DNA of 64,000 nucleotides from NCBI GenBank assembly GCA_030704615.1, contig CM060734.1, positions 48,050,001-48,114,000 of the forward strand, written 5' to 3'. A program made the position numbers and the translations under genes. The notes under the pieces are model-generated. The model ran no database searches and had not been told where the DNA came from. It saw nothing but the letters and a program-made list of their open reading frames with translations. The DNA comes from Takakia lepidozioides. Lineage: Eukaryota > Plantae > Bryophyta. Position 1 is the first letter of the stretch. Each line of letters starts with the position of its first letter. Below, piece by piece: positions 1-64,000 of this stretch.

Positions 1-2220
1 TTGCCCCGCTGGGCAGCAGCAGCACCCCCAATGAATGTCACAGGGAGCTGTACACGACGACCATCCCCTGACTGCCATCCAGGCCTGTAGGATGCTGACT
101 CCTCCCAAAAATCGAGGGTGAAGCCCATAGGATATAACACTGCCCCACCAATGAGGACATCGTAAAAGATCGCATCTGTCACGATGGCCTTGGCTCGCAT
201 GCCTGAGCCATCTATAGGATGATCCAGTTGTAGTCTAATGGCCAACTCACGCCGTGTCATGCCCCGAGCCTGCTCTGATCCTCCCAGAGATGTCTGTATC
301 TGGAAAGGACAAGGCTCCATATCCGCCTCCATGAGGCCCAAACCTGCAATAGCAGCTCTGCCCAACATCAGTGGCTGAGCTCCCGAGTCCAACAAGACCC
401 GCAGTGGCCGTTACCTCTTGCCTGCCGGTCCATTCAAAGAGAAAATGTCATCCTGGTTGTCTAACAAGACAACTCCAGGTGTCACCATGGCGCGCTCAAA
501 GGCTGGCCTAGCTGGCAGCTCTGTCAACCTGGCAGCTGCAGCTTGCCATGGCGCAGCCGTGGCAGTCTTGACCCTCAAATCTGAGGATTCCTCTGCCACT
601 ACACCTTCCACCAACTCTGCAGAAGATGAAGTGACCTCCCCACTCTAGCAGAGTGTTGCTGCTAGTCTGAACACTGCAGCTGGTCTTACCCCCGGCGTCG
701 CGATCATGGTTGCCGAGAACAGTGGGGCTTGACACACAGAGGTGGCTGCCCCCAACATCACATTGGCTGCACTAGCCTTGGCAGCAGGTGTTAGTGCTGC
801 ACATGTAGCTCTCCCCAATGGCACAATAACGACCTCTGTATTTGTCGGGCGAGAACTAGGTGCTATGGACTGTCTCCCCCAAGATGAATGATTGAGGCAA
901 CCTAGCCTGACGGCTTGCCTCCCCACGCTGTGGATCTAACTCCACCTCTGCACCTCGTGGCTCAGGAACTCGTGTTGCTCCTCGAGTGACAGCTGCAGCA
1001 GACTCCACCTGCACTAGTGGTAGTGCAGCCCCACATATAAATCCCATGCCTCCCATGTCTCCTCCGTCAGGATGACGCTGCTGAGGAGGAACATGAGGTG
1101 GACCCTCAAGTCTTGGAGCTGGTACCACCTGAGCTATGGCCATGGCATCAAGCCTTTGCTCTAGTTGCTGAAGCCGGTTGGCCATGCCTTGATCAACGCC
1201 CTGACCTCCACGTCCTTGGCCATACTGTGCTTGCCCTCTTCCTACACCTTGTGCCTGACCACCTCGTCCTCTTTGAGGTGCTCTACCTTGCCCTCGGCCA
1301 CCATTGTTCCCTTGGAACTGGCCTTGCCGCAACTCAGGGTGCAAGTCATAACACTAGGCATCTCCATGCCCATACTTGCCACAATGCCCACACTGCAACT
1401 GTGTAGGTTGTGCTTGTGTCGGCCTTTTGCCACTCTTTGGGCAATCTTTCTTGACATGGGGTCCTCCACATGTCCAACATATCACCCCTGGTTGTTGTTG
1501 GCTTGCAAAAGATGCTACTGACCTCTGTACTTGAGGTCCCCTGTAAGCTCCATGGAATTTGGGTTGGGAAACCTTGCCCCCCTGACCACGCTGTTGGGCA
1601 GTCCCTTGTGCCTGTGGGCTGGCAGCTGCGCCTCGTGCAGGCATGTCCTTGCCAAATCCAGTGGTAACAACTCGCTCCTCCACCATGTTGAGCTCAATCC
1701 GCTCAGCCAGCAGAAACACATCTGCTAATGTGGGTTGGGCTGCTTATAACAGGGTTGCATCCCGCACCCTTTCTCCTGAGCTCCTTGTCCAAAATTCTAT
1801 AGCAGAACTGGATTGCCTGAGCTTCAGTAACCCCTTGGGTCACACTTATCAAGCGCCTCATACGAGTGTAGGCCTCTCGCAGGCTCTCACTGGATTTGCG
1901 CTGGAAGTCTTCACTAGAAGCATTCGTGTCATTTACCACTAGGGTAACGACTCATTTTGAGTCGTAAAAGTCAAAAAAATGGGATCGACTGGAAGTTACA
2001 AACGACTAGTTACAACAGATGTGGTAGTTGGGTTGGACATCCAATGATTGGAGTGGTAAAGGACGCAGATGCGCGAACAACTGATCTCGTGGACTTTCAC
2101 CTTGTACCACCCGGAACGAATGTCCTTGCAATGGAACTTGTCAACCCTGGCTATTCCCACCACTTCCGCCTTTGCGGCGGCTGTCTTTGACCGCTTGTCA
2201 TTGGGGTTCAGGAGAAACAT
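1..2220 (-). mobile_element. Degenerate Ty3/Gypsy LTR retrotransposon, gag-protease region (continues off the left edge)
   Basis: Broken minus-strand frames give a gag core (FQRKSSESLREAYTRMRRLI), two zinc knuckles (CWTCGGPHVKKDC; CGHCGKYGH..C) and an aspartic protease (RVLLDSGAQP at ~380-405, DVLIGG at ~145-165). A possible decayed Met PBS at 2222-2233 abuts a TG at 2234, the putative LTR edge. Confidence 0.85.
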
Positions 2221-2969
2221 AGGATCTGATATCTGCAGACACCAACATCAGGGTCCACTCAGCAACAAACATAGCAATGACAGGGTGAAAGTCAAGCGCA
2301 GCTGGGCATGGAAACGATCTTGGTTGCCACGATACTGAATCAGCAGCAAATTCACGGTGTACCAACGTACCTTGAAGCGAGGCTCATTGCTGAGGGTGGC
2401 AACTGAGGAAAGTTGCCCACGTGTCTTCAACTGCAGTAGCAAAAAGAGGTTTAGTCAGACGGATAAGAATAACATGAACTCTGGTGGTTGCAATGGTATA
2501 AACACACCTCCACGGAGCAAGCTAACAAACACCCCGCTCAGACCCTACACACTACAACTTCCTGGCAAAAATAACCCTACTAGAAACCAGGCAAAGCAAG
2601 GAGCCATGAATTCATGCCTGGGGAACCACGTCCTGCTGCGATGATGGTGCCGGGGACAGCCCACTCCTCTTGCTCACTTGCAATGAATACACATTGCAAC
2701 GCTTCAGGAAGTGTATCCATAAAGGAAACCAACCAAGTAAGTTTGCAGAGAGGGGCTGGGAACAACCATACCTTGGGCGCTGCCTCCTCATGCTGGGGGG
2801 CAGATCCGGAATGCTGGCGCCATAGCACTATGGTCCTTGGCGCAGGACCCACCTTCTTCACATTCGACCCCAGTGCCACTCCCTGTGGTCCCTGCAAAAC
2901 ATATAGTGCTAGCCTTGCGTGAGAGGGCATCCGGGGGGAACAAAACAAACATCTCTTTTGGCTTCGATG

Positions 2970-3902
2970 TCATGTTGCAAACAGTAAGGTTAGTTTCACC
3001 TGCATGGGCGCAGAAACACTTCCCCCAACGACCCCATCCTCTCCCACATTCAAGCTGCAAGTCGGCTTCCGCATGCTTGTGAAGACACGCACATCCTTGG
3101 AGCAAAACAAATCTTGGCAGTAGGGCCAGACTATTTCTAAAAGGTAGTCTGAATCGGGCCCCTCACTGACATTGCCAGTGACATCAAACGACAATGGATG
3201 GACCATGTTCAAAGGGGAGTTCCCCCTCCCCTTGTGTGGTGAATCATCCACTAAGAGGGTGTTGGATTCGTTAAATCTAGAAAATTGCGACCACACCCTC
3301 GACAGTCTCTTCTGTAAGTTCTGTACGGCATGCCCTTTTGTGGGGTGTGGCTCTGTCAAGGGGTCACACTCCTCTTGTGACCACACAAAGAGGGGAGAAC
3401 CCTTGACCCCCTGCATCACCACTTTCAAGATATCTGCAACATTCCCCTTGGAAGCACATGACCATATCCCAACGTAGAAATACCGGAAGAGAAGGTTTAA
3501 AAACACGCAGACCTGGGGCCTTGGGAAAACATACTTGTTGGTGGTCAACACCCATGGCCAATGACGCCTCGGGTTGGGCTGAAAGTTAGGAATAGAGTGG
3601 CACAGGATCCCGTTCAGGTCTAGAACAATTAGTTTCGACTTTTCAATGAAAGGAGCTTTCGAAGGGGTGTCACGGGGTCTCACCTCAGTGGGTTGGGAGA
3701 CAACAGTCATCCCGGAGGGCAAAGTTTCGGTCCCCCTGCAGCCTGGACCAGGCAAACTACCACCCTCTCCCCCTACAGCTTCCCCTTTTCCCCCATCATC
3801 AGCAATGACCCCCCCATCGTCCATGTCATTCCCACCAACTTGCTGGACCTCTCCCTCTTCAACGAGTGGACCCTGCCCCCCCACTGTGAATATCATCAAC
3901 AA
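2970..3902 (-). pseudogene. FCP1/NIF-like HAD-superfamily phosphatase domain at the 3' end of a frameshifted multi-exon gene (upstream exons to ~4800)
   Basis: Motifs LIVLDLNGIL, YVFPRP..FL, VGIWS, LFVWSQEEC, KRLSRVW and NTLLVDDSPHK are typical of plant FCP1-like proteins. The upstream low-complexity ORF 3859-4119 is in another frame. Confidence 0.7.
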
Positions 3903-4824
3903 CAGGCTGGACCTCAGTCACATCCCTACCCACTACAATTACTTCCTCCTTGTCAGGTACAATGGTCGCAACAGGGGGGTCTTCTATAATGCCACCCGTC
4001 ACACCCCCTTTTTGCCCCATCATGAGTTCCACTATCTTCTTCAGTTGTGCTTCCATTCCCCTCTCCCGCTCCGTAGAGAGAGCCGCAAGCCTCTCCAGGG
4101 CCCCGATGCGGGCTGCCATTGAGTTCCCCGCTCCCTACGCATACAAACACCCACCCATACTGTTAAAAACCAGAAAAAGAGGCCGAATGTGCAGGATTTC
4201 AGGCATTCGGAGGTTTGGCATAACACCCCTCGTGTACCATGCGTGGGGGCCCCACATACCCACCAAATCTTAGTACAACAACAGATTCATGAATGGAAAC
4301 CGGACTTCAAAACATACCTGGCTCCAAATAGACTCTGATGGGGTGTCAGTCGCAGCGTTCTTTTGCTCCGCCCCGAGCTCGGACAGTGACGGGCTCCGCG
4401 CTTTGCGTCTTTTTTGTATTTGCCCATCCACACACTGTCAGTACAAAATGCCAGGAGCATATGGACAAAGCACTGCCCTGCATATCACATAACAACTAAT
4501 TCTGCACAAGCTCCTTACATGTTCGTTTGAATCTCGGGGCAAGTGGCACGACACGATGAACTCTCTTCCCCCACACTAAGGGAGAAGACCCCTTGCACGC
4601 TTTCACCATTTTGTGCTACCTTATTCACCCTATTCTCCCTTAGCACATGTACACCTAGAAACAGAGTGGATACATCTCCCTTGTCACACGTCAAACAATT
4701 GGCAAGCAGATCCACCCTGTATTTTGCTTCAGCTTCAGAAGGACTTGCCACATGCGGCCTAAATCATAGGTTTTCCAAGCTTGGGACCCTTGTTGGCCTC
4801 CACACCAATTTTTCTCTCCTTAGA

Positions 4825-4936
4825 TCTTTGCCGCGACCCTTCACCTATAGCAATCCTGACAGTTCATTGGGAAGCAGTTGTGCCACTGCCTTCCAGTATG
4901 CCTTGTCTGTACTTTTGTGGAAGTTCTCTTGATTTG
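4825..4936 (-). pseudogene. Clathrin light chain exon fragment
   Basis: After a cag acceptor it reads NQENFHKSTDKAYWKAVAQLLPNEL..*VKGRGKD, resembling the plant CLC segment NQEKFHKEADKxYWKAIAELIP. There is an in-frame stop. Confidence 0.5.
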
Positions 4937-7900
4937 CTGGAAAAACCTACCCAATAGACAGCATGGCCCTTATGTTCAGTGCACGCATGTGCATTGTACT
5001 TAGATATGTAAATCTCTACGTAAAATATAGACCCACATATGTAATAGTTTGTACATGTGTGTCAGTGAATTTGACCACATTCCTACACTCAACGATCTTG
5101 CTCTTCCGTTGCAAACTTACTAAATGAATGCATGGGCACTTCAAACCTTCAGATAACCTCCAATGCCAAGGCAGGGCAGAGGACACTCAAGCGCATATAC
5201 AACTCACATGAGGCAGCTAAAAGGGATAAATGTTTCTCTCGATGTCCAGATTGCACGGTTCCCTTCTGCATCTGCATCTCATTATTCATGGATCATTATT
5301 GTATGGCAATATGACAAAATGATGAGTCGGACACCAGTGCAACCATTCACTGGAAAAGTTAGAGAGTCTCTACACATGAGCAATAGACAAATCATATTAA
5401 ACAGCCTAGTAGTGATTTCGGTTTCTTGACTGTGGTGACATTGATTCCTTCTATCTTTGTCAAGGGCTGGAGGGAATTTCAAATTGGTGACTCTTGAATT
5501 TATCCCACTGTCTCTCCAAACAAGAATTGGGTCCTTGATTCACTTTCATCTAAACCTGAAGGGCCTTTCTTTCTTGGCAATTCCTGGTGGCTGATGGCCC
5601 TTAGTCCTGATTGCTGCTACATGATTGTGTAGCCATAATACATGTTGATCCTTCAATGTCAGAGACCGGATATAGACATTCATCCTTCAGATTTGCTTAT
5701 TTGGGAATATCAGTGGAATACTGCCACACAATTTCAAAGAATCTGTCAAACTCTTACATTATTCAATTAGAAAGTGCTCCGCATTGAGAAAAAACAGTAT
5801 ACCCTTGAAAAGGAGCTAACCACAATGAGTACTTACTTCGGGTCTGATAGGAAGTTCAAACAGATATGGAATCCCAAACTGCTTCACCACCTGTACTCAG
5901 ATTTGATACGGCCCCCATCAAAACCACTTATGAGATAAACATGGTAGTCAAAATGGGAAGGGTTTAAGATATGGATGGTTTCAAAAGGTTTCACCATGAT
6001 CCACCCACACTAAAGCCATTGGAGGATGGCGGTGCATATGAAAACATGAAGGTGCAGTGCATAGCCCACATTCTTGTGCATTTGTTGGTAAAGATCTGCT
6101 TTGACTCACATTGAGTGATACAGTGATGCGCATACCTTGGACCCCGAGCCCTGGCCAAAAGGTAGTAGCGCTTCCCATCAGCTTTGAAGCAGCACATATT
6201 CTCCACTACTGCAATGCACGGAATCTGGGCACAATCATGCTATCATTTGGCCTTGATTTCTGTTATATCCATGGGGCTGACAGCCAAGCCGCTACAGCAA
6301 GAAACATCTATTCAACTTGCAACATGGTTGAGGACCTTAAGGATGATTTGAAGGGCCTAGCTACAATCAGCAGTAGATTAAAATCTAAATTGCAGGCAGG
6401 AGTCTACCTTAGAACAATAATCAGATGCAGAGAAGAAGAGGACAATGCCAATGCGGGCTGTGTGGTCGGCAATATTCATTTTTTGACCCTGCTGCCATGA
6501 CCCGTTTGGGAGCTAGAGGCTAACGTCAGTAAATATGCTGCGGTGGCATTCAACGACAAAAATCCTTCCATCATAGGTAATCTGGAGCTTGAAATCCGGC
6601 CCTCTTACACCAACGAGCTAACTTGCAGAATTCAACATGGAAATTTAGGGCCGATTCTGACAAGATGGAAAAACAGGTGAAATGTGTTGAAGAAGGTGCC
6701 TTCATTAGCAGTGCCTTGTTCTATCAATTGTGATGTTGCCGCTGTTGTTTCTAGTTGACCATTCGTGGCTGCATCCTCATTGTCGCTCCATTGTTGTAGA
6801 TGTAAGGTTCACAATTTTGAGTATGAGATTCCATAACCGCATTGACCTGTTTCATGGATATTTTGTGGAAAATGTGATGGCAACTATTTTTATGAAGATC
6901 TGATGGAGACCTTGTATGTAATTGCTCTGCCAGATCGATGGAGTTCACGCCATGGCAATGCCCAATCTCGTGACAATCGGCTGTGGGGAGCAGAGGCGGG
7001 AAGCAAGAATCATGAAGCGCGTGGATGAATGCATGGAAGTGACAGGTAGAATGTGGATGGAATGTTCTGGATGATAACGTATAACATTCATCCAAACTGC
7101 ACAATCAGGTGCGCATTATTAGGACCATTTACCATACCCGTCCCCTTATGTTCTCAAAGTGCGGTGCCCTTCAAGGCATAGCCCTTGACACCTCGTACGC
7201 ACAAGGATCCGCAATTTAAGAAGGTGAGTATCATGAAAGCCATTGACCCGTTGGCTACTATCGGAGCTGATTGTGTCACGACGGACGATTCTTCGAGTGC
7301 TACTGTATTTAATCATAAACGTGTGCTCACAATGTGCGGCTCCCATAACCGAAATTGTGGAGTTCTTTGGAGACATGGGCCTCCATAATCACACAAGAAT
7401 GCTTCAAACTCTGAGCCCACTTGAAGCAACTCTTCCTCTATGATCTTCAAATCTAGATATACCTCCTGTATATGTCTGACGATTGAGAGCACTGCAAGAA
7501 CTGACAACTTACAAGAAAAGATCATCTGGACCAGTTTCCTTCTGAAAAATCTAGTAGATTCATGTTTAATATTGCAAGTTGAAATTATTCACTCTAGCTT
7601 GACAAATCTTAGACAGCAGGCAGGCATACTCAAGTCAATTTTATGACGTGTTGTGGTATGGTAAGTGTGGTCGGGTTCCTTTAATAGATTGTCTCGCTTT
7701 GAGGAGACTGGCTTGCAGTTCATCGATGTGCAAAAAGGCATATTGAACAAGGTTATTACGTTTCCTCCTAGTGAAGCATTTAAATTGTCACTCAACATTT
7801 CAAGTGGTTTAAAAAAAAAGGGTCAAAATCAGGTACACGTCTCTTTGCATACTCAATCATTCCTTCATGCAGGGAGTAAGGCAAGCTGTGGGACTACGCT

Positions 7901-9803
7901 GAAGTGAATGATAGTCGTCTGATAGCTCCCCTCTTTTGGGGTGGTGTGCTTCATGTCCAGAAAAGTTTATTGGTCTTATGCAAGCTTAATGCACGCACAC
8001 AATCTCCCTCTCCCTGTCTTAGAACGCTACTAGACCATGTGATTGTTGCAATCCCGGCCTCATGTCCCTTATTCGGGGCTGGAGCACCTACCAAGGAATC
8101 ACATAATTAGCACTCAAATCCTGTAACCTGAAGGCAATTTCGGGCTAGTTTCCACAATCTGTACCAGCAGTGGGAGTGTTGATTTAGTGGAGATTCTGAC
8201 CATCAGGGAGCATCTCGCAGGAACAGCCAATGCACCCAGTAGTCTAGCAGTAATCAAGCAGTGATTGAGTCTAGTAAAATAAAAACGTAAATTGAGTATA
8301 GAGACTCTAAGTTCTCTGTTGAAATATTGTGTACGTGAGTTTCTTATCTGGAAGCTGCAAACTATGTTGCAGCCTTCCAGCAACGTCCCAGGCCTCCATT
8401 CGCAAGTAGAACTTACAAATGTTGGAGCAAATCTCTCAGGTCCTGTTGGTTAAGCGGTTGAGACTTTTGTATTGATAAGTTAATGCATGCTTGTTAACTG
8501 TCATTCCATGCAAACAATGGACATCGCTGACCTTCACATTTAATTTTCTCGATGAAGGTTTACGAGTGCAGCTCTTTCTGTAGCCGGGCAAAGAATACCA
8601 AAATTCCTCCATTTTAGTGCTTTTACACAGGTTATGGTGGCGCACACCAACAACGCCATGTTGCCACCCATGCAAATCTTTACATGGGAATACAACATGA
8701 TATTACTGTTAATTTGTTTATAATCTTGATTTACCAAGCCGGGTATATTGTTTGCAGGAGTGCATGGCACTGGCTTGGTCACACCAAAAGTGAAACTGAA
8801 CTTGTATCTCTTATTTGGTTGTATGGCAGACTGGTGTGCTCTGGTAATTGCGCAGGTTTGAGACTGTCTACATAGATGAGAAGATGCGGGTGGCAAAGGA
8901 CATCTGGGGTGATTATCTTGTTGTTGATAGGGCCCCATTTGGACTTGGGTTCTTGTTGGTTCTTGAATTTCAGGCAAGTATTGCTTACGTACTTCAAACT
9001 CCTTCGCAAGGGCCTTCCAGAAATTGATGAAGTGCGAGGGTGATTGGCAGGTGAAGACACAGATGGCGAAGCCGAAGAGTTGGAACAGGCAAGCATGACT
9101 TTATGTATACTAGCAACTGCAATTGCTGATGTAACAGTCAATGTACTCATTTTTCAAGGTTGGCATTTCAGAGCAAAGGGAACCCTAACAATAACTTGGG
9201 TCGACATGACATGAATGATGCTTTGAGGTGAATGATGGTTGAGTGAACAGGCTGACTGGGACTGAGAGAGTGAGGGGTGAGGGGGCATTGGGTACTTATA
9301 AAAGTGATTACACAAAGCACAGGATTTAGCAATCACATGTGGATCATGCCCTATTTAACTACATTCTTAAACCCGAAAGCGTAATAGAACTTGGGGCTGT
9401 AAAGCATTGCACAGTAAGCATACTGTATTGACTGAAGCTTGAAGATATGGAAAACAAACATAAGTTCTCAAGTCAAGCTGTGGACACCGATCTTTATTTT
9501 ATATATCAATAACTGCAGGATACACCCTGCCAGCAAAGGACTACTGAGCTTTCCATCAGATGTCATTCAGTCTAGCACCCAGAAGAGCTCGTCTCTCGCA
9601 AACGTTGTACCATTTCCAATGATGTACATTGGTGCACAGCTATTGAACTTGGAAGAGCAATTCGAGTGGCCTTCGGTGATTGACGGTGTGTTCGAAATTT
9701 GCTAGGGGTAGGACAAAGGAGCAATGAGAAGTTGCTCATCATTTTGTCTGCAGTGCTACTGACTTGGTAGCAAGGCACAAGCCATCACAAGTAGTACTCA
9801 ATT

Positions 9804-12637
9804 TCAGTACTTCGAAACCAGGTTTACTTTTGTGCTTCCTGGCCTTGCATTGTTTCCTGATGTGTCACTTTTATCCCTTCTCTCTTGTTCTCTCATAGCA
9901 GCCTTATAGAGGAGCTTATGCACCTCTGCAAAGTCCGGTTCTGTTGCATTTTCCACAGCAGTTACCCACGCTGCGATCCTCTTCTTGGGACCGAGCAGTG
10001 CTGCAACCTCCTCCTTGTCCAGCATCTGCCCAGCAGCCAGCAGCGATCAGGACTTACAATATCGAAAACATTGATGATTGTCGTGTAGCCTGTCCTTCAG
10101 ACAACAGGTAATTGCCCCACTTGCACTCATATGACTTCAAAAGATGACAGGGACTATGACAGTCAAAATTTCTGCACATGGCCGACATGTTGCTGTACCA
10201 AACCTCCCTTATCTCCAACTATCATGCCGTTGCATCACTGCTCTCTTACTCGTGCCATAGAATACTTTGACCCAGTATGAAGGTCAAATAATCTACTATA
10301 GACTTGGAAACTCTGCATATGAATGTTAGATATGTCAGTACCTGAAGCTGCTGCACCTCGCAAGAAAGGCTGAGGTCTGCAATGGACGGTTGCGAACCAC
10401 CAGCCAAAAATTGGTGGCCTTCTTGCAACCACACAGTCTCTAGCATGTCGAGGGCCTTCTTCAGTAGCTTTTCACCTTCTGATGCTGCCCTCATATCTGG
10501 CTGTATACCCAACCTTGGGGCTAACACTCGATTCAGCACCAATTGCGCTGTCACATCAAGACACACTTATTAACTGTGGACTGCCTCCAGGAGAGATGGT
10601 GGTGGCTGCAAGGGCTCAGAGAAAGCAAGTTCATTCAGCACACAGGCTACCATATGACAAAATATCCACAACTTCCCAAATGGATGTGCACAAGCCCACT
10701 GTTATGCTTCAATTCCCTTATCCCCCACTTGGCAAATATGTCACGGACAAAGCCATAGGCAGTGGGACACTAGGAGGCAGCCATCAAAACCTCTTGTACT
10801 TGCACCATGCCCAGGGCAAGAGGAATGACTCAGCTTCCAGCAAGAAAGTATAGGCCAAAGATGAGCAAAGGATCTTATTCCAAGCATGAAACCGAGAGCC
10901 ATAAAGCCCCCTTCTTCATTTGAGAATACCCATACCAGAACCACGACGTAGATTGGAATGATGCCAATCCAACACGCAATCAATCTCTGCCCTTCTTTTT
11001 ACATCTTTGGGATACCTGCAACCAGGTCAGAGACTATGTCAAGAACGGCACCGTCTAAGGTAGCCTAGAATTTATCATCTCTTTTGCAAGAGAGTGAAGC
11101 AGTGTGTAGTAAAAAAACGTCAACAAGGGACATTTTGCACACCCATCTCCATGACTGGAATCTGTCCCTAAGAGCTTCTGTCATGTCTTCTACGATTGTG
11201 TAGTTAACCTGAATTGAATTTGCAAGGAATCCTAAGGAAATACTCCTAGAAGATAAGCCCATCACTTACCAGTGATCAGCTACTCCTGGACGTGAACATG
11301 CCAGATAGCGCAAGATGGAATGGCTGCCTTCCACATAACACAAACAGGATACGCATGTTAAGTACTCAGGAATCGAATAAACAAGTAAGGTCACAACATA
11401 TCTAACTAGTCCTTAATGGGCACTGGAGGAGATCTGCAAAAAGGGAAATGGTTCCTAGTTCACTCACACAGACATTACATGTTACCAACAGCTAGAAATG
11501 CACACAAGAGGGAAGAACTTGGACACAGCACCACAAGCATGGAAACTTGGGCCCAGATACCAACCTCTCAAAGAGCTTAAAGCCACCATCATCGATAGCA
11601 GGGACTTGTCCCATAGGGTTGATGGCTGCCATACACAATAGGCTGTTATACTCTGCATAGGCTCTGTGCTCTAGGCATCTCTGCTAAACCACAAGTGCCC
11701 CACAAATTCCTGTCACACAGCCCAGTGACACTAGAAATCACACATTGGACCTGCAAACTCTCTACTGATGAGTCTGATGATGACCCTCCTACCACTGTTA
11801 CAGCTGAAAGGATCAACTTGAGCAAAAGAAGACCAAATACTGTACCTATAAACTCAGGGGTTTTGTGCTCCCCTTTGTGAACCTTGATCATATGGATCTC
11901 GACTGGAATGTTGTTAACCCTGCCATCACCCATTTCGTCAAGCGTGCGTCACCTACTATGGCAAACTCAGACCATAACTTGCAGTATTACAGTATGCTGT
12001 GGCCACATAGTCAAGCTTTCATAGCCATCACTTTATCCAAACCTACCGATCGGTTCATTGTTGTGCATTGGCCTTAATCGTCATGGTGCATTCCTCGAAC
12101 ACAGTCTAGATCGATCATCACCTTCAGCCTGACAGCAGGAAAGTAAGTAGTTTTCCACAATCTATGCATCCATTGGGCGTCGGACATGGCACAAACGCTT
12201 CCAAATTGGTGATTGGAGCCTAAGTCATGGCTACGAAAATTGTCAAGCCTTCGAATATATGATCATGGACCTTACTTTCACTGCAATTCAACAAGAATCC
12301 TGCGTGTTTGGCTGCCCCGGCTCCCCCATGCACTGCACTGCAATTCGTGGTCTTACCATCATGCGCCGTCTTCCACATAGCGATCATTCGCAGCTCTTCG
12401 AATTACCGGAAGCCATACCCACGTTCTTTTCCCCCAGAATTAGACACCAAACAGATTCTAAAAGTATCCCAGAGATGACAATCAAAGGGATGAGAGAAGT
12501 AAAAAGAGAAGAAACAAGAACCCGACAATGAAAGGAAGGCGTAAGAACGTCAGAACCCACCGACAAAATATGAGAACAGCACGAGAAGGCTGGGATATAA
12601 AATCCACATAAAGGCGAAGCTTTCCGGGCTCTGCCAT
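9804..12637 (-). CDS. GSTT: Theta-class glutathione S-transferase, 7 exons (approx. 12637-12561, 11919-11846, 11626-11565, 11323-11270, 11016-10936, 10547-10342, 10025-9804)
   Basis: Exons join in frame across GT-AG introns: MAEPGKLRLYVDFISQPSRAVLIFCR / VNNIPVE..HKTPEFI / AINPMGQVPAIDDGGFKLFES / HSILRYLA..VADHW / YPKDVKRRAEIDCVLDWHHSNLRRGS / ..FLAGGSQPSIADLSLSCEVQQLQ / ..SKY*. The SQPSRA catalytic-Ser motif and 7-exon layout match plant GSTT. Confidence 0.93.
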
Positions 12638-14567
12638 GGTGTTGCGTGCAGAATTCTCGAGCATCAGCTCCTTTTATACACCGCAGGCTCTGCGATTCCA
12701 GGTTCTCTGCGGAACAAAGGACCCATCAACCAAAAACCATTCTCGGGCCAATTGCACACAACACGCTGTATTTCCCAAGAAAAATCCTGCAAGTCATTTG
12801 TATGCAGTCACGTTTGCATCCAACACGTAAGCACGCCATCCAAATACTGTTCTCGAGGACCATATCTTTCATCCAACAAATGTTTGTATCTTCTTAACAT
12901 TCCTCGGAGCTGCACAACTGCAGTTCACTGTGCTGTGCGTGGGAGGCAGGTAGCCACAGCAAAATCGAGACCTCGGCAAGCACAGCAGAATTCTTCAAAC
13001 TTCCCGTGCATAATCAACAACGTGGGCGAGTGCATGAATCTCAGCCTGCAGGATGACAAACCGACAAGGATTGATACGAAATTATGAATCCCCTGGTACA
13101 GATGGATGGATGGAACATCTACTGGGGGAAAGGTCTCAAATAGGTGGCAAGGGGTGTATGGGAAGCCCTCAAATCCCGCCTTCCTCATTCTGACAGAGTC
13201 ATGTGAAGGTTTGTTGGAGGCTCCAAGCGCGCCCACCATAGGATTGATCATAAGCACGCTTAGCTTGCTTTTTTAGGAGGTTTTTAGGATTGACCAGAAC
13301 GAAGAGTAGTTGGCTGGGGATGGGGCGTGGTAAAATGCATAATATACAGGATACCTTCGTGCACGGCAAAGGCTGGCCTTCCTCTCTAACTTCAAAACCA
13401 CATTGTCCAGCTGCGAGTAGATTCTGGGTGGACGGACATGATCCCTAATTGACATGCACAGCAAAGCACAGATTGGACATCAGAAGTGTTCCTGATGTCC
13501 CCGGAGGCTTTTCTAACCCACTTGTTGGAAGATGAAAAGAAGGAGTCCTCAGCTATCACTGGCAAGGGCCTGGGGTCCAGCAGCCCCAAGCAGGATGCCC
13601 ATTTCCACTCCACACAAGGGCGTGTGAATCTGCTGTATGATATGAGCCCAGCTGTGCAAGAACAAGACAGGGCTGGAGAATAACCAAGGCTACCATGCTC
13701 TTGAGCGCACACGCTGCCATCCCTGTGCTCAATCCATCTTCAGTCTGAGCTCTCAAATGCCATCACGATCATGACCAAAGGAATTCGCAAAATTCTTTGC
13801 AGACAGTTTCAGTAAGCATGGGAATTTCAAATCCCTGACGCTATTTGAACAACCGAATAAACTAGAGAGGATTTTGTTGAGCATTGAATCTCACTCAATA
13901 ACACTACAATTTTTTTCCCATCAGCAAAAGCTCAGTTGGAAAGAAGAGCGATATCACTGAGTAGATTCAAGTTCGAATCATGTTACCTGCACATATCATT
14001 ATCTACTTCCCCTTTCCTTAAAAACAAGTAGCCAGCTCCCAATCTGGAAAATTGTCTTATGTAAGAGATTTAATTACAAGGACCCTAGCCCAAGTTTTGA
14101 TCGCAACTGCCCACTTTCAGCAGAGGGGCTGACCCAAGCAGTAGGGATCTGCTTGTTACCATTCGAATATCATCACTGCATAGGAGCTTAACCCAGGAAG
14201 ATGAATCCTCTTATTTGCCAAGGAATCAGCCAGAAACCCTTTGACAGTCACCTCCAATTTGACTGCTTACATGTTACTAAACAGCAAGATGCCACTAAAG
14301 TGGGGGCAAAAACTAGATTCTCCAGATCCTAGGTTTGATGAAGTGGGCAGAGGAATCAGTCATAGAACCAAGGATGTAAACGTTGATGCAATTGGTGGAA
14401 GTACGAAGTCAGTAAATCCAGCACCTTAGAGGGGAGATGGGGACGAAGATTGGAGGGATCACTATACCGTGTTTTTAACCTTATATGGAGAGAGATGATG
14501 CTGGCTGAAAGCCAACGGAAATGAGAAACTCACAAGACGCTCACAGCTTACAAGAGAGACATCATTT

Positions 14568-17489
14568 TCACCAGTATTCCCCACAAGAACAAACCCCATC
14601 TTCAAAGTGGTGGAAGCGGTTGGCATCTCGTACAACAATTGCTCGCCCACTAATCTTTGAGATGAACTTGGTGGCTGTGTGGCAGTCACCACACACCCGA
14701 AGGTTTTTGATGACACGAAGCGGCGTCCTAGGAGCTGTGCTAATCAGCCCAAAAGCAATGGCCAGCTTTTCACTATGGTGGCAAAGAGAAAATTCCTTCT
14801 GTTCCTCCTCCACATCATGCAATACAAAGCGCATGTCAGGCACATACCCTGCCTCCTTCATCTGGCCAGACAATCTTCTCAGCTCAGCATGGATTTCCTC
14901 AATTTGTGGATGCACTTTATCATCTACAACAAAGGTATGCACACTGTTGTCCACCTCAATACAGCAGCGACCTGGCTCCTTTCTAACACCTCTGACCTTC
15001 ATCATTTTTCTCACCTTCGCTGTATCATCCCACCTTCCAGCTGCGGCATAGATGTTTGATAGCAGCACATAAGTTCCAGCATCCTCTGGATCCCACTTGA
15101 GAATAGATTTTGCTGCATGTTCTGCTACCTCCACATTGTCATGAAGTCTGCAGGCACCGAGCAAGGACCCCCACACCACAGCATCTGGTTTGATTGGCAT
15201 TTTGTTGATGAAATCCTCTGCCACATCCAATTGCCCCGCACGGCCAAGAAGGTCAACCATGCAGCCAAAGTGCTCTGCCATAGGACTGAGACCATGATCT
15301 TGACTCAGGGAATCGAAGTAGTATCTGCCTTCATCCACTAGACCCACATGGCTACATACAGAGAGAACACATATAAAGGTGATACTATTTGGCTTCAAGC
15401 CTTCCTTTTGCATTCCTTCAAATAGTTGCAGGGCCTCCCTATGACAACCATGCTGGGCATATCCTGCTATCATTGCGTTCCAAGACACCACATTCCGTTC
15501 ACCCATATTGTCGAACACACTCTTGGCATCTTGGATGCTCCCACATTTCGCATACATGTCCACAAGGGCAGTGCCCAGAATGACATCTGGTACAATTCCA
15601 GCTTTCATGGTGTCATCATGGATTTCTTTGCCCTTTTCCAGGGCTGCTAGGCTGGCACATGCTTTGCAAACACAAATAAATGTGACCTGGTTGGGCTTCA
15701 CCCCTTCCCGTCTCATTTGCTCATAGGTCTCCAAAGCATCCATCCCACAACCATGCTGGGCACATCCTGCGATCATTGCACTCCATGACACCACATCTCG
15801 TTTAGCCATATTGTTGAACACTCCCTTTGCATCTGTAATGCTCCCGCATTTGGCATACATGTTGACAAGGGCAGTTTCCAGAATGATGTTTGGTACCATT
15901 CCAGCTTTAATGATACTACCATGGACCTCTTTGCCCCTTTCCAGGGCAGCCAGGCTGGCACAGGCATTGCAAATGCAAACAAACGTGATCTGGTTGGGCT
16001 TTACCCCTTCCTGCATCATTTGCTCATAGGCCTCCAAAGCCTCCATCCCACACCCATGCTGGGCATACCCTGCGATGAATGCGTTCCATGAGACCACATT
16101 TCGTTCAGCCATAGTGTCGAACACTCCCTTTGCATCCTTGATGCTCCCACATTTTGCATACATGTCCACAAGGGCAGTTCCAAGAATGAACTCTGGTTCA
16201 ATTCCAGCTTTTATGATATCAGAATGGATCTCTTTGCCCTTTTCCAGGGCTGTTAGGCTGGCACATGCATTGCAAACGCAAACGAACGTGACCTGGTTGG
16301 GCTTCACCCCTTCCTGCAACATCTGCTCATATGTCTCCAAAGCTTCCATTCCACATCCATGCTGGGCATATCCTGCAATCATTGCATTCCATGACACCAC
16401 ATTTCGTTCAGCCATTTTGTCAAACACACCCTTTGCATCCTTGATGCTCCCACATTTGGCATACATGTCCACGAGTGCAGTGTCTAAGATGATATTTGGC
16501 ACAATTCCAGCTTTCAAAATGTCAGCATGGACCTCTTTACCCTTTCCCAGGGCTGCCAGGCCAGCACAGGCATTGCACACACAAATGAATGTGACCTGGT
16601 TGGGCGTCAACCCTTCCCTCATCATTTGCTCATAGGTCTCCAAAGCCTCCATCCCCGACCCGTGCTGGGCATATCCTGCGATCATCGCATTCCATGACAC
16701 CGCATCTCGTTCAGCCATGTTGTTGAACACTCCCTTTGCATCCTTAGTGCTCCCACATTTGGCATACATGTCCACAAGGGTATTGTTGAGAACGATATTT
16801 GGCACAATTCCAGCTTTGATGATGTCAGCATGGACCTCTTTGCCCTTTTCCAGGGCTCCCAGGCTGGCACACGCATTGCAAGCACAAATGAACGTGACCT
16901 GGTCAGGTTTCACCCCTTCCTGTATCATATGTGCGTAAGTGTCCAAGGCATTCCTACCACACCCATGCTTGGTGAATCCTCCCATCATTATAGTCCATGA
17001 AAACATATTTCGTTCTGGCATTTTGTCAAACACTCTGCGTGCATCTAAGATGCTCCCGCACTTGACATACATGTTGACAAGGGTGTTGTGTAGAAACATA
17101 GTTGGCTTAAATCCACTTTGGATGATGTGGGTGTGCACCTGCTTGCCCACTGCGAGGCCCTTCATCTTGGTGCACTTATGAAGGAGAGAGACATAAGTAT
17201 TCAAGTCTGCCGATATGCCTCCTTGGTTCAAAATGTGCAGAGCCTCTTTTAGCTGTCCTCCCTCACATAGTTTCCGAACATGCCAGTAAGTGCCAGAGAT
17301 CTTGTAGACTCCCTCTCTTGCTCCTTGTTCGGAAGTGGTACCCATGGTGGAGGTGCCTGATTTTATCAGCTGTGCTGCTGCTGCTTCCAGTTGACCATCT
17401 AACTTTGCAGATTTCTTGTAGGTATTAATCCACAGTGCCTCACTCTTGTGCTTGCAATCTGGTCGCATTGGATGGATCTGCACGTGCAT
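14568..17489 (-). CDS. PLS-class PPR protein with E and DYW cytidine-deaminase domain (organellar C-to-U RNA editing factor)
   Basis: Intronless 973-aa ORF with six PLS triplets at an exact 303-bp period, E motifs, HSEKLA, CGDCH and a terminal DGVCSCGEYW. The true start codon is uncertain. Confidence 0.97.
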   Translation of the reverse strand: MHVQIHPMRPDCKHKSEALWINTYKKSAKLDGQLEAAAAQLIKSGTSTMGTTSEQGAREGVYKISGTYWHVRKLCEGGQLKEALHILNQGGISADLNTYVSLLHKCTKMKGLAVGKQVHTHIIQSGFKPTMFLHNTLVNMYVKCGSILDARRVFDKMPERNMFSWTIMMGGFTKHGCGRNALDTYAHMIQEGVKPDQVTFICACNACASLGALEKGKEVHADIIKAGIVPNIVLNNTLVDMYAKCGSTKDAKGVFNNMAERDAVSWNAMIAGYAQHGSGMEALETYEQMMREGLTPNQVTFICVCNACAGLAALGKGKEVHADILKAGIVPNIILDTALVDMYAKCGSIKDAKGVFDKMAERNVVSWNAMIAGYAQHGCGMEALETYEQMLQEGVKPNQVTFVCVCNACASLTALEKGKEIHSDIIKAGIEPEFILGTALVDMYAKCGSIKDAKGVFDTMAERNVVSWNAFIAGYAQHGCGMEALEAYEQMMQEGVKPNQITFVCICNACASLAALERGKEVHGSIIKAGMVPNIILETALVNMYAKCGSITDAKGVFNNMAKRDVVSWSAMIAGCAQHGCGMDALETYEQMRREGVKPNQVTFICVCKACASLAALEKGKEIHDDTMKAGIVPDVILGTALVDMYAKCGSIQDAKSVFDNMGERNVVSWNAMIAGYAQHGCHREALQLFEGMQKEGLKPNSITFICVLSVCSHVGLVDEGRYYFDSLSQDHGLSPMAEHFGCMVDLLGRAGQLDVAEDFINKMPIKPDAVVWGSLLGACRLHDNVEVAEHAAKSILKWDPEDAGTYVLLSNIYAAAGRWDDTAKVRKMMKVRGVRKEPGRCCIEVDNSVHTFVVDDKVHPQIEEIHAELRRLSGQMKEAGYVPDMRFVLHDVEEEQKEFSLCHHSEKLAIAFGLISTAPRTPLRVIKNLRVCGDCHTATKFISKISGRAIVVRDANRFHHFEDGVCSCGEYW

Positions 17490-18299
17490 TCTATCCCTGC
17501 CTCAACAGCTGTGATGCATAGATCCTGCCCCTTGACACTAGTAACTGGGAATGAAAACCCAGAATTCACTCAGCAAACACCCCATCTCTACTTACCAAAC
17601 ACTAGTTTCTATGCTGAATTGCTAACAAGACTTCAGTAACATAACAGGGGTTCACCATTTTGCTTCTATTGTCAGACCATTGACTCGGGTTTGAAAAATA
17701 TTCCTTCCAAAGCTTCTTCTCGTTTCTATTTTCGGGTTTTGCGCATTGGCCTGCAACCCCACTGGAAATAACATGTCAAAAAAAGTCAGAACCACATAGA
17801 TGCACTCCATGAGCTACCTTACTGATGAAAAAGCAGGGACAAATCTAGTAAGAGGACAAGAGAGCCTAAATATGTTCTCACCACATTGTCCTTGACCTTG
17901 TGTCATGGCAGCAGCTAGCTTTTCTTTCACCCAAGGAGGATTCAACCAACCCTCAATCCGAAGGACCTCTTGTGTGCGCTGCTTATATCTGTAGTCCAGT
18001 AAGCTTGGATTGGTCTGTGAAAAACCACTAGGTGTAGCTGAGCAGCTAGAGTTTTTAATCACAGCTTCCTACTACCAAGCACAACCATCAACCCTCCAAA
18101 GTACCTTGCAAACTACAAGGAAAAAACCTTGAACAACCTACTCTCATGCCCTGGTGTACAATAGCGACAGTAAGAGCTCTGTTCCATAATAAACAGTGAT
18201 TCTAATTGAACCCAACAACTAGGGGTACAATCAGTCCACAAACTGCCAGAGCCAGTCCCTCCTCTCCTTCCTTGACAGACTCTTCCTCAACCCACATGA

Positions 18300-18800
18300 C
18301 AATAGCGCACCTTGTCAATGCTGTAGTCCTCCCATTGTGAAGGATCTATAAAGAAGTCCTGCCAGCGCTGTTCCATGCTCCACCGACCTACGTGCAAGAT
18401 GTACGAAAAGTTTCAAGAGGGCAGATTATAGCCCTTGTATGACCATCCTGTGGGCCTCTTGGGCCAAATTAAACAAGTTCCTGCATAAATCGACGACATT
18501 TCCAAGTTTTAAGAAAGAAGCGCAATGTTTCCAGTCATTACCTTCAATTGGCATCCCTGAAAGCTTGGGAGGCGCCATAGCTACCACATGCAAGGCACTC
18601 GGTCCTTGGCGCATTGCCAAGGGGGATGTCGCTTTCAGCTCCAGAGCCCAGAGTCTTAATCTGTTACATGATGTGAGGCCTCTCGCATGACCGAGACGAG
18701 AAGACAGGGCCTTGGGTATGGAGTCCACATCCGGAGCAAGCTGCCATCCACTCAGTGAGTGAGAATGACGCAGAAAATATTCTCCGGTACAACCCACACC
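18300..18800 (-). mobile_element. Possible heavily decayed PIF/Harbinger DDE transposase relic
   Basis: Broken frames faintly resemble the C-terminal half of DDE_Tnp_4 (GDxAYP-like segment, then R.VVE..F..LK-like segment). Many stops. Confidence 0.25.
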
Positions 18801-20140
18801 GTCCCTTTCTGACCCGATGCGAGAAACAATGGCACCGCCTTCTCAAGTCGATGGGAAAGGATCACCCAGCTTCAAGGACCACGCATGGGTGTAAACGTGT
18901 AAACCATCAGTTGCTTCTCCATTTTGCTCTTCCTTGCTCTTCTCCTCCCCTCCAAACATCAGTCTCCCGTCCCCCAAACATCCAGGCCTCCCAGCCTACC
19001 TAGCAAATGCCCTCTGTAGTATTTATATGTTTGGTCGGCCGCACAAACAACATACGTATTAAAAATGTGGTATCATGAGATAAGCATCAGAATTCCGATA
19101 GTCCCTTGTGACTTGCTTATAAGTCATTCGGAAAGGCTACTGCGGCCGTCCAAACGTCCAAACCTCCCCCAACCTACGTATGAGAGCTTTGCGAGAGGTG
19201 GACGACAGCCATGAGACTTTTGCCACTCAACCTTGTCTTCCCAAGGTGCTATATTCAGCTTTGGATTGTAAACTATAAAAAGGTAGTGCAGGCCTGGCTT
19301 ACAAGCTTTTTTGGGATGTACGTTGGTTGACATCCCGTCCGTCATGCTGGTGGCTGTCTTGTGTTGTTCAAACAGTGTCATTTTCAAGGATTATCATCTC
19401 AGATATTTGTTGTGAGACATCAAAGTGGCGGCAAGAGTAGCACTGTCTCCGTCGATACTCTTGGAGTAGCAACAAATGATTACTAAGACTTTGAGGTCCG
19501 AGTATCCTTTTCATGTCTCTTTTCTGGACGTGGAAACGTCCATTGGTATTTTGCATGACTGTGCTCTCACACAGCCCAGGGGTGGGCCTGGATTATGTCA
19601 GCAGTTCTCTTCCGCTATGGAGTTACTTATCTTCACAAGTACGATGGAATGCTTAAGATCATTTTTCTATGCAACTTAGGGACATGGTCGGAAAAACATT
19701 ATAATCCACAGTATAACTCCATGATTATACAAGCTGGCTGTCTGCAGCTGGAAAACAGATATGATCTTTAATACAAGGGCAGAGCCAGTTATAATCGTAG
19801 AAACTCAAGCATCCCACATATATTCCATTCATCAACGAGCTGTGACTAGATCAGCATCAACTCCCCAGCCACCTTCGAGTAGGTCCAAGCGTGACTTCTA
19901 TAGGTGCTCATCCCATTGTTGAGTTTATGAGAGGGAGCAGATCCTCAACTAATCGTCCTCATCGTAGAATGAGTCCAGCCTAAATACTAAACAGTCAATG
20001 TCACTTAATATCAAGCAACTAACAGCCATATCTATATGTACCATGCTATGTCTAATCACCACTAGTCACTGTAAAGGTTACACCTCCAATGATCGAGGCT
20101 GACATCGCTTCTATTCTCAACACCCACGACCACAGTTGCA

Positions 20141-21133
20141 TTATGCAGCAGCTGTGTGGCTGCTTACCAGGGGTGCGGATTTCCACTCACCCTCAAAGTA
20201 CTTGATGTTCTGGCGCACCCACGCCTCGATCGTCGTGGGCTTCACACCCGTGATAAGCTCGACGTCGTCAGTGATGCTGTTTATTTGGTCGTGGGCGTGC
20301 TGCAATGCCAGTATAACGAAGTGATTGTTAATGTGATCGGGGAAATGTTGTGCTTTGAGATCCGTCTGCTCCCACTCCTCAGAGGGCACATCCACGTACT
20401 CGACCTTGCGCCCCAGCGCCTTTGAGTACTCGCCGGCTACTGCGTCCATATCTTCTGATACTGGTCCGCAGAGTTCGTAGACTCTCCCGACATGTCCCAC
20501 AGGATTGGCAAATATCTCAAAGGCCACTCGCGCCAGATCGTTCGCTGCAATCGGCGACAGTTTACCTCTTTTGAATGGCAGTCTGATTTGTCCAGATTTC
20601 GAAATGGACCTCGCAGCCATGCCGTACAAGAATGGATGCTCCAGGAATACTGTCGCCCTCAAGGTAACAACCGGCAGACCAGACCAACGGAGCACCTGCT
20701 CAACCAGCCAATGATATCTTTCTTGCTTGCTCGCTGTGGATTGTTTGATGTTCATTTGAGAGACTATCAGCTGGGACATATTGACAAACACCTCGACTCC
20801 ATAGTGTTTGGCAACTGCGGCCATGTTGAGGGAAGCCTCCAAATAGTCAACCGCAACGGACAAACTGAAGTAGATGCGCCCGCATCCCTGCACAGCTCTG
20901 TGCGCGTCATCGAGATTAGTGAAATCAGCAACAACAACCTCAGCGCCCAGCTCGCTGAGCGCCTCTGACCTCGCATCCAACCTCCTCACTTGCGCACGCA
21001 CCGGCAATCCGTTGGCTCGCAACAACGCAACAAGTTTGGTTCCCACGGAGCCCACACCTCCCCCCGCCCCCGTCACCAGAATCGGCTTCTGGACCGTTGC
21101 TGCAGCCTGCCCTCCCTTGCCCTCCTGCGCCAT
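20141..21133 (-). CDS. NmrA-like / atypical SDR NAD(P)-binding protein, intronless and bacterial-like
   Basis: 330-aa ORF with the Rossmann motif ILVTGAGGGVGSVG, followed by VRAQVR, GAEVVVAD, HWLVEQVLRWSGLPVVTLR, LPF..GKLSPIAANDLARV and YELCGP, collinear with bacterial NmrA-family proteins as I recall them. Confidence 0.92.
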   Translation of the reverse strand: MAQEGKGGQAAATVQKPILVTGAGGGVGSVGTKLVALLRANGLPVRAQVRRLDARSEALSELGAEVVVADFTNLDDAHRAVQGCGRIYFSLSVAVDYLEASLNMAAVAKHYGVEVFVNMSQLIVSQMNIKQSTASKQERYHWLVEQVLRWSGLPVVTLRATVFLEHPFLYGMAARSISKSGQIRLPFKRGKLSPIAANDLARVAFEIFANPVGHVGRVYELCGPVSEDMDAVAGEYSKALGRKVEYVDVPSEEWEQTDLKAQHFPDHINNHFVILALQHAHDQINSITDDVELITGVKPTTIEAWVRQNIKYFEGEWKSAPLVSSHTAAA

Positions 21134-24100
21134 CGCACTCTCGCGTCAAGGGATTGCAAGCCCACCACAAAGTAGGTGTGCAGCGTCACAGTGCAGTCGT
21201 TGCGTTGCAGGAATGTGTGCAGGTCAGTAGTGAGTGCAGTGGTTGCGTGGCAGATGGTTGGAGGCGGTTTTATACAAACAAGTTTGCAGTGTGCTACCGT
21301 CCTCTTCCCGGGAAGGAGCCACCCCGAAACTGCAAAGGAAGCTACTGCGAGCCATATATATATATATATATATGTATGTATACGGCTCCTATATATACTA
21401 GGACAATCACAATTTCTTGTATGTATGTACATGGTAGCCAAACTGGTTTCAAGTCTCTCCTACTTCTTTTTTCTTTTTTTTCAAAAAACAATTTAACAGG
21501 GGACAGAGGCCCTGGGAAATTTTATTGCAAATTTTAAGAGGGGGATCACACACCGTAGTGAGTGAAGGGGGGATCTTTTTTCTTTTTCTTTGCAGAAAGG
21601 GGATAGAGGCCCTTAATTTCATTTGATAAAATAGGCAAGTAACAAACCAGGAAAAATAACCTGGTGGAAAGCACCATCTCTCCTACTTCAAGTTATTGTG
21701 AAGCACAAAAACCAAAACCCTTGCATCTTTGTCTCTAAATTTTAGTTGAGACTCTAGCTGGCTATGTACCGTATCTGATCACGGATTGGAAACCTACTGT
21801 GCAGGGACTTTTTTTTTTTTTTGGGCACAGCTTTTGTTGTATCATTGGTATCATGACTACTACAAATGAGGGGATTGTTAGACTCAATTTTAGACACATG
21901 CTAGTGTCTAAATCTAAGAAGTGTCTCAAACCACAACAAGCTTAATTTTCGACATTTTGGTGTTTTAAAGTGGAGTCTTCAAATTACGTCTTAAAAAGTC
22001 TAAAAACTGGTCTTATTTGAATTTGGAAAGCAAGTCTTAAGGAAGAAAAAAAACAAGTTTGAAATACAATTAATCTTGAAAATGAGTCTTAGATACTATT
22101 ATAGTTCTAGCTTGACAAAAACATGAATTAGCATTTGATTCCCAAACAATAGTGCTTCAAGTGCTTCAAGACCACCCACCAGTTGGGATTGTCAAGGTCT
22201 TTTGATAAAAAACTTTGTTGTACTTGGGAAGCAAATACAAATGGTGGATCAAGTCCACGATCATCTGGGATTGTCCAAAGAGAATTGAGCAACTTAAAGT
22301 TCCCAATGATTTCATGGCGTACTATTTTGGAACCATCAAACTTTTAGTACATTTACCGTAACATGAGTTGCAAAATGTTTTGAATCATTCCTACATATTC
22401 CAATATGGACAAAATAGGACGTGTGTCATTCGAAGTGCTTACATTGGCCTGTTAAAAAACAACCATCAAACCATGTGGAAATGTTATAAGGCATATCATG
22501 TGTGTACTGTACACTAGGATATGTTTCATTAAACTTAAAAGCAATAGTTTCGAACACTAGTTTGATAATGAGTTCTTGATCTATTTTAATATGTTGCTTA
22601 ATGGGAAGCATTCATATTCTATGAACATGATCTACATCTATATGTATGAACCACAATTGCAACGTCACCTCCTAAACCAAACCAGTAAGGTGAGCAAAAC
22701 AAAGAAAATAGGAAACTGCCTCAAGTGAAAGGCTTGTCGCTAGCAAAATGAAAAGAGCTTGAGGATGAAAGATGAACTCTTACTATAGTAAAAACAGGAC
22801 TAGAGAAGAATCAAGAAGATGTTTCTTGTATTTTTTTAAGCACATACTAGCTCTACCAAGAAAAAAACCACCACAAATCAGCCAATGAGGGGTGATTTTG
22901 GGAGGGAGGTTTTCTACACACTCTAATACCTTCAAAGAGCAGCCAACATTAAAGAAAGATCCTAGGAAACAAAATAAAATGGCAAAAGCTTAGCCTTCAT
23001 GTTGTCTCTTCCGCAACCCTGTAGAAGAAACAAGCCTAAAAGTAAAGGCTAGAACCTCACCTGATCCCATCACAAGCTCCTACACAACCAACAAGTTAGT
23101 GACCATTGTGGAATACCACGCTTTTTAAGCCCAGCCCACTTGTTATCGATGTCCACTCTTAAGACAGTTCATCTACAGGTTTAGAAGAGAATGTGGTAGC
23201 CATTTAATGAGAGAAAGCAAGCTAACACTGAGCTTCTCACACATATAAACAGTCCTAACCTTCAAACTCTCATCTTGAAAAGATGAAAGAAATTGCTAAG
23301 GCAATGCATTTCACCACAAACTGAACTCGAAAATAGAGGGGAACCTTGAAGTGTGCCATGATGTCACAAGAACGGCCTCCTTATTTGCAACACAGTCACC
23401 TCTAGAACTAGAGGAAGATGGCTGAAACAAACATTCCATTATATAGTAGAGGAAAAGAGTGGCATATCCCTTTTGTTTGACAGTAGGTGTCACTTAGGGA
23501 GGGCCAAGTGGGTAGGCCCATGTGGGGCAGCCAGTTTGCAATTATGATGAGATTATTAAGAGCCGCCTATGGTGTTTAAGGCTGACCTTTAAGAATGTCA
23601 CATGTTTGGAAATGCCTCGTTGCACAAATGGGGTAGTTAGGGCGATGATGACATCATAAATGGTCACCTGAATGAAAGGGTTTCATTCAGGTGGTCAACA
23701 TATTTGCAATCCATATTTTCAAAGAGGTAAAGCAGGTACATGATTCTTTCCATAAAGGAAAACAAACAAGGACAACTCACCAAGGATATACTTTGTGAAT
23801 GTCCTTGCATAAGAACACATCAAAGTGTAAAACAGAAAATAGTTCTTCAAGGTTTGAAGAGCTCTCAACTGAAACCCTAAACCAGCAAAGGGAGTGAGAG
23901 AGAGAGTGTGTGAATATATTTGAGGACAAGTTTTGAAGCTCAAAGATCTATGGAATCGACACAATTTAAATTTCAGATCTGCTTAATGTATGGTTGCGCC
24001 CTTTCTATCTTATAGTATCTTCTTGAATGTATTGGGGCATGTTAATGGTTGTCCTCTCTTTAATACACTTTGTCAAAAAGTATGGTGGCTACTCCAACTC

Positions 24101-26829
24101 TAAGAGTATATTATTTATATCTAAGAGTATGTTATATGGAAAAGGTGAAAGGTGTTTAATCCTACACTTCAGTACTTTATGCAATCAAAATTTGTAGATC
24201 ATTTCTTTGTATTAGAATTATGTCCATGATATGGGCTATAAGGTTGGCATTTATGGGTGTTTTCATGGCCGCAATAGGGGATGTGGTTTCATCCATAGTG
24301 GGTGAGAAAGTGGCTTTAATAGGACGCATTTCTAGGGCAAATATGGTGCATCTGGCTATGGTAGGGCCATCTATCCTACTATTTCTACTACTGCTACTAC
24401 TACTACGACGATTCTGCGACGTTTTTTGTCCCTAATTTTGATGAAAAAAACCTTTATTAAAAGTTTTTGGGACGCAATGTCGTACTTGCGTTGCATCCAA
24501 AAAAAAAAAATTGCACGATGGAAAATCATCACAATACAAACCAAGAAAAATGTTTGAATTTGTTGTTGCTACTACTACTACCACTACGATAATGTCAAAA
24601 CTTTTGGCTACTATGGTTAATACACGTTGGCAGTACATTTACAACGATTGTTTTGCGACAAGTTATTGTGACCCCAAAAGAGTTGCAACTTCATTTGAAA
24701 ATTATAAGGTTCTTGCATCTATAACCTTAACTACAACAGCTATTGTTACTACTCTATGAGTCTACGTCTAGTATTTTAGAGGTTTCAAAAATATAACTCA
24801 ATCTCAAATAGGTTATTAAATATTATAAATTTAAGGGGTCTCAAAATGAAACCTCAATAATTTACATAAATTTTGCAAACTAGTTGATTACAATATCAAG
24901 TTGTTCGTTTCCTATGTGTATAATTGATGGGATTTTTGATGTATTATTTTATTTTATATTAAATAAATGACTTGTTATTAACTATATAATTTCATAGAAT
25001 GTTGACTATTGGTAAACAAACATTATTTTGGTGTCATTTGACCTTGAAGGGCTAGTATTTTCGGATTAAAAACGGGATATACATTGTTATTGATATTATC
25101 CATATAAAATTAAACAACTTATTATGTGCATGTATGTAAATTTAGGATATAAAGAAATATTGAACCATATAAGAAGGAAGGAAGGGGAAAAAAAATGTCA
25201 AAACACCTTGAAAGGCTACTGCCTATTATTTGAAAAATAGACATCTTTAACGGCCGTAACAAGTGCAACATGGGAGGCTTTCCAATACCTTTTTTTTCTC
25301 AACAAAACTTGAGGAGCTCAATGCGTTGCCTAAATCCAATGAAGGTCTTGTCAAATTGCACGTTTGCATCAAGTTCTTACATTGTACATATTATGTTTTT
25401 GCACAAAATATAATTCCAAACAAAAGATCATTATTCAGAGATCGTCAGTAGTATTGGGGAGCAACATTTGGCCCTAGTAAAATTAAACAATCTACTATGT
25501 ATATGAAGTGCTAGTATGATGTATTGATTAATGTACAACAACTTAATGACACTATAATGTAGAGGTCTCGAGTTGAAATACGTTGATGCAAGTAGTGGTT
25601 TGTTATTTCGTTAGTTGTCATAATATGATAGATGACATCAGCATAGGAAGGGCTAGAAGGTGCCACGTGTCAGTCTCGAGATCTGTACAAAATTGTCACT
25701 TATCTATTTTTTATTTTTATTTTTTCCATTGCTATTACCATACTGCAACGATATTGCGTTGCAAAAACATTGTCACAGTAAAAATAATGGATAGCGACGA
25801 AAAAACGTCGTAAGATCGTCAAACTTGAGGTTATGGCTTTACAACCCCCAACCGTCGCAAACCAGCGACGTCTTCGCGCTGTGCGCGGATTTGGAGCTGA
25901 GGGGGGGTTGGAATCGACATTTTTGTGACGCCCGGTCAAAAAATTGCTACATGCTTACAAGTTTATACTCCGGAACCAAAGAAATGGCAATGGTAGAAAT
26001 CCTCCACGACTTTACCTTGCTACAAATGCTGATCCCTTATACAAATTTCATCCATATCGGATGAAATCTGTATATGATTCATTCCTAGTGGGTGAATTTT
26101 GGTCTTGAGATTTATCCCTAATGATGTAACCCGTGGTTTTTCATCCCTGGTGGATTACATCCATCCTGGATGTAACCCCTCAGGGATGTCACTCCTTATA
26201 TCTTTTAGGTATCACGTGCGAAAAAAGGTATTTTATAGGGGGGTATTATTTTAATTTTGGTCTTTATCGGCTTTCCTATATTTACATAAATCTGTAAATT
26301 GCTATATTTTTTTGGCAGGCTATATTAATTATAATGTACTGCTGCTAGCAAATTTTAAGCACGCTTATTAAAAATAAAATAATAAAAATATTTTTTTCCA
26401 ATAAAAAAATTATTACTTGGTCGAAACAAATTCGTCCAAAAATTGGGCATCAATAGCATTCAAGCTATAAACATTCTGAGCTTTCTCAAAAGTCATAGTA
26501 ATCGAACTAATAATTGACTCTATGTCATGCCCGCCGCGATATCGCGGGATCAAATCTCTTTGTGTCGTTTTTTTCTCCGTCTCATGCAGTAAGCCTTATC
26601 ATGCACTAAGCCATATCGTCCTCACTTCCCCGCTATTGTGTTGCTCGTTCTCCTCGCTGCTGCTCTCACCTCTTGTTGCGCAACTCCTCCTCGCTACTGC
26701 TCACTGTCGATAACTCCGACCAGGCTAAGTCTGTCAGGTGGCAATGTGAAGAAGTTTGTCCATCCTGCAAATGTCTCTTAGCTCCTGTTGGTATTCTTCC
26801 TGATGTTTCACTACAACGGATCGCGGTAT

Positions 26830-27650
26830 TTATGACTGTATATATAACTATTCTGCAGTCATAAACGGTACATATGACTTCTATGACTGCAAGTCGTGCC
26901 AACCAAGTGAATACAATGAGTACAGGATGGTACGGTCCTGATGACTACAGTCAGATGAACCAAGTGATATCTTTCACTGCAGTCATATATACCATATTGC
27001 AGTCGCCGCTGCCGCGCCACGTGGCGAGGCGCAATTGATTAATTTTATTTTATTTTTAAACTAGAAAAAATAAAAACATATGTCAGACGCTGCGTCGCAC
27101 CGCATTGTGCCATGTGGCATAATGTATTTTATAATAATGAAAAAACCACGTGGCAGCCCATCTACGGTACCACGTGCTATCCCTAGCTCGCCTACTAACC
27201 CTAGGACCATCTTATCCATTTGAGTGTACTTAGAGGAGTTTGATCCTGCAACGTCTTTACTATAAGAGTTATAGTTCACTACCTGCTAATCAATACACCC
27301 ATTAGTCATTCATGTGATCATATGGTGTTTTAATTGTATTATACACACCAAATTACAAAATCCCAGTAGTCATCATGACTATGTAACCTCATCCATGTAC
27401 ACTGTAGTCATGGAAATGACTATGAATGGTGAGCTAAATCTGGTCAATTGTCGTTGACCAGTTTTCCGTCCATTCTGGAGCCATGTAGTCATACAGACGA
27501 CTACTTAGATAGTCGTTCATATGACTACAGTCGTATGAACGATTGCGGGAGGTCAATTTCATATAAAAACATGGCACAGTCATGGTCAAAGTCAAGAAAA
27601 CCATGACTACCACGGTTTGGCAGTCATAACTACCACAATCTGTTGTAGTG
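26830..27650. mobile_element. CACTA (En/Spm) element end with subterminal repeats
   Basis: TTGTAGTG (reverse complement CACTACAA) at 27643-27650, preceded by many short ATGACTAC/GTAGTCAT/GCAGTCAT motifs in both orientations. Confidence 0.55.
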
Positions 27651-29125
27651 TTTAATGTGTTTAATGGTCTTCTTAAACTATTTCTCGAAATCTAGGGGGC
27701 ACGTTAAACTCAAGTATGATGCAAGAGATAATTAATGGATACCTACATACAAACATCTGTTTCCCCCCCCCCCCCCCTCCCCCCAAACCTGATAGCCCAC
27801 CTGATAAACCAGTAATAGACGACACGTGTCCTAGATATTTATCAAGACACTATTGATAGTTGTAAAAAAAATAAAATCACACCCTATATTAATTAAAAAT
27901 TTGAAACCAGGATTTATCGGTACCCATATTTATTTGTAAATATTTTATAAATTTTATCTACCAAGAATATATTGTACCATATACATTTTTTGCACGTATC
28001 TTCGGAATATTTGGAAGTGGCCTGCTAGAGTGTAACCCTAATGGATGTAACCCTAATGAAAATGCAGAATTTCATCTATATTGGATGAAATCGCGGGATG
28101 GCTTACCTTATCGTCTCTCTGCCCTAAACATAGCACGATACTCGTGCTTGTCTTTTCTTTGGGGGAGGGCGATGGCAGCCAAGTACTGGAGCAGCACGAT
28201 TTTTGTGCATTTTGCATGTTTGGGATGCATGTTGGCGGCTGGTAGCTTCAAATCCCGCGCTGGCAATCGACCTCCAGCTGTGATGGCCTATAATCGCCTT
28301 CAGTGAAGAAGCAATGATGCGCTTATGAAGATTGGTGAAGTATCATGCACTTTATCTTGAGTTCTCCCATTCTATTAAGCTCTGTAGAAGGAAGCTGAAC
28401 ACCATGACGACTGGAGTTGAACGTCCTATTCCACAAATGTTTGAAATTATTTTGTAGTTTTTCATTTCTGATTTACCTGTGATCACCATGTTTGCTTTAG
28501 ATTGCATGTTGGATATCGATAGCAAGTGTGAAGACTGCTACTCACCTCGCGCATCCTCACTAACACACATTTTGTTGAATGTGTTGGTTTTTGGGATGGG
28601 CACAGGTGAGGATCGTCACTTAACATGTTTTTTGAAGCTTACATGTGATCTAGTATTTGCAGAAGACGCGGATGCTACTACACGCTGTTTCACGAGGGTT
28701 TTGAATCACTTTCAACATCTGATTTTAGGTTTTTGCAACTGCTGCTACAAACCGTTTCAACACGAGATTTGAATCATCTCAAACTCTACTCATTAATCTC
28801 TTGGTTTTTGCAACCAACTTGTGTTTATTGGCAGTAGAATCAGGTGAGGAGCTTTTTAGAATACATACATTCTTTAAAAACTTCTGGGATACAGTAAAAG
28901 CATTCGGCTAAGGTGCTGGGATACCATACCCAGATCTATTTTTGTGCATTGAAGTTGGAATGATTTTGGTTATAGTGCTTTGGGTTAAAGATTATTAAGC
29001 AAAACACCCATCTCCAGATGTGGAATTCTCTACTGAAGCTTAAAACATGCCTACGTAAGCTGTTTTAACCTTGATAAGTTCCAAGCAGTACTTTTTGAAC
29101 ATAACTATCGAGTTTAGGGTCTTTA

Positions 29126-29270
29126 ATGATGGGAAAAGAGGTGAAGTGCAACCACATCATGTTTGTGTGCAAAGCTGGATTTGTATGTGATGTTATTCTG
29201 AACACTGCTCTCGTGGACCTGTATGCAAAATGCGGCAGCATGAAGGTTACAAATGGAGTGTTTGACATTA
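29126..29270 (+). pseudogene. Isolated PPR fragment
   Basis: KAGFVCDVILNTALVDLYAKCGSMKVTNGVFD, homologous to the repeats of the 14.5-17.5 kb gene, with an internal deletion. Confidence 0.75.
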
Positions 29271-29699
29271 TTGCATATCCGATTGGTGTTGTATTAGGTT
29301 TCTTGGGTGAAAGGGACCTAGGCAGAGCTTTTGGTTATTCGACACACCAGTCTTTGGCTTCTAGTTCAGCAAAAGTGGAACCTGAGGACAAAATCCACCA
29401 TCCCATCACAGATGTTGTATTGAATCTGCATCCAGTAAAATCTAATTGAACTATATTGTCTCATCATTGTACCGTCTCTTCTTGAGGGTCACATGTCTTG
29501 TGTACATGATTGTTAATATACCAGACTCTCACTTTCTATTTTCATTGGCGGCTCCTTATATACACCCTTAACTTGTGATCATACTCCTTCTCCCTATCTC
29601 CGGGCAAATGGGTTGAACTGTAGTTTCATTGTTGCTCTTGTACATTGGGTCTGTGCTAAATTCAAACTACAATTTGAGTGTAAAGCAGATCTGAGTTTT

Positions 29700-30195
29700 T
29701 TTTTCAATGTGGAGACATCAACATTAAGTGCAGAAAAGTGACAGAGAATTCATTCATGGCACTGTCCTGGCATATTGGGCTCATTTTGCAGTCTGACATC
29801 AAACAAATTTGTCAAGCCCCCAACAGAACACATGAAGAGATTACCACTGAAACGGAAGGACCTTTATACCAGTGCACTCTACATTTCAACTGGGACGTGT
29901 TTCACCACCATCTCATCCTCTTTGGAGCTCCCCTGCATTGTGCGATTACTACTGTTCAGAGCTCTGTCCTAAAGCCAGTTGACTACTCTGTCCCCTCATC
30001 TGGTCACTATGGGTCATAACAATTCTGTATGAGATGGCGCTGGATGTGACGTACAGGATGCCAAACTCCGTGTTTGCAGAGCTTGCAAGGACACCGAGCC
30101 TTCTGCGTCATGCCCTGTACAGTGTAGGTGGCCTCGCTGTCTCCATTCCAAAAAGCTAAGTCAAACAGAGTGCTAAGTACTCTCCTGAAATACAA
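29700..30195 (-). mobile_element. CACTA transposase N-terminal relic (transposase-associated domain)
   Basis: ARCPCKLCKHGVWHPVRHIQRHLIQNCYDP fits the CPC..C...HL...G.DP pattern. Downstream broken frames give YKGPSVSVVISSCVLL. Short TTCATCC repeats lie at 30270-30540. Confidence 0.7.
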
Positions 30196-32668
30196 TCATA
30201 CTATAGAGGTATGCTCTTCCACAATGCCAAAGGGCGTGACGGAGCATAAGGCATCATGCCAAGGCCTTTGCATTTTCATATTCATACATTCATCCGATAG
30301 CTAGCGTTTTCATTTTCATTCATTCATACGTTCATCCAATAGTTGCCAGCAAGGCATTTGATTTATCTTCATTCATACGTTCATCCAGTGCACAAAAATT
30401 ATATTTCATACGTTCATCTAATAGCTGCCAACAAGACGTTTGTTTATCATTCGTTCAGATAGTTCAGTTATTTTGTTTCACTAACCTTTCATACATTCAT
30501 CCAATAGCTGTCAACAAGGCGTTTGTTTATCATTCGTTCAGATAATTCAGTTGTTTTGTTTCACTAACCTTAACCAGCACATAATTAGTTTACTATTAAT
30601 GAGCTGGGTCAGTGAAAAAGTAATTAAGTTGTTTTACTTCTTATTATCCACATATGTATATTGCTGTATGATTTATATATTGTGATTACACGTGCCATTG
30701 CTTAACTGATTGTCTCAGTCAGCTCATTTTAGGTAGTCGAAGTCTCTCACTATAGTCAAAATTTTCGCGGTTGTCTAGCACCTCAAATATTTTAATATAA
30801 GCTTTGACTGCAAAATGGTTCGAAATCACATAGGGTGTGTTGTAGTGTTTGGGCTCAAAACAGTCTTACTTACACTGTTACCAAGCAGTTTTTCTTGCTA
30901 GACTTTCAGATTACATATTATCTACTATAAGTTTACCAAGCAATGTCTTTGGAACCACCCACTGAGTTTAAAACAGGTCTGGTTATACTGTTTGAACTTG
31001 AAAAGTACCAAGTAGTACTTCTAGACATATGCAGTGATTTTAAGACAAGACCTTTGCATATTATTTTGACCTGGAAGAATACCAAACAGTTGTCTTGTTG
31101 GGTCTTTTCAAAGTACATATTGTCTGATTTAATCTATCAAACAAGGCTTTTTGGAATACCCTTTGAGCTGGTAATGTCTACATTGTAATTCTGATTATGT
31201 TAACTATAACATTCTTGCTCTGATTGATTTCTAGTAAGATGTTGGAACGCCAACTCCAGACCTTTATCTGTCCGTGGAATATAGACATGGCTTGCTATCT
31301 GGTTTAATTTATCAAGCTGGACTTTAGGAATTGCAATACCTGCAGCTCATATTTAAAGGCTAAAATTTTCCTACTGATGATATGAACCAAGGATGATGAT
31401 TGTCCTGGGTATAGAACAAGACCATTCAATGATGAATGAAATCAAAATCCAGGGTGATGATTGTCTTGGAAATCCCACCCTCCCACCTTAACTTTTCATG
31501 TACGTCAGGAACGTAACATGATTTTTTATCAAGTAAGATATGGGAGGTGAAGTTAAATAGTGCATTGTCATTATGTTAATTTGTCTTTATTTGACAATGA
31601 CATTACCTGTCTTGTCTATGTCTTGACAAGACATATGTATCTTCCATCTCTTCTTTGCCCAGTGTACTTAGTGGTTTCTGTACACACTATCTACCTCTCA
31701 CCTGTCAGTGGTATAGATTGCCTGCACTAGAGGGTCATTTGTTTTTGTTAATGAGGACTTGGACTTTAATGGCTTTGGCAGAAGTCTTGCAAAGCCATGG
31801 GGTATCAACCGCCTACACCTCCATGCCAGTGGTGTGGAGCTATAAGTCATTCATAAGGTATGATCTTCTCCAGCAAAAATTTATTGGTGAATTGGGCTAG
31901 GAGAGAAATGCATCACTGATGGTACCTAAGATAAACACATAGCATATAAAAGATTTCTGCATACTGATATTATGAGCTAGGCCCTGGTAAAAGAGCGCCC
32001 TGCTGGAGTATATGTGTACACCTTCTACATGATCCGGTCAATGCACATCATTGTTGTTAGCTAGTCTCCTGTACCTGATGCCTTATGTCAAGTTTTAGAT
32101 ACTCTTTGGCTCGTGTGCTTTCATACCTCTCTTACATGTGGCCTTGCTCTGTATAGCACCACCAAGTAAATGCCCAAATGTAATATGGTATGTTCTTATT
32201 TGGGAAAATTAGTTTTAAAACCAGAAAATTGGTTGATAGGGTGTAAAGATGGGTAGCATATTGCTACCAAGGTTCTGACTCATATCTTTTGGAAGCATGA
32301 CTTTAAAATCAGGAAACTGGCTGGTATCCTAAATCCTGATAAGGTCTCTCGAAAACAATTCTTTCCCTGATCTTTTTGTCCCTTTGCAAGAGCTTGCTGG
32401 AAAACTACAAGGTGATTCCTAAACTCATACCTGTCTAACTTCATGAATGCTTTGTCATAAGTTTCTCTCTCCCTCGCTCGGTCTATCCGCAACAGCGAGG
32501 GGGGTTTATTTATTTATTTCTATTTTGGTTTGTTTTCTGTTTTTGCTGTTTTTTTTTGCAAGCCCTCTCTTCTCCCTCTCTCTCTCCCTCTCTCTCTCCC
32601 TCTCTCTCTTGATCCATGCGCGACTACTCGGTGAGACTGCAGCTTGCAACTCGAGCTCGCAGCAGCAG

Positions 32669-32705
<37 letters not shown>

Positions 32706-33785
32706 TCTCTTTCTCTCCTCTCTCTTTCTCGTCTTTCTCTCCATCGTTCTGTCTACCCGCTGTAGGTATAAGGCAGGTGATACATCATTCGGACAAAGAT
32801 GCTGGTCGGAATAGGCATGTCGGCTCGACAAGAGAGATGAATATGGATGAAGTGGGAATGTGCAACGATCATCCAACATAATTCATTAAAGTGATGCCAT
32901 GGATGAATGGATGGGGGTAGTGGAAATTTCATTCGTTGAGGATTCGTTGAGTTTTAAGGGAAATGAAAGGATGTAGGCACTGAATGGATAAATTGTCATA
33001 CTTCATCCACGGAGTTATAGCTGCTTGCTGGATGAATTAAGGGTAGGTTAAAAGTGATTTTGTCTTATGTTGGCTAGATGAAAGGGGGATAACACCCGCA
33101 GGCTGGCCAAATCAGTTTTTAGTAAGGGATCACATGGCACCATGGGATGCATTAAGGGCTGCTAGCTGACTCCCCGGAGGAGGGGAGGTGGCTAGGTAGG
33201 ATTTAGGCTGGGATGGTGAGAGAGATAGTACTTTTGACATTGGAGCTTTTGGGGAGCGCGAGGTCTCTTGAAGAGATGGATGCAACATGATATGGAGCAA
33301 AGTAGAGTGGGCATTTGTGATCAGACTCAATTGGTACTTGGAACTAGTGTGGAATGATGAGTGTGTTCAACCATAGAATAGAATCAAAATTTAGCAATGC
33401 ATGAAAGATAGAAATCTTGCTTATTTGATGGTTGGAATGATAGCATAGTGCAGAACTTGAGTTAGACATGGCAATGACAACCAAGATCTTTGAGAGCACT
33501 TAGTCAGCCTGAAGGTTAGTCCAAGCAATATCCAAGTGCATAATAGATCAATTGAGCCATATAGATAGTAAGGGATCAGATTGTTGTAGTGTCACTGCCC
33601 ATATGGGTGGATAGTAGTTCTTCCAAACTAAATTATGTGGGATAGCACACAGAAAACAGGAGTGCTAGAGTAGAGATATCCCAAGGAGAATGATGTTGTC
33701 TTCTCTTCCGCTGCGGCAACATTCTATCCAACGGGTGTCAAAGGGTAAGACAACGTAGAGTAAACCTTTAGGTAGGCATTTCTTT

Positions 33786-33795
33786 TGGTATCAGA
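33786..33795 (+). promoter_or_regulatory. Primer-binding site complementary to initiator tRNA-Met
   Basis: TGGTATCAGA lies a few nt after a CA and upstream of the gag ORF. Confidence 0.65.
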
Positions 33796-35814
33796 ACGTT
33801 CTTTCATGATGAACAAGTTTAGATAGAATAGAATAGCAGGTTTGAAGATAGCAATGAACACCTAGAGATGTCAGTAAGAGAGCAGGCTCTCATTCCAGAG
33901 TAGCCTGGTATAGGGGACATATTGGTATGTTTAAGCCAGAGAAGTACCAACAACTCAAGAGAACCTAGACTCTATTTTTATAATCCAGCTTGGAGACTCT
34001 ACAATGGAGATTTATGCATAAGAGTCATACAAACAAGAATGGCAAAGTATCAAGGAATACAAGAAGCAATTGATAACATGGCTGGCTGAAATGTGTTGGA
34101 TACCTTCGCTCATGAGAGACCCATATTGTCTTTCATAAATTGTTCGATTTGGGTTGTAAACGATGGTATTCCAAGACGAGTTGGACATTCCTTTCTATAG
34201 GAGAAGGGAAGAGGATGTGTATGAGTGGTTGACTAGCCTACAAGAGGTCGACGTATCTAAATGTTTTTCCGAAGACAGACTTTGGAAATTGGCCCGACTG
34301 AATCGCAAATCAAGCGCAGATGTGTGGTACATGCGACAGAAACCAAAACCTCAGGGTTGGAGGGATTTCTATGAGGCCATTGTTTTGAAGTATGGAAGGG
34401 GAGTTATGCCAATATTGAAAAGAGGCAATTTGGACGAAGAACTATTCACTGCACAAAATGGCTGATCAGATCTGCAAGTGAGCAGCTGACATCAGAAGGG
34501 CAATTTGCAAAGATGTTCAATGAGAGGTCAACATCTGTGCATCTTCAAGCTATCGAGGCACAAGTACTACATAACACATCATTTAGTAACTCTGGAGTGG
34601 GACGACAATTAGGTGAGTCAGCAGAAACCAAATTACCTACAGAGGTGATACCGGTTGCAAACTTGATCAGAAAATTGGAGACAGCATCGTGACCTGTCGA
34701 GGGAGTGAAACCCAAGACCAAAGTGAGGAAGATCACTGGCTGGGACTCCAGACAGAAGCATGCGGAATACAACAATCCAAATGTGAGATGTATGAACACG
34801 GTAGCCCAAGGTACTCTAGCAAGCTGTTGACGCCAACAAAAACTTTTGTCTCAGGCAAGGAGTTGACAACTAGTGTGTTTTGTGAGGGTGATGCTGATGA
34901 GACCTCCAAGGATGTGACAACAGGGATGCAAGTGAAAGAGACGCCTTTATACCATGCACAAAGAGAGGAGGAGAAACCTAAGAAGTGATGGCAACAAGTG
35001 AGCAACCTAACCATAGGAGCTGAGGAGTGGTTGCATGCTCCAGTTGGTCACAATGGTGCAATCAGTAAGCAAGCTGATTCAATTGAACACCTTGCAAACC
35101 CAACAACCAAGAGCAAAGTAGAAGATGACTTACCCAAAAATGACGGGAATGCAAGTGACGTGGAGGACGCGCAGCGAAATGGCAGGTTGCTTATGCCCTT
35201 GCATGATCCGGGCAGCGGAGGTGAGTCTGACTTGCTGCCACCTGTTGGTCACATACCTACTGCGGAAGATGAGAGGGTAAAATCAGAAGCTAGGGGACAT
35301 GAGGCCTGGCAGGATGCAACATTGCGAAGGTTAAGAGATGCATCAAAATGGCAGGTGGAGATGGTGGTGGAGATGTCACTGGAGTTGATGCCAACAAGCA
35401 CCCAACTTCAGATCAAGAATCAGCAAGTTGCAATGACAAAAGGGGAAACATGGGAGTGGGGAGTGCCTTGAAGGACTCCAATGAATGCAGCACCAATCAG
35501 AGCAATGCCAGAAGAAAAGGGGTGAGGTTTCGTCTTTTTCCAGAGGTAAATGATGCAAAAGAAGGTGACATACATAATAAACTGAAAGGGAAAGAGAGTG
35601 ATGAGGCTGAAGTAAGGGGAGGATGCATGGGAGATGTTAGACCCATCTGTCAAGAGGCTAGGGATAGACTGCAGGCCTGCCAAAAACAGCCCATGGATAC
35701 CAACAGTGTCACTGACATTACGACAAGAGATGAATGCATAGGTGGTGATAACTACCCAGAGGAAGTGTCACACCTATCTTGCAGGGATGTAGACATTGAT
35801 CATAATTAGAACAT

Positions 35815-36155
35815 AAGCATGAAAGATACACGTGAAGTGTTCGACAAGATGACTGAACCAGATGCGGTTTCATGGACCAAAAGGATCACAGCATATGCTC
35901 ACCATGGCTATGGAGTAAAGGTTTGGGAGCTTTATGAGCAGGCAGAAGAGATGGATAAACATCAGAAAGTTACACCTACGGGCAGTGACTTGCCATTCAC
36001 TGGCATGGTGCAAACAAGAGCTGAAAAGAGAGGGGCACTTGAACAACACCACAATGTTGTACTTAATCCAGAGATAACACCTGCACTGCAAGGCTCAGGT
36101 GGTGTCAAAGGTGGTGGCAAGATGAAAGGAGTGTTTGACAATATGGCAAAACGAA
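35815..36155 (+). pseudogene. PPR motif fragments embedded downstream of gag
   Basis: SMKDTREVFDKMTEPDAVSWTKRITAYAHHGYGVKVWELYEQ (35815-35945) and KGVFDNMAKR (36125-36155). Confidence 0.75.
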
Positions 36156-36156
36156 T

Positions 36157-36537
36157 CAAGATAGGGGAGAATCTTGTCTGCTGTGAGAGGTCATGTCCAA
36201 TTAGATGCCCCAAAAGCTTACAAGACTCCCCTGGTCCCAGCCACCGAAGACCCGTATCAACACCCCAAGCGGGTAGCTGAGCCACATCTAAGTTATTGAG
36301 CTTAGAAATCATTCCAACCGACTTAGGCTAGTTAACTTTGAATCCCGAAGCTAAACAAAACCATTCCAAAGCGTTCAAAGCAGCCTCTATATTCAGATAA
36401 TTGTCATTCCGTAGGTAAAACACAGTATCATCAGCATACATGGAGAGGGTTAGATTAAAGGGTTTGGAGGAAATAAACGTGGGTATTTGAAGACCCAGAA
36501 TGTGTGGCTGCGCATCCATGAGGTGTCCCAGACAATG
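36157..36537 (-). mobile_element. LINE (L1-like) reverse transcriptase fragment, cut by element A
   Basis: HCLGHLMD..ILGLQIP..SMYADDTVFYL..LEWFCLASGFKVN*PKS..GESCKLLGHLIG, including the YADD motif. Homology stops exactly at the element A terminus. Confidence 0.85.
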
Positions 36538-37398
36538 GGGAATGCTTGCGCGTGAGCCTGGCCGCGTGAGCCTGTGAGCCTGTGAGCCTGTGAGCCTGGC
36601 TAGGCTCACGCCACGTCAGCAAGCTTCCACGTGTTCAGGCCGTAATTCCGTGCTTACCCCCCCTATTACCGCGGATCAGCTGTCGCCTATGTCCTAATTT
36701 TTTATCCCTCTTCAAGGCCCCCACATGAATATTCTTTGTGGCCGAGAACAATGGCAGGTTTGCGGATGAATTATGATTGAGGTCATGACTTTGGAATGAG
36801 GAGATCGTCCACTAGAGAACTGAATATTAAAAGCAAACATTTTTTTTGGGCAAAGCAGTACATTCATTCCAACACACAATCATTTTTCAATTCCGCAATC
36901 CGAAGACCTATTTTAGGCAATCCCCAACTGTACTTACGGGAACGCGCAAAGAACTTGAAAAACAGTTTGGAGATGGAAGCAAAACCAAAATTCAATTTAT
37001 TGAGCCTCGGTACTTGAACCTAAAGAAATATTGGAGGTTTCAGAGGAACCACTTCCAGAGTGAACAACAATATCATCTATGAATACAGCAGCACATCCAT
37101 GACGTTTTTTTTTCCTCGACCTTCATGGAGATGCGAGTACAGTGTTTGTTCGGATAATACCCTGCGCAAGCTTCCGCGTAAACCGGCAAGCGGTTGGATC
37201 TAGGGGGGCTCGGGGACATGTAGTATCCTTGGAAACCGAAAGGCGTCTGCTGATTCGATGACTGGTGCTGAACTCTGCAAAGCAAGAAGAGGAATGGTGG
37301 TATAAGTTACCATCCAGATATAGACAACGAAAGCCACTATTTCTCGAATGGGAACGACACAAGGAAATGCAACATATTTTGCACGAGTACACAAGAAC

Positions 37399-40300
37399 TT
37401 ACTCACACTCAAAATCGGAGTCCACGTCCAGATCCTCGTCAGGCGCTTCGTGCTCCTCCAGAAGTCCCTCTGTGGATGGGGCAGAAGTAGTGCCCGACTC
37501 AAGCTGACGAAGCTCGCTTGAGAAGAGCTCCGTATCAGCTTCCATGCCGAAGAAGTGCCTTCCGGCGCTCTTGCAAGCATGAAAACATGCTCCTGCAAAT
37601 CCAAGAAGAACGAGAAATAAAAACCCGGTTTCCCTAAGGTCACTGCCCATATGTCAAACACAATGTGAAGGGCCCCACCCGTGCCCATAGACAAGTCAAC
37701 CACTCGTCCACCATGACGGCTGCATGTCTCCACCAAAGTCTGCATGAAAGCTGGAGATTTCTCCCGTGCACCTCTCCAAGGGACACCATTCGTCCTTTTC
37801 ATAGTCCGACCCGAGTCGACGTAATTGAAGATAACATCATCCTCCACAGGCTCGCAGGTGGGGTCAATGTGAGCTGCAAGGTCCCCTCAACTGAAACTCA
37901 GCAACACCAGCAGGAAGAGTGTCCGTCCGCCTCACCAGGCACAAAGCTTCGAACACTCGTGTCTGTCATTAATCACGAAGACAGAATGAGACAGAAGACA
38001 TAACCCACCATTTTGATTTACCGGAAAACCACGAAACATCAATTGAAAGGAACCATCACTTTCTGCCCCGGGAACTCGCCCTTCGTAAGAGGCAAAGTAT
38101 TGATGCATGTCCAAGTTTTGATGACACGAAACCCGGAAGCTTTCATGTAGCTGAAAAGAGTTCTTCGAGCCGACATGTCCTTTGACTGCATGAGAAAAAG
38201 AGCCCCCGAATCCGAAAGGAACTTGTTGCTGAACGAGAAAGCCCACTGCCAGTAACGAGAATCCGATTTGTTCCAAGTTGGGGTCGAATTGGAAGGAAAC
38301 ACATCAGGGACAGGAAAACCGTCAGGAATGTCCAGCACCACAAGGTCAGTCGCGTATGCCTGTTGAACTCCATTCACCCATTCCGGACTTTTTGTGACCT
38401 ACAGCCAAAAACATGAGACATTGTAAGAAGCCCAATCCAAATCTAACAGGAGATCAATCCCCTGGACAAGCCACAACAAGCTGCCAAACACAATTATTCA
38501 TACAACAGTTTAGACATAAGTTTTCACCTGAGTGAGGAACGAAACAAGCATGTCCCACGATTTCGAGGGCACCCCTTTGAATGTGGACTTCCTCGACTCC
38601 ATCATTGAAAGAAAACTTTCATTCAGCACCTTACGATTGAACTGGCCCAAAACCCTGGAGGGATGTTCTCTCGCCTCAAAAACTTGCTCCCTGGACTTTG
38701 AAGTTCTCCTATCCCTCCTTGCGGGAGAAGGCTATCTTTCAGGAACCTCTGACGGTCCCTGTCCTTGCGGAGCTGCACTTTTCCCCTTCCCCTTCGGATC
38801 CCCGACAACCTTCCCCTTTCGTTTTGGAGTAGCAGTTTTCTCGGGCTCTTTTGCAGCCAGAGCCGAAATGATTATGTCCTGGATGTCTTTCTCAGCCAAT
38901 GGGGCAATCGCTGCGGCATTGTCGTTCAGGTTTCTCAAAACAACTTCATCGAATGGGGTGTCCTGTTTTGGCAGGTCGAGGTACCACCCACAGTCTCGGA
39001 AGTGCGCCCTGCTCTAGTCTTTGGCAATACCAGCCGTGTACATTGTCTTGTCATTGGAGGGGTCAGCCCATGAATAGATGAAGTCTGGGTCATCGCTAAG
39101 GTACTTTCCCGGTATGAGGATATGATACATATACCTGAATCACATACAAAAAACGCAGACAGTCATTCGATCAGAAAACGAAAGAGAACACACATCCGGA
39201 AAAAAATATTGAAATGCAGGAATGCAAAACTGAGAATTCTACTTTTGAAATCCCGAATTAACCTTGCGTTGACGCAATGTTCATTCTAGCAGAAATGGGG
39301 AACACCAAATGATAATGTTGTATTGATAGAGACAACGAATGGAAGCGCAATTCAACATTGCTTCAACGCAAGGTTGTTTTAGGGTTGAGAGGAAATGGAA
39401 AACACTGCATGAAAACTACCATCAGACTATGTACTGGTGCGGATATTCAACATTGCGTTGGCGCAATGTTGAAATCCTCTGTTGAAACACATGTCAATGG
39501 TATCTGATAATCATAAGTTTCCTACAATTGTATTGAAATAGGTAGATGGCTGCGGGAAATTTCCAGCAAACCATACCGCCAAACAACCTTGCGTCAACGC
39601 AAGTCTGTTTGTTGGTACACTTAAAGTTGAAAATAGCATTTCAAACCGACTCAAAACAGACTTATGTTCATCTTGGCAGCATTGGAACTGGATTTGAACT
39701 GCCCAAAACCACAGGAAAAGCTACATAGCCTGACACTTCATCAACCTTGCGTTGACGCAAGGCTGATTTTCCAGTCAGTTTATCCCTTTCACATTCAGAA
39801 AAACGGCATTATGGGATACCCAGGTATAGGTAAGTGAAACCAGGACAATGGGAATCAACCTTGCGTTAACGCAATGTTGCTCGACTGCACATGTAGAGCC
39901 CTCAGAGATATCGCAAAGCACTGCAAATTCGCAATTCTTTATGGAAAGAACAACACAAGATTGCAGAAACATGCCATTCAAGCACCAATTTTGATTCAAG
40001 GAGGTCACACCTGTACAACACTCGCTTCATTGCTTGCTCGCTGTTGTACTGGTTTTTGAATTCGTAAGACCTGGAGATTCCTTTCTCTTTCTCAAACTCC
40101 CTGAAGAAGCAGTTGTTCCAGACAGCGAGCTTCCATCTCCTGATATAGGCCTCCAGTGTGATCCGGGGGGCAAGCCATCTGGATTTTGTAGTCTGCCATC
40201 GACTCAGCAAGTGCAGCCACTGCACGTTTTTCTAACTGCAACAAGAAAGCTCGTAAGAATTTTCAAGAGGTTACGGAGCATCAACAATGTCTGAAAATGG

Positions 40301-41686
40301 TTTGGTTCAAACCTTACCTGGCTCCAGAATGTGGCTTTGTGTAGCCACTGGTCGAATGTGTGGTCGCTAACAACTCTTATTGCTTGTGTCTTCGGGTCCC
40401 TCTCTGGAGTTGGGAACATGTTCGTGTCTCTCACAAGAGGATCCGAATTCCATATCTCCAACCACCTGATTTCGGTTGCATTGTCCACCATTGAAATGGA
40501 AAGGCGATGTAGTTTCTCTTGAGTCATTTCTGGCTTGGAGCCATACTTATCATAGTGTGCTTTCACCTGTTCCAGAAATTCCGTGCCAAGACCTGGGTCT
40601 GCTATCCGGATCTGTTTGTCGAATGCACTCATGAGGTTCTTCCTTTGATTTTTCATCTCGAACTTCATAATGTCCTCAAGCCCAGTTGCAGACCGCTGCT
40701 CTTCTGTGTGGGAATCATAGTACTCTGCTTTCGCCTTCAATCCAGTTTCTGCTATTTCTTGCTGCATACATAACAGGTAAAAAGAATCAAATACTGCAAT
40801 TTCATCACAAAATTTGCAGTATTAACAGGCAAAAGGTGTCAAAAAGCTTACAGTGTACATGTACTCAAGAAAAGCCTCCCTTGTCAAGCTGTACCATGTG
40901 CTTGTCTTCTTCTCAGCACACCTCTTCATCTGCTGAGGACTGAGCACGTTCGTGAATGACTCCAGTGGCATCAGCCATACCTTCTGGATGCGGAATAGAG
41001 TGTGGCACAGATTGGTCGTCACATGAGATGTTTCATTGGACCTGGAAAAACCTTCAACTCATAAGATGATTTCAAATTGTCGAAACAAGTAACAGACACA
41101 AAGTTGGAAACTTACTTGTTTATGTCGTGCATGGCTGTCAAGAGCTGCGTGACACGTCCTTTGTGATCGAGAACCATGGAAACCACGCTCCAGTGCCATT
41201 CGATGTCGTCCGAGTGCAAGCTTGAAATGTAATCCATCCAGGCAAGCAGTCTGTGGTTCCCATCCCAGACAAAAAACATCTTTCCCATGAATGCTTTTGT
41301 GGAGGCCTTTTTGGACAGCTTGAACTCGAACTCCCTGTTTACATCCCGCCAGCATGCATCCCAACCTTGCTCAATGTCCTCTGTTACAAGACACTCCTCT
41401 CCTTTCGTGTTCATAGTGGATACGTAGAACACTGCTGATCCCTTGACATAGCCGTGAACAAAGTCGTTCTTCAACTTCGTTATATCGTTCCTCAAAGCCG
41501 GTCGAACAGCGGGCATGTGTTTCCGCCCGGAACCTCCATCGACAGAATCACCTTCGACGAGTTCACTTTTTGCCCACCAATTATCTCCTCGGCCTTGTCT
41601 TCATAGTTTCCCTCCAATGCATCTTCCTCACCTTCACCTTCTGACGCGGCCAAATCTTCCCCCTCGGATTTCCTTTTTCTTTTCCT
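37399..41686 (-). pseudogene. Multi-exon ParB-like + beta-class amino-DNA-methyltransferase fusion gene, element A copy (5' exon missing)
   Basis: ParB-like FFVWDGNHRLLAW (41112-41516). MTase DLVVLDIPDG..FLSDSGALFL..GF (38039-38377), EKSPAFMQTLVETCSRHGGRVVDLSMGTG and ACKSAGRHFFGMEAD. GT-AG introns match gene B positions. Lesions: TAG at 39014-39016 (Trp in B) and frameshifts near 41520 and 37885. Confidence 0.85.
39259..39880. repeat. Six dispersed 24-bp palindromes CAACCTTGCGT(TG/CA)ACGCAAGGTTG inside an intron of gene A
   Basis: Copies start at 39259, 39353, 39448, 39584, 39742 and 39856, with non-repetitive spacers. Confidence 0.9.
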
Positions 41687-41734
41687 CTGCACAGAATGAA
41701 TTATCTGTGAGTGACAGATTGAGCACCCATGGAT

Positions 41735-42247
41735 CAACATTGCTTTGACGCAAGGTTGATTGATGGGGATGTAGTTTAGACTGAAAAGCATACAGGAAAG
41801 ACTTTTCAAGCAAAAAAGTGCTTTGCGTTGACGCAGGGTTCTTTTGGGAGCTTCAACTAATCAACTTTCCCTACCTTACATTTCAGGATATGAGAGATCG
41901 GACGCCTCCATTGAACAAAAAACTCATCAAAACCAGCCTTGCGTCAACGCAATGTTGATTCATGTACGGCATCTGTTCGTTTCACTAGAAGTTCTATCAT
42001 ACACAATGGAGGTAGGCATCAACCTTGCGTTGACGCAAGGTTGATTGCGAGCTCTCGGATAGGTGTTGAACAAACACAAAAGCTACAGGAAAAGGAGATT
42101 GTTGTCTCTTCTTCTTCTTCGAACTTGATGATGCGTCGCAAGCATCCATGTCTGTCTAGCTTGATTGTAGAGCAGCATCTGCACTGTTTTGATGCCCAAT
42201 ATATACACTTGGGAGGTCGACTTCAACCTTGCGTTGACGCAAGGTTG
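41735..42247. repeat. Five more copies of the element A palindrome, 5' of the first visible exon
   Basis: Copies start at 41735, ~41818, 41934, 42020 and 42224. Confidence 0.9.
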
Positions 42248-42560
42248 ATGTCGACCTCAATTTTTAGCAAGAACCAGAAAGAATCAGAGAGAGAGAAAGA
42301 GAGTTCATAGCCACCTCTGGTTTCTTCTTTGCACTTGATGGGGGCTGCTATTTCATGAGCGGCATGAGCATGAGCGGAAAAAAAAAAAGCATGAGCAGAC
42401 CATTGTGAGTCCACGGAAATAGGGTTAGGAGGCACGGAAATAGGGTCATGTGAAGTTGGAATGTGGCACCAGTGGACTTGAAATGCAACATTTTATTGCA
42501 AATTTTGTGGCAAGCCACGTCTATACAAGTGTGTTCTAACTGTCATAGCCGGAATGGGCA

Positions 42561-43011
42561 CTACTCTCCTACACCCTCCGAGGAACTTGCCCCACCTTCT
42601 TCCTCATCCCCCTCATCCTCCGAGCTCTGTGATGCATCAGTTCCACTATGCCTCTCAAAAATCCCGTCATCTCCTTGGGGGACTGTCCACCTCACCTCCT
42701 GGGAATCTTCTGCGTCTTCTCCCCCACTTTCCTCAGTAGAATCCAACACAAATCTACGAGCCCGACGGGCTCTAATAGCTGTTGCCTCCTCCCTCATCTT
42801 CATTTTCTTGAGGCTTGCCTCGTCTAAAATCTGCTCTACACGACTACGTTCGGAACACCTCCTAATGGACACCGAAGCAAGCCGGGCAGCATAAGTAGGA
42901 AGGATGTACTCCCTTTCTGGACTAGGCATGAAATCCCCCCTGGCAAAAAAAGGCACGTTCCTCCTGCCCATGAACTCCGGTGTAGACGTCCCTCCGGCAG
43001 TACTTGGCATC
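42561..43011 (-). CDS. Acidic ORF or terminal exon downstream of the MTase exons (unknown function)
   Basis: VPFFARGDFMPSPEREYILPTYAARLA aligns with TPFGFQGYYMSPSPPRSNRLPVYA..KLA at the equivalent place in element A (~37140-37260). Also open in copy 2 (56345-56851). Confidence 0.55.
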
Positions 43012-43136
43012 CTACAGTAAGAACAAATCCACTTCAAGAATGTCAATACCAGCACAACCAGAAAGGGTTTTCAATGAAATAAGAGAGCGGAGGGAGGTGC
43101 CTCACAAAATCTGGAGGCAACTTACAATGCCACCAC

Positions 43137-46100
43137 TCACTCGTAAACCGGGGGCTCCTCGGCCTTGATCCCAACTTCCTCCCCCTGCTCCTTCTCGGAT
43201 TTTTCCTCATCCTCCGAGGATGCCTCTTCCTCTTTTGGCAGACGTTCAGCCGTAGCAAGTTCCGAGTTGTGGAGGGCAGTATCTGGCTCGAAGGCGAACA
43301 CATGCCTGTCGGACAACGTCCCTGCCCACATTGAAGCACCTGAGGAACAAAGCGGGCGGTTAATAGCTTGCGGCATGCAATTGCAATGGGGCCAGGGGAC
43401 AAACTGAGCACGTGAAGGCTTACCCGTGCCGCATGTGAGGTCCAGAATCCGCCCTTGGACATCCGAGCACGTCTCCATGAGGGTTTGGATGAAAGCAGGG
43501 CTCCGGGTCCGGCTGTACCGCCACGGTTTGCCTGTCTTTGTGTCCTTCGGCATACTAGAGTGGGGCACATAGTTGTAGAGGACATCGTAGGTTACAGGGT
43601 CCACAGCGGCATCAACAAGACGACCGTCGTTGCGGAATTTGAACGTAGACCCTCTCTTCACAAAGCAATATGCCTCAAACACCAATGTCTGCACATCCAA
43701 CAAAGAAGGGATCAATTCCAGGGTCTACTTAACATACACCACAATATGAAGTGAATGCAATAGATTGATAACTTACACTTTGGCCCTCTGTTTGCAACCC
43801 CTGCGTACTGATGCAGAACCATTTTCTGAGGAGGACCGGGGTGACACTTTTCGGTGTCCACCTTGCCACCGTATTCTCTGTGGTCTTCCCTCTCGTGGCA
43901 AGGACAACCACACATCCACCGTCATCCAGAAGCATCCCCGCCAGCCCAAACCCGGCTTTCCAGTAGTCCTCAGTAAACCTGTTCCAGGTGGGCACACCAT
44001 CCAGGCCCTCCAGCAGCTCCCCATCTGGAATGTCGAGGAGAATCATGTCGCAAGCTCTCTCCACCTCAACCCCCCCCCCCCCCGAGTGCTCTTGCAATTC
44101 GTGCTCATAGCCGTGAAGAATTCCATCATGGCTTCAAAACCAGGGGTGTCTTTAGGCTCTTGTACCGCCAGCCCTCTTCTTGGCTTTCCCCTTCTGCTCC
44201 GCCAGAGACTTGTTGTGTGCCACCTTCTTCGCCCTGGCAGCGAGAGCGTCAAGGAAGCTCTCATTGACGCATTGGATGATGGTTGGAGGTTCTAGCTTTG
44301 GCCTGTGCGTAAACGTCACCGCCGAATACCGGCGTGTAGGCTCGCCCTCAAATGCCAACTTCTTGGCAGAGCCAGTCCCACTCCGAACTGACTTGGGAAC
44401 CCGGACGACCGGTGACTGGGTAGGAGCAACAGCAGTCGCAGGACCTTGAACGAAATCGGCGTCGGAGTCACTCTCTTGGGTCCCCTCCTGCGCCTCCTCC
44501 GATGCCCCGATGGTTTTCTTCTTTTTGGGTGTTACTGCAGTCACCTGTTTCCTTGTCCTTTTCCTTTGACCTTTACTCTTCTCATGCAATTTCTCCTGAA
44601 TTCCTGCCCTCACAAGCTCTGCCGCTTTCCTGGAGTTCGCAAGCGCTTTTGCCTCTTTTGCACCCAACGGAGGCAGCGGAGCCCGGTTTCGTCGGAATTC
44701 AGCATCCAGCTTCAATTGAAACTCGGATGGGTCGAGCGAGCCGGGCGGAAGGTCCACATACCAAGGGCAATCACGCAAATGTTCCAGATGCCACTCCTTC
44801 ACAATATCGTCAGTGTACATGGAGTCAGCCCCAGGGTTCCTCCATGCCAGAAAGAATGGTGGCTCGAAAGACAGATGACCTTTCTCCAAAAGGGAGAACT
44901 TACAGTACCTGCATTCATGAAACACACAATGAGGTCCGAAAATGGCTAAGTCCCTGAACGGCAATAGGGCCTACAACTGGAATATGGCGCCGAATTTCCA
45001 CTTCAGGGCCACCCAGTCTAGGGACTTAGCCCGAAAATGGCTAAGTCCCTGAACGGCAATACGGCCTGGAACTGGAAAATGGCGCCGAATTTCCAGTTCA
45101 GGGCCACCCAGTCTAGGGACTTAGCCCGAAAATGGCTAAGTCCCTGAACGGCAATAGGGCCTAAAACTGGAAAATGGCGCCGAATTTCCACTTCAGGGCC
45201 AGCCAGTCTAGGGACTTAGCCCGAAAATGGCTAAGTCCCTGAACGGCAATAGGGCCTGGAACTGGAAAATGGCGCCGAATTTCCAGTTCAGGGCCAGCCA
45301 GTCTAGGGACTTAGCCCGAAAATGGCTAAGTCCCTGGACGGCAATAGGGCCTAGAACTGGAAAACGGCGCCGAATTTCCAGTTCCGGGCCAGCCACACTA
45401 GGGACTTAGGCCGAAAATGGCTAAGTCCCTGAATGGCAATAGGGCCTACAACTGGAAAATGGCGCCGAATTTCCACTTCAGGGCCAGCCAGTCTAGGGAC
45501 TTAGACCGAAAATGGCTAAGTCCCTGGACGGCAATAGGGCCTGGAACTGGAAAATGGCGCCGAATTTCCAGTTCCGGGCCAGCCAGTCTAGGGACTTAGC
45601 CATTTTCGGAGCCCTGACTGGAAATTCGGCGCCATTTTCCCTAACACCACTTGAGGCCTCTAACATCCTGAAATGCCAGGACTTGAAAGAAAGGCAGCGC
45701 GTATGTACATGTACAGAAGGCGCATTGCTGTTTTGTCCGCGTTCGGCTGGTCGGTGAACTCGTGGCTCCGGCGAGCATCTGCTATCTCCCGAAAGAATAG
45801 GTTGGTTTTGTAGAGCAGAAAGTACCTCGTCACATAGTCACGTAGGCTCTCTGCTGCAGGAGATATCTCCATCTTGAACTGATGTGCTTGTGTGTCCAGC
45901 TGCTCTTGCGCATTCGTCGTCACCTGTGGAGATTGTCCATCAGATCGCTTTCCTCAAAAAATACAATGAATCCACCCCCTACTAGAGTAGAAGCCCCAAA
46001 CGAAGCGTGGGGAAGTACCTGAAACCACCATGTCATGCAGTTCATCCACATGTCGAATGTGGGGTCAGAGAGTTTGTCCGGTTTGGGGAAGCTCCACATG

Positions 46101-48787
46101 TCCCTGGTACTTTGGGAACCATTCCAGATTTGGAGCCACCGGGTCTGTCCAACCACCCAGCATATTCGTAAGCGCCAAACACCACAAAAAGGAGTTGTTG
46201 CCACCACAATTTTGTTAAGAATGTATCACCTTTTCTGTTGCATCCACACAGGATGTGGCTAGACGATGGAGCTTCTCCAATGTCATCGTGGGCTTCAGAG
46301 CGCGAGAGTAGTGCTTCCCCACCTCCACCAGAAAGTCGGTACCAAGGGCGGGATCAGCTATGGCCATGTACTTTACCATCCGCGACTTGTACTTTATGCG
46401 GGCCCTCACCTCCGCAGCTTTGACATACGATTCGAGTTCCGGGAGGGTTGGATTCTTCTCCTCTGACTCCATGTAGAACCTCCGCGCATGTGCCAAATCC
46501 TGCTGTATTTTCGTCTGTCAAGAATGCGCACATAAGATTAGAGATCCTGCTCAACACAATTTCTTCTATTGGGGGAGGAGAGACAGATTAGCTCAACAAA
46601 ACTGTCAGGAGCTTTACCCGAAATATGTAGTCCACCATGGCATCGACGCTCAGCCTATACCAGGTTCTGTCTGCCTTTGCCTCCGACTTGCGCAGGAGGT
46701 CGGCACTGAGGGAATTGGCAAACTCTTGCACCCCCTGCTTCCCGACATCCTTCACTCGGAAGAGCATATGGGACAAGTTGGTGGCAATGAAGGCATTCTC
46801 AGTCACCCTGCAGTGCCACATTTCCATCAAACAATACTGAAATGGGAATTTTCATCATATATGAGGATTCGCAATGAAATGACTTCCAAATTCAAAGTCC
46901 AAAAGCGAGAGGGGTTGTAGCTTACGAGTTGATGTCGGCCATTGCAGCTTTGAGAAGACTGCGATCTTTGGGCCCCGCAACCTTCAGCACAACACAATCG
47001 ACGGCGAAATGCCAATCGAGATCGTTGGGGTGGGCTTGGGCAATGTGCTCCATCCATGCCAGGAGGCGATGATTGCCGTCCCACACGTAGAACATCTTAC
47101 CGGACATGTGCTGGAAAAGAGGATCACTAGCAATCGATCTCTCGAACTCCTCATTTCGCGTTTGCCAATGGGGACCCCATTTGTCCACCTCATCGGAAGT
47201 GTGGGCACGGGAAGCTCCGTGGTCGTTCTCAATGGAAACGTAAAACGCGGCAGACCCCATTCGATATCCATCCCGGAAAGAGAATTTCAGCTTGTCGATA
47301 TCGCCTGGGAGGGCAGGTCTCACCACCTGCAATGACACCAAGCGGCAAAGGGGAATTCGAAGCTTGGCCGGGTACACCATGCCCCCCAGCACCCTGCCAA
47401 TGTTGCTGTGGGTTGCCTCCAACATCTTGGCAGCGGCCAACTTCATATCCGCCTCAGACATGACGTCTGCTGCAGAGGGGTTTTCCGGCAGCCCACCAGG
47501 ACCGCCAAATCCAGCCTGTATGCTCCGGGTTTGGGGCCTGGGGATGTCCGGGAGGATGTCATCCTGGTCAGAAACCTCCATGTCGTCCTCCTCAACAGGG
47601 TCAGCCACCTGCGAAACCACCTCCAGTCACTCTACTCTACTGCCCTCTCCCTGGCTTCACCTCGAACTTGCACAATCCGTGCTCTTTCAGGTGTTCTTTC
47701 CTCTCCTCCACTCTCCACCGTATGGGTAATTGCGGGGGCTGCTCTTGCCCGCGATGGTCTAACCGGTGTGTTACTGCCTCTCTGTGGTGTCTTGGAGGGA
47801 TCCACCGTCTCTGTGTGTCCCTCGCTTACATTGGCATCTGTCATTTGGGCACCCCTGGCCTCTTCAGCTGCCTTTTGTCTTTCCTCCTGGCTAGCATTCT
47901 GTCTCGTCTGTTCTTTTGCCCTCTCTTTTGCCCTCTCACGGGCTTTCTGTTTCTTACTAGGGCTAGCAGCAGGGGAGCCCTCCAGGACGACCACCTTTGA
48001 TTGAGGCGAACTGACACCCTCGCGCGCACTGCTCACTCCCCCCTCCGCAGCCCGTGACTGCTCTCTCGCCGGGGATTGCATGTGCTTAGCTTTCTTCTTT
48101 TTTTTGCGTGGGCGGGCCCTACTGCATGTGCATGAACAACCTCCATTGCCGGATCTGTTGTCCTCATGTCCTCACGCCCTTCACCTGCCATGCCGCCTGC
48201 ACCAACCTCCCCAATGCATACTCTGTCGTAATCTCGTTGCAAGTCCTCCCGTCCACCAACAAAAGGTTTAAGTTTGCCCTCTTGCCCCAAGTTGGGCGAT
48301 TGAAACATGTGATGAGTTGGAGCTGTCGATGATACCACCAGCGTGCCGGGCTCGTCGTCACTCTGTCATTGACAAAAATCGTGAAAACCAACATCGGTGC
48401 AAAAAGCAGCATCGCAACCACCATAGCAACAATCATGTAGCAAAAATGAAAACATAACAAGTTTAGGAAGTATGGAGAGCCATGCAACAACAATGAAAAC
48501 AAATGCAACCATTGCCTAAGAATGACATGCACAAGCAGCCTTCTCCAGAGCTGCCGGATTTGCACACGCATTGCAAACAATCTAAGGTTCACTCAACTAT
48601 CTAAAGTTCACTCATACAGCAAAGCCAGGATGAAGATGCAAAAACAAAGCAAGGTAACAAAGCGAAAGCAAAAAATAAATCGAACAAACCGAAAGCAGAA
48701 GTGGCTTGCCTGAGAGTACTCGGCTTCAGTTGGCGCAGGTTGTGAGCAAGACACTGGAATCTCCTGCTGGAGCTTCAGTTTGGCCAT
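43137..48787 (-). CDS. ParB-like + beta-class amino-DNA-methyltransferase fusion gene, about 9 exons and 1,300 aa (element B copy 1; small indels)
   Basis: ATG at 48787 (MAKLKLQQE..), GC-AG first intron. ParB-like exon RPALPGDIDKLKFSFRDGY..YVWDGNHRLLAW, then helical middle exons. MTase DMILLDIPDG..LDDGGCVVVL, RSPAFIQTLMETCSDVQGRILDLTCGTG/ASMWAGTLSDRHVFAFEPD. Frameshifts fall at homopolymers and microrepeats. Confidence 0.85.
44935..45640. repeat. Intronic tandem array, 7 x 95 bp, each unit with two dyads; array bounded by 21-bp inverted repeats
   Basis: AATGGCTAAGTCCC recurs at 44941, 45036, 45131, 45226, 45321, 45416 and 45511. The dyads are AGGGACTTAGCC-n7-GGCTAAGTCCCT and GGAAAATGGCGCCGAATTTCC. 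Confidence 0.95.
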
Positions 48788-49099
48788 GCGAGAGATTGGC
48801 CGTCGTCCGTAGTACAGAGCTTTCAACTTCCGCCGCGGTCTGGATGTGAGGTCTCTCTCAGGAGAGCCACGCCCTTCAGGCGGCATAAGTCCCAGCCAAA
48901 AAGATCTCATTTTTGGGTACATGCCTGGAATACCATGTTAAGCCAAGATTAGCATGAGATTTAGGGTACGTGTCCAGAAAGCCATGCGTCGCCAGCCCGA
49001 ATAATAACCGACGGCGGTCAACATTTATTGCCCAACTGCGCAATTAAATGTCGGATGAAGCCCTCCATGTCGGATGAAAATCGACGTAAACAATCCCGG

Positions 49100-51250
49100 A
49101 ATTTCCAACGTAGAGGTAATTCGGAGCGCTGCACGATGAAATTCCGGCGCCGGATTTCCATCCTGCAGGTAATTCGGAGCGCAACAGGATGGATATCCGG
49201 CGCCGAATTTCCATCCGCGGAGGTAGGGCGGCGCTGGAAATTTCCCTCACGCAGGTAATTCGGAAGCGCGCGGATGGAAATCCGGCGACGAATTTCCATC
49301 CAGCCAGGTAGGGCGGCGCTGGAAATTTCCCTCACGCAGGTAATTCGGAAGCGCGCGGATGGAAATCCGGCGCCGAATTTCCATCCGCGGAGGTAGGGCG
49401 GCGCTGGAAATTTCCCTCACGCAGGTAATTCGGAAGCGCGCGGATGGAAATCCGGCGCCGAATTTCCATCCAGGTAATTCGAATCCCGGATGAATGGAAA
49501 TTCGGCGCCGAATTTCCATCCAGCAGGTAAGTCGGATCGGTGCCGTATGGATATTCGGCGCCGAATTTCCATTCGCCATGTATTTCTGAGCGAGGAATTA
49601 CCTTCGTGCAGGTAATTCTGGACGAGGAAACATTAACATCCTACCGGCATCGATTGGAATTACCTGCACGAAGGTAATTCTCATCTGGGAATTACCTGCA
49701 GGAAGGTAATTCTGAGCGATGAAATACATGGCGAATGGAAATTCGGCGCCGAATATCCATACGGCACCGATCCGACTTACCTGCTGGATGGAAATTCGGC
49801 GCCGAATTTCCATTCATCCGGGATTCCACTTACCTGCTGGATGGAATTTCGGCGCCGAATTTCCATTCATCCGGGATTCCACTTACCTGCTGGATGGAAT
49901 TTCGGCGCCGAATTTCCATTCATCCGGGATTCCACTTACCTGCAGGATGGAATTTCGGCGCCGAATTTCCATTCATCCGGGATTCCACTTACCTGCAGGA
50001 TGGAATTTCGGCGCCGAATTTCCATTCATCCGGGATTCCACTTACCTGCAGGATGGAATTTCGGCGCCGAATTTCCATTCATCCGGGATTCCACTTACCT
50101 GCAGGATGGAATTTCGGCGCCGAATTTCCATTCATCCGGGATTCCACTTACCTGCGTGAGGGAATTTCGGCGCCGAATTACCTCCGCGGATGGAAATTCG
50201 GCGCCGGATTTCCATCCGCGCGCTTCCGAATTACCTGCTGGATGGAAATTCGGCGCCGAATATCCATACGGCACCGATCCTACTTATCTGCTGGATGGAA
50301 ATTCGGCGCCGAATTTCCATTCATCCGGGATTCGAATTACCTGCAGGATGGAAATTCGGCGCCGAATATCCATACGCCACCGATCCGACTGACCTGCTGG
50401 ATGGAAATTCGGCGCCGAATTTCCATTCATCCGGGATTCCACTTACCTGTTGGATGGAAATTCGGCGCCGAATTTCCATTCATCCGGGATTCAAATTACC
50501 TGCAGGATGGAAATTCGGCGCCGAATTTCCATTTATCCGGGATTCCACTTACCTGCTGGATGGAAATTCGGCGCCGAATTTCCATCCGGGGGATGGTCTC
50601 TGTCGGAGAGGTGCCGCCTCTCCGCCGCTCTGTTGGATATTCAGGGCCGAATTTCCGTCCCGGGGGTTGAAATATGACGGCCAGGTGCCGACCTCTCCCT
50701 TCTCCCCGACTGCATTGGAACGGCCCCGAATTGAAATTCGGCGCCGTTTTCCCATCTGGGGAGGTTTTTATGTCGGCCAGTTTTCGGTCTGACCCCCCGA
50801 CAAGACTTCCTTTGGGGGGGGCCGGATGGAAATTCGGCGCCGAATCTCCATCCAGGGGATGTTCTCTGTCGCACACTCGCCGGCCTCTGCACCCGAGGCG
50901 ACTTCATCCGGGCGTCCCCTGTTCGATATTCGGTGCCGAATTTCCGTCCGGGGGTTGAAATGTGACGGCCAAGTGCCGGCCACTCCCCCCTCCTCGACTG
51001 CATCCGAACCGCCCCGGATGGAAATTCGGCGCCGTTTTTCCATCTGGGGATGTTTTTATGCCGTCCAGTTTTCGGCCTGACCCCCCGACACAACTCCCTT
51101 TGGGGGGCCCGGATTGAAATTCGGCGCCGAATCTCCATCCTGGGGATGTTCTCTGTCGCAGACGCGCCGGCCTCTGCGCCCGAGGCGACTTCATCCGGGC
51201 TTCCTCTGTTGGATATTGGGTGCCGAATTTCCATTCGGGGGTAGTAATGT
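49100..51250. repeat. Composite palindrome field (85-bp, 53-bp and ~287-bp tandem units built on GGAAATTCGGCGCCGAATTTCC) around a long inverted repeat
   Basis: 85-bp units at 49223/49308/49393, 7 x 53-bp units at 49778-50149, and ~105-bp inverted arms at ~49482-49587 and ~49721-49826. Confidence 0.95.
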
Positions 51251-51539
51251 GACGGCATTGTGCCGGCTTCTCCCCTTCAGCCGTCATCATCCGGATGGCC
51301 CCCCACTTTCTGACTGCATACCGTTGGCAGTTATTGCGCAAAGACGAGGGGCCGCATTCCGGAGACAAAGTTCATTAACACTCTGACTGTGGATTTTTTG
51401 AGATAGTTGGCTCCCTGGATTTTGGATCAGGCTTCGTCGCTCGGACAAATCGGCATCGCATTCATTCCCATCGCTGCACCCCCTTCTACCAGGGAGCTTC
51501 CCCGCACGCCATCCTGGCAGTCTTGTGTGCACATCTCCC

Positions 51540-51996
51540 ATGGCGGAAAACCCGAGCGCTACAGTGTACTGCCGAGCATAGAGCTTCATTTCCGTGCAGA
51601 GGGGACACCTGCCGGGTGATGGAGAAATATCTGTGCGTTCGATACCACCTGAAACCGGGGTCGGTTTTTTTGGAGGAGGAAAGGAAGGACTCAAACGGCC
51701 TTGTTGTCGAGAGTATTGTTGTGCTCCACGATGATTTCGGCGATGGCAGGGAATGGCGAGTTCCACCATCGGACAGCGTCATATACAGGGCTGTTGGGGA
51801 CTTCATTTGCCCGCCAAATGCACCGTCTATCCTGGCGCCTTCCACGAAACAATCCGCGAATCAGAGAGTGGGTACCTCAAAGAGAGAAGTCCGCAACGAA
51901 GTAAATCCAGAGCCGAACCCATCCATGAAGACGACCGAGAACCGGGTTGTTCACAACCTGTCCTGTATGCAACTGTCACTGTCCAAAGGGCACTAA
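51540..51996 (+). CDS. Unknown divergent ORF inside element B (possible first exon of a second gene, truncated)
   Basis: Non-repetitive, protein-like sequence (MEKYLCVRYHLKPGSVFLEEE..VVLHDDFGDGREWRVPP) on the far side of the palindrome field. No family recognised. Confidence 0.35.
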
Positions 51997-51999
51997 ACC

Positions 52000-52780
52000 A
52001 TGACCACAACTTCTGAAAGAGGATCAAGAGAGGGAGTCCACAATGCTTCTTCTGGCACTTCTAGGCATGTGAAGATACTTTGTGCGGCAGGCAGACTGAC
52101 AGAGGCTCTACAGACTCTAAACCAAGGAGGCATTTCGGCAGATTCAGATACGTATGTCTGTCTCTTGCTTAAGTGCATCAAGATGGAAGGTTTTGAAGCT
52201 GGAAAGCAGGTGAACACTCACATTATCCAAAGTGGATTCACGCATATCCTAGTGGACATGTATGCCAAATGTGGGAGCATTGAGGATGTGGAGGGAGTTT
52301 TCCACAGTATGGCTGAACGAGATGTGGTGTCGTGGAACGCCATGCTTGCAGGGTATGCACAACAGGGGCGCATGATGGAGGCCTTGGAGACCTATGAGCA
52401 AATGATGTGCAAAGGGGTGAAGCCCGACCACATCACGTTTGTGTGCGTTTGCAGTGCGTATGCAAGCCTGACAGCCCTAGAAAAGGGCATGGTTGCATCG
52501 CCAAAGCTGGAATTGTACTAGATGTGGTTCTGAACAATACCCTCATGGACATGTATGCCAGATGTGGAATGCGATGATCACAGGATATGCCCAGCATGTT
52601 GTCATAGGGAGGTCCTGCAACTATTTGAAGGAATGCAAAAGAATGGCTTGAAGCTGGACAGTCTTTATATGTGTTATGTCTGCATGCAGCCACACTGGCC
52701 TACTGAATGAAGGAAGATGCTACTTTGATTCCCTGAGTCAAGATCATGGTATCACTCCGACAGTAAAGCACTTTGGCTGC
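52000..52780 (+). pseudogene. PLS-PPR pseudogene, paralog of the 14.5-17.5 kb gene, with multiple internal deletions
   Basis: MTTTSERGSREGV..HVKILCAAGRLTEALQTLNQGGISADSDTYV versus MGTTSEQGAREGV..HVRKLCEGGQLKEALHILNQGGISADLNTYV. Frameshifts present; it ends at EGRCYFDSLSQDHGITPTVKHFGC. Confidence 0.9.
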
Positions 52781-52879
52781 AGACAAGGAGGCCTTACGCA
52801 GCTTCATCAGCAGTGCAATGCTGTTTGGTGAGTACATTCTTAGACTGTCACTTCCTTCAATTGATTCCTTAATTTCAGG

Positions 52880-53020
52880 TGGCTGGAGAAGTTTATGAGT
52901 TTGGATCAGGGTTTAAATGTACTGAAAGACAGTGTTGATATCAAGGACGAGAGCTTCATGGCAAATTGCAAGGCTATGGAGCAGCTCCTGGTTGACCTTA
53001 GTAGGTAGCAAGTTGAGAAG
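52880..53020 (+). pseudogene. Methylcrotonyl-CoA carboxylase beta subunit (MCCB)-like exon fragment
   Basis: An ag..gt-bounded exon reading LNVLKDSVDIKDESFMANCKAMEQLLVDLSR*QVEK resembles the plant MCCB N-terminus (..LPDGVDRNSEAFSSNSIAMEGILSELRSHIKKV) from memory. Confidence 0.5.
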
Positions 53021-53059
53021 GTACCTCCTCTGTTGTGAGAGAGAGGACAGAGCACATGC

Positions 53060-53410
53060 CCCTGACCACATCACGTGTGTTGGTGTTTGCAACGTGTGTG
53101 CAAGCCTCGTAGCCCTGGAGAAGGGCAGAGAGGTTAATAGTAACATTGTCAAAGCTGGAATTGTACCAGATGTCATTCCGAACAGTGCCCTGGTGGATAT
53201 GTATGCCAAATGTGGGTGCATTGAAGACGCGAAGGGAGTGTTCGACAATATGGCTAAACGAAATGTGGTGTCTTGGAGTGCCATGATGGTAGCATGGGTG
53301 TGGGATGGAGGTTATGGAGACCTATGAGCAAATGATGCAGGAAAGGGGTGAAGCCAAATCACATCATGTTCTTGTGCATTTGCAATGTGTGTGCGAGCCT
53401 GGCAGCCCTG
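53060..53410 (+). pseudogene. Second PPR fragment
   Basis: PDHITCVGVCNVCASLVALEKGREVNSNIVKAGIVPDVIPNSALVDMYAKCGCIEDAKGVFDNMAKRNVVSWSAM, followed by frameshifts. Confidence 0.9.
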
Positions 53411-53502
53411 GGCACAGTTATTCATGTTGTAGACAGCATAAAGTAGAGGGAGTGTTTGAGAGAGATTCGTCATTGCATAATGTTACCCTGTTTGTGGCTC
53501 AG

Positions 53503-53760
53503 GGTATATATATGCTGGTGGCGGGATTTTCCCGACTTCCCAAATATCTGCCTAAGGCCGTCTGGCGCTACCGTATGTCTTACATAGGCTTCCATATGTA
53601 TGCTCTATCAGATCGATACCAATCGAAGCAAGTGGGAAGATTTGGCAGTTGTCTTTGGCATGGTCGTTGGCTACAGACTTATCTTCTTCCTCATGATAAA
53701 GTTTACTGAGGATGTGAGCCCAATCCTCCGCTGGCTCCTTGCCAAGCCTGCCTAGGGCTG
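53503..53760 (+). pseudogene. ABCG (ABCG11-like half transporter) C-terminal exon fragment
   Basis: GIYMLVAGFSRLPKYLPKAVWRYRMSYIGFHMYAL, then after a deletion/frameshift QIDTNRSKWEDLAVVFGMVVGYRLIFFLMIKFTEDVSPILRW. Confidence 0.8.
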
Positions 53761-54629
53761 CCTGACACGGAAAAATTCGGCTGTCCAGAACACAATTCGA
53801 CCCCTCTCTATGACACCATCCCCTGTCCATGATGCTGCTCCGCTGCGGTATTCCACAGGCAAGCAATTTGGTGCGTCCCCATGCATCTTAAAACAAGGAA
53901 AAAGTACCTGTCACTATCTTAGGTAATCTAACAACTGCGCCAACAGTGCTGCTGTGAACATGATACGGCAGCAATGGTAATGCATGAAAGAGGGTGATTG
54001 ATGGTTAACACTTTTAGCGGGACTGGAAAATTCATCTGGATCCCATTCACTGGTGGGAATTTGCAATAACAAAGCCTCTAGCTGAGAATATTGTTTTCTT
54101 TGCTTTTGGTTAGCTCAGTTGTAGAGAGAGCTGGTGCCACAAGAGTCTGATACAGAAATGTGAGGTAATTATTCTACTCTATCAGTGGGGAATCCAGAGA
54201 TTAATGAAGCGATAAAGGTGGCAGTTACTTGTTCTGCCTCAATCATAGCAACAACCATTACTTCTAGGTACATAATTTATTGCTACACAAATTCTGTCAT
54301 TGGCGCCTGCTGTGTATTATATTCTGCAGTGAAAAGCCTTGGACGGCTGCATCTTTTTCCCTTGTTGAACGGATGGAGTGCAACTGATCTGAGAATGTAT
54401 TGCAAGAATGCAGTCTGCAATGTAGAGTCTGTATGGACAATGTAATGGTGATTCCAGCACTGGACTGTGATACTGGCAACAATGAAGTGCGTAGAGAAAC
54501 CAGACAGACCAAACTTGGGAAGGAGAAATAAAAGAAAGACCACTGGACCACCGGAGGCTCCTCATGATATACTTAGTGCTTCAGAAAATAAATATGGATA
54601 CTCTAATGCAGGGTGCACTACAATCTCAG

Positions 54630-54680
54630 ATCCTGCTTTCCACCACTTTGAAGATGGGATTTGTTCTTGTGGTGATAGGA
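54630..54680 (+). pseudogene. DYW-domain C-terminal remnant
   Basis: FHHFEDGICSCGD. Confidence 0.75.
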
Positions 54681-54821
54681 TGTTTTCTTGGAAAGATGCT
54701 AGTGTCTGGTGACAGTGGATGGAAATCAGAGTGCTGTCCTAATTCTTCTCAAAGCTTGAAGATGGAAGTGAATACGAATTATTTCAAGTCCTAGTGCTAT
54801 TGGTATCTGCACTCGATAACC

Positions 54822-54890
54822 AGCATGTAGCCCAGTGGTAATGGGCACATACCACGTTGGATGTGGTTGTGGGTTCAAACCATGGTCTGG
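54822..54890 (+). repeat. tRNA-derived SINE-like head or tRNA pseudogene
   Basis: Pol III A box TAGCCCAGTGG and B box GGTTCAAACC at tRNA-like spacing. No convincing cloverleaf. Confidence 0.4.
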
Positions 54891-55492
54891 TGTGTCATGA
54901 AGGTGTCCACCTTTTAGCTGGAAGGCAGTAGCCCTAGTAGCCCTTGTGGTGAAGAGACACCATAATTTAAGCTCCCTTCGGGAGGCGTCATATTTTTACT
55001 ACGCAAGGCCCGCTGCTCGTCCTGAATCAAGTCCAGTAGATCTACAAGAAGCTGCTGTTGCGGCCATCCTCCATCGATGTCTGCATTTCCTAGATGCAAT
55101 TTGATGAGTACTAGGGTTGCAGTCGATGCATCGCCACGATGCCGTTCAGAGTTTGATTGACAGTAAGTTACCTGTCGAGCAGCCTCGTGAGCGTCACGCA
55201 AGTTCCTAAAGTTAAAGGCTGTAGCGAATTTAGTAAACGACCAAGTGTTGTTTATGCAAAACCCAAACTTGGGTCTTGTTGTATCCTTGCATATGTACAT
55301 ACAAGCACGCAGGTCTCCAGACTCCCACTTCCTTCCTTCACACATTGCGAGTTCGTGGTGGCACATGACAGTTGTGGCCACCGGACAAAGCAAAGTCTGG
55401 AGTAGAACAGAGCTTCATGACAGCAGGCCGAGAAGGTACCTCTACCCAAGGATTGTGGCTACTTGGCTCTCTCTTCTGATCCACCAACGGGT

Positions 55493-56109
55493 ATGGACAC
55501 TGAGGTGTGGAGTAGGCTGTCGTGCGACTTACTGGACAGAGTATTGGCACGCTTATCTTGCACAAACTTTTGCCGCTTATAGATGGTGTGCAAGCGCCAG
55601 CGATCTCTACCAACAACTCAAGGTTTTATGCATCTCCGCCACCAAGTCGGTGTCGATCAAATAGAGCCATTCTTTGTCTTTCCCTCGGACAATGGGTACA
55701 TTTCCCCGCAGAACATGGGATTTTTAAAGTTATTGTATCCATCATCATCTGCAAGGGGATGTCCAAGTTGCAACAGATGGACCTCGCATTCCTTAGATCT
55801 CACTTGCCTAGTTGCGTCTCAACAAATATGTCAACAGCAGGTTCCTATCCTTCACCGGCTTACTATTATTTATCTATAGACGGAGGGTTGTTTTCCATGG
55901 CACTGAGTTCATGTCGCTTAGAGGATTCGCACATCATTGTGTTCAATCCAATCTCAAAGTGTTGCAGACGCTTGCTTGAAGTGCCTCCACTTTACGGCGA
56001 GGAGAGATTTCTTAGTAAACTGGTGATGGATAGCAGAACTGGAGGGTACACCCTTATTAGGGTTACAATTGTAACAAGGTATGATACTGAAGAGGTAGAG
56101 GTTCGCATG
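55493..56109 (+). pseudogene. F-box protein pseudogene interrupted by element B copy 2
   Basis: MDTEVWSRLSCDLLDRVLARLSCTNFCRL*MVCKR..RSL (F-box), later DGGLF..IIVFNPISKCCRRL. The frame runs directly into the element terminus. Confidence 0.8.
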
Positions 56110-56932
56110 GGGGCTGCTATTTCATGAGCGGCATGAGCATGAGCGGCATGAGCATGAGCGGAAAAAAAAAAAGCATGAGCAGACCATTGTGAGTCCACGG
56201 AAATAGGGTTAGGAGGCACGGAAATAGGGTCATGTGAAGTTGGAATGTGGCACCAGTGGACTTGAAATGCAACATTTTATTGCAAATTTTGTGGCAAGCC
56301 ACGTCTATACAAGTGTGTTCTAACTGTCATAGCCGGAATGGGCACTACTCTCCTACACCCTCCGAGGAACTTGCCCCACCTTCTTCCTCATCCCCCTCAT
56401 CCCCCTCATCCTCCGAGCTCTGTGATGCATCAGTTCCACTATGCCTCTCAAAAATCCCGTCCTCTCCTTGGGGGACTGTCCACCTCACCTCCTGGGAATC
56501 TTCTGCGTCTTCTCCCCCACTTTCCTCCTCAGCAGAATCCAACACAAATCTACGAGCCCGACGGGCTCTAATAGCTGCTGCCTCCTCCCTCATCTTCATT
56601 TTCTTGAGGCTTGCCTCGTCTAAAATCTGCTCTACACGACTACGTTCGGAACACCTCCTAATGGACACCGAAGCAAGTCGGGCAGCATAAGTAGGAAGGA
56701 TGTACTCCCTTTCTGGACTAGGCATGAAATCCCCCCTGGCAAAAAAAGGCACGTTCCTCCTGCCCATGAACTCCGGTGTAGACGTCCCTCCGGCAGTACT
56801 TGGCATCCTACAGTAAGAACAAATCCACTTCAAGAATGTCAATACCAGCACAACCAGAAAGGGTTTTCAATGAAATAAGAGAGCGGAGGGAGGTGCCTCA
56901 CAAAATCTGGAGGCAACTTACAATGCCACCAC

Positions 56933-59900
56933 TCACTCGTAAACCGGGGGCTCCTCGGCCTTGATCCCAACTTCCTCCCCCTGCTCCTTCTCGGATTTTT
57001 CCTCATCCTCCGAGGATGCCTCTTTCCTCATCCTCCCGTTTCCGAGTTGTGGAGGGCAGTATCTGGCTCGAAGGCGAACACATGCCTGTCGGACAACGTC
57101 CCTGCCCACATTGAAGCACCTGAGGAACAAAGCGGGCGGTTAATAGCTTGCGGCATGCAATTGCAATGGGGCCAGGGGACAAACTGAGCACGTGAAGGCT
57201 TACCCGTGCCGCATGTGAGGTCCAGAATCCGCCCTTGGACATCCGAGCACGTCTCCATGAGGGTTTGGATGAAAGCAGGGCTCCGGGTCCGGCTGTACCG
57301 CCACGGTTTGCCTGTCTTTGTGTCCTTCGGCATACTAGAGTGGGGCACATAGTTGTAGAGGACATCGTAGGTTACAGGGTCCACAGCGGCATCAACAAGA
57401 CGACCGTCGTTGCGGAATTTGAACGTAGACCCTCTCTTCACAAAGCAATATGCCTCAAACACCAATGTCTGCACATCCAACAAAGAAGGGATCAATTCCA
57501 GGGTCTACTTAACATACACCACAATATGAAGTGAATGCAATAGATTGATAACTTACACTTTGGCCCTCTGTTTGCAACCCCTGCGTACTGATGCAGAACC
57601 ATTTTCTGAGGAGGACCGGGGTGACACTTTTCGGTGTCCACCTTGCCACCGCATTCTCTGTGGTCTTCCCTCTCGTGGCAAGGACAACCACACATCCACC
57701 GTCATCCAGAAGCATCCCCGCCGCCAGCCCAAACCCGGCTTTCCAGTAGTCCTCAGTAAACCTGTTCCAGGTGGGCACACCATCCAGGCCCTCCAGCAGC
57801 TCCCCATCTGGAATGTCGAGAGAATCATGTCGCAAGCTCTCTCCACCTCAACCCCCCCCCCCCCCCCGAGTGCTCTTGCAATTCGTGCTCATAGCCGTGA
57901 AGAATTCCATCATGGCTTCAAAACCAGGGGTGTCTTTAGGCTCTTGTACCGCCCCCTCTTCTTGGCTTTCCCCTTCTGCTCCGCCAGAGACTTGTTGTGT
58001 GCCACCTTCTTCGCCCTGGCAGCGAGAGCGTCAAGGAAGCTCTCATTGACGCATTGGATGATGGTTGGAGGTTCTAGCTTTGGCCTGTGCGTAAACGTCA
58101 CCGCCGAATACCGGCGTGTAGGCTCGCCCTCAAATGCCAACTTCTTGGCAGAGCCAGTCCCACTCCGAACTGACTTGGGAACCCGGACGACCGGTGACTG
58201 GGTAGGAGCAACAGCAGTCGCAGGACCTTGAACGAAATCGGCGTCGGAGTCACTCTCTTGGGTCCCCTCCTGCGCCTCCTCCGATGCCCCGATGGTTTTC
58301 TTCTTTTTGGGTGTTACTGCAGTCACCTGTTTCCTTGTCCTTTTCCTTTGACCTTTACTCTTCTCATGCAATTTCTCCTGAATTCCTGCCCTCACAAGCT
58401 CTGCCGCTTTCCTGGAGTTCGCAAGCGCTTTTGCCTCTTTTGCACCACAACGGAGGCAGCGGAGCCCGGTTTCGTCGGAATTCAGCATCCAGCTTCAATT
58501 GAAACTCGGATGGGTCGAGCGAGCCGGGCGGAAGGTCCACATACCAAGGGCAATCACGCAAATGTTCCAGATGCCACTCCTTCACAATATCGTCAGTGTA
58601 CATGGAGTCAGCCCCAGGGTTCCTCCATGCCAGAAAGAATGGTGGCTCGAAAGACAGATGACCTTTCTTCTCCAAAAGGGAGAACTTACAGTACCTGCAT
58701 TCATGAAACACACAATGAGGTCCGAAAATGGCTAAGTCCCTGAACGGCAATAGGGCCTACAACTGGAATATGGCGCCGAATTTCCACTTCAGGGCCACCC
58801 AGTCTAGGGACTTAGCCCGAAAATGGCTAAGTCCCTGAACGGCAATACGGCCTGGAACTGGAAAATGGCGCCGAATTTCCAGTTCAGGGCCACCCAGTCT
58901 AGGGACTTAGCCCGAAAATGGCTAAGTCCCTGAACGGCAATAGGGCCTAAAACTGGAAAATGGGCGCCGAATTTCCACTTCAGGGCCAGCCAGTCTAGGG
59001 ACTTAGCCCGAAAATGGCTAAGTCCCTGAACGGCAATAGGGCCTGGAACTGGAAAATGGCGCCGAATTTCCAGTTCAGGGCCAGCCAGTCTAGGGACTTA
59101 GCCCGAAAATGGCTAAGTCCCTGGACGGCAATAGGGCCTAGAACTGGAAAACGGCGCCGAATTTCCAGTTCCGGGCCAGCCACACTAGGGACTTAGGCCG
59201 AAAATGGCTAAGTCCCTGAATGGCAATAGGGCCTACAACTGGAAAATGGCGCCGAATTTCCACTTCAGGGCCAGCCAGTCTAGGGACTTAGACCGAAAAT
59301 GGCTAAGTCCCTGGACGGCAATAGGGCCTGGAACTGGAAAATGGCGCCGAATTTCCAGTTCCGGGCCAGCCAGTCTAGGGACTTAGCCATTTTCGGAGCC
59401 CTGACTGGAAATTCGGCGCCATTTTCCCTAACACACCACTTGAGGCCTCTAACATCCTGAAATGCCAGGACTTGAAAGAAAGGCAGCGCGTATGTACATG
59501 TACAGAAGGCGCATTGCTGCTTTGTCCGCGTTCGGCTGGTCGGTGAACTCGTGGCTCCGGCGAGCATCTGCTATCTCCCGAAAGAATAGGTTGGTTTTGT
59601 AGAGCAGAAAGTACCTCGTCGTCACATAGTCACGTAGGCTCTCTGCTGCAGGAGATATCTCCATCTTGAACTGATGTGCTTGTGTGTCCAGCTGCTCTTG
59701 CGCATTCGTCGTCACCTGTGGAGATTGTCCATCAGATCGCTTTCCTCAAAAAATACAATGAATCCACCCCCTACTAGAGTAGAAGCCCCAAACGAAGCGT
59801 GGGGAAGTACCTGAAACCACCATGTCATGCAGTTCATCCACATGTCGAATGTGGGGTCAGAGAGTTTGTCCGTTTGGGGAGCTCCACATGTCCCTGGTAC

Positions 59901-62583
59901 TTTGGGAACCATTCCAGATTTGGAGCCACCGGGTCTGTCCAACCACCCAGCATATTCGTAAGCGCCAAACACCACAAAAAGGAGTTGTTGCCACCACAAT
60001 TTTGTTAAGAATGTATCACCTTTTCTGTTGCATCCACACAGGATGTGGCTAGACGATGGAGCTTCTCCAATGTCATCGTGGGCTTCAGAGCGCGAGAGTA
60101 GTGCTTCCCCACCTCCACCAGAAAGTCGGTACCAAGGGCGGGATCAGCTATGGCCATGTACTTTACCATCCGCGACTTGTACTTTATGCGGGCCCTCACC
60201 TCCGCAGCTTTGACATACGATTCGAGTTCCGGGAGGGTTGGATTCTTCTCCTCTGACTCCATGTAGAACCTCCGCGCATGTGCCAAATCCTGCTGTATTT
60301 TCGTCTGTCAAGAATGCGCACATAAGATTAGAGATCCTGCTCAACACAATTTCTTCTATTGGGGGAGGAGAGACAGATTAGCTCAACAAAACTGTCAGGA
60401 GCTTTACCCGAAATATGTAGTCCACCATGGCATCGACGCTCAGCCTATACCAGGTTCTGTCTGCCTTTGCCTCCGACTTGCGCAGGAGGTCGGCACTGAG
60501 GGAATTGGCAAACTCTTGCACCCCCTGCTTCCCGACATCCTTCACTCGGAAGAGCATATGGGACAAGTTGGTGGCAATGAAGGCATTCTCAGTCACCCTG
60601 CAGTGCCACATTTCCATCAAACAATACTGAAATGGGAATTTTCATCATATATGAGGATTCGCAATGAAATGACTTCCAAATTCAAAGTCCAAAAGCGAGA
60701 GGGGTTGTAGCTTACGAGTTGATGTCGGCCATTGCAGCTTTGAGAAGACTGCGATCTTTGGGCCCCGCAACCTTCAGCACAACACAATCGACGGCGAAAT
60801 GCCAATCGAGATCGTTGGGGTGGGCTTGGGCAATGTGCTCCATCCATGCCAGGAGGCGATGATTGCCGTCCCACACGTAGAACATCTTACCGGACATGTG
60901 CTGGAAAAGAGGATCACTAGCAATCGATCTCTCGAACTCCTCATTTCGCGTTTGCCAATGGGGACCCCATTTGTCCACCTCATCGGAAGTGTGGGCACGG
61001 GAAGCTCCGTGGTCGTTCTCAATGGAAACGTAAAACGCGGCAGACCCCATTCGATATCCATCCCGGAAAGAGAATTTCAGCTTGTCGATATCGCCTGGGA
61101 GGGCAGGTCTCACCACCTGCAATGACACCAAGCGGCAAAGGGGAATTCGAAGCTTGGCCGGGTACACCATGCCCCCCAGCACCCTGCCAATGTTGCTGTG
61201 GGTTGCCTCCAACATCTTGGCAGCGGCCAACTTCATATCCGCCTCAGACATGACGTCTGCTGCAGAGGGGTTTTCCGGCAGCCCACCAGGACCGCCAAAT
61301 CCAGCCTGTATGCTCCGGGTTTGGGGCCTGGGGATGTCCGGGAGGATGTCATCCTGGTCAGAAACCTCCATGTCGTCCTCCTCAACAGGGTCAGCCACCT
61401 GCGAAACCACCTCCAGCACTCTCGTCGTCTCTACTGCCCTCTCCCCTGGCTTCACCTCGAACTTGCACAATCCGTGCTCTTTCAGGTGTTCTTTCCTCTC
61501 CTCCACTCTCCACCGTATGGGTAATTGCGGGGGCTGCTCTTGCCCGCGATGGTCTAACCGGTGTGTTACTGCCTCTCTGTGGTGTCTTGGAGGGATCCAC
61601 CGTCTCTGTGTGTCCCTCGCTTACATTGGCATCTGTCATTTGGGCACCCCTGGCCTCTTCAGCTGCCTTTTGTCTTTCCTCCTGGCTAGCATTCTGTCTC
61701 GTCTGTTCTTTTGCCCTCTCTTTTGCCCTCTCACGGGCTTTCTGTTTCTTACTAGGGCTAGCAGCAGGGGAGCCCTCCAGGACGACCACCTTTGATTGAG
61801 GCGAACTGACACCCTCGCGCGCACTGCTCACTCCCCCCTCCGCAGCCCGTGACTGCTCTCTCGCCGGGGATTGCATGTGCTTAGCTTTCTTCTTTTTCTT
61901 TGCGTGGGCGGGCCCTACTGCATGTGCATGAACAACCTCCATTGCCGGATCTGTTGTCCTCATGTCCTCACGCCCTTCACCTGCCATGCCGCCTGCACCA
62001 ACCTCCCCAATGCATACTCTGTCGTAATCTCGTTGCAAGTCCTCCCGTCCACCAACAAAAGGTTTAAGTTTGCCCTCTTGCCCCAAGTTGGGCGATTGAA
62101 ACATGTGATGAGTTGGAGCTGTCGATGATACCACCAGCGTGCCGGGCTCGTCGTCACTCTGTCATTGACAAAAATCGTGAAAACCAACATCGGTGCAAAA
62201 AGCAGCATCGCAACCACCATAGCAACAATCATGTAGCAAAAATGAAAACATAACAAGTTTAGGAAGTATGGAGAGCCATGCAACAACAATGAAAACAAAT
62301 GCAACCATTGCCTAAGAATGACATGCACAAGCAGCCTTCTCCAGAGCTGCCGGATTTGCACACGCATTGCAAACAATCTAAGGTTCACTCAACTATCTAA
62401 AGTTCACTCATACAGCAAAGCCAGGATGAAGATGCAAAAACAAAGCAAGGTAACAAAGCGAAAGCAAAAAATAAATCGAACAAACCGAAAGCAGAAGTGG
62501 CTTGCCTGAGAGTACTCGGCTTCAGTTGGCGCAGGTTGTGAGCAAGACACTGGAATCTCCTGCTGGAGCTTCAGTTTGGCCAT
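56933..62583 (-). CDS. ParB-like + beta-class amino-DNA-methyltransferase fusion gene (element B copy 2; small indels)
   Basis: Same exons as copy 1: ATG at 62583, YVWDGNHRLLAW in 60712-61506, LDIPDG in 57509-57835 and ILDLTCGTG in 57028-57495. Confidence 0.85.
58721..59428. repeat. Intronic 7 x 95-bp tandem array (copy 2)
   Basis: Same units as 44935-45640. Confidence 0.95.
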
Positions 62584-62899
62584 GCGAGAGATTGGCCGTC
62601 GTCCGTAGTACAGAGCTTTCAACTTCCGCCGCGGTCTGGATGTGAGGTCTCTCTCAGGAGAGCCACGCCCTTCAGGCGGCATAAGTCCCAGCCAAAAAGA
62701 TCTCATTTTTTGGGGTACATGCCTGGAATACCATGTTAAGCCAAGATTAGCATGAGATTTAGGGTACGTGTCCAGAAAGCCATGCGTCGCCAGCCCGAAT
62801 AATAACCGACGGCGGTCAACATTTATTGCCCAACTGCGCAATTAAATGTCGGATGAAGCCCTCCATGTCGGATGAAAATCGACGTAAACAATCCCGGAA

Positions 62900-64000
62900 T
62901 TTCCAACGTAGAGGTAATTCGGAGCGCTGCACGATGAAATTCCGGCGCCGGATTTCCATCCTGCAGGTAATTCGGAGCGCAACAGGATGGATATCCGGCG
63001 CCGAATTTCCATCCGCGGAGGTAGGGCGGCGCTGGAAATTTCCCTCACGCAGGTAATTCGGAAGCGCGCGGATGGAAATCCGGCGACGAATTTCCATCCA
63101 GCCAGGTAGGGCGGCGCTGGAAATTTCCCTCACGCAGGTAATTCGGAAGCGCGCGGATGGAAATCCGGCGCCGAATTTCCATCCGCGGAGGTAGGGCGGC
63201 GCTGGAAATTTCCCTCACGCAGGTAATTCGGAAGCGCGCGGATGGAAATCCGGCGCCGAATTTCCATCCGCGGAGGTAGGGCGGCGCTGGAAATTTCCCT
63301 CACGCAGGTAATTCGGAAGCGCGCGGATGGAAATCCGGCGCCGAATTTCCATCCAGGTAATTCGAATCCCGGATGAATGGAAATTCGGCGCCGAATTTCC
63401 ATCCAGCAGGTAAGTCGGATCGGTGCCGTATGGATATTCGGCGCCGAATTTCCATTCGCCATGTATTTCTGAGCGAGGAATTACCTTCGTGCAGGTAATT
63501 CTGGACGAGGAATTAACATCCTACCGGCATCGATTGGAATTACCTGCAGGAAGGTAATTCTCATCTGGAAATTACCTGCACGAAGGTAATTCTCATCTGG
63601 GAATTACCTGCAGGAAGGTAATTCTGAGCGATGAAATACATGGCGAATGGAAATTCGGCGCCGAATATCCATACGGCACCGATCCGACTTACCTGCTGGA
63701 TGGAAATTCGGCGCCGAATTTCCATTCATCCGGGATTCCACTTACCTGCAGGATGGAATTTCGGCGCCGAATTTCCATTCATCCGGGATTCCACTTACCT
63801 GCAGGATGGAATTTCGGCGCCGAATTTCCATTCATCCGGGATTCCACTTACCTGCAGGATGGAATTTCGGCGCCGAATTTCCATTCATCCGGGATTCCAC
63901 TTACCTGCAGGATGGAATTTCGGCGCCGAATTTCCATTCATCCGGGATTCCACTTACCTGCGTGAGGGAATTTCGGCGCCGAATTACCTCCGCGGATGGA
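62900..64000. repeat. Palindrome field (copy 2): 4 x 85 bp, inverted-repeat centre, 5 x 53 bp
   Basis: Same motifs as 49100-50195 with different unit counts (53-bp units at 63690-63955). Confidence 0.95.

Follow-up and report, generated by a model that had tools for sequence, protein, structure and literature searches.

Clade-specific palindromes with a common core at a ParB-methylase-like accessory gene: candidate self-recognition sites of repeated elements in the moss Takakia lepidozioides

The window, i.e. the whole 64-kb stretch of DNA analysed, holds parts of two repeated families, element A (36537..42339) and element B (copy 1, 42340..51963; copy 2, 56109..64000, running past the window end), whose sharp left ends are marked by depth steps and by loose ends at 36537 and 42340. 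The left end of A, GGGGAATGC at 36537, lies within a LINE reverse-transcriptase fragment, a LINE-like YADD frame being present in the flank, and the right part of A is missing where B starts with its own left end, GGGGGCTGC, at 42340. B copy 1 is likely truncated on its right side near 51963, against a PPR gene fragment, and copy 2 shares its left end and is 97% identical to it across 7.9 kb. Contig depth was used for its steps alone, summed depth not being equivalent to copy number. Parts of A and B are covered by two runs whose RNA origin is a guess, and this coverage has no bearing on expression. Right ends, terminal repeats and target duplications of A and B were not found among the three element copies in the window, all of which are incomplete. 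A 2-bp AT target duplication, considered on the ground that AT precedes all three left ends, was rejected as unproven because CC-AT at 51999, which looks like a right end, is part of the PPR fragment and the loose ends stop at the first G. The CpG observed/expected ratio is 0.69 in A and 0.65 in B without its arrays, against 0.47 in the flank and 0.32 in a PPR gene; it was left out of the argument because young copies explain the excess equally well. A and B are two subfamilies of one repeated element, likely a DNA transposon.

Each element carries on the minus strand an accessory gene that encodes a predicted ParB/Srx fold, then a helical middle, then a beta-class methylase-like domain with the altered catalytic motif DIPD. 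The gene in A comprises a ParB-like exon (41115..41689, WDGNHRLLAW; 5' limit approximate, one frameshift), three helical-region exons ending with the FFRE..YEF exon (40011..41045, inner limits approximate), an intron (39135..40010) that contains palindromes, and a DCGWYLDLP exon followed by linker and methylase-like exons (DLVVLDIPD; VVDLSMGTG) at 37440..39134, the 3' limit again being approximate. In B the corresponding parts are an open frame with the ParB-like exon (46925..47626, WDGNHRLLAW), with more 5' exons possible up to about 48900; helical-region exons of which the last is the FFRE..HEF exon (45709..46810); the palindrome-bearing intron (44909..45708); and the DCPWYVDLP exon, linker and methylase-like exons (DMILLDIPD; ILDLTCGTG) at 43140..44908. 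The two palindrome-bearing introns are homologous: both split the coding sequence at the same place and in the same phase (A, LY-R-YMYH; B, LY-M-YCKF; compare Ceratodon LIYRYWKH). The family is large in seed-free land plants, with 1108 clusters at 50% identity; pattern searches gave 100 hits in viral contigs and 42 in prokaryote genomes with 0 confirmed relatives in either, weak negatives from narrow patterns.

Palindromes lie within and upstream of this gene. The count of 11 in A given by the first-pass annotation holds at ≤6 mismatches, with 10 at ≤3 and 8 at ≤2 (chance 0.00 in 100 shuffles). Six occupy the intron over 39259-39879 (39259, 39353, 39448, 39584, 39742 and 39856), and five (41735, 41818, 41934, 42020 and 42224) form a cluster at 41735..42247 just 5' of the ParB-like exon. 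In the A half-sites G4, C5 and A6 are kept in 22/22 and C3 in 20/22 with no transition, the centre is TG, CA or TA in 11/11 palindromes, and mismatches recur at arm position 8 (G 14, T 7, A 1; n=22) in a manner that does not restore pairing. The A copies are dispersed with unrelated flanks (identity 0.30 vs 0.29 for random starts). A MITE origin of the A palindromes was rejected on the ground of these flanks. For the B motif the window gives 41 matches when ≤2 mismatches are allowed (chance 0.00). With ≤5 allowed, copy 1 has 39 palindromes, of which 8 lie in the intron (44909-45708) and the other 31 at 49138-51232; the dozens of perfect copies claimed earlier reduce to 7 in copy 1 and 2 in copy 2. 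The B copies stand in tandem, the intron array (44978-45641) having a 95-bp unit and imperfect palindromes with one arm shortened and 4-5 mismatches, and the upstream array of 31 palindromes (49099..51275) having units of 53, 85 and 287 bp. Copy 2 repeats this layout, with 8 in an intron array at 58722-59428 and 15 in an upstream array from 62897 to the window end. The intron and upstream units of B have the motif alone in common (flank identity 0.31). The sites are 22-30 bp long, and none of either type occurs outside the elements in the whole window.

The two motifs had been described as unrelated, and this does not stand: read from the centre, both half-sites are R-N-C-G-N-A, and a CG-N-CG-N-CG core or decay products of it are present in both. 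The core was surveyed in 48 non-redundant related loci, themselves related to each other, with a pattern that was fixed after part of the results had been viewed, though A and B by themselves suffice to read it; Fisher p values for the survey are inflated on both counts. The core occurs in 47/89 palindromes in the 2 kb upstream of the gene (0.57 per kb), in 12/30 inside the gene (0.085 per kb) and in 1/51 far from it (0.003 per kb); seven control cores of equal degeneracy gave 1-8 upstream matches, and non-core palindromes are also denser upstream (0.51 vs 0.17 per kb). Core palindromes cluster at the gene in 19 of the 38 relatives with at least 1.5 kb of upstream sequence and are absent at the threshold used from the other 19, and the loci L027/L056 have a different palindrome. 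Within the window and these loci the palindromes are neither scattered independently of the element nor confined to A and B, and within that scope none of the outcomes that would refute the original proposal was seen. That proposal also put them in the same two places, which is so in A and B, i.e. in the homologous intron and 5' of the ParB-like exon; across the family the inner cluster moves, lying further downstream in relatives than the intron seen here, and therefore the 5' cluster alone is fixed in place. Where both clusters are present, upstream and inner sites have like arms in 5/5 loci with unrelated flanks (0.32-0.35). The arms differ by clade, including A from B in one genome, and arm distance tracks protein distance (rho 0.71, permutation p 0.0002, 24 loci). 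The co-variation of motif and protein that had been suggested as a check is thus found, but it is also predicted by physical linkage alone. The fit at deep nodes is loose; e.g. the B inner arm (GCCGAA) is nearer to those of the distant locus L002 and a large clade than to that of a clade grouping weakly with A and B.

Support for the ParB domain comes from structure prediction and a conserved box. The model of the ParB-like region (pLDDT 77) has 12 structural matches at Z≥2, of which the best is KorB (Z 7.1, rmsd 2.6, 89 aligned), followed by PadC (Z 6.7) and sulfiredoxin (Z 5.8), and all 12 titles are ones that we take to denote ParB/Srx-fold proteins. The top Foldseek matches are Noc, Srx and ParB at E 0.05-0.9 (best 0.047). 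These scores are middling (Z<8) yet point to one consistent fold, so that the N-terminal exon is predicted to be of the ParB/Srx type; the assignment rests on structure because a Pfam scan gave no ParB family in the ParB-like exon of A or B. Box II GxxR is intact, with G, N and R invariant in 11/11 sequences and G-N-H-R at ≥90% across 60, and the ParB domain called from the DNA at the outset is upheld to that extent. The middle region of a Ceratodon relative gives an all-helical model (pLDDT 71) for which Foldseek found nothing better than E 0.79 and the best structural match has Z 4.7, none reaching 5; a DNA-binding fold may still be there. A homodimer prediction for residues 205-625 of the Ceratodon relative P0005 scored 0.00 with the alignment unused and the fold uncertain, and is evidence neither way. 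No ParA family was found among 21 frames scanned, all three element copies being incomplete.

On balance we favour the view that each element's accessory protein binds the palindromes as its cognate sites, in a manner like VANC/VANDAL. It would likely bind the clustered palindromes of its own subfamily, a symmetric dimer reading core and arms, and the arms would therefore give the specificity for self over non-self. Loading of the ParB fold at the clusters would require a nucleotide, either CTP or ATP, the preference of this fold being unpredictable from sequence (PMC12704722), and the loaded protein would act over the surrounding kilobases. The likely outcome would be a shield from host silencing by cytosine methylation together with control of promoters in the element; for the methylase-like domain a role as a DNA- or SAM-binding effector is the more probable.

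The effector step is where the nearest competing account departs. The catalytic motif of beta-class methylases is (D/N/S)PP(Y/F/W), and the DIPD of A and B lacks the first Pro and the aromatic residue; relatives read DIPE, DIPW, DLPT, DVPF, DTPF or DQPY, none of which is the canonical form, and the SAM-binding motif is degenerate too. Because the catalytic motif reads DIPD, a DNA- or SAM-binding effector appears from sequence more likely in A and B than a canonical enzyme. Should the methylase be active after all, which we hold to be the less probable case though a serious one, the palindromes would be both loading and substrate sites and the protein would write 4mC or 6mA on its own element, an account that otherwise fits the favoured explanation. 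The Ceratodon relatives P0005 and P0011, with DTPF/DQPY, pass the PF01555 cut-off (30.4 and 35 bits vs 26.7); PF01555 was the sole family in Pfam scans of A/B exons and full-length relatives, and the single exons of A and B have no match to it yet align to these two relatives. The motif order, catalytic then SAM-binding, is that of the beta-class in A, B and P0005, and the first Asp and second Pro are retained in A, B, L003, L032 and the Riccia and Adiantum relatives.

It is rather unlikely that another element protein, a transposase or TnpA-like regulator, reads the palindromes and the ParB-methylase gene is merely their neighbour. No transposase was found in the window, where the A and B copies are incomplete, and a candidate for such a binder could be a further element protein lost from these copies. 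Directly after the B upstream array a divergent open frame (51382..51963, plus strand) begins that is cut at 51963, with one contig continuing in frame with other letters; no homologue of it was found. The frame probably opens a second gene of the element, which may be the transposase. Among the 48 relatives a divergent upstream gene that is transposase-like by eye occurs in 8 and a convergent downstream gene in 8. The upstream gene received no name from Pfam or PDB, and from its motifs we take it by eye to be of GCM/Mutator type. Six of the eight remnant-bearing loci also have core sites, located by the accessory gene, between gene and remnant, or inside the gene. The accessible text of PMC6446971 does not mention GCM, and sequence-specific activation by transposases is possible according to bioRxiv 2026.08.24.746577. 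Against such a reader stands the position of the sites, which are found in introns of the ParB-like gene and, in relatives, within 2 kb of the ParB-like exon, with none at the left end; in red algal Plavaka, of another transposase superfamily, palindrome arrays again stand beside ParB-like genes (bioRxiv 10.1101/2025.02.11.637652).

We give still less credence to selection through a host factor reading CG-rich palindromes, or through RNA or DNA hairpins: the core with its three CG steps is common to distant hosts and the long perfect arms are able to fold back, but clade-specific arms, differing between A and B in one genome, would be needless for a single host reader, and the position 8 mismatches in A leave pairing unrestored. 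A neutral origin of the palindromes, as side products of local inversion and tandem duplication, which the B tandem arrays and the upstream enrichment of non-core palindromes might suggest, is very improbable and largely refuted already by the dispersed A copies, by the same motif in different repeat units, and by a core kept in position across distant relatives.

Self-recognition by the accessory protein is a design already proposed for transposons of red and brown algae (bioRxiv 2025.02.11.637652, PMC12477816). A literature search turned up no description of the land-plant family, nor of a common core with variable arms, and Plavaka repeat sequences may stand in bioRxiv supplements beyond that search. 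Family-specific escape from silencing is proven for VANDAL only (bioRxiv 2025.02.11.637652), an equivalent role of the algal ParB-fused accessory genes being a proposal (bioRxiv 2025.02.11.637652, PMC12477816). The Sola1-1_Ec32 accessory gene of Ectocarpus (~1100 aa, strand opposite the transposase) combines ParB-like and N4C/N6A methylase domains as here, a likeness drawn by domain description, and its product has been proposed to bind the element that carries it and to modify that element; the gene differs in its brown algal Sola-1 carrier, with no binding motif named in the accessible text (PMC12477816), from the land-plant gene with its subfamily-specific palindromes, common core and altered catalytic motif. 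PAG3, a ParB-like accessory gene of Plavaka in Bostrychia, likewise adjoins tandem inverted-repeat arrays, which have been likened to parS and VANDAL and proposed as own-element binding sites; unlike the arrangement here, the fusion partner of PAG3 is a 2OG oxygenase and a gene of its own, PAG2, encodes the methylase, and no motif-protein co-variation is reported in the accessible text (bioRxiv 10.1101/2025.02.11.637652). The accessible accounts of Marchantia DN4MT1 and of the eukaryotic methylase clades (PMC4738411) do not describe the accessory-gene family.

VANC/VANDAL of Arabidopsis is alike in its element-encoded protein, its subfamily-specific intron and upstream motifs and their gain via tandem repeats, whereas the VANC motifs are 8-9 bp and non-palindromic, and VANC binding and demethylation are proven (PMC5735166). 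The VANDAL-type trait of subfamily-specific motifs in non-coding parts is present in A and B; Pfam scans, which stood in for a direct comparison, detected no VANC likeness of the accessory protein. Bacterial ParB/parS and KorB, the latter a clamp in long-range gene control, share the ParB/Srx fold with GxxR and clustered palindromes near the gene (PMC12704722, PMC11790492); in contrast, the moss elements show no ParA in the frames scanned, sites of 22-30 bp, an extra methylase-like domain and a helical middle without a recognised helix-turn-helix. The locus supplies two proteins and two defined sites from one genome, and the relatives show which arms go with which clade. Direct tests of catalysis, cognate binding and nucleotide-dependent spreading are therefore within reach, and local control of the epigenome is a possible use of a clamp whose site is short and modular.

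More tentatively, ParB-type sliding clamps borne on transposons may form a very large family in seed-free land plants, loading on a palindrome code of universal CG-N-CG-N-CG core and subfamily-specific arms. Each would spread along the element that encodes it and protect that element from silencing, via a bacterial mark or a repurposed methylase fold, and the DUF3723 protein of fungal Starships would possibly be the same device. Eukaryotic chromatin would then contain a self-recognition system that is nucleotide-switched and reprogrammable. DUF3723 (PF12520) is also a conserved mobile-element cargo, in elements that, as a difference, move by a tyrosine recombinase (bioRxiv 2021.12.13.472469, 2025.02.28.640899). 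HMMER/Pfam gave no PF12520 match in A/B exons or full-length relatives, and PF12520 is the best feature match of the N-terminal region of a Ceratodon relative (score 0.96), a lead only.

The clusters of palindromes that accompany the accessory gene of the repeated elements A and B are a real feature. A search of the window for the A palindrome (element at 36537-42339) yields 8, 10 and 11 copies when up to 2, 3 and 6 mismatches, respectively, are allowed, against a chance expectation of 0.00, recovering the 11 counted by the first-pass annotation: six in an inner cluster within an intron (39135-40010) and five in a second cluster (41735-42247). The B palindrome has 41 matches at up to 2 mismatches in the window, and at up to 5 mismatches B copy 1 carries 8 within its intron (44909-45708) and another 31 upstream; the reported dozens of perfect copies shrink to only 7, in B copy 1, and the intron copies have one arm shortened. 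The palindrome-bearing introns of A and B are identical in codon position and phase, which bears out the claim that both motifs cluster in a homologous intron, and no copy of either motif lies elsewhere in the window than in the elements. Interspersed in the B upstream array at 49563-49730 and 63446-63656 is a further family of short palindromes (GAATTACCT..AGGTAATTC) with a 32-bp period.

The two motifs had been called unrelated. Judged from their half-sites, read from the centre as R-A-C-G-C-A-A-G-G-T-T-G in A and G-C-C-G-A-A-T-T-T-C-C in B, they are related through a common CG core; both fit CG-N-CG-N-CG, the middle CG of A being TG, CA or TA in 11/11 copies. The best 80 of 234 relatives in metagenome contigs were fetched and reduced to 48 non-redundant loci, most of whose copies are decayed. 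In an unbiased palindrome scan, with CG decay allowed in the core match, core palindromes made up 47/89 within 2 kb upstream, 12/30 in 4 kb downstream and 1/51 elsewhere, and seven control cores gave 1-8 upstream matches versus 47 for the CG core; since the pattern was set after the relatives' palindromes were seen and the loci are kin, this contrast is relied on rather than a p value. Arrays in other subfamilies are found in part, with a core site in 19 of the 38 loci having at least 1.5 kb upstream and none in the other 19. Extra non-core palindromes occur at 0.51 per kb upstream versus 0.17 per kb. The exact 12-bp centre of B is present four times in one locus (L002) and absent from 79/80, and A-type centres are present in L012, L016, L049, L050 and L064. 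Two sister loci that lack the CG core (L027, 4900-5450; L056, 9300-9530) have their own upstream palindrome of GAAGAAC-N4-GTTCTTC type, a possible specificity switch.

Named relatives of the accessory gene come from Ceratodon, Riccia and Adiantum; together with the introns and a PPR-DYW gene in the window, they suggest a seed-free land plant as its origin. The family profile matches 1108 clusters at E<=0.001, and with the 1147-aa Ceratodon protein P0005 as tblastn query the exons are matched in order along both the A and B genes. Of 48,161 chains compared, 12 align at Z>=2 with the structural model of the first conserved B exon (pLDDT 77); KorB scores highest (Z 7.1, rmsd 2.6, 89 aligned), ahead of PadC and sulfiredoxin, and Foldseek ranks Noc and sulfiredoxin highest (E about 0.05). 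GxxR is invariant in the ParB-like exon alignment, the middle region is helical throughout, and identity between A and B is 45% over the ParB-like part and 39% over the part that follows. The sites occur together with the gene and its ParB-like fold, and a symmetric dimer of the accessory protein probably binds the palindromes of its own subfamily, would load at their clusters through that fold and would keep the element active against host silencing, with binding as a dimer, use of a nucleotide, spreading and escape from silencing all extrapolated from ParB/KorB and VANC. It is a more doubtful proposal that the protein writes 4mC or 6mA; P0005 and a second Ceratodon relative, P0011, pass the PF01555 cut-off, but A and B both have DIPD at the catalytic motif, an alteration that speaks against canonical catalysis in these two.

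Self-recognition through a ParB-type reader has proposed precedents. In Ectocarpus, Sola1-1 carries a 1104-aa accessory gene that combines ParB and methylase domains, and its product is proposed to bind and modify the element itself (PMC12477816); in Bostrychia, inverted-repeat arrays lie beside the ParB-like PAG3, an arrangement compared there with parS and VANDAL (bioRxiv 10.1101/2025.02.11.637652). Motif-protein co-evolution is proven for VANC (PMC5735166). The A/B system most likely works like VANC/VANDAL, but with a predicted ParB-type reader. This accessory kind is already known as a proposal; a literature search found no land-plant description or motif analysis of the family. What is added is the common CG core with clade-specific arms, which provides a ready test. 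The nearest Atlas clusters to P0005 residues 225-460 are fungal DUF3723 (0.96) and one that has no name and includes sponge members. As a Starship cargo, DUF3723 may be a ParB-like self-recognition protein, the Atlas proximity being a lead only.

A divergent upstream gene is present in 8/48 loci, which by eye resembles a GCM/Mutator-type transposase; Pfam and PDB searches returned no confirmation of that label. That the transposase reads the palindromes seems unlikely; in the 6 of these 8 loci that have core sites, those sites are beside the accessory gene or within it. A conserved convergent gene with a VTPN.LE.MIEY..W motif and no family name lies downstream of the ParB-like exon at a distance of 4-10 kb, also in 8/48 loci (L005, L027, L035, L040, L045, L056, L063 and L079).

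Binding by the accessory protein would predict that arms and protein vary together. In a 60-row FastTree tree (50 loci and 10 proteins) the arms track clades. Across the 24 loci with sites, the 26 without a site being left out, the distances of arms and of proteins are correlated (rho 0.71), but linkage by itself predicts such a correlation, and the B inner arm is closer to distant clades than to its weakly supported neighbours, which counts against a strict code. More telling are the 5/5 loci with both clusters, in which upstream and inner arms are alike and flanks unrelated, so that sites within one element change together. Only A and B share the placement of both clusters; in L005, L030 and L063 the inner cluster follows the C.WY exon rather than preceding it. 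Beside such clade-tracking arms, a host factor or a hairpin is an improbable explanation of the palindromes. Neutral repeats are very improbable indeed; the flanking CG of A has zero transitions among 22 half-sites and the flanks of its 11 copies are dissimilar (identity 0.30 versus 0.29 random), so the pattern is that expected of selected putative binding sites and not of duplication.

Each of A and B forms a repeated family whose left end is sharp and begins GGGG. Summed contig depths, which mark repeated families and are not copy numbers, jump at 36537 from 190-807 to 19,673-34,044 in run X2 and from 0-2 to 19-66 in X6, and rise again at 42340 to 387,480-636,556 and 195-477, respectively, with loose contig ends at both positions. 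B depth stays elevated as far as about 51960; at that point a divergent open frame is truncated and a PPR fragment starts. B copy 2 begins at 56109 with a left end identical to that of copy 1, from which it differs chiefly by 1-3 base indels, numerous in the assembly; at several breaks in A, public contigs read differently. No right end, terminal repeat or target duplication was found for the copies in the window. AT precedes the GGGG at all three left ends (36534-36537, 42337-42340 and 56106-56109) and short tandem units follow (GTGAGCCT in A, CATGAGCGG in B); the former may reflect target preference and the latter may be terminal binding repeats. Beyond the methylase exons, B has a further open frame (42561-43070, minus strand) that has no Pfam match; a plausible acceptor lies near 43014, and the frame may be a final exon or a separate small gene. 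A short high-depth repeat lies between the B copies (54790-55000). The intact PPR-E-DYW gene (14568-17501), the NmrA-like gene (20141-21145) and the NIF-phosphatase-like frame (2970-3917), all on the minus strand, and a broken PPR copy on the plus strand (51996-53411) are ordinary host or repeat content.
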